Source: Bispira polyomma
Taxonomy: Eukaryota
Length of the DNA: 64,000 nucleotides
Direction: 5' to 3'
NCBI GenBank assembly: GCA_965649765.1
Contig: OZ287756.1
Coordinates: 43,462,001-43,526,000 of the forward strand
Shown: positions 1-64,000 of the stretch, one piece after another
Position numbering within the stretch: the stretch's first letter is position 1
Layout: each line of letters opens with the position of its first letter
Translations under genes and position numbers: made by a program
The notes under the pieces: model-generated
Databases searched by the model: none
The model's input: only the letters and a program-made list of their open reading frames with translations
Told to the model about the DNA's origin: nothing

Positions 1-469
1 AACTGCCATCCAATAAAACGCAAAGGTCATTGAACCAGAATGGTTTTAGTAAGAGAGTTTAAGGTCTGCACTGAACTTACTACTCCCGATGGGTCTACCT
101 AGCATACTGTATTACATGTTATGCCATGTATTTTGTAGTTTTTTTGGATTATCCTTTATGTTTTGTGTATCGCCTCATAGGATCATACTTTCTACTACTT
201 GAGGAAATTTTATTTTTCCTTCAATTTTATTCATATTCATTTAACTTATCTTACTGATACCTATTGACAGTTTATTTAAAACTCTGATTTTTTAAATTTT
301 TACCATACTTCTCCATCTGTATATTGAATTGTTATGATCAATTCTTACTTTATTCATCCATTTAAATAAAGTATGGCTTCATCTTCATGGTTATCTACGG
401 TTTGCCTATACCACTGTAGTAATGTGATTTACATATCCAACCTACTCTTGTACATTCTGCTTTCACAGA

Positions 470-1260
470 TAACCATGACAATTGAATCTGCTACAAGGTC
501 TAGTCCACGATGTCACTTTACAACAGACTACCCTGTAGCAGTGTCCTCAGCCACATTGTTATCCACGGGTCAGAGTTCAGACACTTCCAAAGAGCATTCC
601 TCCACCCAAACAGCCTTGCTGTCATAGGAGAAGGTCCGAGTCTATGTCCAAGATCATTACTAGCACCGTTCAGATGCAGTTAGAAGCCAATGGGGTGACC
701 AATGTCTCACCAGCAGAACTAGGACCACAAACTGGGTAATTACAGGTCTATACAACCAGTCTACCAATGAGAGATTAGGCCGTGTTACTTTGCCAATACT
801 TACGTGTATCATTTGGTCCAATGTGTATCTGACTTTCCACTTTTACTAGGTGATTGAAATAGTGGAGATTGGAGCTACCACCGTTTCATCAGCCATCCAG
901 CCTTCAACATTACACAGACACCAAACTCCAGGATAAATCATATTGCCTTGTGGACTAGAACCTCTCTGATAGTTGCCTCTATATACCGCTTAAAAGGCAT
1001 CCATTGCAGGCCTAGGAACTGTTTACCTACATCACCGATATATGCACAAAATTTGGGGGCGCTGCTTACCTTAAATATGATGAGTCATTTCGTTCTAGGA
1101 GTCAGATCTACCCTTATGTGTACCCATGACAAGTGACAAAATGGGACAGCTACTGAACAGTTACTGAATCATTACAAGCCCAGTGACCGCCAGTTCTTAA
1201 AAGACGGTTTCCAGACAGGTTTTCATTTATTATTGGTGGGCACGCAGTACTGGTGGATCC
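470..1260 (+). mobile_element. Possible highly decayed DIRS-like retrotransposon relic
   Basis: Fragment reading LKDGFQTGFHL (~1197-1230) resembles the L..GF..GF motif upstream of DIRS-type RT; otherwise disrupted. Confidence 0.3.
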
Positions 1261-1462
1261 TAATATTATATATGCCTCTTGCCAAATTTAATAGGTTTGA
1301 TTTTTATTGCACTTTCCCAGCTTGACACCTTGCTCCCTGGCTAGCCTCTGGAGAGTGCTGTACTTCCCCCCTCATCCTTCTCTGGGAAGCAGCTCCACTG
1401 CATTGAATCTACTATGGACTTCCCCATCTCAGATAACACAACAATTGCACAGTTTCCGGCTT

Positions 1463-1968
1463 AAGGTGAATTCACACTGTGATTGGTCCGGATCGGGATT
1501 CAGATCAGTGTACTTTTCCCAAATCAGATATTGTTTCTTATAACTCACACTCACCAGAAAATCCCAAATTTGTTATGGAATGTTAAAAAATGGGAATTTT
1601 ATTACATTTTTCACTCTGTATGTTTTAGAACTGCATTATATTCTTGTTAGTAATGGGGATCATAATCTGATGTCAGGTGCATTTAACATTTGTTTGATCA
1701 GTGATAAAATATAAGTGTCATTATTATTGAAAAAAAAAACTGAATTGTTCTTTTGTTGTATATCTAAAGATATTACAAAATCAAACGAGACAATACATTA
1801 TAAAACTGTATATATTCTTCCTATTTGGAGAAATCATATATTTTTTGCTACTGTGCAAGTGCTTAGTCCGGATCCGGATCCATCTTTTGTGTGGATGCTC
1901 ATACTGTTTTATTTTTGTCAAATTTATACAGATCCATGATCTGGATCCGGCCTGTGTGAATGGACCTT
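1463..1968. mobile_element. MITE (Harbinger/Tourist-like)
   Basis: Imperfect TIRs aaggtgaattcacac / gtgtgaatggacctt in TTAA/TTTA context, with subterminal ggatccgg repeats. Confidence 0.6.
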
Positions 1969-2899
1969 TACAGTATTACACCCACTATACAGTGTGTTTT
2001 TCCAGTAATATTTTATGCTGTATGTTGTCTCAGATGTATGTTTGTTCTAAATTTCTCCTACTCTATGTCTACATAATAATCTGCCATTTTATCTTCACCA
2101 TAAATAAACTGGAGTGACTGACTCCATATCATTTTCATGGTTACCAAAACAATGTGTGGCATTTCAGGGCAACACCCATCCAGTGACTCACAACTTCTGT
2201 CCGTATTAATCTTTTCCACCAACTGGTTTCTTCAATACTGCATATGCACCTTTTGATGAAGCCTATGTGTTCATGCACTGGTTAATATGTGTACATTTAG
2301 TGTCTTAGGTTACATCTATCACCCTCACGATTTATTTCAGTCCTCCCAGATTCTCCTGTCTGATTAATTTATACAGATAACATTCCACACACAGTTGTGA
2401 AACACTATATCCATCCCAGGCAAGACTTTCCTGGCCCATTCTTTGTATTTTAAGATAATTTAATTATTTTAGCTCTTTTTTTATAAAAAAGGAAACATTT
2501 CTAGATTGTATATTTACATCCAATGCCCATTAAACATTAATAGCCATTCCTTACCCACTTGGCCAAAGTAGGCCTCTCTGCTTCTGAAATAAAGTCAGTG
2601 GAGTTTGAAAATCTGATACATTGGAGAATACATTAGGATTCCCTTCCTTTTTCTGTGTGGGGTGAGGGATACCTGCTGTATTTTGGGTTTGTGTCCCTCA
2701 CCACATTTATGTAAATAAATAATGTATATATAAGTGATGTAATCAATTTTAAAGATGTTGTATGCTTGGTTTAATATATACATTTTGGTCAGTTGAATAA
2801 ACTGGCCATTTCAATCCACATCTTGTGTTTTTATCTTTGTTTATAAATATTCCTGAATTTGGACTGATATAAACTTTATTAGAAAATTATATAGGACAA

Positions 2900-5800
2900 A
2901 ACATAATTATCGCTGACACATCATTATATGTATAGAAAACATAAAAGCAAACATGCTGGGACATACATTTCCTTCATATAGTGATCATCTTTCTAAACTA
3001 ATGCAGCACCTTGAATTAGTAGATTCTGGAAAATTTATTATCCGAATATTACAAGGTTTACTGGAAGAGAAAAATCCTATTATGGATTTATCCAGTCTAG
3101 AATTGACTATTTTCTTGTTTTTTATCACCTAGAATATATTGTTCATTTATCTGATATAATACCCAGTATATGATCTAATCATAGCTTACTGCAAATATCT
3201 AATACCCTAGAGCAAGAAGGAAAACGAGGTTGTGGCTTATGCAAATTAAATGTCAGCTCATTACAGTGTAATGAATATGTAATTCCCATCAAACAACTAA
3301 TACAGCTAGATAAAGTCGATATACAAAACTTCGTAAACAAAAGACTTGCATGGGACTATGTCAAGTGTAGAATTAGAATAGAGTCTATAACTTTTTTCTT
3401 TGAGTAAAGGAAGACAAATAATGCCCAGTTAAATTTGCTCTCAGAAAGGTTGACATGTTAAGAAAAAACACCGCTCCTAGCATTGACCTTCTAGTAGAAT
3501 ATACTACTGTTAAAAAAGAAATGTAACATATTTACAATACAAAAGTGCGAGGATGCATTGTTTGATCACAGTGCAGATTAATCGATGAATATGAAAAACC
3601 TACTAATTTTTTTTAGTCTAGAAAAAGCCAACCATAATATCAAACATATACATACTTTAGTCGTTGAAGGAAGAAGGACTACTCAGACTGAAGAAATCTT
3701 AAATGCTGAGAAAGCATATTTTACAAAATTGTTTTCAAATGACAGTAATATATTTCTAAATCAGGAATGTGATAAATATCTTTATAAGGTAAACTTTTTG
3801 AATATTTTGGACAGCACTTGTGATATTTGTGAAAGTGATTTTTTTAATGACGAAGTAAATAAAGCAGTAAATGAATTAGCCAGAAATAAAACTCCTGGTC
3901 CAGATGGAATCCCTGGGGAATTCTATAAGTACTTTTGAAATGAAATATCAGATTTGGTTCATCAAAGTTTCATTGATGCCTTTGATTATGGTAAACTCTC
4001 CCCGAGTCAAAAACAAGGTGTTATTAGCCTACTTCCTAAGCAGGATAAAGATTTAACAATTAAAATCGTGGCGTCCATTATTGATCTTAAACACAGATTA
4101 CAAGATATTAGCTACAATTCTGTCAAACAGACTGCACTAGAAGTAATAAATCCTGACCACGTAGATTTTGTGGTAAAAACACTAAACTCATTACGATTTT
4201 TGTAAACTGTATCAAAAGCCAAGTATTGTTCTGCTAGCAGATTTAAAAAAAAGCTTTTGACACAGTCAGTTGGGACTTTCTGAAAAAATGTTTAAAAAAT
4301 TATGGTTTTAAAATAAAATTTCAAAAGTGGATTTCCATTGTTTATACAGATAGCGAGAGCTGCATCACCAGTAATGATTATCAGTCTGTTTATTTTAAGC
4401 TAGCAAAAGTTATTCGACAGGGCTGTCCGCTAAGTGCGTTGTTGTTTATGTTTGTAGCCAAAATAGTAGCCATAGTTCTAAGGACTACTTACTCAGTCTA
4501 TGGTTGACCTTGAGTGACCAGTGAGTACACTGAGTATTGCAGGTATAAAATTTTATTTTACTACTACTACATTTTATGTACAACACAAGACATATTCTTT
4601 ATGAAAACATTTGTAGGGTGACCTTAAATTACTAAGGTCACCCTAACAAGGGCACCAGGTACTATGGGTTTTGAGAATGGGAATTAAGAATTACTTAGCT
4701 AATTAAAATTGTAAAACTTTTGAGTTTAATGAATAAATGCAAGGTACCTGTTGCCAATTGTGAGTATATTTAATAATTAACTATGTTACAGTTACACACC
4801 ATATTACTTATTCTATTTAAGCTAAGGTGACCTCATAGGTATGAGGGAACCTTAACTTAAAGCCAACAGGTTCCCAATTTTATGAATTATTATATATATA
4901 ATTAGTTAAGATTTAAAATGTTTGATTTTGAAAGTTTTTGATATGAATTAAATTTGAAATTTTATTTTAAGATGTTTGATTTGAATAAGATGAACCTGGT
5001 GCCGATACATGCATTGTTAGTTCTTAATATTTAGTATACTGTATATATATAAGTTCTATTATTTTTAGTATGCAATTTGTATTTGCCATCTACGTTTAGC
5101 AAGTCAACCGGGGAAAGTACTTTGTTAGGGATAAATACTGGGGCATGTGGTGTTAATTTTCCCTGCCATACTACTTTTTGGTCCTTGCCTTGTGTGGTTC
5201 CATTACCATGACATTGTTTGTTACATTCACTTGAAGCAACCATACTATTACCCCATGCAATGCTGTCTATGACAATATTGGTTTTATTTCCTGGAGTACG
5301 AGTCTACCCACTACCCATATTACAAACACCCGTACTTTTGCTAACTTTGTCACTTTGTGGAGGTGTGAAGTTGTTTTCCACCCCTTGAATAGAAGTGGTT
5401 TTCCCTTTATCTTTATCCCCATTGTCATACATGTTGCGCCTTTTATGTGCTAAAAATGGAGTTGTGACACAAGCTGGTTGATTTTTTATGCCACTGCCAA
5501 TCTATCCGTAGGTGTCATCATTTATGCTACTTTTGAGAAAATCACATCCCCCCCTTTCCCCAGTTTCTTTGTTATGACTATCGTCTTGTTCCAGGGCCGA
5601 CAATAGGGGAGTGAAACGATTAACTAGTGGGACCTGTTTGTCTCTAATGAGGGTTTTATTGTGACTGTTGGCCATTGAGCTTTGGGGTTTTGTAATATCA
5701 CCCCTTTTTGGACATTTGTTGTTGTCAATGCTAGTGCCGTTTGAAACAGCTGATTTAGATATGCTATGGTTGGTAACTTTGAGGGCATTTGCTGTTCTAT

Positions 5801-6920
5801 TAGTGGGAGAGTTTCGCCCACACCCAGCTTGCTGCTGGCTGACTACAAAACCCTTACCACGTGTGCCCTGCTTCAGGGCTTGTGCATATGTGCGCTTTTG
5901 ACCTGCATTTCTATATGCTTCTCTCCAATCACATCTTTGCAAATTGTTGAGGAATTTTAAAGATATGCCGTACTGCAGCTCAACAAAGGTAAAACAGAGG
6001 CTATGATAATATATAATGATGGAACATTAAAAGAGTATTCCTTTAAAACTTTAGGTACCTGGTTCTCTGTAAATACAGAAAAATTTATGTCGCGTAATAC
6101 TGAATGTAAATTTTAATTTAAGACTGCAAATTAATGTGGATCAAAAGATTTAACAATGAAATAAATGCCAAATGTAAATGTTTTTTTTACACTTGTTTGA
6201 TGTCAATGCAAAAGATTGGCTTAAAAAATATCAAACATATTAATAGATCTCCTTTTTATGAAGATTTATGTTCCATTTGGTATAATTTTATCACAGTTGA
6301 ACCTAAATGTTTTTATAGATTTCCTAGATGAACCATCAATTTATAATGACTTGTTGGCTATTAATAACAAATACATTTTCTATGAATTTGCATAGTGGTA
6401 TGCTTGTGGTTTTAAAAAGGTTCATGATATTGTAAAGAAAGATGTACATTTCAAAGTAAAAAATATCTAGGATTAAACAATAACCTCATTACATCTGATA
6501 TGTTTTAAATATACTTCTTGGTTGTTTATACATTGATAAAATGTATTATTATATTATTAATTATCTTATGATCACAGGCAAGTATTATATATACCAATGT
6601 GAAAAAAGACGCAGACCAGTCTTTTTTTACATCACTTTTTTTTATTGGTGAAAGATAAATTAATGTTGGACAACTTTATTTTTATTAGCAAAGATAAACA
6701 GTGTTTGTTTGAGGAAAAGTATGGTAAATTTCTCCATTTAATTTAGAGTCTCATATGAGCATTGCACAGTTATCAGTATTACATTTTTTTAGTAAAATAT
6801 ACAATACTATAAATGATTTACCTGTATGAATACCTGTTTCTATATTATTTTGTACTTTGCGCACAATATTTTGTAACCCTTGTTATATATGTAAAAACAA
6901 ATAAAATATTAAAAAAAAAA
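2900..6920 (+). mobile_element. Decayed L1/Tx1-clade LINE ORF2 with poly(A) tail, interrupted at ~4485-5940
   Basis: FFSLEK, NKTPGPDGIPGEFYK, QKQGVISLLPK, KAFDTVSW, IRQGCPLSALLF; RT resumes at ~5940 (LQLNKGKTE); AATAAA plus A-run at 6899-6920. Confidence 0.85.
4485..5940 (-). other. Unclassified insert within the L1 RT, with a low-complexity ORF relic (5502-5942)
   Basis: Interrupts L1 RT colinearity; the ORF has TYAQAL and NRFTPL motifs typical of retroelement gag/ORF1-like proteins. Confidence 0.35.
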
Positions 6921-8058
6921 CAATGACAACAACTTCCTCCCAATAGTACCTTGTTAGTTACAACCAAATAGTATATCTTGACATTTGCAGTAAAAGCTAC
7001 TCTGCCAAAGTTGATTGAATTACAAGGGAGACTTAAAACAAACTACGAAGATCAATATTGTTTGAGTATTGAAATGGATAGACAAAGTCAATTCTAACAA
7101 AATTGGTCAATATTTGCCAATTTATTTACGTAAATTACTTTATATTTGCAATTGATTACCTTTGCCAGACATTAAATTTTTGAACTTTTTATGAAAGTAA
7201 AATATAGAAAACATATAGTACACCAATAATGATTGTGATTTTGTAAGTCGTGTATCATGTGAAACACTGTTATTGCATTTTTTGGTTAATTTGTTTATGT
7301 TGTGAAATTGTTTTGTAGGTTGTGTAAAATTGTGTGTTTCATATGACAGTATTAATGATACATGATTTATGTAAAAAATAATATATATATATATATTTAA
7401 TGACCGCTTGATTGGTAATAAGTAAAGCCAAAAACCCAATGACATTTTAATAATTTTAACTGTATGCGATTTTATTTTTACATTCTTCTAGCCTTATCAA
7501 CTTGGACGTTTATTTTCCTACCAAATGGTACAATAGTTAATCTTTAATACAAATAGGGTAAGGATGGAAAAGTTATTGAATTAAACGAAAAGAAGCTGGA
7601 CATTTAAGAAAGCCATTTAGGAACACTTAGTAACTGTGCCAACACATCTGATAAAAAATAAGGTATTATGTCTCAAATTTGACCTCAAGGCAGTAAAGGT
7701 CAAAATGATAAGGACAAAGGTTAAGTGAGGTGATATATGAGAAGTGGAAGGCAGTGAATGACTATCATTTTAATATGTAGACATTAGTAGGTTTATGCAC
7801 AGAGATGAAATACCATAGAGAGTAGAACTTCAACTAAATTTAATAAATTTAAAAATGCATCTAATATCACAAATGCATAATTCTGTGCGTACTTGTTCAA
7901 TGACCCTTGCCGTTCTGGTGGCATATTCCAGTTGATCTCACAGAACCCCCAAAATGCTGCCAAAACAATCATACATATTAGGCATATTGGGGTCTGTATT
8001 ACATAACCCAAGAATAAGTTACTACAAATTTCACATAATTGCCTTTTGAAAGATATAC

Positions 8059-8970
8059 TCAAACAAAGTCCAGAGTATTTGCTCTTCTTATCCTCTTAAC
8101 TATGTTCTTCCTTGACTTAAACACTGGTACAGCTTTACTGTTGGGTGCATCTGATGTTTCCCTTATGTCATAAGCAGGCTCTACATCAAGACACTTATTA
8201 TCTGCACTCGTTTTACTGTCCTTTTTAACATGATGAAGTCTAGGTGATTTCCTCATAATGCCATCCTTTCTGACCCTCATTGTTTTCTTTCTGTCACTGG
8301 TGATCTCATTTTCCACTGACTCGCATGTAAACATGCCATCATATCCCCTACTAGAATCTTTACTACATTGCCGTTCACTGCCACGAGTATACCTTATTTG
8401 GAGATTATCCTTTCCGGTAGTGATGTCACCAATTTCAGTGTTGACATCATCGCCACTTTGAATGGATGTTATAGTATACACACCACTAGTAGTTGCATGT
8501 GAAGATTGTGCTCTAGTTGACTCTAAACTAATGACTTCAATATCTGGGCTGTCCTGTGCATCTTTAGATGTCAGTCTATGGTTAGAATGCTGTGTCTGCC
8601 AATTTAGTACCTTCTGATAACAGAGTCCATAGTCACTGACACCATGAGGTGAATAAACTACATTGGCCTCTTTTGCTGAACCTCTGCTGGCATGTATTTG
8701 CCTATGTTTTACAGTAGGAGCAAACTGCTTACTGTGGTCATTTACGACATCCTCTCCATGTCCAGGACTTACACTGACTCTGTTGACAAGGGATTCTCGG
8801 TGTTTGCTGCTATTTGAGGATGTTTCTTTTACTGTTAAATTGGTGCAGTATTTGATTATGGCCAGCATTAACATATCCATAATGTACTCCAGAAACTCGA
8901 AGGTTGTTATGAATGAGCAACCAAGCCAAAGGCAAAGGTTAGTGCCCACATTGCCCCAGTACTGAATAAG
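8059..8970 (-). CDS. DEG/ENaC exon 16: TM2, selectivity filter and ~260-aa cytoplasmic tail
   Basis: LIQYWGNVGTNLCLWLGCSFITTFEFLEY... open to the stop codon, ending RRANTLDFV*. Confidence 0.92.
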   Translation of the reverse strand, partial: LIQYWGNVGTNLCLWLGCSFITTFEFLEYIMDMLMLAIIKYCTNLTVKETSSNSSKHRESLVNRVSVSPGHGEDVVNDHSKQFAPTVKHRQIHASRGSAKEANVVYSPHGVSDYGLCYQKVLNWQTQHSNHRLTSKDAQDSPDIEVISLESTRAQSSHATTSGVYTITSIQSGDDVNTEIGDITTGKDNLQIRYTRGSERQCSKDSSRGYDGMFTCESVENEITSDRKKTMRVRKDGIMRKSPRLHHVKKDSKTSADNKCLDVEPAYDIRETSDAPNSKAVPVFKSRKNIVKRIRRANTLDFV

Positions 8971-11900
8971 CTGTAAAAGAAACTTAATATATATATATCT
9001 ATATTTTTCTAAATTGTATTTATTTATTATTGCGACATGCAATATAATGACAACAATATGCAACATAGGTAAATAAAAATTCCCCAGCCCGAATGGGCTT
9101 ATAAGCCACCTTTATAATTTAATATCAATAACAGTGGTTACAGTTATTATAGTTTTACAGATACTTTGTTCAATAAACAGAAAATAGTGATTTATAGTAT
9201 ATCTGGGTACATATACATTGATAATAACACAACAACATCTATCAACGCAAACATGTATCAATAGCTGATTTTTGACCTCTTATTATATCCCTTAATATTT
9301 GAAAGCAATAGACACCGCAACTTTCATTTCAATATTTAGTACATATTTAACAGCAAGGTGTTGTATTTACTCTCCTTTTATGGTATAATATTATAAGACT
9401 AAAACCAAGTGATTTGGAAGATTACGATGCCAATAGAGAAAATAATGGACTTCTAGGTCAGCTTACTAAATAATATTAGACAGATTAAAGAACAACGTTC
9501 AATTAAAACATTTTTGTTCAATTAAATAAGGGTATAGGCTATATTGGGCAATATTGGCTATATATTATGTTGGGTAAAGTTAATGACAATGTCACATTCA
9601 AGACATTCCACCTATAATAGGAATATTATATTGTTCCACTCACCAGGTACTTTGGTTTTTCATCAATTGATTTAGAATTTAGTTGTTCATAATAGATATT
9701 TAATCTCAAGATGTTTCTTGAAATGAACTCGGCTTTGCTGGTTCCATTTGACAGACTAATGGTGGTATTGTATTTTTCTGCAAACCCTTGCTGAAAGAAT
9801 GAATGTCATTTGTTAATAATATGCGTGATATAATATATGTAGTCAATTCTGTCAACAGTTTCATGTTAATATTTTAACAACAGCATATACTGACAGTCAA
9901 CTGTTGGTATGATTATATGAAATTATGGTAAGTTTTGTTGAAGATAATAAAATATTTCATTTGAGATTTTATTTTTACAGGTTAGTATGTATGTGCAGGT
10001 TCACATAAAAGAGAAGTTAAAACTGAATATCATAAAATTCAAAGTCCCTATACGAGGTATACTTAAACAAAATAGGGTAAAACCCTCAACACAATAATAG
10101 TAGGACTAGCCATGAATAACAATTTAAAGCATAGTACAGACCCCTAAGTCATACCAACTTAATGTTAGAATCATAAATAATCCCATCCAGGTAGTACAAG
10201 AACATAATTCACAATAACAAAGTATATAATGCAATACGTAAAGTTATAAAATAATAAAATTAGCCAGTAGGATCATTAGTTACATAAAATGTTACTGACA
10301 TATTGTATTGTTCTAATGCTAGGTACATGCTCCCTGCTAACATGGAAGCCATAAATCAGACATAAACGTCGATCACTATATTATGCCTTCACTATGTGAA
10401 GCCACTTAACACTCCCATAACTGGCCTATTCATTAACGACCATATTTCCAAATAAATACTGTCTCAGTGTTCACACTCTTCACAACTTGGTAAAAAAAAA
10501 CCTGTTCAAATATCAAGACCTGACACCTAATTGGAAACTTCTGTTTGCATCTCCAGTATTTCCTACAATGGCGTTCATACCGCTTGTCATAACTCACCTC
10601 CTCAAATGACGCTCAAGATCATAGAGTCACATTGAAATTATAATACTCAATACGTACCCTGAAAAGACACCCACATTAATCACACAACATGCGTCTGAGA
10701 TGACGCTTAGATTAATGTAATAAAGAAAAGGCTGATGTTGCGTGTGCTTTGACTTTATCAAAACTTTGAAATGTTTTTATACTAAATACCGTCATTTATG
10801 TGAGAAACAAAAGCAGAATGGGTCATAAGTGAGGCCAGCCACCCCGTGGCTGTGGCACCTTGGCGCCTAGCAGGGGAAATGTCCTGCCTCTCAGAGCCCC
10901 TTATTTCAGTGATCCCCTAGTGGTGAGCAGGTCTCTAACCAATGGCCACACCCCACGTAAGTAAGTAAGTGAATTTGTCAAAAACCCTTACTGGTGAAAA
11001 AAACCCTTAACCTATTTAAGTAACCTATAAACCCAAGCATATTATCATGCTGTGGTTAGGGGAGGCGGTGGGTTTAAAAGTTCCTTTAGTAAAGTTCACA
11101 GGTGAAAATGTAAATATAAAATGGAAGTCACAGGTAGCTAACTATGTGATTGGTTAATAATATGGATAGACAGAAAACAGGACTATGCCTCTGCATTCGC
11201 TAGGGGAGCTTTTAAGGTATTAGGTAATATTAGTAGGTGTGGACTAAAGGTGACCTGCTGTGCACACACATCCAAAGAAGGTTTTTAAAAGTACAAGATA
11301 TGACAATTTGAGCACTCTCCCAAAGGGACAGAATATGTGTTGATTTTACAGAATCTGACAGATAATAAGTTTTTGTCATTCACCTTTAAAATGAAAGAAC
11401 ATCAGTGATTTCCTGTTAAAATAAAAACAGGAATTATGGATAAATATTTTGATTACAATGGTTATTTGTCCTGTTTTGTACTGAGTTGGACATATATATA
11501 TACAATATATAGTTAAATATTAATACCTAGGTGTTCAGTTTCAGTATGTATTTCATGATATTACTTCAATTTTTCATGAGTAATCGACCCATGTTAGGTA
11601 ACAAACTATATATGGCGTCACCCTGTGTATTATTTTTATTTGTTTTAAATACTTAAATATTTTGTGTGCTTACCTGAGAAATGACAGGTGGCCACAAGCC
11701 TTTGGAGTTTTCTGCAGAGTATCGGACTTCACTGCAATATGTAAATAGAACGGTGGAAGTTAGTAAACAAAAATTGTAAACACTGTTGCTATGAACTGTA
11801 TTGGATTTTTAACATGGTTAATTGATGTGAGGCATTTTCTAAAGACCAAAAGCTAATCATGTGTCCTACGACATAGCCTGGGTCGTGATCAGTAGGCAAT

Positions 11901-14900
11901 GGCATGTTCAAATCCTGCCCAAGGATGTTATCTGACCAATGAACGAAGCAACATTAGCACAAGTTGAACCAGGGATCTTGTGATCACTAGACCAACCTAC
12001 TAACCTAGCAATTTAGTGTTTTTATGATTTTTGATATATTACAGAAATATTAGGGGGTTAGAACTAAAATAAGGAAACTGGATTCTTTGTACTTGAATTT
12101 AGTCGAGTTTTATGTCGCTTTCAACAACTTGACGGCCAGATTTAACGCTTAAAAAAACCTGTGCTTTTCAGCACTGTAAACTACTGGCTTATGGCAAGTA
12201 CCTGACAAACTTTCGCACATGAAGTATTCAAACTCACATTGGTGAGAGGCTAATGATAATGAGGCTTTTGTTTTTTTACCACTAGGCCACTGTGGCACCT
12301 AGGATTCTGTATAAAGTGGTCTCCAGGTTATTGTGGGTGTACTACGGTTCTTGAATCACTAGAGTACTTAGATTGCAAAGGCATTATATAATATTAGGGT
12401 TTTTTTAATTTGTTTAGTTTAATTATGATTTTCATAGTACAATAACAAATCCCCCATATAAAATACATGCAAGAAGTCTCAATACCTGCATGGTTGGGGG
12501 CAGTCACATTCTAATTCATCCTTGATGTATTGTGTTTCAATCAAATACATGCATCTATCTGCAACAGATTAAGCTAAGTTTAGTTAGTTCAAAGTCACAT
12601 GTTATATCACGGCAATTATTTTACTGATGTATGAGTAGTTTAGTATAATTTGATATTGATGCCGCTTTTGACAGGTGTTTTGTCATATACCATGACTGGC
12701 AATTTATTGGTGGGGAGTTAAGAACAGCATAGGCGGTCAAAGATTATTGGTCTGCAACCACCAGCCTCCTTTAAGTCTACTGCCAAATTTCGTACATACA
12801 CAGTACGAGTGTGTTACTACAAACTACATTACCAAAGCTCCTAATGTTAACAGTTTATTAGTAAAAGAAATCAATACAGGTGTATGTAAGTCAAGATTTG
12901 CGTACTATAAACCACCAGCCTTCAGCAAGTGTACTGGTGACTTTACCGCATGCATGTCAGGCCCAAGATTAGAAGCCACGACTGGAGATGTGTAAGGCGA
13001 GAGTGTTACCCCTACATGCGACTTGAAATGGTACACTGTGGCATTATAGTTCACCATGTGTATATACCACTATTCAATATTCACACATACATAAAATATG
13101 TACCATACGATATCACAATGGGAAAAAATATGATCACATCACACCTGTACTTAAATCCTTACACTGGCTACCTGTCCGACAAATGATCAGCTATAGGGTA
13201 TTGCTGCTGACATGCAAAGCTCTAAATGGACAGACACCAACATATATTTGTGATATGTTGGCATACAGGTCAACTACTGTAAATACTCGCTCAGCTAACC
13301 AGAGGTTCCTTCCATTCATAAGACATGCTACGTTCGCTGCCCGTGCATTTTCAACAGCTGCACCAACTGAATGGAACAAACTTCCTCTCAAGCTCAGAAC
13401 AATCTCAAACATTGAGACATTCAAACAGAAACTTAAAACTTTTGTGTTTAACAAAAGCTGTTAGGACAATAACAAACCTGTAGTTTTTGTACATTATGAT
13501 TTATTATTTTAGAATATGATCTATCTTATTGTAAAGCACTATGGAACAGTTCTTAATTGAATAGGGTGCTATAAAAATGTTTTTATTATTATTATTATTA
13601 TTTGTTGTTGTCATAAATCATCATTTTTGTAAACTAAAGACATATTTCTAAAGAAATTTTCCTTCTTCATTGAATGTTTGTCAAACGCTAATTCATGGTA
13701 GTTTTGTTGAATTATGAGTAATGTACATCCAGTATAAGAATTAAACTTAATGCGTAGGATTATTAGAATTTTTGACATTTAGTTAAACAAAATTTAACAT
13801 ATACTATTCAGTTGGGATTTAAATGTAAAATACTTGTAAAATAGCTAGAATTGCAATTTAATATAACGTAATACCTTGAGAGAGGTTTCTGTTATCACAT
13901 GATGTGTATTCAAATGTAGGGAATGCACTTCCATACATGGGATACTGTGGGTCAGCACACCGGCATTGGCTGATGACATGTTGTTGGTAGCAGGTCTTAT
14001 AGCAAGAGGCAGTACTATATCTAATATTGACAAAAGGAAAATATGGAAACAATAGCTTACTAGTAACAGCATGAATAACTGTACTAGAAAGACACTTAGT
14101 AGAGTGCATATCTCTTCCAAGGGGAAGTAGTGCCACACATAGTTTTAAAAATAGTCTTAGATCAGAACTTCTAACTGGATCCACTCCAAAATTTAAAAAT
14201 ATTCTGCCATACGTCATCCCTCCAATAAATTTATGTGTGAGTTTCTTACCACAATTACACAACTATTCAACCAATTAAATTTGGTAGAGGCATGGGGTTT
14301 TTAGCAAATCAGGTAAAAAGCGTGCATCCTGGATTTGTTTTTTGTCACCATCGTGTCGGTATGCGCTCTACTGAGTACCCTTTAAGTTTATAGTGTATTT
14401 TCTGTATAAAAGACCACAAAAAAAAAAAACAATTATTGCCTGTGTTATCTATTCTTTTAACTATCTGCATGTATATATATGTGTGTATCTGCGCTTAATA
14501 TTTCGTAACTATACAGTAAACTACTACTCTTTCATGGTTCTATTCATTTACTTAATTGTCTATGAGAGACACAAAATCAGTGTCATATTTGCAATTACAA
14601 AATCACTAGTTTCTCGTTTTACCAAATTCAGTCTCTGTGATTAATTGTGACATTTACTCATTAATCTTCTGACTATTGCTAGCCCTAGAATGCACTTGTT
14701 ATTCCATGTCACATATTTATTCCATTGACAATTGGATACAGAATATGTCTCATATTTTTGTAACTTAACAGTAACTACCTCTTTTTAAGTTGACTATATC
14801 AAACTGAATACATCCTCTGTTTACCCGAAGACCCTTTGTGATGAGCTGTGACATTTACCTGACAGGAAACAGTTCCTGGAACACATCTCTGTCTGTGACT

Positions 14901-17900
14901 ATGGCAGCGGAATCTAGGCATATCCCATAATCCCCAGACAGTCTGGATACACTGATCTGGAAAGGAAAGTATAGAAGTCATTTGTAAAGACAATTATGGC
15001 TGTGTTTTTTTGTTGTTCTAATTTATTGGCATTTTGTCTGTAGGGGTTATTTATAATATAGAACAGCCATATTATATTGCATCATTCAAGATATGCTGTT
15101 GTGGTGTGTTTGTTTACAATAATATTATTTATTATTATCATTGGAGATATGTTATTCTTCTTTAGTTTTAACCACAAAATGGTGAAAATGAATTAACTGT
15201 TATGCAGGTTATTATTTTAACCAAAGAAAACTATTATTACTATTACTGATCATGTCATTTGTCATACTTTTCATTTTAACAAAAAATTTAAAAAATATAT
15301 ATAAAGGTAATCAAGGATGTTACAATACGATAACTGATTCAATTAAAGGTAGTGACTTTTGTGTTCTATCAGGAAAAGGTCATGTATATTTTAATCCTTA
15401 CGATGCACGAACAAGCTATCCAGATCACCAAACCTGTCACTTTAAGGTACTGACTTTAACTTCTAACAGAATTTGAATAGTGAATCCTAGGTAAGCAAAT
15501 TTATGTGATCCCTGTGGTCTAGTAATTGGAGTGTTGGTCTGATGACAGAAGTTTTTGGTTCTATTCCCGATACTGACCGCTAGTTTCATTTGGTGAGATA
15601 ACATCCTTGGGTAAGATGTGACTACAAGTTTGCCTAGTGGCTCAGATAATATTTTAAAATGGTGGTCACCCTGTCACTGAGCACTAACTTCAGTGGCAGA
15701 ATAAAGATCCTTGGGGATGTTTTTAAAATGTCATCCTTAAGTTAGCCTCTGCACCCATAGTGGCAGCCCCTGAGTAAGCGCATTTACAAGGACACAGTGT
15801 TCTGTAAGTGCGCTATAACAAATGTCCTATTTCATATAAATTATAAGCTGTCAATACAATTTAAAGTTATCTTTGTTCAAAACTCTGATATGTAGGTAGT
15901 TTTATCACAATACGATATTTTAATGAGGCTCAAAACAGACAATCAGTTGTTTAAGACACGTTGTCCCTAAATAGAGGCAGTAAGAAAATGAAGCATAAAT
16001 AAAGAGTATTTTGATAGACAGCCATGCTATACGTTCCACTACCTTATTTTAAATTAGGGTTTATAATCTGATATGGCACCCAATGATGTCTCATCTGACT
16101 TGACAATTAACACCACAACCTAGGTTCTTCCAACTGTTCACTCTCAGTTCTGGAGTATGCATATGACACCCATTAGTGACCAAGTACATATTTAAACACC
16201 TGGATGCAGAAAGACCAGGCAGTATCTTCAGACTTTCAGTTTTAATACAGATTAAGTATATATTAAGTATTGTATCTTGTTCGTCAGACTATTTACCATA
16301 TACTAAATATAATTTATCGCACATTTGATTTTACCAGCCCAGGAAGAAAAAGGTTTCGCTGTGACATTTATATTCTACCTTTTTGATGCTGATCGAGGTG
16401 AGATGTCCCGGTAACACCAGATAGCCCTCATCAGCAGGGAATGGCATTCTGGACTGAGGGTGTATAGTCACTGAGACACCTGCTCCCTGACTCACACCTG
16501 CCAAGTACTCGTCTTGTTGAATGTTGAGGAGTAACTCCAGTCCTGGACAAAAAATAGTGGCAAAACATTTTTATTGGTTTAGACTAAGTCACATGACTCT
16601 ACCCTGAGTATATGAGAAACATAGTCAGCTTTCATTGGTTTAGACATGATCACATGACTACTCTGAGTAAATAAAAAAACCCTGATGTGTCATTGGTTTG
16701 GACTTAGTCACATAACTCTACCCGAGTATATGAGAAACACCCTCAGCTTTCATTAGTTCGAACATGGTCACATGACAACCTTAAATATGTAAGAGAACCA
16801 CTGATTGCATTGGCTTTAGAGAATCAATAGACTCCAGCCTTAAAGGTTGAGAAAAGCCCTTGGTTTGCATTATTTTAGGGAGTCATGAGCATATGAGAAA
16901 AACCCTAAATTGTCAGTGAAAAAGATATAATAATTAATAAAATGTGTGCAACAAAACATTTTAAATATTTATAACTTGTATCTACACATTGCGCAAGATA
17001 TTGAGTTTTAATGAATATGTATATCATGCTGCACAAAACAGTTTAACTGTATATTTATTTTATCTTAAGCAGTTTAACTTTTGTGAATATTTCATCCTTA
17101 GAAAGTCTTTAAACTATGTATCTCTGGTGAACAGTACATCCATTATTTTACTGTCACCATTGTTCAGATGTCTTCGTTTTATCACATCTAATCATACAAA
17201 CCTAAACTGCTACCAGTTCTAGACGAGGTGTAAAAAGGCCTAGAAATGTTCCAGTTCCAGCCAGAGTTGAACACATAACAGTTGCCATAGAGGGAATCAA
17301 ACAAATAGCCAAAATCTCTGAAACATATGAATCAAACCAGTAAAACTAAAACTTATAAATTTTAGCAACAAATAATATGCTTTGCGTACCTGTATGATAT
17401 GTTTGAACATTCAAACATGGGAGTCCCATTATTTCAATGCTTTTCATGATAACACTGACTCACATCAACTCAAATATTATGATTATTATGCATTTTCAAC
17501 ACGCTTTATTGATGCATGTTCTAAAGCACAACAGCAAAATCAGTGATCGAATTGTGAAGTCCATGGGCATAGCAAGGTCGTAAGGAATGATGTGGGGGAA
17601 TACAAGAGTGAAACTAAGGTGGGTAGGCAAGGTAAAAAAGATAGGTTTTGAGCTTTTTCCTAAAATCAAAAAGTGTATCTACTGATCTGAGGTCAACTGG
17701 GAAACTGTTCCATAACAAGAGAGTTGCAATAAAAAAATATCCGGATCCCACCTTCCTGGTGGGTCTAACCGAAGACAATTAAAATAATATTAGAATAATT
17801 TATTTAAGAATATATATTAAAATTTATTTAAGAATATTAGCATAAAATCTATGTACATTTGTGTTGTCTCCATCTTATCTACACCTATCTCAACTACAAC

Positions 17901-20900
17901 TGAGACTCTTGCTTATATATCAGTTTCCATATTTCTTTCCAAAATAAATAATAGAAAACGTCAAGCTTCTTGAATACAACCCTAAGTCTAGACTTCCTTT
18001 TAGCTAATCCCGACGTTGGCCGATTTATTGAAATCCGAGCCGACATCATTTTTGTTGAAAAATTGGGATGACCTTTTGACTTTTTTGTCCTTGATCGATA
18101 ACATCTGATGGGGAATCAGATATCTGCCGACATCGGATCAGATCCGATGCAAATGTGTTGAAGGAAGCACTTCCTAACACATACAGTGATGGAAATATTC
18201 GAGCAAAATATGCTGAAGGGAAGCCTAGGCTTAATGTTGAATTTAAATATTTGGTTGCAGCTACAATGGTTTCTAAATATACAGGGATTTTTACATAGCT
18301 TTTTCTAGACCCTTTGTTTGAACTGTACTTTCACCACCAATGCAGAGGCAGTTGCCACTTTGGTATATGCTTTAATAGTGTGTGCAAAGAAAAAAACTAG
18401 ATGAGGAACAATTAGAACATCCAAGGTTGTTGTTAGTAGGCAATTGTGTGTACAAGGATGTCATCCCACCAAAGAACCTAGTGGAATTAGTAGGAGTTGA
18501 ACCAGAGACCTTCCACATACCAGACCACCATCAACCGGTTAACCATACCAACTCCCTATCCACTAGGCCACAGTAGACCATAATTGTATTGATTTGAGAC
18601 CAAACGTGTTGAACCCCAAACTTAACTAAACCAAACTTAACTAAATCAAACTTAATTAAACCTCTTTCAGAGTTCAGATTAAGTTTTAATAAAGTTTGGT
18701 TTTACATCACTTTCAATAGCTTTAGGTCATATCACAACGGCCAATTTTAACAGTGGAGAAAACCACCAACCAATTGCAAATACCTGAAAAATACTAACGT
18801 TTGTTGACATTCCTTGCCCTGAAATCCACAGTAGAGTACAAACTCGCTGTAGGTGTAACCCATCTCCCTCTTAATCTCGTCCTCTTCATCAGCTAGTTCC
18901 TCTAGAAAGTCTGACTGCTTCCTGAAGTCTTCTCTCAAGGGCTCTTCTCTGGTGTCAGTAATATAACCACAGTCATATGACTGGTTAAATGTCATGTGAT
19001 TTACCTCTCACTTTTTAATGTAGAAATAGGGGTACATTCTAACAGAAAGATGATTTAGTAAATAATCTCTCATAGAATCCTTAGTACATCCGTCCCAATG
19101 TACGTTATAACTGTTTATCAGTAAAACAAGCAATAATTAGAACATTTAATAATGTACTTTAAACCTGTCATTACACTAAAATAGAACACATAAAATCATC
19201 ATCATGTGAATTAAATAATATACAATTCAAACATTTAAGATCTCTAGTTTTTAATTTTATTCCAATCTCAAGTTTGGTTAGTTTTGCTGGCCAATCGATA
19301 GTTTTTTGGTGTCACAAGAAACGGAGGAGGGGTAGTGGGCTATTTGCCACTAGAATGATGATTACCTGAAGACATCACGTTCCACATTTGCTGTTCCAGT
19401 AGTATGTGACTCTGTTGTGTTTTCAGCAATGACTGGTGTGGTTTCAGGTTCTGTATCACATTATCGTTACGTGAATTTGAATGTATTTTAAGTTTTACAT
19501 CACTTTCAACAGCTTTGTTCATATTGCGACGGCCAGTTTAGTGGTGAGGAAAATTAGTGTTGAACCACTGTAAACCACCTATCGACACCAAGTACCTGAC
19601 AAACTTTCTCACATAAGAAAGGATCCTGTGGGATTTAATCCTCAGAGAGGAGAGACCTGTGATTTTAAAGCAGACACTTATAAAAACTAGGCCACCGCGG
19701 CCCATATTTATATATATATATATATATGTTACAAAGTACTAGGAGTTCGACAATGTCAAAAAGTAAAACAAAATTCTGAATCCTCTCTTCTACCAGTAGC
19801 CATTGCAAAATATTATGTACTCTTCGCTGTGCATGTTCCATACTGTACTAAAGTTTATGGAAATTGGTTTAGCAGTGGTTTTATAATCCTGATGACAAAC
19901 CAACCAATCAAACAAGGCATGTGGCAAAAACATAACCTAATTGGCACAGGTAAGTCTTGTTAATTACCTGGCTTTTATTTTTATATTTCCACAGGTTTAC
20001 TGATTCTAATGTTGCGTCTTAGGTGATGCCTAGCATCAATAAGGTGCATTAAAAATGTACAATACAATACAATAATACAAGTAGATTCTATTATTCGAAT
20101 ATATTTGGAGAGATAGATTTGCTCCCAATAATAGGAGGTTCACAATTTAGAAAAGTCATTTTAGTATCAAATAATGGAAATTTGTAACAATGAAAATATG
20201 TTCCAAAATTGAAATATTCGGATAATTCAGAAGTTTGGATAATAGAGCTTTCATTGTAAGTAAAACATATACTGTTTATTCTATATCAGTAACACATATT
20301 TATTCACTGAACAAAAAATATTTCACTGCCAAAATATGCAGGAATAAGGAGTTTCTTTTGTACACACTTGTTGCAATGTATTTAAGATATATTACATACT
20401 ATGTGATCACCTATGGGCATCCCCAAGCCCATGTTGCAGCACCAACCCCATGGAACAATTTACCAGCCCCAAAAAATCCCAGGAAACCCTATCTGGGTAT
20501 GTTTGTAATGCATTCCCGTGTCATGGATTCGTATCTTTGTACTGTCAAGTATGTCGGAAAGTTGGCAGTAGACTTGCTGAAGGCCCACAGTTTGCAGAGC
20601 AGAAAACTTTGACCAACTATCCTACTCCCTGCTTTCCTCCACCAGTGAACTGCCACTGTTACCCAGGAATGTTCATTCAGTATAGTGGAATACAACTCAT
20701 TTAGTGGCGTAAGGGGTTAAACTTAAAATATAACTAAGCATAGCATTCAGTGCTCACCCAATGTTGACTGGCACACAAAACTATAGTCATCTGAACAGGG
20801 TCTGGTGTTCCAGGTTCCTTGTCTATTGATAATCACACAGTTAGAGGAAGTACCTGAAACATCAACATCATTTGAATTGAATTCAACACTAAAAGCTCTT

Positions 20901-21441
20901 CTTATAATATCTATTCTGGTTATCTGGGTAGGGTAATTCCCTTTATGTTTTTGCAATAACCAAGTTACAATAAATTCAAATACCCTATCCAGATAACCGG
21001 AATAGATACAATAAATATAGTGTCATTTTATAAATAGGTTATTGTAGAAATAAATTCCCTGAGTGTGTACTTTATTAGAGATTAAATGACAGCTTTACTG
21101 GCAGAATAATGAGCGAGGGTTGACAGGCCCCGAGTGCAATATGGCGGGAGACAGTCCTTTAATCTCCAATAAAATAAAGGTCGAGGAATTTACTTCTATT
21201 ATAAAGGCTGGTAATAGTATATTTTAAAGCAAATAATAAGATATTTTAAAACATACTGTAAACAATTTTTGTTGTATCACTTCTTTTTTGCGAATTGTGC
21301 ACTGACGGCTTTATGGTTGGCTGCGCACTTCCGGTTTTAATAATGTACAGTTGACACTTTGATATGACAAAATGTCGCCCCTTTTGACATGCATCACTCA
21401 TTTGTTGACTTTGCTCACTAGATATTGTTATTATGTAAATA

Positions 21442-21484
<43 letters not shown>

Positions 21485-24400
21485 TTTTGATATATCAAAA
21501 AGATGTAAAATATAGATGACTCTGGTTCATAAGCTGCTACATTAGACCCATACATCTGCATTGTAATTGCAATGATGACAGACAATAAATATTATAAGAA
21601 TAAAAAATACCGGAAGGCCTGAGTGCAACCCCGCAGATTGTTTAAAATTAGTATAAAACACAAGTTTAAGTATTTTATTCCTACTCTAACATGATAAAAC
21701 ATTACTTTTGATTAAAAGGACAAAGACAACTTGTTACTACTCCATAGACGGTTTCATGTTGTGGCTGTTCCATCATATAAACGTATGTCAACTCAAATTG
21801 CAAAACAAAAGCCAAAAATGCCAAATATTTAATAAAAACTCAAAAATATGGTGAGAAAGCTTATTTTATAACGATTACTGTGCTTTTTATTTCATTAAAA
21901 TCCATCGAGAAATAGCTCAGATATTTAAGTTTAAATACGAAAGAGTATCAGGGAGATTCATGGAACATCGTAAATAACATACCGTACATTGTCTACAGTG
22001 TTTTATACAGAATTTATACATTGTGCAAAAGACGTGATCATGGGTGTTGCGCAGCTTACCATTTTAGAATATTGATTAAAGTTATACTGATCAGCAAATA
22101 AACTACCACAGCCCAAAGAAGTTTTTATATAGCTATTCTACATGGTATCTGATTTCATCATTGCTAAAACTTATAGGTTCATGTGTAAATCAAATGTAAT
22201 AGGTAAATTTATTTACTTTTTGTAGCAACTAGTTTGGAGGAGTACAAAAGTCTCTGCTATCTTGATTTATCAACTCAGTATATCGATATATCGACTTTGG
22301 TATCAGGATTCAGCAACTTACTATCTCAATAAATCAATGCTATCTGAGATTGGAAGCAGATGTTTGGCCCTTTTTCCATTACCTCCATTGGGTTCCTGAT
22401 CCTCCAACCTCCAGTTAGACCAATCCAAACCTGAGCCATCAACCCATTCCCATTGACCTTCTACACTCAGGTCAGTGAGGCCAGAGTAAAACTCCCTGTC
22501 AACAAGTGTATAAAACACAGCATCATAGTTTTTTTGTGTATTTTATATCATTAGCCTTCTTCAAAAAACAAATTATTTTTCAACCCATCATATACATGTG
22601 GTCCCAAGAAGGTTGTGTTGGTGTACACAGAGACAATTAGGCCAGGTAAGTTTGGAAAGACAGGTTGTATGTCTGTGACAGTCTGTTGTAGCGCATATTT
22701 GCAGGAAGATGAAAGTCGCTAAGAATTTTATTTAAACGGCTACGTTTAGAGAGATTATATTTTGAGCGGCTTAAGTGGCGAGACAAAAGGTTTATATCCA
22801 GTCATAAGGGTGGTTTATTTTGAAGTCCTGTTTTTTCGGCTGCTGTCATGATTGTTTAGCTTGTAATTGTTACATATAAGGACATTGTGGTATGTTAAAT
22901 CACTCTGCTAAAGTGATTTATTTATAGATTTAAGGAAACCCTAAGCTTCTAGAAGCTAGTTCTATTTTGTTTCTGTTGTTATTGAAGTTGTTTTAATCTG
23001 GAACGTTCTAGGAATTGTTGTTTACATTTTCTAGCAGTGGTATATATAAGGGTTGACAGCCTGGCCACAGACTAGAGTTTATTAAGTTGGTGTGCTATAT
23101 GAACTGCTATACTGTGAAACATTATATTTCTTTTCCTTTGGATATAAACTGATTATTATATACATTTTGTGGTGATCTCATTGGAGCGAACTGGATATAA
23201 AGTTGTGGATCTACCAGAGATCGGATTTGCTGCATATTGGATATCGTTTACGTCCTGGACTGGTTAGCTTAGTTGTGCAGACTCTCTGGATAAATACATT
23301 TTGTGTTCGTGGACACCGAACGGATAACAGGATACAGGCATTGTGTGGATACCGAGCAGATCTCAAGACAGATTGCTGGATACAGTGGACAAACTTGTTT
23401 AATTGTTATTTACGTGGACAGGACTGTGGTCAGGTCAGATTGGTTTCATTATTGTATTATTGTATGAACTATTAAGAGTATCTCAGTTGACTGTAATTGT
23501 AATTGGTTTTTTTGTTAAATTAATTTGTTAAGTAAAACTTTTTGTCTTTTCCTGTTACAACTTGAAAGCAACCGGTAATTGCTACCACGCTTGCTCCCGT
23601 GACCGTAACAGTAATGCTTGAGTGGAAGATGAGTTGTGCTGTGTTCCGGTTGGTTATTGAAAGGATAGTTGCACATGGTCCAATGAATAAGTGACTGCTT
23701 TGAAATTAATGGGTGTTGGGATTATAGTCTCATTTGGTACATCATTTTATTATCCTTTTTAGTTTTTGTATACCAAGGTAATGTTGCTCTGCTATAATAT
23801 GTTATGTAGAAGTTTTCTATTCTGGTCATGTATGTAAAAGTGAATAGACCTTTTTTAATGGGATATATCAAACTAAGCTATGATATATTCCCTAGTCATT
23901 TATTATTGGAATAGTTGGGTATTTATTTTAATTCGTTTAACTATGGTACCAGTACTCTTGTAAAGTTAAATGATAAGGTAATGACTTCAAACAAAGAAAA
24001 ACATCATTGTATGCAAGTGTTTTGTGCCGCCTTTGAGATGCAGCCCAAGTGTTGGGCGTCTTGCTGTCAGTGTAGATTTACTCTGTGACTGGTATGTTCC
24101 ATAACTGAAAAAACAATATGTAAGACATTCTTTTACTCTGCTCGACGCAACTCTTAGTCAAGCCCAAACCCCTGTGAGAAGGTCTAGCAATATGTCTAAT
24201 ATATAAAGTATTTATACTCATACATACAAAACAATAAATTTGGACCAACCAGTTTATCTCAAATTACACATTACATTCATACAGTTGATATGATATCATA
24301 GATTTTTGACATGCCAAATTGATTGTAGGCATCTTCTAAATTGTCAGTTGTTAAAATCGTAGTCCATTTCCAATGTAAATTCATGATCATTGACATGGAC

Positions 24401-27400
24401 GAGTAAGATTTCTACGGATGAAGAGATAGGCCTTAAGGTTGCTTCTGAAACCAGAGAAGGTTTTTTGGGATATTATATTAGCTGATTAATTGTTCCATGT
24501 TGTTGGTGCTGCAGCAAAGAAGACGTAGTATCCAATCCATTTACTAGTTCTGGTATCAGAGACTAAGATTCTGTTTTAAGCCTGCTGCAAGACAGCAATA
24601 AGGCAAGATATGGGTGCTTGCAAAAGTTGACAGCTTAAGATAGAATGGGCGTGAACATGATGCAGTACTTGATAGGTAGCCCATGGAGCCTTTTGAGAAG
24701 AGGCACACACTGACGCATAATCCCACACAACTCTGCACAAGTGATTCTGGATAGACTGTAACATTTGCAATCGGTATTTTTGCAGTGCAACAAGTAGAGA
24801 ATTGCAGTAGTTCTAACGACTAATTCATTGAAGGTACACTCGATTTAGAGTAACCCTGATCAGAATTTTTTGTTATAACTAGGATTGCACTTGGGTATTC
24901 AAGAAAATTATGATTATTATTATTATTATTAATTTTTAACGTGCTTTATTGATGCTAGACATCTTCTAAAGCACAACAGCAGAATCATTAATCCAATCAT
25001 TAAGTCCATGGACCTAGCTCAGCCGTAAGGAAGGAAGTGGGAGCATGCACGAAAGAAGCTAAGGTGGGTAGGCTAGATTAAAAAGATAGGTTTTAAGCTT
25101 TTTCCTAAAACCATGTGTCAACGCTCTGAATCCCACCTTCCTGATGGGTCTGACCAAAGAAACTGAGAGTCTGTTGCCTATCTTATGGTTACTATATGTG
25201 AGAGGGGAAGCAAGGTAGCGCGGGCTGTTGAGTGACTACAGCCTTGAAAGTGGCAACGTGAATCTTGAACAAAATACGAGAAAGAATAGGCAGCCAGTGT
25301 AATTCGAGGTAAGGAGTGACGTCCGTGCGAGAACCCAGGTGAAAAATAACCCTGCATAAGTAGTTTTGTATGGACTGGAGCTTTTTAATGTGAGACTTGT
25401 TTGCTTCGTACAGAAGAGAGTTGCAGTAGTCGAGGCAGCTCACAAGGGCATTAGCCACAGTTATTGCTCTGTCCATTAAGAGGTGGTTTCATATTCTCTT
25501 GATGTCGTGTCTATAGTAAAAGCAGGAGCGACAGAGGTTGGCACTATGAGTGTCGTACGAAAAAGCTGAATCAAACGTGACACCCAGATTTTTGGCATTT
25601 TCGGAAGGTAGTATGTCTTTTCCCAGCAGAGAGATGTGAAACAAAGATTCTAAGAGTTCACTGTCTTTCTTGTACCCTTTGAGAATGAATTCAGTTTTGT
25701 CCGGGTTAAGTTTTAGTTTGGAGTAGGTCATCCATGCCTGGATAGCGGACAGACAGTCTGCAAGTGGTTCAATATTTGTATTTGCGTTTTGTGGGTTGAC
25801 AGTGAGATAGACTTGAGTGTCATCTGCATACATGTGATGTTTTATATTATGATTATTGATGACAGTGCTGAGAGGATGTGTATAAAGGGTGAAAAGTAGA
25901 GAGCCAAGGACAGACCCCTGGGGTAATCTGTGTGGTAGGTTTATAGAAGATGACAGATGACCATCTAATTGAATTTTTTGTGCCCTAAGATTAAGGTAGG
26001 ATCTGATCCATTTAAGTACACTGTCTTTTATACCACACCACTGTTTGAGAGTGTCGAAAGCTGCCGAGATCCAGAAGGGTGAGGGACACCGTGTCATTGC
26101 GGTCCAGTGCAAGATTGGTATCATTGCTGATAGAAAATAGGGCACTTTCTGTAGAGTGGAATTTTCTGTAAGCAGACTAGTGGTAATTTTCAATGTTTTG
26201 TCTATTTAGGTGGTCCGAAATTTGTTGTGCTACAGCTTTCTCAATAACTTTTGAGACGAAGCCGGTCTGTAGTTTTTGAGCTGGTATTTATCAAGCCGTT
26301 GTTTTTTATCAAGGGAGTTACTTTTGTAGTCTTGAAACAGATGGGAAAAACACCATCCCGAAGAGAAAAATTTAATATGTTGGTTGTGGGTGTGACAAAA
26401 ATGTCAAGGCATTGATTTAAAATAACTGCTGGGATAGGATCTAATTAACAAGATTTAATAGGATAGGATTTCATGAGTTTTAGAACATCCTGCTCTGACA
26501 GTGTACTGAAATGGAACAGGTTAGAAACCTTATATCCTGGGGTTGCAGGACTAAAGTGAGTCATTGATAAAAAACCGTTACGAATTTTCCAAATTTTTCA
26601 GTTAAAAATGTAAAGCAGTGATTTATGGAGAGAAATTTCTCAGATGCTCAGAATTTTGTTTATAGAGGCCCGTAAGCTTTTGGGATTGTTCTGATTTTGA
26701 CTGATGAAAATGTCATAATGTTGCTTTTTGGCCTCAGATATTAGCCTGTTGTAATTCTTTGTGGCGATACGGTAACGGCTTCTGTCAAAGGAGGATTTAG
26801 TACGTCGCCATTGACGCTCAAGTTGGCATTTGCGTCTTTTGGCCTCTGTAATGGCGGTGTTGGTGCATTCATGGGGGTTAGTTGGGGGAAGGGTTTTAGA
26901 TACTCAAGGCGCATGTTTATCAAGGATAGTAGAAAGGCAGTGATTGTATTGTAAGCTAAGGCTATCAGCATTTTTGCAAGGATTTTTTAAGAAATTTGTT
27001 TCCTGGATGTCGTCTCTAAATTTGTTCATATTGATTTTTCTGATGTTTCTGTATTTTATCACATGAGCTTTTTGTGAGGCAGGTACTGGTAAATTTAAAT
27101 AGGCAAAGGTTGCTAGGTAATCCGAAATCAAATCAGTTACCCCTGAGTCAGGAGAAAAAGGTAGATTGGCATTTTGAATATGACAAAAAGGTCAGATAAA
27201 AGCGAGTATAAGTTTGAAATCAATACAGACCATAATCGCACACTTGCTCCATTGCATACTGTAACATTTATGATGCTATTGAACAGGTCCAAGGACCAGA
27301 TGGTTTTCTTATAGCGTTATCACTTTACTTAACAAGCTAATGAAAGGTATTATTGGTGTAATTAATCACCCAGTTCCAATGAAGCCATGCTTATCTAGGA

Positions 27401-30400
27401 ATGTGTTGACCTCTGGTGACGTCATATGTAGCAGGGTTCCCCCTCCTGTTTGACACTCTGCCAGAGCCTCTGTAAATGTGTGGACATTTGTCACCATCCA
27501 GTAACACAGGCTAGTAGAGGGAAGGATGGTGGTGGTACAGGGACTAGAGACTGAAAGTAAAAAGGATAAATACAGTATAGTAGAAGTAGTTTAGAATGAG
27601 CAAAACACCCTGCTGATTATGGGTTGGTTGCTTTGGCAACCATGCTGGGGTGGTTGCTATGGTAATGTGACAAATGTGCGACAAATTGTCACCAATTCAA
27701 ATGGTAGATGGTAAACTGTGTAACTTTGTGTGACAAATTGTCACAAGGTATGCGACAAATTGTTGCAAGCTGTGCGACAAATTGTCGCAGGGATTAGTGT
27801 GCGGATTTGTATGCACCTGAGAATTTGTGACAATTTGTTGCAAGCAGTGTGATTGATTGATGCAAGTTATGCGACAAATTGTCGCATGTGTATTGCCAAT
27901 GTGCGTTGCCGATGTGTGCTACTGATGTGCAAAGACACATATGTATTGATTTTGGGGATATCTCAGTGACTAGTGTGGTGATTTTGATTTTGTAAAGATC
28001 ATTAGAAAACACAGGTCAAGGGCTACAAGCAGGTATGTATTATATATCTGTGCATTGAATAATTATTGAGATATAATTTTTTTTATTTAAAAAATGAATG
28101 AATGTGGTCCTCTATAAAGGGTTGTTTATATACCGACTTTTCAGACCTCAAGGCAAGACAGTGTTAAAAATCCGTGCCTGTGAGCCATTTTCTGTTCATT
28201 TATACCAAATTATTTCAGACTTCAGGGAATGACCCATATTACTAGCTGCAAAGCAAAACCTAGGATGAATTTTACAGGTCACGTGACTGTATTAAGGTGA
28301 AGGTTGGCCGGCATAAAGAATGAAAAAATTAAATGTTCATTCAAACTGTTTATTTAAACATTATCTTAACATTCAATTTACATTCAAAGTTTATTTTCTT
28401 TGACAATAATATTAACATTGTTGATAACATTTATTTTCTTTGATAATAGTATCTTTCTTCATCTTCCAACACATTGGCTCTCAGTCTCATATGCTCAGGA
28501 GTTTCTTGCTTAAGATCGATGAACAAATAGCTGTAGGGTCCCAAGGACATCAGTCTGTCATACACAAGGTCCATATACTCTGGATCTTTGAGGTCCATCT
28601 GTCTGGCTAAATGTTAAATCTGACTGGCATCTCGTGGATTCTTGAACAGTACCATATAATGTGTAGTCAAACTGATTGTTCTCTGGTATTTACTTTGGTG
28701 AAACACATTTTGGGTCACCACAATGACAGAAATGTTGTGGTGATGACTGTCATTAGTAAACAACTCAGTCACTCCACTTTTCAAGCGATCCATCATGTCA
28801 TCTAAAATAAGGAAGCAGGACTCTAATTCCACCAAATAACCTTTAATGGCGGTTGATATATCTGTTTATCTTTAACTTGCAATAACTTTTTTAAAAATGT
28901 GGTTTTACCACTTCCTGGTGGGCCAGCCACCAAACATGTAAATGGATGTATTATTTTAGGTAGCGCTACCACGTTATAGCCATCCTAATCTACTCTAAGA
29001 GTTGGATATGTATCTGTTGCTCTGACCTTCTGTGGAGGTGTGGAGATGTAGAGGTTCCACATATGGAGGTGTGGAGATGTGGAGGTTCCAAATGTGGAGG
29101 TGCAGAGATGTAGAGGTTCCACATGTGGAGGTGTGGAGATATGGAGGCTCCACATGTGGAGGTGTGGAGGTTCCACATGTGGAGGTGTGGAAATGTGGAG
29201 ATACCACATGTGGAAGTTTCATATGTGGTGGTAGAGAAATGGCTGATGTGGTGAAACCATTTTGCTAAACATAAACCACTCAACTAAAATGAATATATAT
29301 GTTAAACAAAAACAAAACCATCATTACATTAAAATTACAATAATCACTTAAGTATAATCAAAAGAAAGTAAATACTTTAACAAGTAATACTCTTTTAGAC
29401 AATGTGAATTAGGCATTTTTTAAAGATTTTTTTAGTGTCATTTAATAAATTCAGAAATAAAGATCAGTTAGAAATGCTAAACCAAAAAATTTCAACACTT
29501 TAAACAATAACCACTTAACTAAAAAAATTTAAAAAAAAACAAAAACCAAACACTGTCACAACAAACACTTAACTGTTATAAAGATAAATGTTTTTTCTCA
29601 TTATTATTACATTAAATCGGTAAAAACTAGATGCTAAAATACTAAATGCAAAAACAAAATATTTAGTCCCCACTAACATTTTTTTTATATGATCAATTAA
29701 TAATTTATAAGTAATTCTATAAAGTACTCTGCAACTGAACATCATTGTAAGTACATTTTCTGGCAAAATGTTAAAAAACTGTGTTTACTCTTTGAAGAGA
29801 GGTGGTAACCCATAGGAGTCGAAGTACAGCTCATCTCCTTGCTCGTTGATACTAAGCACTACCCAGTGGGTTCCTTATTTTGAGGACAATCTGTGTTGCA
29901 GATAAATACACATCTCGCTTTTGGACATCTGAGTTGGTCTCTGGAAAACACACCAACATCCCATTTTGTAGGCTTGAAAGTTTGTTGTAGATTTTGAAAT
30001 TCTGCTGTATTCATCGTACAGTGTGAAATTGGTCACAACGTCTTTGTAACGATCAATTTCAATTGTGTTTTCAAATTCTCAAAACCCAACAATATTCATT
30101 CTGTTAAAGCTTTCTTAAAATGGAGCTCTAGAGCAACTGTGCCAGTTTTTCTGAAATTGACATAACCTCCCCCTTCTTCTAAATCGGGTGGCAAATCAAA
30201 ACATATCAAAATGTAACCCTTTTTATATTCTTCTCTGTCAATGTGATTCCCTTCGTCCTGATAGATGGTCCCCATGCCGGAAAATAGAGTCATGTAGCAA
30301 CTCATGTAGTCATCTGTGTCGAAGTCAGGTTGCAGTTCCTTGCCAGGAAATAGTGTTCCACCTACACTGAGAATGTTCCACATCATACTGGAATGGATTT

Positions 30401-33400
30401 GTTTTGTAGGTTCCGTTGATGCCACTGTTCTTTAGAAATCCCAACACAATGCGTTTAGGAATTTGACCAGAATACAGGTTTTCTTCAGTATGAGTTTTGG
30501 TTCCTATTCCCACTAATTCACCAATTCTCCTCTGGTGATTGGATATTTAGCAGTTCCTAGTTCTAGAGCCTTCACGTGTGCAGCCTGGATGACAGAGCTG
30601 ATCTCTACTTTTCTGATTATCATTTTGACACTTTCTGATTTCACTTTGAAGTTGGCAGCATCAATTGGGCTGATGAGACAGAACTTGTCCTTACTTCTGG
30701 TTAAACGTAACTTCTTTGGGGTGTAATTCAGCAGGTAACGGTCTTAAAACTTCAGGTCCAAGTGCATTTTTCCCATCATGTCGACCAGGTTACTCTTTTT
30801 GGCTAGTTCCTTTCTTTTTTTGTATCCATTGTTGGTGTCATCCAGAGAAAAGTTGTTGGTGCCTTTGTACCACATTGATGCAGTCAGTTGACTTTCTTTA
30901 CTCTCTGTACCAAAACTTAGCAGAGCTTCTATACAAGCCTTATAAGGGTAGGTGTTGTTGGAGGTGGCTACCAAAGTGTCTTTTAATGTGACATCTATCT
31001 GACTGAATAGGCGAGCAGCTAAAAATTCACTGGGGCTACATCTGCTGCATCAGCTAAATTGGTGCAGTCCTGGTTTACAATTTTGGCTTTAACGTAAATG
31101 AAACTGTTTTTCAGACCAATGTACTCAGAATCTAATTCAGCTATTTTAAATTCAATGGTATCACTGCTGTCTTTCACCACTGTCACAGGTCCATATTCGA
31201 CCCATTTTCCCTCTTCAATGCTGGTCTGAGTGAGGGGTATAGCAAACAGATCTAACTCTGTTTAGGGCACTCGCAAGACAAGGGGTGTATCAGAGGCATG
31301 GTTTTGTAGTATATATCTCTTCTTCTCCTTTTTCTGGAAGGTCCTTTCTCTTTGAACACTTTGGATGAAATGACGGGTCTTGCCCGAGGGGGTCCCTTTC
31401 ATCCCTTTCCAAGTAATCCTGTGCCAAACCTACTCCTGCGGTCAAGGCCTTCTTACCCAATGATTTTTCCAGTGCAATGGCTCCTTTCTTTAACAGAGGT
31501 GGAGCTACTCGAACAAGCCCTTTAAACAAGATACTCAACCTGTGACCCCTCCGATATCATGAACTTTGAAATTCTGATAGTCCGATTCCAACTTGACTTG
31601 TATAATATTCATTGTATGCCTTATGTGTAGAATTATTGCAGAGGTAGCCTTTGTGTTTCATTTTTGATGAAAGTGGAGTGCCACCAATAACTTTCCACCA
31701 ACAAATGGAATGATTTCATCTGTGTCGTTCTTTATGTTGCTTTTCACAGACCCAAAGACTTCCTCAGGGATATGGAATACTTGATTGTACGATGTGGTGA
31801 TAATATGCCCTTTCTGGATAGGAACAATTCTAAGAAGAGGAACTTTAGCATCTCCCACTGCCACAGGTTCGATTAAATCACAATAGATGTATAGATTGCG
31901 TGTTTCATCTTGAATATCAAATGGGTACTTCGATTTTCCATCTCCGGGCAAAAAGGGACCGGTTTGGTAAACCCTGGAATTTCACTTAATCTTTTGGAAA
32001 GGGTTAGTTTGGGTTCCACCTGTGGTTCATTAGGTGTATTTCTTGTAATCTGAAGTCTTGACTCTGCTCCTAACATTTTTTTAAATATCTGATCAAGTCT
32101 TCCATGTTGTTGTAAATGCCTTCTGGAATAGAAATTTCCTTGTCACCCACTTGGACAAATTGTTCTGAGGGGACATTATGCCATGTTTTTGTACACTAAA
32201 TTTTCATAAGTCCCACTTCCCATTTGCCAGACAATTCGCAGGGTTGAGCCAGGGGAATAATATACTATCCTGCAGTATTCCCTACATGCTTTGTATAACT
32301 CGGTAAATATACATAGAGGTCTTTCATGTTGCAGTGTTTACAGCAGTGTTCACATTAAACTGAATGCATCATCAAAAGTGTAAGCCTTTTTATACACTCT
32401 CCCATTTATACTTCTTCAATTTTGGTTCCTTTTCTGGTGGTTCCAGCTCTGGTTCCATTTCTGGTTCCGTTTCTAGGAACATTTCTGGTTCAATCTCTGG
32501 TGACTGAAAATGAGGTCCCATACCTAACAATGAGGCTGGAATATTAGAATTTTGTAGCAAAATAAGGCCAGCCAGTAGGCATTTTTCTTTTTTTCCTTGA
32601 GTTCGAATGGCTGTGTTAATTAAATCAGTAATATGTGATCCAGTAATAGGCTGATTTTCATCTGTCAAAATTTCACCATCTGTCATTCCAACTTAAAGTG
32701 CCTTTTAACTATTGATAGAGACTCCGTAAAGATGTAGGCAGTCTTATTTTCAGGTCATCTTCTAGATCTTCTGTTTTAACCTGTGTTTCCAAAAGTTTTT
32801 CGCCAGGGCGAAATACTGTATCTTTTTGTTGTTGATCATTGGCTTTGAGCCGGGTCATTGACTGATTGTACAGTTTCATTTTTTTCTGACTGTTCCATAT
32901 TGGTATTTTCTAACAGGTCAGCCATATCCTTTTCTAATCTCACCATGGCTGTAGCGGCTGTCCCTACTTTATTTACACAGGCCATGCTACCTAATAAAGC
33001 TTTGGGAATAACAACCATTTTAATATATTTGTTCATCGTTTAAATAATCCAATAAATTTTTCAGCATTTGGGGTGTAAGAGTCCCTAAAATAGGAGCTTG
33101 TAAGGCTGGCAAGAATTTCCCTGTTTGTAAGATATCCTTTTTTCTCTAATCAGAGGTTTGTTTCTTCCTCAACTCTCGCAGTTCTTCTTTGTACTTTCCT
33201 AACTTTTTCTTTTCTGTTAATCCCAGTGGAATATTTCCTTCAGGTAGATTGTGAGCACACTCAACGAAAGAGTGTAGGAGAGCTTTGTCTGCACCACGTA
33301 TAACATATTTTGTTGCTTTGGAATCACCTTTGGCCAAAATCTGTAAAATATATTTATTCTTTTTTCACATCAGACATGTTGACTGCATGACATTGGTCAG

Positions 33401-36400
33401 TAAAATAAAGAACAATACTGATGTTCCCTTCTATTTATACTGATATCTTGTGACTTCTTTGGCAGGTATCCACAAGTCATATTTTGGTGGCCATTGTAAC
33501 CATAGTACCAAAAACTTCTTTTTGACGCCCTTTAAATTTTTGGCTCTTAAGAATTTTTTCCACTTTATAATACTCGCTGGCAACGGCTTTCTATAACCCT
33601 TCTTCGTAAAAAGTTCCTTCAATGGATTCGCCTGCATAAATTTTCACTTTGTAGGTAGGATAGCTTTGAGACCTCAGTCTCTATTTATTATTTTAAAAAG
33701 TTCACCACTCTATCTCTGATCGCATTCTCTACTAAATGTTTTTCTGCCATGTGATATTCTGACAAGATCCCCAACATTAAATTAAAACTTTTTTTTCTTG
33801 AAATTTTTCCTTGATGGCTCAAGTTGTTTGCCGTTACTTTGGCTGGGGCCATTTTTTTAGAACGAGGTACATTCTGGTTGTAAGCATCGGTAATATCTTG
33901 CAACACTTTGATGTACCTATAGGATTGTTGGTAAGTAAAGTATTTGTAAATTTTTAATGGTCTTAATAGCTCTTTCAGCACAATTTGTGGGGCCGCCGTG
34001 GCCTAGTGGTTAGCAAGCATTGCGCTTCACAATCACTGGTCTCTCACCTCTGGGCGGCGTGAGTTTGAATCCCGTCGATGCTTATGTGGGAAAGGTGGTA
34101 GTTCCTTACTGTTGGCCGCTTGTTTCAGTGCAGAACCTAGATCAACTGTATGCAGTGTTTCTTCCAGCGTTTCCAACTACCCGTCCCAATATAACATAAA
34201 TAGGTACTAGAGTGGACGTTAAATATCCCAATTTAAAAAAAAAAAAAAAATTCAGCGTAATTTGCATTGACTTCATTTTGCGTTGCAAAATGTCGAACAG
34301 AATGTGTTTTAAATTACTGCTGCACTTTATAACCTGTAAGCTTGGTCCCTTTACGGACCGCATGGTTTCTGGTGTCCTTTCCTTGAAAACCAATGAGAAA
34401 GCACAAACAACTTCATCTCCAGATTTGTTCTTCAAAGGCACTGTCCACACATACCGTGAAAATATATCTATGGCTAACAGAACAAAATGGTCAATGTCAT
34501 TGTATTGGGCAATTTTGGTCATATCCATCAGGTCAACATCTCACTGCTGATCTATACTCCCTGCAATGACTTTTATTTTTTTAATAGTCCTTCTTGCAGG
34601 TTTGCAATAAGTCTCTTCTCCACTTAACCAGGATTTCACATCTGTTAGGGTTACAGAGCGGTCTTCTTTTATTGCAGCCTCAAAAAGCTTTTGGGGCCCA
34701 GAAAAACTAGCAGGATGGGCAGGATTAAAGTAAATTTAAGTAAGAAGTTTGTTCATTGTTTCTTTTGTATAGTGGGACTTGGCAGAGAATAACCCAGAGA
34801 TGAACTCAATAACTGCAACCAGACTTCTCGGTTGTGCTGATTAATCGTTGGAGCCACAAATTTCACTAACGATTTCTTACAGAAGTTATCCATTAGGAGT
34901 TATCCATTAGATTTTCAGTGCACAAATGACTTGAAATTATGTATGTTGCCTGTATATATACATTTCAGGACACAATAACTATTTTGAGCAGTGAACATAT
35001 CATGTGGACCATTATGTGTATTACCTGTTAATATGTATATTTCAGGAGTTTTTTAGGCATTGAAACATAACATGTGGATATTACTGAACCTCAAATTTAT
35101 TATTAATGGCTAAAACAGAAACATCAAATGTCGCACAACTTGCGACAATTTATCGCACACCTAGCAACAATTTGTTGCACAAATTTAAACAGGTTTACCC
35201 ATCTATCATTTAAATCTGCTACAATTTGTCGCACAGCTTGCGACAATTTGTCGCACAGTGTGCGACAATTTGTTGTACAGCTTGCATCAATGTTTAGCAT
35301 CACCATAGCAACCAACACCAAATCAGCAGGCTGTTCGGGGGTGTTTTGCTCACTCTATACTAATAGCAGAGCACACTAATTTTGTACATGAAGTGGGGAC
35401 TGGAAGTGAAAGGGACTCAAATTAGTAGAGGGGAGGGACATAGTGCAGGGGCTAGAGACTGGAATTAAAAGGGACTTATAACAGTAGAAGGGAAAGTTAT
35501 GGCAATAACCCCCCCCCCTTAAAAATACTAGAGAGTAAACGAGGTGTCACATATAAAAATTATTAATATTCACCTATATAATGGATGTACCTCTTTAATT
35601 TTACAATTATCTCACTTTACACCTATGTCTTGCCTCCCCTTGTCCTATTCTTATTCAGGTCATCTAGGCCCCACTTGGTCTATATATTGGCTCTCTACTT
35701 TTACTTCTAAAGCTATCTTACTCTACACCCATACCCTTACATTTCCTCTTCTTGATCTTATTTAGGTCATACAGCAGCTGTATACCTTTAGGTCTATAGC
35801 TATCTCATTCCAAACATATATTCAACCTCCCATCTTCCTCCTCCTCTGTCTGCAATATAAGTTATCCAGGCCACCTGTGACCTACTTAATAACTGTATAC
35901 CATTACGTCTACAGCTATCCAACTCCAACATCTACCATACCTCCCCTCCTCCTACCATCTTCCTCCTCTTCTGTCCCCAATCTAGGTCATCTAGGCACCA
36001 TGTGACCTAGATAACAGCTGCATACCTTTACTTCTACATTTATCTCATTTCACGCACATATATCCTACCTTGTCTATTCCTCCTTTGTCTCCAATCTAGG
36101 TCATACATGCACCATGTGACCTGTATAATAGCTGTATCCTTTTATTTCTATAGCTATCCCATTCCACATATCTACCATACCTTGCCTCTTCCTCCTTTGT
36201 CTCTGGTCTAGGTCTTCCAGGCACCATGTGACCTACATAATAGCTGCATACCTCTACTTCTATAGCTATCTCATTCTAGACATATACCATACCTGCCCTC
36301 TTCATCCTCCTCTTCTGTCTCCAATTCAGGTCATCCAGGCCCCACCTTGCCAGTAGGGTACTCAGCCTGGCACTGAGGTACAGTTTTGACTTCTTTACTG

Positions 36401-39400
36401 GGTTGACATTGCACACACTGATTGCTGGGAAGTCTAGTTCTCTATGTTGTGTCCACTCTATGTCCACAGTCACCTGACAGATGTAAATGCTTAGATTTTA
36501 GATTTAATATCAAGTGCAGCCAGATATTGTTTTCACTCTGAATGGGGTGCGGCCATGTTGGAAACTGCCAACATGTTGGAAATAATATGTAAATCTTTCA
36601 TGGATTGCTTTGAAACAATCAACCCGGTCAAATTGAAAATAATATCTAAGGCCTTCGAATGAAGGGTGCAAGGAAATCTTTCTAAAATTTGTTTTCTGTT
36701 CTTTAAACAACTGATAAAGACTGCTGGGACCCAAAATATAATATTTTATCAACAATTTAGATTAAATGGAACTAGCTCCATGGTTCAAAAGAAGTCGACG
36801 AAGCCAAGACACTTTAAGTCCTTAAATAAAGCAGTTGAGGTCTATCATTTTCAATCCTCCTTGTAAGTATCTCTGGGTCAATTGTTTTCTTTTGATTTTA
36901 TCCGGTTTACCATCCCAAATGAACTTATAAAAATATTTGTTCAGCTGCCATTCAATTCAATTTTAGGATTTGGAATAGTAATGAAGCGATGATAACATTT
37001 TAGTAAGATTATAGTTTTTAATACTGTGATTTTCCCTATTTGTGTTAAATACCGGCTCATCCAACTGTTCAAAAGTTTTTCTACTTTTATTAATACCAGT
37101 TTATAGTTGAGATCAACAACATTATCCAAGTCAACTGATAATAGTATTCCTAATAATTTTGCTGCCAACAGAAAATCAGTTGTGCCATCTAACATTAGGA
37201 TCGTGTCAGCAGCAAACTGTGTTAGCTTTAGTTCATTTTGACCAATTGTTATTACTTTAATACTTTTGTTTTGCTCAACCAGAATTAATATCTGTGCACA
37301 GAGAATAAATAAATATGGTGCTACTGGGTCTCCATGTCTGCAACCTTTTCAATCTTTATAAAATCAGACAATATACCACATTGCATCACAGTTGCCTTAA
37401 TATTTTTATGGAAAGTTTTAATCAAATGTATTATACTAATACCAAAACCTAAGAATTTTAATACTGAATATAGGAACCTCCATGAAACAGAATCAAAAAC
37501 TTTCTCAAAGTTAACAAGCATCAGAAGCCCTGGAATATTTAAATGCTCGGTAAACTGTATTATGCCGTATATTAAATGAGTGCAGCCACCTATTTAACAG
37601 CCGCTAATAAATCCTGACTGATTTTTTTATATAAGTTTTCGAAAAAACTTTTTTATTCTATTAGCAATGGCAGTAGAGCCAATTTTGTAAAAAACAGACA
37701 GTAAGGATATAGGACGCCAATTTTTTAAGAATTCTCTTGGTTTGTCACCCTTGTGTGGACAACTTATTTATGCATTGGCCTAATGAAATAGACATTTCTC
37801 CACTTTTGTAAGCATAGTTCAAAGCTCTGAGAATAAAAATTTTAGTTACTCCCAAAATACTTAAAAAAATTCCGCAGGAAAACCATCTATATCAGGACAT
37901 TTTCAATTTTTCATTGATTTTAGAACGTCACTAAGTCTGTTACCATCTAGAGGCCCTTCAAGTTCAAGTAATTCACTTTCTGATAATTGATTTATATTAT
38001 TGTTTTGAAATAATATTTTCAAAATTTATTTCAGTCAAAGATTAATCATTATTTTTAAATAATAATTAATAAAAGTTTTTTAGTTCTAATAAAATTTTGT
38101 TTTGATCTGTGATGATCTGACCATCTGATCTTAGTACATGTTTTACTGTTTTTTCAAGACAATATTTGGAGGGTTTCTCTCGGTCTTTTAACCATTGGGT
38201 CCTAGATCTTATAGCTATCCCTTTGACCTTTTCATCTCTTATTACTTGCAATTCTTTCTTTTTATCCTCAAACAGATCAAAATTACATAAATTACGTAAT
38301 CTTTTTCTAGCATTTCAATATCAGCCATGAGCTCTTTTTCTTTCGTATTCAAGCTCTTTTTTAACCTTGAAGCAAATTTTACCGTTTCACCTCTCATTTT
38401 TAGAAGCAATAATTCAAGGAATAGACAGGTCATTTATTATCAATTTCAAGTCTGTATCTGAGATCTTATCAAAGTTTTCAAAGTTATAAACTGGAACAGT
38501 GGACTCTTGCTTTTCAGTTTCTATTAATGTGTTTATCATCCTGAACAGTTAAACTTCCATACTCCTTTGCCTCTTTCATATTTGCAAAGAAACAGGTTTA
38601 ATTCAATTATTGAATGATCTATGCGATAGCCAGGCCTTATGTTATAGTCATTTATTAGATGTAGTAGTGAATTTGAAGCAATAAAATAATCTAACCACGC
38701 TTGCTGCATTTGAGTTTTCCTTCGCCATGTATATCTTTTACTATTTGGATGAAAGTATCGAAATGCGTCAGTCAAGCTACAAGCGTTTATCGTGTGGAGT
38801 AAAGAGTTGTGAGCTTTAGGGTTATTGATGTATTTATAGCTTCTAGTGTCAACTGAGGGTTCTAATGCTAAATTAAAATCGCCCCATATTATTATATAGT
38901 CCTGCTGACTTATAATGATCATTTCTTGAATGTTTTTATAGAAATCAGGTGAGTCTCTATTTGACGCGTAAATATTAATAATTTTAATGGAGAGATTACT
39001 TAACTCCAAATCAAGAGAGATAAGATTTCCACTGTCATCACTGAAGACTGATTGTATTTTATGTTCGAAATTGCCTTTAAGCAGAATTGCAAGCCCTCTT
39101 GCATTGGACCTTCGACCATTTAACATGCAATCGCCCCTCCAAATTTGTTTATTTGATTTCACATATGTGTCCAACAAATGTGTGTCTTGTAGACAAATTG
39201 TTCCTGCTCGCAAATTTTTTAAATAATGTAAAACATCTGTTCTTTTTAATGTCTCTTAAGCCTCGACAGTTTACTGACAACACCTTAAGATTATCTCCTA
39301 TAATGATATTTCTGAATGGTTCGATTCTCTATTAACAGCATTATGACATAATAAGAATTTACCTCAAAGTACAAACATTTGATGTGGTTTATTCCAGATA

Positions 39401-42400
39401 AAAGAATATATTCTGCAGTAGAGTATATAAGGGTAAAGTAACAACCTGAGAGAATGGCATGAACCATGTCTTCATCAATTATCAGTTTTCAAATATTCTG
39501 TGGGTATAGATATTTTTAAAAAATACAATATAAATCAATTCAGTAGAAATTCATTTTAACAATTCTGAATTACTGAGTGTCTGTCTACTCATTAAATCTA
39601 TTATCTTGACAGGGTTAGCTATACCATCTAAATAGGAATTTTTATTGAGAGGTAAACCCTGTTTAGTCAAAACACAAGGGACGACAATGAGTACTTTTGC
39701 TTAGGCAGACGTTCCACTTAACAGGAATGTAGTGCACATCATAAATTCAATTCTATTTAACAGGGAAATTAACTTAACAGACAGGGTTTGACTTATATTA
39801 CATTTGCAAAATTTATTGTAAGTGGTTTATCCAATATTAATAATACTTAAAGTTCTGGTAGGACAATATATATGATCCAATATTCATAATCATTAAAACA
39901 GTATATAATACATCATATAATTATTATTTAACTCATATTATACCAATGTTTACAATACTTAAATGTTAAATTCATCATATTTTTTATCCCATATTCAAAG
40001 TGCTTAAAATTCTATCTAAACAATATATACTTCATCGTGTATTCAAATATTTACATGTCCACACTGTCTGTTATCAAATTATCAATGTCTTTATAATAGA
40101 TTAGGTACTGGAAGTTAAAAAAATTAAACTTCAGAATTACCACAAGAATTTTTTCAAAATATATACTATAAAATTATAAAAACTTTTGTCTCTGAACTAA
40201 TTCGAACTTACAGTGTTTATTTCCCTAAAGGTTGAGATGCTGCCTCTCTGATGTACTAGAATTTTTTTGGTCCTGTACGTGTGCCACGAACCATTGAGTT
40301 ACCACAATCAGTTTATTGGTAATGTCATTGTCACCGTTTTAGCGTGTACCGGAGGGAGACCGCTACGAAAAAAACACCATAAAACTTTGTAAAAGATCGT
40401 CGGTTTGGGCTATATTTCCACGTTTATTTCTTACTATTTATGTTTTTCTACCATTTTTACATTAAATTTGAGTAATTTTGCTATTTTGTATTGTGAATTT
40501 AGCTAGAAACCATAATACCCGATCATCGCCCACTACGTTTGGCGGGAGTGGGCCGTCCTCTACTGTACCATAATATTTTGTAATAAGGTCGTCGTTTTTG
40601 CCGATATCTGTACATTTATTTATTACTATTTTTTGATATTTCTACCCCTTTTACATTGATTTTTGTCTCATTTTGCTGTTCTATATTGTAAATTTTTTGC
40701 CAATATCTGTACATTTATTTATTACTATTTATGATTTTTCTACCCCTTTTACATTGATTTTTGTCTAATTTTGCTATTCTATATTGTAAAATTACCACTA
40801 TAATTATTGTCTCATCTTTTGTTGCTACATGTTGGTGTGGTTATACTTAGCTTAAGGTCAGGCTATAGTGTGGGGTGCTAGGGTGCCCGTGAGTCGCCCA
40901 CGGGACGAAGAATTGTGCGGTGAGTTGTAGGGACAAACTTTCTGGTTTTCATACACTTGTTCTTGTCGTAAATTTCCTACCACCATTAATGGAAGAGGTC
41001 TTATCTTGTTACTTTTACTCGCCGGTGATGTGTCCCTTAACCCTGGTCCTGTCATGCTCGGGGTGTTAAATGCTAGATCCGTGAGGAACAAGGGTCCACT
41101 CCTTGCAGATATTGTGACATCGCACGACCTCGACTTCCTTTGTGTCACTGAGACCCATGTCCGTCTATCTGATACGGATAGCTTCCTACTGTCTGTTACT
41201 CCTCCAGATTTTGTGTTTCCTCAAATGCCTCGTCCCTCACGTATTGGTGGCGGTGTTGGTTTCTTCATCAGAGCCTCCTACAAACCACATAAAATAGATT
41301 CTCCTGTCTATCAGTCCTTTGAAAATATGGTGGTGTCAATTGGGCTTCATGTCCGCTCACTGTTGCTTGTCTGCGTCTATCGCCCCCCAGGATCATGTAC
41401 CTGTAATTTTTTAGAAGAATTTATGTCTTTTGTTGGTTTCTTGTCTTCCATTAACAGTTCATATCATATCTGTGGTGACTTTAACATCCATGTTGATGCA
41501 CCAGTTGGTGACGGTCATAAATTTATGACCTTTCTTGATTCATGCGATGTAAAACAGTCAGTTAGACAACCTACCCATCTGCATGGTCACATTCTGGACC
41601 TTATTTTATCTCCTTGTGATCAGGATGCTATTGTGGATGTCAAAGTCTGTGATTTCATATCGGATCATGCATTAGTCAAATGCTCAATTGCCTCTCCCCC
41701 ACAGGTGGCTCATATTCCTATTACAGTGCATTATAGGAGGTACCACCGTATTAACATGTCTGACCTCCGTACTGATCTTGAGAGTACTTCCTTTATTAAG
41801 TCACCTGCCAATTCTGTAGCTAAACTTTATGAACAATACATACATGACTTGGGTGATGTACTAGATAAGCATGCACCACTTGTATCCAGAATGTCAAAGA
41901 AAGATTCTGTGCATTGGCTCTCTGATTCTTACCGACGGGCAAAATCTCTCAGGCGCCAATATGAAAGAACTTGGCGAAGGGCCAAGAATCCATTAAATAG
42001 AAGTCGACTACGTCGCCAGATTGCTCGGTGCAATGTACTTGTTAACGAGGATAAGTCGGTGTATTACAGCAAGCTTATCTCTGACAACAGTCACAACTCC
42101 AGGAAGCTGTGGCACGAACTGCGCAAGACCCTTAATATGGATACCAATGTGGCACTCCCGTCCCATGATTCGGATAAATCACTAGCTGATAAGTTTGCTT
42201 CCTTTTTTTCGGACAAAATTAAGAGAATTGGAGATACTTTTGTTGTCTCTGGAACTAAAATTGATGTTCATCCTCTTTCTGATCCCCCAGAAATTATTGC
42301 CTTTACCAGAGTCTCTGAAGATCATGTTAGTAAAATAATAAGTAACTCGCCTACAAAATCCTGCATGTTGGATCCATGGCCAACATCTCTTATTAAAGAA

Positions 42401-45378
42401 TGTAGTGATATATTACTACCATCCATTACAAAGCTTGTAAACTGCTCACTTATGGAGGGGCATGTACCTGATGGTTTTAAAACAGCTGTGGTTACTCCTC
42501 TTATTAAGAAGGCTTCTCTTCCAGTTGATGACCTGAAGAATTATCGCCCTGTATCTGGTCTTAGTTTCACATCAAAACTGGTTGAACGTGTGGTTGCTAG
42601 GCAACTGTTAGATCACATCTTTGTCCACGACTTAGACAACCCATACCAGTCTGCGTATAAAACTGGTCATTCGACTGAGACAGCTCTTCTGTCTATAAAA
42701 AATGAAGTTCACCTATCTTTGTCAAGAGGGGAACCTACTGCCCTGGTATTGCTCGACCTCTCTGCTGCCTTTGACACCATTGATCATTCCACGCTTCTCA
42801 GTTGTCTTCAGACTTGGTTTGGAGTTAGGGGCTCTGTTCTTAAATGGTTCACTTCCTACTTAACTGATCGTTATCAGTCGATAAAAATTAGCTCTACTCT
42901 GTCCGATCTTTGTAAACTCTTGTTTGGTGTTCCTCAAGGTTCTGTTTTGGGCCCTCTGTTGTTCTCGTTATACACTTCCCCTCTCAGATTGGTTATTGGC
43001 AAATACACAGGAATAAAGTTTCATTTTTGTGCAGATGATACCCAAATTTATGTGCACCTATCCCATAAAAACACATCTACTGCCTTTGAACAGTTTAACA
43101 AGCGCCTTGACGATGTGAAAGAGTGGATGTCAACTGGCAAACTCAAACTTAATCCCGATAAGACTGAGTTCATAATCTTTGGCTCAAAACAACAGAGGGA
43201 TAAGTTGAAAGCATTGTTCCCAGTTGACATCCTGGGTAGCCCTTTCAGTCCAGCTGATTCTGTCAAGAACCTGGGTGTATGGTTTGACTCTGACTTTTCT
43301 TTCTCTAAACACGTTCAGAGTGTCTGCAAAAGCTGTTTTATGCAACTCCGTGACTTTAGACGTGTCAGACGGTTTCTCACTTATGATGCTTCTATACTTG
43401 TGGCCAATGCTTTTGTCAGTAGTAGACTGGATTATTGCAATTCACTTTTCAGGAGTCTCTCAAAGTTTAATTTACGCAAATTACAATGCATTCAATGCAT
43501 ACAATTACAATTGTCCTTGAGTATTGATAGAATGTTCTTACCAGCTCCCCAGTCTCTGGGATCATCAAAATGTTCTACTAATCTGACACTGCTTCCTAAA
43601 CGATAGGCATAAATATTATGCTCAGCTCTGGCAACGCATGTATGCATACAAATTGCCTTCAGGGCTGGAATGACATCATCTTGGCAGGTTATATCCACAG
43701 CATGGCCTTGAAAAGTACTTCCTAAGTATGACTTGGGTGGTACTGATGATACTTTTAACTCAAGTGCTCTGTCTGACACAATCAAATTGTTATCCTGAAC
43801 TTTATCATTTCTGGGTTCTATCATATGCTCATTCACAAGCAATTTATCCATAAACCACCTTGTCTTCTGCTGTTTCTGATTGGCATCACGAAATACAGGC
43901 ATAAGTTTCTGCTTGCGACTCTGCATCTCATTTGGAAGTTGTTCGCTGACTCCAAAGCGTTTTGTTCTATCCCAGTTCTTAACATGCTGTAGGATAATTG
44001 GCTTATTGTTTTAAGGACTGGTGCTGGAAATTAGAACAGTGTTCCCTGCTTTGCCAACACACTGGCCTTTACGCAAGTCTACATATTAAACTAAACGTAA
44101 ATTAAGAGCTCAAATTCAATTCACTGGTTTAAGTTTGTCCTCAAAGACATGATAGCAAGTATGTTTCAGTATTTTGTCACATAACCAGACTTTCACAGAT
44201 CCTTCAGTTTGTATTGTCAAAATGAACTTTAATGGAGAGTTTGAGACCATGATTCACAAAACTGACTTTGATCTTTTCCAGAAAAAATTGTTAGACCTCT
44301 TTTTTTAAGTATTTATAGAAACAAATAATTCCTTATCCACCGTTTCAATGTACATTAGTAGAGAATAATTATACCTTAGCGTAATAACAATAAGTAAACA
44401 CAAGAATAGTCACCTTTTATTTACAGAAGAATTATTCTTTATGTTAATAACAAAAAATAAACGCAGGAATGCTCCCCTAATATTTATAGAAGAACTATTT
44501 ATTAAGTTTATAATAATTTTAAACACAGAAATTGTCACCACTTATTTGCAGAAGAACTATTTCTTAGGTTAATAATAGTTAATAAACACACAAATATTCA
44601 TCTCATATTTATAAAAGAATTATTCCTTCGGTTAATAACAATTAATAAACACAGGAATTGTCGCATCATATTTACAGAAGAATTATTTCTTAGGTTAATA
44701 ACAATTAATAAACACAGGAATACTCACCTCATATTTAAAATAAACCACAGCCAATGAAATAACTTGATACAAGAGTACCCCACTGGCACCCAGACTGGTA
44801 AGTGTCCAGAAGAGCTTCTTACAAACACCTGTAAAGTTTAACTACAGGTGTACACGATTTGATAAGTAATTTACTCAAATATGTTAATGTTAAAGACTAC
44901 AATCGAATTGATTGGGGTGTTTTTGTGTTTTTTAGCAAAACAGGCAGGGAGACTGTTCCATTCAGAAGGTGCTGTGACTAGAACTGGCTTGATTTTCAGT
45001 GAAACGTTAGAGGTCACTCAGGAACACCTATGGGGACACATTCCCCTTTCTAATTAAATAAAGATAAGTCATTTGGAATATAAAGTTGGTTTCTATGCGG
45101 TAAATATGACTAATGCTGGTTGAGTGACAGTCGCAAATATGCAATTAGTATTAAAAAGAGTACTGAATATAATGTAGATAAGAGTGCCGAGTATAAATTT
45201 GAATACAATACAACACAACAACGGAAGTACCAAACTGACCCCTTCCCTTGGCTATGTGTGGGTAACCATGTACCGTGCTGTGACTCCAGAAGTTTTCCTG
45301 CACCTCTCTCTGACTCAACTGATGAACTGCCTTGTCCTGTTTACCAAACAAAGCTTTGGGGATGTACATAATTGCCAT
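8059..45378 (-). CDS. Multi-exon DEG/ENaC (ASC family) sodium channel with an inserted C-type lectin domain; 16 coding exons, ~919-949 aa
   Basis: Hand-spliced exons give, in order: HG motif (STVHGYPHI), TM1, FPAISVCN, CTLD, MGY..C.FQG..C, YGNCYVFN, GLELLLNIQQDEY, Cys-rich thumb, WP, LNIYYEQL, and TM2 GNVGTNLCLWLGCS. All junctions are GT-AG with matching phases; total 2850 nt (or 2760 nt), divisible by 3. Confidence 0.93.
9644..9790 (-). CDS. DEG/ENaC exon 15
   Basis: QGFAEKYNTTISLSNGTSKAEFISRNILRLNIYYEQLNSKSIDEKPKYL, phase 0->0. Confidence 0.9.
11674..11731 (-). CDS. DEG/ENaC exon 14
   Basis: EVRYSAENSKGLWPPVISQ (conserved WP), phase 2->0. Confidence 0.88.
12100..12300 (-). mobile_element. 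Decayed tRNA-derived SINE
   Basis: Reverse-strand A-box GTGGCCTAGTGG at ~12280-12292 and a tail resembling gttgaaagcgacataaaac. Confidence 0.5.
12486..12558 (-). CDS. DEG/ENaC exon 13
   Basis: DRCMYLIETQYIKDELECDCPQPC, phase 1->2. Confidence 0.9.
13130..13600 (+). mobile_element. 3' end of an L2/CR1-type LINE with (TTA)n tail
   Basis: LKSLHWLPV, RAFSTAAPTEWNKLP, FKQKLKTF; (tta)n at ~13583-13602. Confidence 0.85.
13875..14020 (-). CDS. DEG/ENaC exon 12: Cys-rich thumb
   Basis: YSTASCYKTCYQQHVISQCRCADPQYPMYGSAFPTFEYTSCDNRNLSQ, phase 2->1. Confidence 0.92.
14859..14956 (-). CDS. DEG/ENaC exon 11
   Basis: ISVSRLSGDYGICLDSAAIVTDRDVFQELFPV, phase 0->2. Confidence 0.88.
16379..16542 (-). CDS. 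DEG/ENaC exon 10
   Basis: GLELLLNIQQDEYLAGVSQGAGVSVTIHPQSRMPFPADEGYLVLPGHLTSISIKK, phase 1->0. Confidence 0.93.
16570..16860. repeat. Tandem repeat, ~58-bp unit with ~117-bp dimer structure, just upstream of the exon 10 acceptor
   Basis: About 5 copies of cattggtttagac..gtcacatgact..ccctgagta.atgagaaac. Confidence 0.8.
17202..17317 (-). CDS. DEG/ENaC exon 9
   Basis: DFGYLFDSLYGNCYVFNSGWNWNISRPFYTSSRTGSSL (YGNCYxFN signature), phase 2->1. Confidence 0.92.
17480..17775 (-). mobile_element. 3' terminus of an L2-type LINE, same family as 24910-25160
   Basis: Shared gctttattgatgc..ttctaaagcacaacagc..gtccatgg..gctaaggtgggtaggc sequence; FRKKLKTYLF in reverse frame. Confidence 0.75.
17984..18232. 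mobile_element. MITE with ~20-bp TIRs
   Basis: aagtctagacttccttttagc ... gctgaagggaagcctaggctt, in TAA context. Confidence 0.6.
18799..19038 (-). CDS. DEG/ENaC exon 8: finger domain; in-frame TGA at 19008-19010 if acceptor 19038 is used, alternative in-phase acceptor at 18948
   Basis: MYPYFYIKK*EVNHMTFNQSYDCGYITDTREEPLREDF...KREMGYTYSEFVLYCGFQGKECQQ|gttagt. Confidence 0.8.
19366..19450 (-). CDS. DEG/ENaC exon 7: Thr/Glu-rich stalk or linker
   Basis: atacag|EPETTPVIAENTTESHTTGTANVERDVF|gtaatc; open frame, phase 1->2, which is the phase needed to join exon 8. Confidence 0.7.
19485..19703 (-). mobile_element. Decayed tRNA-derived SINE
   Basis: Reverse head GGGCCGCGGTGGCCTAGT at ~19686-19703, matching the 47000 SINE head; tail gttgaaagtgatgtaaaac. 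Confidence 0.6.
20758..20853 (-). CDS. DEG/ENaC exon 6: C-type lectin domain, C-terminal part
   Basis: tttcag|GTSSNCVIINRQGTWNTRPCSDDYSFVCQSTL|gtgagc, phase 1->1. Confidence 0.88.
20908..21008. repeat. 28-bp inverted repeat (26/28 match) with 45-nt spacer
   Basis: tatctattctggttatctgggtagggta (20908-20935) and taccctatccagataaccggaatagata (20981-21008). Confidence 0.9.
21039..21203. mobile_element. Palindromic fold-back MITE
   Basis: tagaaataaattccct..ctttattagagattaaa is inverted against tttaatctccaataaa..aggaatttacttcta. Confidence 0.6.
21439..21483. repeat. (TA)n microsatellite
   Basis: Direct inspection. Confidence 0.9.
22383..22495 (-). CDS. DEG/ENaC exon 5: C-type lectin domain, middle part with EPN
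   Basis: gacag|EFYSGLTDLSVEGQWEWVDGSGLDWSNWRLEDQEPNG|gtaatg, phase 2->1. Confidence 0.88.
22868..23610 (+). mobile_element. Solo LTR of the Gypsy element at 60438-64000
   Basis: TGTTACA...GTAACA termini, perfect 5-bp TSD GTAAT (22863-22867 and 23611-23615), reverse-complement match to 60438-61222, TATA box at ~23041. Confidence 0.93.
24400..24830 (-). mobile_element. L2/CR1 LINE 3' fragment
   Basis: YCNSLL, LQSIQNHLCRVV, FFAAAPTTWNNQ-like motifs, frameshifted. Confidence 0.7.
24910..27180 (-). mobile_element. Decayed L2/CR1-type LINE ORF2
   Basis: ISDY..(EN end), ILDKHAP, PQGSVLG, MYADDTQVY, KLNPDKTE, LDYCNSLL, LHWLPI; (taa)n tail. Confidence 0.9.
27370..27550 (-). CDS. DEG/ENaC exon 4: C-type lectin domain, N-terminal part
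   Basis: ctttcag|VSSPCTTTILPSTSLCYWMVTNVHTFTEALAECQTGGGTLLHMTSPEVNTFLDKHGFIGT|gtgatt, phase 1->2; CY..F.EA..C...GG.L..S.E.N.FL pattern. Confidence 0.85.
28440..28983 (-). pseudogene. Polinton A32/FtsK-like packaging ATPase
   Basis: HPFTCLVAGPPGSGKT (Walker A), FLILDDMM (Walker B), SHHHNISVIVVTQN, YMVLFKNPRD, PYSYLFIDL; frameshifted. Confidence 0.9.
29030..29230. repeat. Tandem repeat of ~22-31 bp (ggaggtgtggagatgtagaggttccacatgt) inside the Polinton
   Basis: Direct inspection; explains the overlapping spurious ORFs. Confidence 0.9.
29650..30014 (-). pseudogene. Polinton adenain-like cysteine protease
   Basis: GVFSRDQL, ICNTD, THWV, YFDSYGLPP. Confidence 0.85.
30016..31300 (-). pseudogene. 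Polinton major capsid protein (double jelly-roll), frameshifted
   Basis: ELDLFAIPLTQTSIEEGKWVEY, YPYKACIEALL, GQIPKRIVLG, FDLPPDL, FENTIEID. Confidence 0.88.
31290..31640 (-). pseudogene. Polinton small basic/amphipathic core-like protein
   Basis: SQVGIG...LFKGLVRVAPPLLKKGAIAL..GKKAL..GVGLAQD pattern typical of Polinton small ORFs. Confidence 0.6.
31658..32327 (-). pseudogene. Polinton minor capsid (penton) protein
   Basis: YVYLPS..LSGKWEVGL; LYIYCDLIEPVAVGDAKVPLLRIVP...ALHF. Confidence 0.85.
32390..33036 (-). pseudogene. Conserved Polinton hypothetical protein
   Basis: KMVVIP..; GE.....ITGSHITDLI; C-terminal KWES. Confidence 0.6.
33050..33378 (-). pseudogene. Conserved Polinton small protein
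   Basis: ECAHNLPEGNIPL..KLGKYK..LREL..ILQTGKFLPAL. Confidence 0.6.
33431..34756 (-). pseudogene. Polinton retroviral-like integrase with C-terminal chromodomain, interrupted by a SINE
   Basis: YFNPAHPASFSG, DLMDM, AIDIFSRYVWTVPLKNK, AYN..MAPAKV, FLVLWLQWPPKYDLWIP. Confidence 0.9.
33988..34250 (+). mobile_element. tRNA-derived SINE inserted in the Polinton integrase
   Basis: A box TGGCCTAGTGG, B box GAGTTTGAATCCC, poly(A), TSD ttcagcacaatttg/ttcagcgtaatttg; near-identical to 47000-47265. Confidence 0.93.
35690..36346. repeat. Tandem repeat (~112-118 bp, ~5-6 copies) whose unit includes the 3' end of exon 3 and its splice donor
   Basis: Repeated tagctatc.cattcc.cat..accatacct..ctcttcctcct.tgtctccaatctaggtcatccaggcacc; the last copy is exon 3 sequence. 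Confidence 0.85.
36293..36473 (-). CDS. DEG/ENaC exon 3: FPAISVCN motif and polybasic furin site
   Basis: VTVDIEWTQHRELDFPAISVCNVNPVKKSKL...NWRQKRRMKRA, phase 0->1, donor gtatgg. Confidence 0.92.
40333..43509 (+). mobile_element. Young L2/CR1-type LINE, 5'-complete and 3'-truncated, flanked by ATTGTC duplication
   Basis: ATTGTC at 40327-40332 and 43510-43515; removing the insert restores the host IMPACT reading frame (LKDNDITNK). Confidence 0.88.
41006..43509 (+). CDS. L2/CR1 LINE ORF2 (2A-like motif, APE endonuclease, RT), uninterrupted for ~830 codons; YADD mutated to CADD
   Basis: LLLAGDVSLNPGP, NARS, VTET, YRPP, GDFN, ISDH, NYRPVS, DLSAAFDT, GVPQGSVLGP, CADD, LNPDKTE. Confidence 0.92.
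44340..44740. repeat. Tandem repeat (~62 bp, ~6 copies) whose unit spans the exon 2 splice donor
   Basis: Repeated aataacaattaataaacacaggaat..tcacc.catatttacagaagaattatt; the last copy contains the true donor (tactcacctc). Confidence 0.85.
44728..44828 (-). CDS. DEG/ENaC exon 2: TM1
   Basis: tttacag|GVCKKLFWTLTSLGASGVLLYQVISLAVVYFKYE|gtgagt, phase 1->0. Confidence 0.9.
45240..45378 (-). CDS. DEG/ENaC exon 1: cytoplasmic N-terminus with HG gating motif
   Basis: MAIMYIPKALFGKQDKAVHQLSQREVQENFWSHSTVHGYPHIAKGR; donor G|gtcagt; an acceptor at 45404 implies an upstream 5'UTR exon. Confidence 0.88.
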
Positions 45379-46999
45379 CTTTACACCTGCTGTCTCAAAA
45401 ACACCTGTAAAGGTCAAGTCACTTCACACAATTACATGTACACACATTTTTATAGGCAATTTCCAAAACTGTTGAGGCTGTATTGTTGGATTTTAATGTG
45501 TTTTATTGACGCGAGGCATCTAGTAAAGTGCATCAGCTAAGTCAATAAACCAATCAGGTGTCCAGCAACATAGCCCTGGGTCTTTATCTTTATGCAATGG
45601 CATGTTGACATCTTGCCCAAGAATGTTATGCCAGCAATGAACCGGTGAGATTAGAAGGAATCGAACTGAGGACCTTGCAACCCACTCTGTAACCACTAAG
45701 CCACGGGAGACCACAAAGTACACTACAATTTTTTTAATGTAATTTTGAGATGAGCCATTTGCAATTAAAACCTGGCTTTTCAAAAAATGTTTAACATTTC
45801 TCTTTAAAGTTTCACTTTGTCAGAAAAATATTGTATCTGCAAATATTTACATTTAGAATTTTGCTGTAGACACATGATAAACAATAAAGTTCAGTTTAGC
45901 TTCAACGTTGATTTCAACACATTTCATATCATGATGAGCAGTTCACTGGTAGAGGAAATTATAGCATGTTAGTTGGTCAAGGTTTTCTGCATTGCAAACC
46001 ACCAGCCTTCACCAATTCGAACCCACAACTGCAGCTGTAGGTGTGTCTTACCACTTCAAACCCGAAGCGCCTAAATAATAAAGAAAATGCCTCTACTGGA
46101 TAACAATGTCTGCATAAATTGCATTTAATTGATATAAATGGACAATACCTGATTTTTAATGTTGAGTCCACAGAACTTATGGTAATAAAACAATCACAGC
46201 ATGTATCTATCAAGTCCCACATTGCTGTTTACTATATCACTGCCACAACATTTCAATAGCCACCACTCTTCATATCTGGCGAGCATTTAATTGGTATTTC
46301 ATTTCTCACATCTTCTTATCAAGTATAGGTTTACCTTCCTTGGTCCCTAAAATCCAAACAAACATCACAAAAACATGCATGCTGAAAAGAGTTCTGACAA
46401 TACTTTTTTAGTTCCTTTTTAAGTTTCAGACCTACCTCCCATCTAAACCAACAATGACTAAATTAATTGCTTTTGTCAATATATCCAAACTTTTTCCTGT
46501 GTATTCTGCATTTTGCATATCCTTAATTTATACTTAGCTTATACTTATACTCAAGTCAAATCTGTATTCTCTATAACTCTGGATGCAGGATTTCCACCTG
46601 GCCTATACTTCAGTTAAGTATGAGTTTAAGCATGAGTTTATGTCGAGAATGCCAGCCCCGTTATTGTAATTGTCAACACAGAATCAATGTAGTACAGAAT
46701 TTCAAGCTTCATTTATTGGTGGTTTCTTTGTTATTTCCTACTGCTTCAAATAAAAAAAAAATTCTTAGATAGCTTGAATCAAAAGATATGATTCCCCAAA
46801 AGCCCCCCCCCCCCTCCCCCCCCCAAAAAAAAAAACAAACAAACAAAAAAACATGCTAATATTTATACCTAGTACTAAGGTCTTGATTATGATCATTCCC
46901 ACATTAAAAGGGTTCTAAAATAACACACAAAATATCAATGGAGAGGAAGGAAAGGCCAAAAGCCGAACAGGCAGTGAGCTCAGTTTATTAATAGAAAGT

Positions 47000-47265
47000 G
47001 GGGCCGCGGTGGCCTAGTGGTTAGCAAGCATTGCGCTTCACAATCACTGGTCTCTCACCTCTGGGAGGTGTGAGTTCAAATCTTGTCGATGCCTATGTGG
47101 GAAAGGTGGTAGTTCCTTACTGTGGGTCGCTGGTTTCAGTGCAGAACCTTGATCAACTGTGTGCAGTGTTTCCTCCAGCGTTTCCAACTACCCATCCCAA
47201 TATAACCTAAACAGGTACTAGAGTGGACGTTAAATATCCCAATTAAAAAAAAAAAGAAAAAAAAA
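47000..47265 (+). mobile_element. tRNA-derived SINE, full length
   Basis: A and B boxes, poly(A), perfect 14-bp TSD tattaatagaaagt (46986-46999 and 47266-47279). Confidence 0.95.
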
Positions 47266-47953
47266 TATTAATAGAAAGTTCACCTTTGACATCTTGACAG
47301 ACATTGTAATCATTGATTGTTTGAAGTATCAGGGCTTTAGTTTGAAAGACATTAATTTCAGGAACAAACAGCTCCAACTGCACAAATCAGAAAGGCTTCA
47401 AAGTGAAACATAGGCCGAGTTATCGGTCACTGAAACAGGTGTGTTGTTATTGATGTGCGACTGTGCATACCATCCATAAAATCAAAGCATCAGAAACGGA
47501 ACAGAAACTAGGTCTAAGTGAAACAATAAAATACAACCTAAATTTTAGCAGCAAATCAGGGTAGTAGCTACAAAAATGTTGGATTTCCTCTTTGAACTAA
47601 ATTTTCATCAAACACTCTCCCTTGCTAGAGTTCACATTTCTTGTGTCAATATTAATCGAACTTACTGGGAGATCGCCTGTTTTTAGACCATTTTAGAAAA
47701 TAGTTTTATACTGGAAGTTTAATGAAGATGAGACAAGGACTTTTTGTATCAGCTTCTAGCAAATGTTTAACTAACGATTAGGCAGACAAAAAAAGCACTT
47801 TTAATGGTGGCCTCTGTTAACATGGTAATTGCTTGTAAAAGGTGTTTGTGAGTGATTTATTCTAAGATATATTGATATTTTATAAGAAAAGACAGGAAAC
47901 TGAGCCTTTCTGTATATTGTACAATGATCCGTTTATAAATCAAACTGAAACTA

Positions 47954-48390
47954 ATGAACAAAGTGACACTTCTAGCAACGTCAAATTTACGCATTTTAGA
48001 AGAACTCAAAGGCTTGAGTGGTCGTATGTCAGCAATGGAAAAGTGTGTAGAACAGACTGAAATTAGGCATAGTGTTGCTAGTACAAGTTCCGTGGCCAAT
48101 GTTCTTAGTGAATTTCCTGCTACACCCACATTTTCTCAGCCTTCAGCTATTGGTACTTCTAATGCACGTGCCATGGCCCCTGTTCCTGTGGGGTTATCTG
48201 CTACAACTACGTGTGTTCAGCCTTCAGTTCCATTGACGAATCCAGTGGCGACTGTCCAGTCAGCACTTGCTACTCCAGAGATGGAAGACACACTGGTTTC
48301 CTCGCTGACTACACCGAAAACATCAGTCTACTCACAGCAAGCTGTAGATGCCAGGCTTCGTCACTTTGCTGCACTTAATAAGAAAGGTAA
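47954..48390 (+). pseudogene. Possible gag-like ORF1 relic of a DIRS-type element
   Basis: Short coiled coil, S/T/P-rich linker and QQAVDARL.. helix; no catalytic motif. Confidence 0.35.
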
Positions 48391-50112
48391 TTTTAATCCC
48401 GTAATGCTATTAAAGTTATTAAAATACTTGCTTTGGAAAACAAAATCATTTGCCCAGTAGTAGCCCTGAAAGTGCTTCTGGCAATCACTCCTGGTACCAA
48501 AAATTCTCCACTTAAATTTAGTTGATTTGAAGTCACTCTTAAGATGATCTTAGACTAAACTTAAATTTTTTAACTAAGATGGTCTCATTGTCATATCTTT
48601 GTTTTAAACCTGTTAACTATATGTGTAGTAATAGATTAAATATATATCCCAACTGCTAGTCTCAATCAAGGTCACTCTCCAAAACTCTAGGTCAGAGCAC
48701 TGATACTGCTAAGGTCCAAGTAGCACCACATTATGCAAACTTTACATTACATCAAACCACCAAGACAAAAAGTGGTAATTTACTCAAACTCATATTCATA
48801 TCTGTTTTAATATAGAAGTTTTTGTTTCATATCATCACGACCGACAGCTCAACTGATGGATGAAATCATAACAATGTGGTGAAGGTGTTCTGTTCTGTAA
48901 ACCACTGGCCTTTGGCAAATCTACTGAACCCATTTACATAACATTTGGTATATGTAGGAGACATGGGCCAAGAAAAAATCCATTAAGTTTTGAAAATGAT
49001 GTAGGTACAATAGTGGAATCCAAGAATAGACTTGTTTTATTTGCTCTTCCAGACATTGTGGCAAGAGAAATGTGCCTGGTCAGTCCACAAGCCAATTAGT
49101 TGACCACAACATGCATAGTTCAGCACTTATAGCTAAAGTCATATATGACCAGATTCATATATGTGAACGACTCTGTGTGAAGGTATGAGTTATTGACCAC
49201 CTAGAAATGCATAACACAACAGAATATACAATCTGATCTTGAATCACTAGTATCCTTATTTCTTTGGCAGTGTTCCTATTTTTTGCTTTCTATCGAAAGC
49301 AAAAGTCTTACTTTTTTATTAGAACATTTTCCAATAGTATAATAATAATTGGAGTGGCCTGATTAAGTGGGGGTTCCACATTCAGGATTTGGTCCCCGAC
49401 CTTCCTGAGTTTGAGGTCCAGGACACGTACGAGAAGGTCAGGTAGCAAAAACGGAGTGGTCAAGACGGTCGGGAAGAATATCAAAAAAGCTAGATATTTT
49501 GAAAATGGTCCCGACTTTTGGTCCCGGACCTCAAAGTCGGGACCATCAATACGTTCGATCCTATTGCCAATACGTTCTGTCAGATAGGTCGGGGTGCACT
49601 GCCGGCCTGTCCTATTGCCGGCCCAGCCTGTCCTATTGGGATCTGCTCCTTTTTCAATACGACAGGCCAGGCCGGCAATCCAATCAAACTTACTTGACTC
49701 CCGACTTGACGTATTACTCCCCGATCGTACTTTTTGTCACTCCAGCAGAACTTGGTGTGAATACTTTTTTTTTTTTTACCCCGATCGAACTTAACACAGC
49801 AGGACAGAACGTATTGGCTATCAGATCTGTCGGGAGAGGTAAAAGATCGAACGGGGGCAGGATAGGACAGAACTTATCAGTAGTAGGATCTGACGTATTC
49901 AGTACTGGCCAATAGGATCGAACTTATGCAGTACGGGGTGTTTGGGTATAAAGACATCCCGTCAGTACTGGACTCGTTGTATTTGGAGATTGCTGACTGG
50001 CACTTGAAGTTGTGTTTTTTGTGCAGGGGTTTTTATTGTTTTTAATTATATGTACTGAGTTTAGGGACGATTTTACAGCTTAGGGTTTTTTATTATAACA
50101 CAACATTAAAGA

Positions 50113-51522
50113 TGCCTAGATTGAGGAGAGTCAAGAGGAAGATTGTGGAGAAGGAGAGAGAGAAGGAGTTTCGTCTGATGAGATAGAGAGGAAGGGAAGA
50201 GATGACAGAAGAGTCCTACAGTGAGTGAGAGAGCAGAGAGTGAGAGAGAGGATGCTTCACAAGGATTGCCTGGATCTTCACAGTACAGAGAACACGTGAA
50301 GAAGGCAGAGAAGATGGTCCACGTCATACTGACATAGGAGGACGAGGAAGCAGTGGTGGATTTGTCAGAGACAATGCGGTGCTTTTTAACAAGCGCCATG
50401 AACAGTTCAAGGACAGAACACTGAAGGAGAAGTTGTGGTCCGATTTTCCGTGGTTTGAAACCAACGAGGACTTGGTTTGAGTCAGAGAAGACCCTCTTTG
50501 GAAAGTTGATGGTTAGGAAGTCTGGACAAGCCGCACCTGATTTTACAGAGCGAGAGAACTGGCTGATCGCGTGCTTCTCCTTTCTGGGATCACACATCGT
50601 CAGGCATGTCAAGTCTTCAGGCTTCAAGCCCAGCGCGACGTCCACTCAGGGATTGTCACCACCCCGCCAGGAAAGCCATGATATGTCCAGATGCTCCAGC
50701 ATCAGAGGAGAGGGCGACAGCATTATCGAGACCAGCCTCAGGAGCCTCCAGAGAAGTTCCCCGTCTCGACTCAGCTCAGACGCCAACCAGATGCTAGGAG
50801 AGCACCTCACGCAGATCAGGACACTGATGAGTAGCTTGGTTGGAGAGCAGAGAAGTCCCCAGAAGCCTGTGACCAACCGTAGCGCCTTTTTCGCCTACCT
50901 AGCAGCCAAGGCAGAGAAGTTAGACGAGGGCGAGTTTTAGAAGTTTTGAGCCAGCACCTTCTCCTGCCTCAGCTAGATCCAGCAAGGCAGAAGTCAACCC
51001 GTCAGAAGTGCCTTCGCCAGACCAGCTCCAACTTCTACCCTGTCGCGAGTGCCTGGATCGAGCTACATCCTCCAGCAGATTATGCAACAGTCTCAGCATC
51101 CTCAGCTTGTGGTGATTAATAGAGCTTCAGAGTCTTCGGCTGTTGCACAGAAGCCTGCGTTTCAACAACAGAACTTTCTGTCCCAGCATTTTCAGCTTCC
51201 ACCAGAGTTTGTTGTGGTAGAAAAAGCTACAGAGCCTTCGATTTCAAGCTTTCTGAGGAAGTACAACAGCGAACTACCCCATGACTTTGTTAATGAGACA
51301 GTTAGTCCCAGCGCCTCGAGAATATTGGTAACACCTTTACCAGTGGACAATCAGCAGTCGCAAGTGGTCCTGATCAACAACACTCAGCAGTTGATCGTCT
51401 CACAGCCCCCACACCTCAGCCAGAGTCTGAGCCCGTGTCACAGCATCAGCTACACCTCCAGCCCGCTTCACCAGCACCGTCTACCTCTACCACTCCACAA
51501 CCAACACCGCCACAGTAGCTAG
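50113..51522 (+). pseudogene. Harbinger MADF/Myb-like DNA-binding protein, frameshifted
   Basis: EDEEAVVD.VRDNAVLFNKRHEQFKDRTLKEKLWSDF..RTWFES; BESS-like AFFAYLA region; Q/S/P-rich tail. Confidence 0.75.
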
Positions 51523-52722
51523 TCAGCAGTCTCCAAAGGGGTGGTGTTTCGAGCCACCCCAGCGTCACCTCCGGCCCTTTTTAGGGCCACCCGATTCCTC
51601 CAAGAACAATACCTTGAACTGTTGTTAAAAAAATAAACCCTAAACATACAGATTACACTGTCCCCTCAAAAGAATTACACACAGAAATATAATTATCATT
51701 GTCCAAAATAAAAAACAGAATAAAAATTAATGAAAAAAAAAGCCCCAAACATTAGCCCAAACAAACAGATTATTTAGCCAAGCAAAACAATTAACACTCA
51801 TACAGGCAAAACTTACTTATCACCCCCCCCCCCCCCCAATAATTGTTTGTGAATGTCCAACTTGTCCCTGTTTAGATAATTTTGTTTGAGAATAGAAAAA
51901 AAAATCAAAACCTGCCAAAATTGCCCAAGTCAGTATCTAATTGAAAATGAAAATCCCTATCCCCATTGGAAAAGTTTTTGTTAAATGACAAGGGATACCA
52001 AATATGAGATATTATTAGAAAAAAGAAATAAAAAGTCTGTCAAATCTGTCCCAATAAGTACCAAATTGAGATATCAACTCCCCATCCCCATAGTAAATGT
52101 TTCTGATAAACAATGACAGACAATAATGGCAAGAAATTGTTTTAGAAGGGAAGACAGTACAAAGTCTGTCCCAAATAACCCAATAAGTACCAAATTGAGA
52201 TACAAACTCCCCAGGCTGTTATGCACTGTGTGTGGTTTTGGGGAAAAAAACAAAAATAATTTTGAGGAAAAGGAATTGAGAATCTTTTCTTAAACTTTAA
52301 TTTTTGTGTTGATGCAAAGAAAAGTTTTTTTGTAGACAAAATAAATAACCTTGTGAGATAAAAAATCTTCCAAATGAGTGGTCACACAACTTTTTTTGAT
52401 TTTAACCCTTTGTTGCCAAAAACAACTGGCACCAAGGGTTTTCATTATGTCTGTGTGTAGGGCTTTTAACATTTTCAATGTTTTGTGGGGGGGACAAGTT
52501 AATATGTTGTATGTATGTAGGGGTCCTGGGTATTACATTTAGTGATTGTTATTGGTAATGGGTTGGGGGTGGGGGTGAAACAAACAGCTCAAACATTGTT
52601 CTTGAAATATTTGGGTGGCCCTGAAAATTACCTTTTAAATTATCTGCTACTGCAAGACCTCTGGGTTGGCTTCTCATCTGGCTCAGGTGGTTAGGCTCAG
52701 GCTCAGGTTAAACTCTTTCCTC

Positions 52723-53750
52723 TTACCACGGGACTTCCCCCTCATTCATAAAAAAGTCCATTAACACGTCCCTCTGTTCTTTGGCCGCCCTGGATGGGTT
52801 TCTGTGGGTGGTCGGTTGACCTCCTACCAACTGCACCTCGGGTTCAGGTAGATCATCTTGTGGGTTGGGGTGCTCTAGTGCCGGGTTTTCACACCGGCTT
52901 CTCAGTATGTTATGTAATATCACACATGTCAATGTCAAATTTGAGGACACTTGAGGGTGCTGTTGCATCGTCATCAGTAATAGGCGGAAGCAGCTGGCGA
53001 AAATCCCAAAAGCGTTCTCCACCAAGTATTCCACGTCACGTCGAGACCCCTCAAACAGTGGTGCTGGTCTGGGCAGCCCAATGGATCCATCTTCTATCTT
53101 CTGCTTGAGCTCTGAGTGATTAAAAATTTGGCCATCGGAACAGGAACTACTACAGCCAATGTCCACCCAAATAAATCTGTAGTCTGCATTAACCAGGGTA
53201 AACAGGACAATGAAGTGGAAGCCTTTGTAGTTGTAAAATTCGCTCCCAGCCTTGGGAGGCTTCTTGATGGTCACGTGCTTCCCATTAATAGATCCAATAG
53301 CATGAGGGATATTCCACCTGTTCCTGTACACTTCTTCTATTTTCAGCACGTCTGCGGGGGTGGTTGGGCAGGCTAGATTTTCTTTCTCATATTCCCTAAT
53401 GATGGCCTTGCATACTTCTGGTATAAACTTGGTGATAGATGATTTCCCCACCCTGAACTGGTAGGACAGGGATCTGTAGCTCTCCCCATTGGCCAGGTGC
53501 CTCAAAATTACAGCCAGTTTCAGTCCAACATCCAAGGGCTTTCTGAACCAAGTTGTTTTTTCACATGGGGTGTTATCCTATCCTTGATTTCGTCAAATAT
53601 ATCAGGTGGTAGCCTGAAAAAATTCTTGTATGAGGCTGCATTCCCTTCCTGTAACTCCGGCACTAAGTTGGTGTAGTAGCCTAGGGCCTCTCTCTGACTG
53701 AATCAAGGCTTGACCCAGCAGATGGGTGACATATGTGGAAGTCTAATCTT
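52723..53750 (-). pseudogene. Harbinger (HARBI1-like) DDE transposase
   Basis: LRHLANGESYRSLSYQFRVG, GSINGKHV, YNYKGF, DGQIF, VENAFGI, CVILHN; first catalytic D appears as N, plus an internal deletion. Confidence 0.9.
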
Positions 53751-55645
53751 CTCCGGGGCAGCCCAAGGGGCACGTGGTGGTGTTGGGTTCAAATCTTCCT
53801 GAGCCTGGGTCTTGTCTTTCTCATGTTGTAATATAGGTATGAGGATACATATTTCAATCTCAAAAAAAACTAAAAATGTCCCTAGTCTCCTTAAAAAATC
53901 TTAATCACTTCTTCCTGGCATTGTACTCAATTACTCAATCATTAATTACCTGATTACTCAAAAATTCCTGAGTTTCAGGGCTCAAAAAGAGGTGCTTATA
54001 GGGTCTGTAAGCACTCCCGACTTCATCTTTCAGAAAGTTTGATCCTATTGGGATGAAAATACGTCAGATCCTATAGTCAATACGTTCAATCCTAAGCCAA
54101 TACGTTTGATCCTATCGCCAATAAGTTCGATCCTATCAAGGTCAGGGGTCAATGGAGTTAAAAGTCGTACAGCCTTTACATATGATTAGGGTCGCGGGCC
54201 AAAACGGCGCGCAATCAGTTTGAACGGGAAGGTCGTTGCACATTTTCATTTTCCCACCCAAACAGTGGATTTTATTGATTTTTTGGTCTCGACCTTCCCG
54301 ACTTTGAAGTCGGAGTCTTTTTGCTGATCGAACTTGTATGTGGAACCCCCCTTTAAAGAACACAGTCACTTTCATAATAAAATTAGCAACAAATTCCTTG
54401 GGTTTTTTTTGTCTTCTTCGTGATAGCACCAATAAGGGCATTTTTTGGGATGATTGTTTTATGGAAACAAGAAGATGCACAAGCAAGCTCTTCTGAAAAT
54501 AAAATGTGTGCAAAGAAATTAAAAGAACCAAAGAAAACAGGTTTTTAACATGGCTTTTTTTCGAAATGTATGTTTAAAAATAGTACTAAAATATTATAAT
54601 TATAGAAAAGCAAAAATGTTTCTTCTAACAGAGATATAAATACATATTTGTGACATATAAACATATTTATTATCTAATTGGTCTCATTTGTGTATAGTTA
54701 GCTTCTTCATTGCATATATTATAACTACAAAAAGTAACTTTCAAATATAAAGCCAACTCTTGATCAACCTAACCTCACAGTTTGGTCATGTGATCTATGC
54801 ATTCCGTCTCCACTTCCAGAATGCTTGGGAATGCTTCTGAAAACTATCGAATAGCTCCAAAAGAAATGACAAGAATAAGTATTCCATTTTCAGAAGTTCC
54901 CAAAAAAATGCACCTATTGCTATAGAATGGTCTAGCCATAGAAATCAGATTACCATGCTCGCTTTCAGGGTTTAGAAAAAATAACAAGAAAATACATCTC
55001 TTCAACCTGGCGTACCATAAATACCATTCTCTGTTGTACACTAACATACTTCAAAGTAAACTTTCAATAAATTAAGACTATGCACTTTTTGTCTTATTAT
55101 CACTTCTGTTGTGCTTGAGAATTGGCCTCATAATTTATTGAAATTACCATTACAGTTTCAAAATGTTATTATTTATTGTCATCAGTTTAGGCACTGTACC
55201 ACATGAACCACGTATATGCAACGCCATTATATAACATATACGGGTACACTTTAACTATCTTTCACATTGAAATATTAAATATTCTGTTACCAATACCCGT
55301 CTGGGGTGAGCAGTGGAGTCCCAAGAAAATAGTTATGAAATGCGATATTATGACAGTGGTCCTGGTAGTTAGGTCTAACGAAATAAAGATGAATTTTTAA
55401 CCCTTTGTCTTAAAAACATTTGGCTAATTTCAGCTATGTAGGACATCACAATCCAACATATTAGGGGAAAAGACAATATTATAGCAAACTTACTTTCAAG
55501 ATTATTTTCGGCCCACCCCCCTCAAGGGAAACAGGTAAGGATCTTAAAGGACATGTGTATTTGGCACCAGATACCAATACAACACTTTGATGTAGAAATG
55601 ACATTGTAATTTCAGGTGCTTCTCACATCACTCAGACTTTCACAG

Positions 55646-56554
55646 ATTAAGCATGGCAGAGGATCAACTGTTCACTACGTCCAAAGACGACCATGACTTA
55701 CAAGAACCAATTTAAGACTTTCATTTCTTTTAACTGCTGTTCTGGTATTCTGAAAATTACCACACATGCACTTATAGCCTTTTTTGAGTATCTAGGCTCC
55801 TAACCTTGTATGATAATTAACTATTTAGCAGCCATCAAGCATATGGCTAAGTAGTTATATTGGGGTATAAACACTTTTGCTAATAAAACCATTTCAATGT
55901 CCAGTAGAAGCCTGTCACATACATCACTATTTAGGCCACTTCCTTAGGGAAATTTTTTACCTGTCCCTCATTTCTAAAGCATGTGTTATACTGAATAATC
56001 CTCCATTATACAGAGCCATCCTTCTTCTTGCATTTTTCGGCTTTCTGAGAATGTCAAACATTGCCTCTCATTCTAGGGCTTAATTTGATTTCACACGAAA
56101 TTTTCTGAGGAAAAATGTCATATTTGGACACTCTGGGGCCCATTTGATTCTAAAGTGGGCCAAGAACCTTCAAATTACGTCCCAGTTCCATATTATACAG
56201 ATCCCAGTTCTCAAAAACCCAATCCTTTGCAATCCTAAAGCAATCCAACAGATTATAAAACTTTAGGTCATTAGATGTGGATTAACCAGTTTGTAGGGGC
56301 TGAAATCCCCCCCCCCCCCACCACGCAATTTTATAGTGGACACTGACGTAGGGATACCACAAAGGACACACAGTTTTCACACCTTTAAAAGATCGGGCAC
56401 CATGTACTCTTTTAATAATAATGTCTCACTGCAGAATATTATGGCACACGGTCTCTGGCATTCCTCGGCCGTATGGTCTTACATACAGGAAAATTTACAA
56501 GCTACCTCTGCAGTCCCACTTACCTTTGACTCCTCTATTCCCCACTTTTCTTAG
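55646..56554 (+). pseudogene. Tyrosine recombinase of a DIRS/Ngaro-type retrotransposon, decayed
   Basis: RAILLLAFFGFLRMSN; HSFHTFKRSG..MAHGLWHSSAVWSYI. Confidence 0.8.
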
Positions 56555-59479
56555 TTTGGCTTGGGTCTTTTAATAATTATTGCATATATTTTAAAATTGA
56601 TATATTTTTAACCCTATTTGTATATACATAATTAACAGTGTACAGTAAAAAATACTTCAAACTATAGTTTTACTACATCTTATGCATAAGTACATACCAC
56701 TTTCCATATTACTTTGACCTCCCTCTCACCTTTTACACCTTTCAAGGACAACTGTGCACAGCATGACCCAACAGGGGTCTGATAATTCAGTTGGACCACA
56801 CAAAGGTTAATCCCTGGTTGCAGATTTGACACTTGAGTTCAATCTACTCTACCTCCCCCAATCACTGTACTTATCCTCTAGAAATTCACTTTTGGTAGCT
56901 ATCTATCATAATGTTTGTATAGTATATTGCATTTATTTACATATATTCAACAGTAAATTGTACTCGCAATTGATTAATACCCACTTCTGTGGACATGAAT
57001 AGTGTGCCTTCAAATCAACAACAGTTGTTTGTTTGTTTGTTTTGTTTTTGTTGTTTTTCTTACATGATGATATTTATTTAGTTATCTGGGTCATTAACAT
57101 TAATGACAATATTACATAAAATTAATATGTGACCTAATATGATACAACATAATATTACCCAATTTCTTTTACAAACAATGTATCAGTATAACTTCACTTC
57201 AGAATGAGTAACCATAATGTCCTGATAATAAGACGACAAAGACATTAGACGCTCTAGATAATAGTATTAAGTAGCTTCCACTGTGCAATAAAGAGTTCAT
57301 ATATTAGGTTTATCTTTGCTCGATTCTCCTGTTTACAGTATATTTTCCTAATTACTGACAATAATGCAACAATATTGTTTGTACTGCTTTTAATGCACAA
57401 CTTTTTGGTCGAGTAATCAGCTGATTACAACAAGGTTACAGGCGGGAACATCACAACTTCATATTCATACTTACAGTCATACTTAGGTCAGTGTATAATT
57501 TCTATATTCTATCAAATAATGTGATTCCCTGTCTTAGGTAGACGGGCAGTAGTTCTAAAATTGTCTGACCTATATCTCGAAAAATACTTGTCCAATAAAC
57601 TTCACAATTGGTAAGTTCAGCATTCTTGTGCAACATCACAGTCTCGCTTCAATTTGACTGTTTTATATAGTCATTAATAATTGCTAGTTATAAATACCAA
57701 TATGTAACCAATCTGGATGTTTAACCTACTGAATATTGCCTTGTCCCACTGTAACTAGAGATTTCGGGGCGATCTATGCTACCTACAAATCGCACTGCAC
57801 AGAACTGGTCACACTAGATTTCTAGCATTGGCCCATGCCCCAAATTCAACTACACCTCTTTCTCTGTGCAACTAACCTCACCATGGTGCCTTTTTAAAGT
57901 TATCTTAAATTAAATTACACAACTTTAAAATCACCTCATCACAATAAAACATTTTATAAGTGTATTTTAAGTTATTTTCTTGGTTGTGGAAGCCTTGACA
58001 ACACATTGGTTACCTATATTTATCGCTTTAATGGGCGGGTTGAGTTAGGCATTCACATGCTAATGCTCCACAATACAACATTGTTGTAAAGTTATTGATA
58101 TTTTCGTGACATCCTTTGAAACTGATAAAGATGTAGAATTAGCTTAAAAGGCTGGTGCTTTAAATTACAAGACGAACTAATCTGTACTGCTTGTTCCACC
58201 AATAAACTGGATGTTATTATACACATGTTAAACGTGACAATAATACAATTACAATCACAAAAGTACAAAGTGGCGGAATTCTAGATGTTCCTTATTGTTG
58301 TAGGAATTAAGAGAGTAAGATGTAAATAGCAAATCACATTTACAGGGTTGCTCTAAATGGTACTGGCTAATCTTTTTATGAAATTGTAGCATATTTTTTA
58401 AAAACAATTACTAGTCTGGAACATTAAGAGAATGTACATGTAATGTTAGATTTTGCATTGTAGATGTCATAGTTACAGTTAACTAAAAATAAAGACATTG
58501 AATAAACAAAATTTAGTAACCGTAAAGCCTAAATAAAACAATGAAATTTTAATGAAACTCATTTCAATCTAATTGTTTGGTATTTTGTATGAAACCACAT
58601 ATCATATCTTAATGTAATAGCATAACCTAAGGCGACCCAATAGTGCTCAATTGTGTTAACATTGGGTATAATTAGGGTGTTTCATGGGTGTATCTACTAT
58701 GTTTTTGAAACCCTGTATATTTAACTTTTCTTTTTTTGTGTGTGTCGCATATTACCTATAGGTATGCATATGTATTATTGTCTTGCTTATTACCACACAT
58801 TACAGGAATCACATAGAGACCGACTGACATGATTGTTGCTGGAATCTACATAATCCTGCATCCCTATGCAGCACAAAGGAGGAAACCATATGGCACAGGA
58901 GTGATCTGGAAACAACATATTCCTGGTAACAGGTAATGATTATTACCTCCACCATCTGGTTATGTTTTCAACCGTGTCTGTATGTTAGTTTATTTGTAAT
59001 CAGGATCTCAATCAAAAGGGATTGGTGTCGAATCCATCGGCCAAAGGAAAAACCATACAATTTTCGTAAAGCACAAATCTTCGAGGTGACACAGGCCAAC
59101 AAGCGGGAAAACTTTTTTTTGGGAAGTTTGCATCTTGCGTGAGTATATGCACTCTGTCAATCTCTTTTGATAGTAATTATAGGCTATAATTGGTTTTAAA
59201 TTAGGTAACTACTTTAAATTAAGATATAAAATTTCATTTTGAGCCATAGGAAACAAAATAAACTTTACCGATCCCTCAAGTTATATCTCCTTCAAACACA
59301 TCTTGCAATTGGATGCAATTGTTGAAAAGTGAAAAGCAATCATTGCATTTTTAGTAGGCTGTTTGATTTCAGCCAAAATATATCTATCAATAAATGTACA
59401 CAATCTGTAGGATAAGCTGTAAATCTTTTCAGTAATCTCAATCTAGTGTACTTATACAAACTTATGTTTTGATTATTGT

Positions 59480-59937
59480 TTGGTGTTGGAATAGCACATT
59501 TTGGAACATTTTTAAAATTCCTGCTTATGACATTGGACGTTGAATCACGCCTTCTTCTGTGTCATTCACTGCTGAGGGAGGACTTGTTATTGGAGATGCA
59601 GCACACAATCAGATCGTAACCAACCCTAAAAAAACCATATGATGCAAAAAGGTTTATTGGAAGATCCTATGATGATCCAGCGGTCCAAATTGACATCAAA
59701 AACTGGCTATGTCAAGTGATAAACAGAAATAACAAACCTCATGTACCTGTCAACAAAGCAGGAACCCAGAAATTCTTATCAGCTGTGGAAATTTCTAGAA
59801 TTGTGCTTAGTAAAATGAAATGGATTGCTGAAGAGTTCCTCGGGAAAGAGGTGACCCATGCTGTGATTACAGTTCCAGGTTATTTTTATGACGCCAAGAG
59901 ACAAGCTACAAAAGATGCGGCAGCTATAGCTGGACTG
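59480..59937 (+). pseudogene. HSP70-family (BiP/HSPA5-like) ATPase-domain fragment, pseudogenised
   Basis: [68 protein letters not shown]; stop and frameshift; truncated by a transposon fragment. Confidence 0.85.
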
Positions 59938-60250
59938 TCAGGATTTGGCCCCGACCTTCTCGACTTTGTGATTGATAACAGGAAGTTTGGTGATACGGAT
60001 CAGTCCGGGGGCAAAAACGGGGCGGTCAGGAAGGTCGGCAAGGATATCCAACATGTTTGATATTTTGTAAAAGTCCCTCGACTTGTGTCCCCGACCTATT
60101 AAAACAGGAAGGTCGGCTTCGGCAAAGTCCGATCCTATTAGCAATACGTCCTGCCTGATAGGTCTTATTTCACCCCAGGCCTGTCCTATCACTGGCCCAT
60201 TAAAACGCATTGATCAGGGGGCTAAAACGGGGTGGTCTTGAAGGTCGTGA
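59938..60250 (+). mobile_element. Fragment related to the left end of the Harbinger element
   Basis: tcaggatttggccccgacctt..aaaaacggggcggtcaggaaggtcgg..tgatattttg..caatacgtcctg matches 49382-49620. Confidence 0.75.
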
Positions 60251-60437
60251 AGAATATATGTATGAAAACACATAACTTCTTTTACAAGCCCATTTTGCCA
60301 CATATTTTACCCTAATAGTACCAATAACGGACACCAGTTTAAAAGTTGTTTACCTTTGCGACATCAAACCCACTTCCGGTGCATTTTATTAACAATAAAA
60401 CGTATTTTCAACAAACTTTCATAAAAAATGAGGTCTA

Positions 60438-61222
60438 TGTTACGGTCACGGGAGCAAGCACGGTAGCAATTACCGGTTGCTTTTAGGTTGTAACAGGAAA
60501 AGACAAAAAGTTTCACTTAACAAATTTATTAACAAATAAAATAACAATTACAGAATTACAGTCAACCAAGATACTCTTAATGGTTCATACAATAATACAA
60601 TAATACAATAATGAAACCAATCTGACCTGACCACAGTCCTGTCCACATAAATAACAATTAAACAAGTTTGTCCACTGTATCCAGCAATCTCTCTTGAAAT
60701 CCGCTCTGTGTCCACACAATGCCTGTATCCTGTTATCCGTTCGGTGTCCACAAACACAAAATGTATACATCCAGAGAGTCTGCACAACTAAGCTATTCAG
60801 TCCAGGATGCAAACAATATCCAATATGCAGTAAATCCAATCTCTGGTAGATCCACAACTTTTATCTAGTTCAATGCTCCAATGAGTTCACCACAAAAACA
60901 TATATAGTAATCAGTTTATATCTACAGGAAAAGAAATAAAATGTTTCACAGTATAGCAGTTCATATAGCACACCAACTCAATAACCTCTGGTCTGTGGCC
61001 AGGCTGTCAACCCTTATATATACCACTGCTAGAGAAGGTTGTTAGAATGTGTGAACAATTGCTAGAATGTTCCAGATTGAGATGTACACAAATAAGGACA
61101 GCTTCAATAGCAACAGAAACAAAATAGAAACAGCTTCTAGAAGCTTAGGGGTTTCCCCAAATCTATAAATAGATCACTCTAGCAGAGTGCTTTAACATAC
61201 CACAATGTCCTTATATGTAACA
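60438..61222 (-). repeat. 3' LTR of the Gmr1-like element
   Basis: TG...CA termini, adjacent PPT, similarity to the solo LTR at 22868-23610. Confidence 0.92.
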
Positions 61223-61420
61223 CCTCCCCCCTTAAAGAAAAATTTTGGAAGCCAAGGGGTTACAAATTTTCATATTACACAAAACGTAAGTGAATATACA
61301 GTGTACATATCTAATAACATTTTATGGATCATTGTATTTTTAGTTACACGAGTAATATCCATAAGTAAACATCTAAGTTTTACAACTTTACTTTTCAGTT
61401 ACTAACATACAAAATACCCT

Positions 61421-63998
61421 TTAACTACAACTTCTGGATAGAGCATCAGCACAAATGTTATCCTTTCCTTTAACATGCTCTATTTGTAAACGGTATTCTT
61501 GCAAAACCAAACTCCAATTCAATAAACGTCTGTTTTTGTTTTTCATTTTGTGCAAGAATACTAAAGGGTTGTGATCTGTGTACACAATAGTTGGTTTTGA
61601 TGATGAAGAGATATATATGTCAAAGTGTTTAATGGCAAAAATGAGGGCTAAGCATTCTTTTTCTATTGTAGAGTAATTCTTTTGATGTACATTAAATTTT
61701 TTTGAAAAATAACAAATGGGATGTTCAATATCTTCATCATCAGTCTGCAGTAAAACTGCACCTGCCCCAACATCACTGGCATCCACAGCTAGCCGGAATG
61801 GTCTACTGAAGTCTGGAGCAGTTAGTACAGGCTCCGAACAGAGAACACTCTTTACTTTGTTAAATGCTTTTTGACATGCTTCAGACCAGTGATATTTTAC
61901 ATTTTTTTTAAGAGCACAGTCAGTGGAGTAGTGACATCTGAGAAATTTTTACAAAATTTTCTATAATAACTTGACATTCCCAGGAACCTCATTAAACTTT
62001 TCTTATTTTTAGGAATAGGGTAGCCAATAATGCTTTCAACTTTTGCTTTAATTGTCGTCACAACTCAATGACCCACTACATACCCTAAGTAAACAACCTT
62101 TGCTTTTACAAAGTCACTTTTCGATAGATTCACAGTAAGGTTGGCTGCTTAAGCCAAAACAGAACTTGTTCAAGTCTTTTCAAATGTTCTTCCCAAGTAT
62201 CACTGAAGATGACAATATCATCCACATACACTTCAACCCCTTCTAAGTTCCTTAGACATATATTCATAAGTCTCTGAAATGTAGCTTGGGAATTTTTCAT
62301 GCCAAATGGCATTACTTTGTACTGATACAGACCATCGGGAGTTACAAGTGCTGATATTTCTTTTGCCCGTTCGGTAAGAGGTACACACCAGTAACCTTTC
62401 AATAAGTCACATTTTGTGATATATTTGGCTTTACCAATCCGATCAATACAGTCTTCCATTCTTGGGATAGGAAATGAATCGGTTTTACTCAAAACATTAA
62501 CCTTTCTATAGTCTGTGCAATATCTGATAGAACCATCAGGCTTCGGGACCAAAACACAAGGAGATGCCCAACTACTTTGACTTGGTTCAATTATATCTTT
62601 GTCCAACATGTATTGCACTTCTTGTCTTAATTTTTCAAGTTTAATCGGGTTTACATGATATGGGTGCTGTTTGACCGGAATGGCATTGCCAACATCAACA
62701 TCATGCATGAGTACATTGGTTCTGTTAAGGGCATCAGGAAATACTGACTTATACTTCAAGAGTAACTCACTAAGTGGGATCCTCTTATCTGGAGGTACAT
62801 GATTCAGTTTGGTTTCCAAATCAGCAAGAATCTCTGAATTACTCAACCTAATTTTACATTTAACTTCAACATCAGGAGTGTCACCCCATGCTTCATGTTC
62901 CTGATTGTTGTCATTTTCCACATTACAGTCAGTAGCCATGACAGGCTTTGTCACACCCCTTTCAAAGTATAGTTTTACCATATTTACATGACACAGTTGG
63001 GTTGACTTCCTTCTGTCCGGGGTTTCAATGACATAATCCAAATCACCTACTCTCTTTAACACTTTGTATGGCCCATGACATCTGGCTTGTAACGTGTTCC
63101 CCTGGACAGGTAATAGCACTAAAACCTTGTCTTCCCGTTTAAAAACATGGTTTTGTGACTTTCTATCATAAAGCATTTTCATTTTTGACTGAGAATGTTT
63201 CAAATTTTGTTGCGCTAGCTCACAAGCCTTTGTCAGCCAACTCCTAAACTTTGAAACATAATCTAACAGGTGTAAGCTCTCAGAGTTCTCAGATAACCAA
63301 TTTTCTTTCAACAACTTAAGAGGACCACGGACTGAATGACCAAACACCTGATTGTTGTCATTTTCCACATTACAGTCAGTAGCCATGACAGTTTCACAAC
63401 AGTTTCTCAACAATTTGAGAGGACCACGGACTGAATGACCAAACACCAACTCAAAGGGACTAAAGCCTAAAGACTCTTGCACTGATTCTCTAACTGCAAA
63501 CAATAATAAGTTGATGCCTTCATCCCAGTCTTTCTCATTATCTAAGCAATATGTCCTAATCATATTTTTTAAAGTGGAATGGAACCTTTCAAGTGCACCT
63601 TGTAATTCTGGGTGATAAGCACTAGATTTGATCTGTTTGGCACCTAACTGAAACACAACTTGCTGAAATAATCCTGACATGAAATTTGACCCTTGATCTG
63701 ACTGGATCTCCTTCGGTAAGCCAATTAAAACAAAGAAATTGATTAAAGCTTTTGAAATTTTCGGGGCTGTTATGTTGGTCAAAGGTATGGCTTCAGGGAA
63801 TCTGGTTGAGGCACACATAATGGTTAAGAGATATTGGTTTCTGGATTTAGTCTTTGGTAAGGGGCCTACACAATCAATTATCACCTTGCTGAATGGTTCC
63901 TCAAATGCTGGAATGGGTTTTAAAGGAGTTACAGGAATATTTTGGTTTGGTTTCCCTACAACTTGACAAATGTGACAAATTTTACAAAATTCTGCCAC
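61421..63998 (-). pseudogene. Gmr1-like pol (INT, RT, RNase H), frameshifted near 62130-61870
   Basis: ORFs 62130-63998 and 61421-61786. Confidence 0.88.
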
Positions 63999-64000
63999 AC

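Follow-up and report, generated by a model that had tools for sequence, protein, structure and literature searches.

A C-type lectin-like domain within the finger of a predicted ENaC-like channel subunit in Bispira polyomma, and a family of relatives with variable modules at the same position

The window, the whole 64,000-nucleotide stretch of Bispira polyomma contig OZ287756.1 analysed here, is free of N and carries on its minus strand a DEG/ENaC gene (45378-8059) whose 16 stop-free exons add up to 919 amino acids by exon length. Each exon of the gene was examined and searched separately, and its Pfam, tree and alignment results rest on single exons (in the query alignments, A2 holds its palm exon and A4 its exon 3). 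Exon 1 (45240-45378; all exons lie on the minus strand) supplies the ATG and a cytosolic N-terminus with the HG re-entrant-loop motif (STVHG), and exon 2 (44728-44828) supplies the first transmembrane helix (TM1), weakly matched by positions 21-50 of the ASC profile and matched also in L005, L007, L009 and L010. Exon 3 (36293-36473, ending in phase 1) encodes FPAISVCN, the form taken here by the FPxVTxCN motif, together with finger helix alpha1 and a polybasic, furin-like tract (RQKR, RMKR). The channel resumes at exon 8 (18799-18948, starting in phase 2) with finger helices alpha2/alpha3 and a C-x-F-x-G-x-x-C motif, a segment 44-54% identical to that of relatives bearing a C-type lectin-like domain (CTLD), and continues through the GNCY beta-strands (exon 9, 17202-17317), the palm and beta-ball (exon 10, 16379-16542; ASC E 1e-8), the pre-thumb (YGIC; exon 11, 14859-14956), the cysteine-rich thumb (exon 12, 13875-14020; ASC E 8e-4) and the thumb end (CDCPQPC; exon 13, 12486-12558). 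A short exon 14 (11674-11731) ends in a WP motif, exon 15 (9644-9790; ASC E 0.004) encodes the knuckle and last palm strand, and exon 16 (8059-8970) encodes TM2 with a GCS filter motif, a cytosolic tail of ~255 amino acids and the stop. The sequence hallmarks of DEG/ENaC channels are present: two transmembrane helices (exons 2 and 16) around a large ectodomain behind the N-terminal HG, 14 ectodomain cysteines over the channel exons (1+2+1+1+5+4), and a G/S-x-S selectivity filter, the GCS aligning with TM2 of FaNaC and alpha-ENaC at E-values that are weak because the query is short. The TM2 sequence reads G-T-N-L-C in the window gene and G-G-Q-L-G in most members. Second exon copies and further module exons were sought in the introns, which yielded only transposon remnants.

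Between helices alpha1 and alpha2 lie three exons that together encode a CTLD: exon 4 (27370-27550, phase 1 to 2) contributes three cysteines, CYW and helices 1-2; exon 5 (22383-22495, phase 2 to 1) contributes GLTD..EG.W.W.DG and EPN; and exon 6 (20758-20853, phase 1 to 1) contributes SNC, WNT and three more cysteines, giving a 3+0+3 total of six, while the WIGL strand reads YSGL. When scanned singly against 24,736 Pfam models, these exons matched positions 3-34, 42-74 and 79-106 of the 107-position Lectin_C profile (E 0.013, 0.0012 and 0.00012, respectively; of the three, exon 6 exceeds the gathering score), covering positions 3-106 colinearly and in order, with ASC matches in the flanking exons. 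Exon 7 (19366-19450, phase 1 to 2) encodes a Thr/Glu-rich stalk of 27 amino acids (30% Ser+Thr, one N-glycosylation sequon). Exons 3-7 have CAG acceptors and GT donors, are stop-free and chain in phase into exon 8; joining exon 3 to exon 8 without exon 7 would be out of frame, so the stalk exon is needed for frame; skipping of exons 4-6 (390 nt) would preserve it. A first-pass annotation, made from the sequence alone, had proposed these exons with a phase chain of 1, 2, 1, 1, a complete long-form CTLD in the variable finger region, a Thr-rich stalk behind it and the symmetric 1-1 phases that mark exon shuffling. Its coordinates proved exact, and splice sites and frames hold; the three lectin exons correspond to consecutive thirds of Lectin_C, the per-exon scan returned both ASC and Lectin_C, and the phase 1-1 module edges are consistent with shuffling, as are the tandem CTLDs and apparent CUB swap described below.

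Searching other genomes for the same architecture recovered four intronless and about eight intron-bearing relatives. The intronless sequences (P0011, P0020, L002:10934-13570 and L085) encode channel and CTLD in one open reading frame, in the order TM1, furin-like site, CTLD(s), Thr-rich stalk and channel, and in the intron-bearing relatives CTLD exons occupy the position seen in the window gene. Intron phases in L006, from a marine biofilm sample, are identical to those of the window gene (1-2-1-1-2), and L094 combines a CTLD with downstream channel exons. Modules vary: L005 and L085 have two CTLDs, L012 has an apparent CUB domain instead of a CTLD (linked to the channel by strand, position and phase only), and L090 apparently has a stalk only. 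Family members span 878-1047 amino acids, with stalks from 27 (window) to ~400 amino acids (L085) and CTLD sequences that are ~27% identical on average. The insert of P0011 (residues 212-352), a homologue of the window domain, was predicted by AF2 to fold as a CTLD (pLDDT 82.6), and Foldseek matched this model to CD23, tetranectin and other CTLDs (TM 0.56-0.69); the full-length P0011 model (pLDDT 38) was set aside.

The comparison supports the CTLD as part of the predicted channel polypeptide's design, family-wide rather than one-off, and the predicted proteins show a conserved order of TM1, alpha1, polybasic site, CTLD, Thr-rich stalk, alpha2 and channel remainder across many animals; the conserved features are the predicted CTLD fold, the putative cut site that precedes it and the stalk that follows. 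A homologous protein search returned P0011, P0020, P0021 and P0022 only; as the known paralogue L002:10934-13570 was not among them, its recall is low, and little can be read into the absence of named orthologues. Most exon-sized trees were unresolved, one candidate (P0001) was dropped as a repeat artefact, and none of the matched peptides of the fetched contigs looked human. A literature search of incomplete coverage found no CTLD-bearing DEG/ENaC, and the architecture is apparently unreported; automatic database annotations of ASC plus lectin may exist, P0020 having both Pfam labels precomputed.

The two predicted furin consensus sites that follow alpha1 in exon 3 (RQKR and RMKR) are adjacent and form one cut locus. 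A basic tract occupies this place in all 14 rows of alignment A4, 13 with an R-x-K/R-R match and P0013 with RFKR, and R-x-K/R-R is present in 60 of the 77 loci scanned; the RKRR of gamma-ENaC aligns with the tract of P0011. No furin-like motif was found after the window CTLD, and hence no inhibitory tract between two cut sites, while P0011 and L002b have two separated furin-like sites, both before the CTLD, flanking an excisable segment as in alpha-ENaC. The closest solved structures to P0011 are human ENaC beta, gamma and alpha (190, 171 and 169 bits); FaNaC (161 and 109 bits) scores below ENaC in these pairwise structure matches, and ASIC/BASIC reach at most 124 bits. Like vertebrate ENaC, the window gene combines the HG motif, 14 ectodomain cysteines, a furin-type site after alpha1 and an alpha1-alpha2 insert. 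In vertebrate ENaC that insert is the short GRIP, located between alpha1 and alpha2 (PMC10178586) and carrying inhibitory peptides, whereas here a 130-amino-acid CTLD with a mucin-like stalk takes its place, in a finger corner where ligand, protease and proposed matrix-tether sites are found across the superfamily (PMC11026163). The ENaC furin/GRIP site may thus be an old, evolvable regulatory slot. Neither the polybasic site, the GRIP equivalence nor the multi-species family with variable modules figured in the first-pass annotation.

Several known systems offer partial parallels. The mollusc and annelid peptide-gated channels FaNaC, WaNaC and MGIC are clade B DEG/ENaCs as well, with a ligand site formed by finger helices alpha1-alpha3 (PMC11026163, PMC9234716), and the cloned Platynereis ENaC4-7 are 508-614 amino acids long (bioRxiv 10.1101/261990), compared with 878-1047 in the CTLD-bearing family. 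Caenorhabditis elegans EGAS-1 to -4 (EGF + ASC), which gave no current in oocytes (PMC10424705), are likewise DEG/ENaCs fused to extracellular modules, but those modules are EGF repeats rather than a CTLD or CUB. No EGF match was found in the window exons scanned, P0011 or L085; the EGAS repeats are not known to be inserted at the alpha1-alpha2 finger position. The nearest named matches of the P0011 core are the 'ENaC gamma-like' proteins P0021 (Branchiostoma, 37%) and P0022 (Haliotis, 32%), both with a Thr/Ser-rich finger loop and P0022 with a basic tract, but they lack a CTLD, and the palm-exon tree places them outside the CTLD-bearing group (89/94, not starred).

At a probability of roughly 45%, we favor reading this gene as coding for a single intact subunit of an ENaC-like (clade B) channel, from a sub-family with a modular slot between finger helices alpha1 and alpha2; in this reading the channel is furin-processed, and its tethered CTLD binds a macromolecule and relays that binding, or tension, to the finger. 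Furin-type convertases would cut the polybasic tract, as at the aligned position in gamma-ENaC (cleavage here being predicted from motifs only). The N-terminal piece would stay bound via the palm sheet and beta-ball disulfide, and because it is held, the CTLD is proposed to become a free head at the new N-terminus, which the stalk, probably O-glycosylated, would tether to alpha2. The partner of this head would be extracellular (a protein, a glycoprotein, mucus or matrix), and its binding would mostly not involve a canonical Ca2+/monosaccharide site. When up to three heads are bound or put under tension, the finger-thumb wedge, which controls gating elsewhere in the superfamily, would move, and Na+ current would change. 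The result would be a channel whose exchangeable, adhesion-type head serves as a tethered ligand or tethered mechanosensor. Polycystin-1, in which a CTL domain of the cleaved ectodomain regulates a cation channel and the fragment is released (PMC7728438), is a functional analogy only, from an unrelated channel family; in contrast to that fragment, the CTLD here would stay tethered, since the predicted cut lies N-terminal to it.

A less ambitious role for the CTLD, which we consider unlikely but deserving of weight, would be only to anchor or localize the channel on matrix, mucus, cuticle or a partner cell, while gating, as in vertebrate ENaC, would depend on proteolysis, ions or some other stimulus. 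Stalks of up to ~400 amino acids, long and floppy, may transmit neither force nor binding, in which case the head could serve anchoring only; their low complexity and widely differing length, the apparently stalk-only L090, the divergence among CTLDs and the paired furin-like sites of P0011 and L002b all point in this direction. Against it, the head is joined to alpha2, at the gating-relevant corner of the finger (PMC11026163), the window stalk is short, and the single cut locus of the window gene leaves no excisable inhibitory tract.

The first-pass annotation had instead read EPN as the sign of a Ca2+-dependent mannose/GlcNAc-type head, through which the channel could sense microbial or mucus glycans directly, a reading that now appears improbable. 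The window CTLD retains EPN, the site-1 Asp and Glu (GLTD..E) and the Asn of WND, and the best PDB matches of exons 5 and 6 include mannose receptor 2, Mincle and mannose-binding protein. However, PDB alignment with mannose-binding protein C places Ser for Glu (ENC to SNC) and Thr for Asp (WND to WNT), changes that the annotation had itself flagged, so that two of the five Ca2+ site-2 ligands are gone. Moreover, EPN or QPD occurs in none of 12 homologous CTLDs (L004 only partly visible), which read EPD, QPS, EPS, DPD, YPT, FPA, HPI, NPK or TAV at this place, and sugar specificity is therefore not a conserved feature; a canonical sugar site is present in none of the 13 CTLDs, window included. 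Weak Ca2+-dependent sugar binding by the window CTLD is conceivable from its residues, and Ca2+-independent sugar binding exists among CTLDs, for example in SPL-1, which is among the Foldseek matches of the P0011 insert. Of the earlier interpretation, the CTLD as part of the channel design at the variable finger is supported by the single-ORF relatives, with module edges that fit shuffling, but EPN-based sensing as the family function is not supported.

More doubtful still is that the cleaved CTLD docks on the channel itself, within or between subunits, as a built-in GRIP-like inhibitor or agonist. Its GRIP position directly after the cut site (PMC10178586) and the CTL domain of polycystin-1, an intrinsic agonist of its channel complex (PMC7728438), would suit such a role, but the polycystins are an unrelated family, and the swaps (tandem CTLDs, CUB, nothing) and low conservation speak against a fixed docking surface. 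A separate nested gene for the lectin exons, or their constant skipping, is hardly credible: in-frame skipping of exons 4-6 and one weak signal-peptide-like phase-1 piece (28430-28382) could be cited for it, but that piece has a short hydrophobic core and sits in transposon debris, the donors of the lectin and stalk exons are ordinary, exon 3 cannot join exon 8 in frame without the stalk exon, and nesting is made unlikely by the intronless single-ORF relatives and by CTLD exons at the same place in others, L006 sharing the intron phases.

The tethered, macromolecule-binding head remains our preferred reading. A broader claim, that these proteins form an undescribed receptor-channel sub-family whose furin-opened finger slot takes CTLD(s) or CUB so that binding of a macromolecule, be it a microbial glycan, mucus, matrix or a cell-surface protein, directly gates Na+ influx, is possible but somewhat unlikely. 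If it is true, the family would provide a macromolecule-gated or built-in-tether channel, and such a gating class has not yet been shown for DEG/ENaCs. [quoted passage not shown] For the mechanosensitive members, the tether model has been hard to test, as the extracellular link is separate and poorly defined (PMC10148893); in this family, the channel itself encodes a candidate tether or ligand-binding head that could be cleanly deleted in frame, and among the natural variants the number of CTLDs is zero, one or two, or a CUB takes their place, so that tethered and macromolecule gating become directly testable. If the head only anchors, the domain architecture would still be a finding of moderate interest, as it is apparently unreported.

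The DEG/ENaC gene on the minus strand is complete, its 16 coding exons beginning with an ATG at 45378, ending with a stop at 8059 and encoding a product of 919 residues (the sum of the exon lengths). All 15 introns are bounded by GT-AG, and no stop interrupts any exon in the frame that its neighbour dictates. To the exons listed in the first-pass annotation can be added an N-terminal HG exon (45378-45240, minus strand), a TM1 exon (44828-44728, minus strand) and nine downstream exons; the gene was analysed one exon at a time, and the results rest on separate exons rather than the joined sequence. Exons 4-6 (27550-27370, 22495-22383 and 20853-20758), with phases 1->2->1->1, followed by a stalk exon (19450-19366, phases 1->2), lie where that annotation placed them, and splice sites, frames and Lectin_C matches agree. 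When scanned separately against Pfam, the three exons match positions 3-34, 42-74 and 79-106 of the 107-position Lectin_C profile, in colinear order (E-values 0.013, 0.0012 and 0.00012), and the exons on both sides match the channel profile, ASC. By profile, the insert is a C-type lectin-like domain (CTLD).

The encoded channel appears intact: its exons contain the HG motif, FPAISVCN (exon 3, 36473-36293), 14 ectodomain cysteines and, in TM2, the GCS filter. TM2 is also somewhat atypical in reading G-T-N-L-C instead of the G-G-Q-L-G of most members; the nearer counterpart of this stretch in the TM2 alignment is the G-S-Q-W-S of alpha-ENaC. Judging by mutagenesis of ENaC, amiloride affinity may be reduced by a Cys at the final position of the stretch, and the subunit may need partner subunits. 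Its cytosolic tail (8059-8830, minus strand; ∼255 aa) is of low complexity, contains no PY motif, and ends in -LDFV, a possible PDZ-binding terminus.

Several introns house remnants of mobile elements. The intron between exons 3 and 4 holds broken, stop-fragmented remnants of a large DNA element (28600-34550), with a weak integrase match (rve, E 0.005) and pieces that we take to resemble Polinton/Maverick ATPase and capsid genes; just within the same intron, degenerate ∼140-bp repeats (35600-36290, minus strand) reuse the 3'-terminal stretch of exon 3. LINE-type endonuclease/reverse-transcriptase remnants occupy three introns (25190-27190, 36940-39330 and 41006-43606, the last a plus-strand ORF of 866 aa), and a UPF0029/IMPACT-like ORF inside intron 2 (43495-44010, minus strand; E 3e-7) probably belongs to a mobile element. 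Upstream of the gene lie a Harbinger-like DDE transposase fragment (52723-53535, minus strand), an HSP70 fragment (59716-60060, plus strand) and gypsy-type LTR retrotransposon pol ORFs (61421-63998, minus strand).

A search with exon 3 alone retrieved P0011, a protein of 920 aa from a metagenome assembly, where a 31-kb animal contig encodes it in one ORF free of introns. TM1 and FPSVTVCN are followed in this protein by two furin-like sites, a CTLD (Lectin_C E 1.3e-6), a stalk rich in Thr and, last, the remaining channel. CTLD structures match the predicted fold of its insert (pLDDT 82.6). The same architecture occurs in a single ORF in its tandem neighbour (L002:10934-13570), in the homologous protein P0020 and in locus L085 (Lectin_C E 4.8e-22, ASC E 4.9e-78). 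These intron-free genes (L002:6564-13570, two in tandem; L003:303-3446; L085:2118-5213) are possibly retrocopies or come from lineages with intron loss. Elsewhere, on L074, at least four tandem DEG/ENaC genes, apparently module-less, lie within 20 kb.

Among intron-bearing relatives, L006, a contig of a marine biofilm metagenome, carries CTLD, stalk and channel exons with phases 1-2-1-1-2, identical to the window gene (lectin exons 1 and 3 were not recognised by Pfam and were identified from their motifs and their match to the window exon); an apparent GC donor, of a GC-AG intron, follows its third CTLD exon (L006:1612). L094 combines a CTLD with channel exons downstream, and an exon-3 equivalent precedes CTLD exons on L004, L005 (two), L013, L045, L059/L065, L061/L055 and, weakly, L019, contigs that stop short of the remaining channel exons. 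Exon by exon, the window channel scores best against L006, L094, P0011, P0020 and the tandem neighbour of P0011, with module-less Branchiostoma and Haliotis proteins below these. All seven CTLD-bearing rows group together in a palm-exon tree, with support (89/94) under the starred threshold; an exon-3 tree gave no resolved grouping. On sequence comparison, the lectin-bearing channel is a family design, and the architecture first proposed for this gene is both confirmed, by exon-wise Pfam scan and homologue search, and extended to relatives.

The insertion slot, between finger helices alpha1 and alpha2, is modular, and holds two CTLDs in L005 and L085. In L090 a Thr-rich stalk exon continues into the finger, and no CTLD was found upstream of that exon. 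On L012, two exons (18420-18600 and 18896-19051; phase-1 outer boundaries) together encode an entire CUB domain, on the same strand as, and 8 kb downstream of, an exon-3 equivalent ending in a polybasic tract; this is possibly a CUB-bearing DEG/ENaC, a link that we infer on a contig stopping before further channel exons. Wherever readable, module outer boundaries are phase 1 and internal introns vary, a pattern consistent with the shuffling of exons into a single permissive site.

A basic tract follows alpha1 in all 14 rows of the exon-3 alignment (A4), and a motif scan found R-x-K/R-R in 60 of 77 loci. Window exon 3 ends directly with RQKR and RMKR; the tract of P0011, whose closest solved structures are ENaC subunits, aligns with the RKRR furin site of human gamma-ENaC. 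The GRIP domain of ENaC is located between alpha1 and alpha2 (PMC10178586), the exact position taken in the window gene by CTLD and stalk.

Our leading interpretation (probability about 0.45) is that a furin-type cut, at the site predicted by motif, would release the N-terminal side of the CTLD, which would then form a head tethered through a glycosylated stalk to finger alpha2. The partner of this head would be a macromolecule outside the cell, a monosaccharide being less likely than a protein, a glycoprotein or a component of the matrix. Either binding or tension would act on the finger corner, where ligand and protease sites, and also proposed tether sites, lie in other DEG/ENaCs (PMC11026163). 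It is somewhat unlikely that the CTLD purely anchors the channel, with gating independent of it. Canonical Ca2+-dependent glycan sensing, emphasised in the first-pass annotation, now seems improbable: the window CTLD retains EPN as well as the WND Asn, but its Ca2+ ligands Glu and Asp are replaced by Ser and Thr, a change of which that annotation had rightly warned, and the insert lacks a canonical mannose-type Ca2+ site. Across 12 homologous CTLDs (mean family identity ∼27%), the EPN position reads EPD (twice), QPS, EPS, DPD, YPT (twice), NPK, FPA, HPI and TAV, being only partly visible in L004, and WND occurs in none; the sugar site, as aligned, is not conserved in the family. More doubtful still is a CTLD acting as a self-docking ligand, as is reported for the CTL domain of polycystin-1, channel regulation by such a domain being already known in polycystins (PMC7728438). 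Some transcripts may skip exons 4-6 in frame. That the lectin exons are an artefact is highly improbable. The match is not due to chance: three partial matches are colinear over 7 kb, with splice sites intact and phases chained. A separate, nested lectin gene, which the first reading had raised against itself, is very unlikely because relatives share the architecture, including CTLD and channel in one intron-free ORF.

DEG/ENaCs with extra domains are already known, as in nematode EGAS proteins (PMC10424705), and a literature search of incomplete coverage found no description of a CTLD- or CUB-bearing member. The CTLD-bearing DEG/ENaC is a real and conserved variant within an established channel family, and one apparently not described before.

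Follow-up and report, generated by a model that had tools for sequence, protein, structure and literature searches.

LINE ORF1 Proteins Ending in the IMPACT/YigZ Ancient Domain in the Genome of Bispira polyomma

Overview

At least 20 LINE families of the Bispira polyomma genome encode an ORF1 protein that terminates in the IMPACT/YigZ ancient domain (UPF0029, PF01205). The domain order of this protein runs from a putative coiled coil through RRM and CTD to the ancient domain, and the fusion is common to several RT lineages and to one non-L1 LINE. We regard it as almost certainly real and functional. It was recognized in a 64,000-nucleotide stretch of DNA (hereafter the window), for which a preliminary description had proposed that a LINE family captured the domain. 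Capture within a LINE ORF1 stands, but it concerns these many families and not a single one.

A Dead LINE in the Window

The window contains a dead L1-group LINE, truncated at both its 5′ and 3′ ends, whose ORF1 ends in a UPF0029 domain (table 1). All of the peptides on which the preliminary description relied were found on the minus strand. As it had stated, an L1-ORF1-like segment continues in frame into the IMPACT domain: the frame 43495–44010 matches PF01205/UPF0029 with 30.7–32.4 bits over profile positions 2–72, above the cut-off of 27. Everything 5′ of position 43997 is gone from this ORF1. Of the IMPACT motifs listed earlier, the DDGE-type motif reads DDPRD in this copy where relatives have DDARE/DDRE; a conserved Glu is gone and an Arg is replaced by Gln.

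Resumption of the domain beyond an L2 insertion had also been proposed. Its last third indeed lies on the other side of the insert, the sequence ATTGTC is found on both flanks, and the insertion point is uninterrupted in all five close relatives (L042–L046), whose domains end in a TRWFGGxHIGPKRFQYIRxAA-like sequence. The C-terminal piece in the window carries a one-base frameshift and one stop. The inserted element, presumably of the L2 type to judge from its motifs, has lost its 3′ end, and a 14-nt filler stands ahead of the duplication. It belongs to a young family, with 39 other copies 99–100% identical (40 scored among 770 candidates), and the seven relatives inspected all extend past the point where the window insert stops.

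The ORF2 of the older element, in the same orientation, starts 897 nt downstream of ORF1, in agreement with the distance of about 0.9 kb given previously for an L1 EN-RT ORF2. It matches the endonuclease profiles PF03372/PF14529, contains many stops and frame changes, and ends near 36661, whereas relatives extend about 1.4 kb further. In the RT tree, it clusters with L042 (support 98). Its motifs make this LINE a putative Tx1 element. As both ends of the copy are lost, neither a poly(A) nor a target duplication is visible there. An Rfam search of positions 36000–45000 gave no match. Because the window copy is decayed, the evidence for function presented below is taken from other copies.

Table 1. 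Features of the Interrupted LINE Copy and of Its Insert (Positions in the Window).
Feature	Position	Strand	Evidence
5′-truncated LINE ORF1 remnant: end of RRM, CTD, and linker	43723..43997	-	DNA identity 92–94% to L042–L046 (43510–43997)
IMPACT/YigZ ancient domain (UPF0029), N-terminal two thirds, ORF1 frame maintained	43510..43722	-	PF01205
6-bp duplication ATTGTC (on +), right copy	43510..43515	.	Sequence; single copy in uninterrupted relatives
Younger L2-type LINE within the ancient domain; EN-RT frame 40931–43495	40333..43509	+	RVT_1, Exo_endo_phos
6-bp duplication ATTGTC, left copy	40327..40332	.	Sequence; uninterrupted relatives
Ancient domain, C-terminal third, and ORF1 stop (40217–40219)	40217..40326	-	Comparison with L042–L048; translation
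ORF1–ORF2 spacer, AT-rich, about 0.9 kb	39329..40216	-	GC about 0.30; present in relatives too
Decayed L1-group ORF2 (endonuclease and RT), without its 3′ part	36661..39328	-	Pfam; about 90% DNA identity to L042–L045

Copy Number, Linkage to ORF2, and Mobility

The genome searched amounts to 1.04 Gb in 75 contigs. It yielded 398 candidates with the window peptide and 427 with PF01205, 150 of which were scored in each case. All 150 scored PF01205 matches passed the cut-off, and the genome therefore contains at least 150 matches. We extracted 80 PF01205 loci with 10 kb around them, hand-picked and biased toward long open frames. A co-oriented EN or RT lies downstream in 76 of these 80 loci. A looser count based on window-derived queries reached 79/80, but three of the loci have short EN matches only, and the stricter figure was adopted. 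Four loci devoid of ORF2, considered as possible ORF1-only retrocopies, resembled truncations or rearrangements. The linkage was also observed in a sample chosen independently of the domain, namely 40 additional loci retrieved with RRM-CTD (40 of the 150 listed, mainly from lower ranks): 37 carry the ancient domain and 39 an ORF2.

The 51 long ORF1 frames, all of which run without a break into the domain as their last part, form 20 families at 85% identity. One of these families is young. Its 11 copies are 98.7–99.6% identical across a 7.4-kb unit that encodes an ORF1 of 513 aa and an ORF2 of 1292 aa with EN, RT, and zf-RVT (Exo_endo_phos, RVT_1, and zf-RVT). This ORF2 scores 378 bits against human L1 ORF2p versus 90 against R2. 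The copies have A-tails, and they are flanked by duplications of 13–18 nt in six of nine cases and of 7–8 nt in two, the remaining case being ambiguous. This family has moved recently, domain included. Throughout the IMPACT loci, ORF1 and ORF2 are separated by a long, AT-rich spacer (median 1.18 kb, n = 108 of 117).

Beyond this genome, a scan of metagenome contigs returned one weak locus among 114 candidates. Among public proteins, RRM-CTD followed by the ancient domain was found in 140 of the 150 best matches from 1.84 billion 50%-identity representatives.

Anatomy and Fold of the ORF1 Protein

The last 285 residues of the ORF1 protein of an intact relative (L032) were modeled from a 47-row alignment (pLDDT 91.7). 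Residues 1–147 of the model superpose on human L1 ORF1p (2yko; Z 14.3, rmsd 2.2, 139 residues), and the RRM-CTD was also connected to L1 ORF1p by profile comparison (E 1e-4) and by Foldseek (E 2e-7). Residues 165–285 match 2cve (Z 16.8, rmsd 1.9), E. coli YigZ (1vi7, Z 15.4), and Yih1 (6bqi, Z 10.4); weak matches were obtained with a 30S ribosomal protein (Z 6.1) and with the YicC endoribonuclease (Z 6.6). A putative N-terminal coiled coil is suggested by weak matches, at residues about 140–240, to various coiled-coil families, and the profile match to 2ykp begins at the coiled-coil end of that structure. This part is absent from the truncated window copy.

PF01205 scores 57–92 bits in the ORF1s scanned (9/9; cut-off 27), and in complete copies the stop codon of ORF1 lies 0–7 residues past the ancient domain. 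The RWD domain (PF05773), already described as lacking here, was found neither in the ORF1s scanned (10 proteins and a scan of sister ORF1s) nor in 20 public ORF1-type matches; its position is occupied by RRM-CTD in the LINE protein. Paracoccus has a stand-alone YigZ of 117 aa, which indicates that the ancient domain can be encoded without an RWD. No NADAR domain (PF08719) was detected in the IMPACT-type ORF1s scanned. The net charge of the ancient domain is about 0, unlike that of a basic RNA-binding patch.

Selection and Conserved Residues

The ancient domain is under purifying selection. In nine independent family pairs, the pooled pN is 0.26 versus a pS of 0.77, the latter near saturation. 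The RRM-CTD behaves alike in the family pairs compared (pN 0.29, pS 0.81). In the three pairs with a defined dS, dN/dS of the ancient domain is 0.08–0.19.

The columns of E. coli YigZ residues S23, H54, E77, and R104, which we take to be its putative catalytic site, are all four maintained in 20 of 21 genome families and in 99 of 145 public ORF1s. The Ser column is the weakest, being conserved in 106 of the 145 public proteins and replaced, mainly by Asn, in 39; the H, E, and R columns are found together in 124. Among 166 diverged LINE domains, the polar His, Asp, Asp, Glu, and Arg are conserved at 93–97%, above most hydrophobic positions.

We defined as host-conserved the columns with at least 85% conservation among 55 eukaryotic hosts. 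Mean retention in LINEs is 0.79 for the 18 columns shared with bacteria (n = 4) versus 0.41 for the 19 eukaryote-only columns (p = 0.0006), the conservation of C-terminal eukaryote-only residues being inflated by the use of the last host exon to gather the host set. Six residues that are near-invariant in eukaryotic IMPACT alone (D9, R10, K39, D102, N108, and R112) occur in only 2–9% of LINE domains; among the strongly lost residues, D9, R10, and K39 alone are free of the last-exon bias. The eukaryote-type residues F14, R103, F104, and I107 are still present. The lost eukaryote-only residues may form the face that contacts the RWD.

Origin of the Domain

The host IMPACT gene, located at G000:C4:58.68 Mb and separate from the LINEs, consists of an RWD exon and a four-exon ancient domain. 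A protein query gave LINE copies alone, and the gene was found with a motif pattern (one match). Its closest counterparts are the IMPACT proteins of oyster and brachiopod (65%), which suggests a lophotrochozoan host, and its identity to 67 LINE domains of the same genome is at most 39%. The ancient domain of the LINEs is intronless, and the mean identity among LINE domains is 34%.

A domain tree was built with 225 rows (329 before removal of near copies). All 166 LINE domains fall on one side of a branch (support 98; 99 in a 60-row subset), a clade that involves long branches and whose definition is circular in part, the public rows having been gathered with a LINE profile. The host gene is placed with mollusc and brachiopod genes. 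The LINE domains stand apart from the host IMPACT, but AU tests, run on 60 of the 225 rows and with too few columns (122), reject neither a clade uniting them with their own host gene (p 0.39) nor one uniting them with bacteria (p 0.57). Against the LINE profile, animal IMPACTs score 124–144 bits (one gapped protein, 91), fungi and an oomycete 110–130, and four bacteria 42–89. These scores favor a eukaryotic donor. We infer that the domain was captured once, long ago, from the IMPACT mRNA of a eukaryote, probably an animal, and that the RWD was lost.

Alternation with NADAR and Exchange of ORF1

Among the RRM-picked ORF1s, three are devoid of the ancient domain: two (L156 and L158) end in a NADAR domain (116–119 bits), and the third is deleted. 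NADAR domains are associated with N-glycosidase/ADP-ribose chemistry. There are 2147 NADAR candidates in the genome. RRM-CTD lies upstream in all 20 NADAR loci examined, IMPACT is nearby in none, and 19 have an ORF2. The spacer of the NADAR-type elements has a median of 1.08 kb (n = 17).

ORF1 and RT trees were compared for 41 family representatives, out of 105 loci having both parts among 139. On the RRM-CTD tree, the distribution of IMPACT and NADAR labels takes a single change (support 98), versus eight on the RT tree, six of which are forced by strong branches. Constraining the IMPACT-type RTs as one group was rejected (AU p = 2e-6). The RT of L047 is 94% identical to that of L031 and 44% to that of L042; its ORF1 is 70% identical to that of L042 and 61% to that of L031. 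The single label change on the ORF1 tree, compared with eight on the RT tree, identifies the entire ORF1 as the unit of exchange, both between RT lineages and onto a non-L1 LINE. The best ORF2 match of the 117 IMPACT loci is of the L1 group in 103 cases, a distant ORF2 in nine, and L2 type in one; four have none. The distant ORF2 family, presumably CR1-like, includes six copies that are 98–99% identical, and its ORF2 scores only 68 bits against L1 ORF2p. In one member, L152, both the ORF1 (434 aa) and the ORF2 (1139 aa) are open; the two frames of L031, from another young family, are open as well. Exchange of the entire ORF1 between LINE lineages has been proposed for other LINEs (PMC4120745, in part), and the occurrence of NADAR in the ORF1 of Crassostrea gigas Tx1 LINEs has been published (PMC12477816, in part).

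Possible Functions of the Ancient Domain

UPF0029 domains occur from bacteria to mammals. To our knowledge, the activity of UPF0029 itself has remained unknown for over twenty years, and studies of IMPACT center on its RWD half. We propose, with a probability of roughly 0.45, that in the LINEs the ancient domain lends the RNP an accessory activity dependent on the domain's pocket, as an enzyme or a ligand-binding module rather than a GCN2 regulator. L1 ORF1p coats the RNA of the element, and the coat would consequently display many copies of the ancient domain on the RNP. The substrate of the Ser/His/Asp-Asp/Glu/Arg pocket might be small or linked to nucleic acid and encountered by the RNP, such as damage or a modification made by the host. 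Such a substrate would explain the interchangeability of IMPACT and NADAR. A pocket activity is favored by the conservation of the universal face and not of the IMPACT-specific face, and by the other tenant of the slot being an enzyme domain. It is further favored over a role in GCN2 control since inhibition of GCN2 requires the RWD (PMC5054600 and PMC13094546, both in part), and since a region of Yih1 that overlaps the linker/RWD side suffices to bind Gcn1, actin, and ribosomes (PMC4503747, in part). According to part of the same paper, the function and partners of the ancient domain “remain elusive.” On the other hand, the universal residues could serve to bind a conserved partner, for which the ribosome and tRNA are candidates, and two domains that occupy one slot, as IMPACT and NADAR do, need not have similar roles.

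A conserved partner is the essence of a possible, though in our view rather unlikely, alternative, in which ORF1p is linked through the domain with ribosomes or with translation factors, to the benefit of cis preference or of ORF2 being translated beyond the 1-kb spacer. The spacer length in IMPACT loci (median 1.18 kb) would fit, and so would the binding of IMPACT/Yih1 to ribosomes (PMC13094546, in part), the name “ribosomal protein S5 domain 2-type” given to the fold in the sources, and the weak matches of the model to the 30S protein and YicC; a universal partner would also account for the universal residues. However, the ribosome-binding region of Yih1 overlaps the linker, which the LINE protein lacks (PMC4503747, in part), the domain is not basic, and the equally long spacer of the NADAR-type elements (1.08 kb) indicates that a spacer of this kind does not require the ancient domain. 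The preliminary description had suggested, besides RNP formation, a role in host translational stress responses, which the data bear out weakly. Without an RWD of its own, the domain would bind in trans to the RWD of GCN2 or IMPACT of the host, and eIF2α phosphorylation and the capture of the RNP by stress granules would thereby be lowered. The ancient domain of Yih1 closes on its RWD, blocking Gcn1 binding (PMC13094546, in part), human L1 is restricted by raised eIF2α phosphorylation and stress granules (PMC4489885, in part), and the donor appears eukaryotic from the profile scores. Against this stand the lack of any RWD in the ORF1s scanned, the location of the Yih1 binding region near the linker (PMC4503747, in part), the rarity in LINE domains of the six eukaryote-only residues whose putative role is to face the RWD, and a distribution of ORF1p that is the same in GCN2-null cells (cited in PMC4489885, in part). 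We consider this role improbable.

Still less probable is a structural add-on without specific ligand, affecting the oligomerization, stability, or condensate behavior of ORF1p. Varied and shuffled accessory domains are known in ORF1 (PMC4120745, in part) and the low mean identity of the LINE domains (34%) would suit such a role, but it does not account for polar residues kept at 93–97% in 166 diverged domains. Finally, an intronless domain and a broken window copy are what a one-off processed pseudogene of the host IMPACT, or a neutral passenger beside a LINE, would leave. This explanation was rejected on the grounds of copy number, with at least 150 genomic matches and 51 in-frame ORF1s of 20 families, of purifying selection, and of linkage to ORF2 in 76/80 loci. 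The identity to the host gene of at most 39% and the order of RRM-CTD and domain in 140 of the best 150 public clusters also speak against it, and we give it practically no weight.

Novelty and Implications

We did not find a LINE ORF1–IMPACT fusion in the literature searched (titles, abstract starts, and some full texts, with Repbase and subscription journals outside this scope). The main text of PMC4120745 contains the terms IMPACT and UPF0029 zero times, and the fusion is not mentioned in parts of PMC6431247 and PMC12477816 or in two of the three supplements of PMC5203782. Among the titles and abstract starts listed for PF01205, IPR001498, UPF0029, or Impact N-terminal, none deals with transposons. 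Accessory ORF1 domains and ORF1 swapping were already known; new here, within the literature searched, is the ancient domain as an ORF1 accessory that alternates with NADAR.

Hundreds of diverged versions of the ancient domain, selected in the absence of the RWD, mark the residues needed for its own job, and retrotransposition offers a direct read-out for testing it. IMPACT and NADAR payloads trade places as whole ORF1 cassettes, as an arms race would predict. More speculatively, and in our view rather improbably, the ancient domain might be an enzyme that marine invertebrate LINEs use together with NADAR as interchangeable counter-defense payloads on a traded ORF1 cassette. This would imply an undescribed chemical host defense against retrotransposon RNPs.

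Comparison with Known Systems

The body of the protein, RRM-CTD with a putative coiled coil ahead of it, is like that of type II LINE ORF1p (coiled coil-RRM-CTD), represented by human L1 (PDB 2yko, 2ykp, 2ldy, and 2w7a; classes in PMC4120745, in part). Like L1, these elements have an EN-RT ORF2 downstream of ORF1, a poly(A) tail, and target duplications. They differ from the type II ORF1p elements by the 120-residue ancient domain added at the C-terminus, by the noncoding spacer of 1–1.5 kb, and by the movement of the whole ORF1 among RT lineages. The NADAR ORF1 of oyster Tx1 LINEs likewise carries a widely conserved borrowed domain at the end of a similar ORF1 (PMC12477816, in part), and the NADAR-type ORF1s of the present genome share the slot and the long spacer of the IMPACT type. 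However, NADAR is of another fold and family, and the two domains are mutually exclusive in all loci examined.

Compared with IMPACT/Yih1 (6bqi), the ancient domain is alike (63 bits by sequence and 100 bits by profile) and includes the eukaryote-type C-terminal RF..I motif, whereas the RWD, the linker, the introns, and many eukaryote-specific residues are missing, and the LINE domain evolves faster. The best fold matches are bacterial YigZ proteins (1vi7 and 2cve), whose S23/H54/D74-D75/E77/R104 columns are also found in the LINE domain; the second domain of YigZ is lacking, and YigZ scores below eukaryotic IMPACT with the profile. Esterase (type IV) and PHD ORF1s also combine an accessory domain with whole-ORF1 exchange (PMC4120745, in part). 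In contrast with these, the exchange described here takes place between two payload types inside one genome.

IMPACT-Type ORF1s in Unusual Arrangements

Several LINE copies depart from the simple succession of an IMPACT-type ORF1, that is, one ending in an IMPACT/YigZ ancient domain, and an ORF2. In six dispersed copies (L091-L096), a common stop codon marks the point where the ancient domain begins (109-aa frame), and all six retain a downstream ORF2. They may represent a subfamily that spread either with the ancient domain uncoupled from ORF1 or with the stop read through. At L104, a single ORF2 is preceded by a tandem pair of differing IMPACT-type ORF1s, possibly an intermediate of ORF1 swapping. 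In a young family, a 258-nt duplication, 85% identical, spans the 5' UTR and the ORF1 start (L032).

An IMPACT-type ORF1 was also found on a young non-L1 LINE family, whose spacer contains 176-nt tandem repeats. Its ORF2 starts with the motif DVQPNPGP, which we take to resemble 2A-like sequences.

Among the four bacteria scored on the profile of LINE ancient domains, a 117-aa YigZ of Paracoccus, encoded alone and carrying a eukaryote-like C-terminal motif, ranked first (89 bits).

Positions of features in the window and at other loci
Feature	Locus	Position	Strand
Tandem IMPACT-type ORF1s	L104	3-755; 1743-2636	
Duplication	L032	1242-1765	
Young non-L1 LINE with IMPACT-type ORF1	L152	563-6735	
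Same	L149, L151, L154, L155, L164		
Stand-alone YigZ	L127	384-737	
L2-type insert end: filler, 6-bp duplication	window	43496-43515	
Exon-like stretch	window	about 36350-36500	minus
AT-rich tandem repeat with units of roughly 60 nt	window	44430-44750	
ORF1-NADAR fusion	L156	935-1942	
ORF1-NADAR fusion	L158	6101-7297	
ORF1-NADAR fusions	L171-L190		

Surroundings of the Window LINE

Although its 3' end is missing, the L2-type insert is flanked by a 6-bp duplication and has a 14-nt filler composed of local repeats. It breaks off immediately before an A-rich spot in the family sequence, a position expected from internal priming or a repair-type insertion. A short tandem repeat lies upstream of the ORF1 break. 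Directly past the 3' break of the window LINE, an exon-like stretch reads FPAISVCNVNPV, presumably a DEG/ENaC channel motif; the LINE may lie inside an intron of the gene to which this stretch belongs.

NADAR-Bearing ORF1s

ORF1-NADAR fusions are very numerous in this genome, the genome-wide search yielding 2147 candidates. Their ORF2 partners are L1-group, CR1-like, and L2-like, "CR1-like" and "L2" being labels that we assume for these ORF2 types. An ORF1-NADAR fusion has already been published in oyster (PMC12477816).
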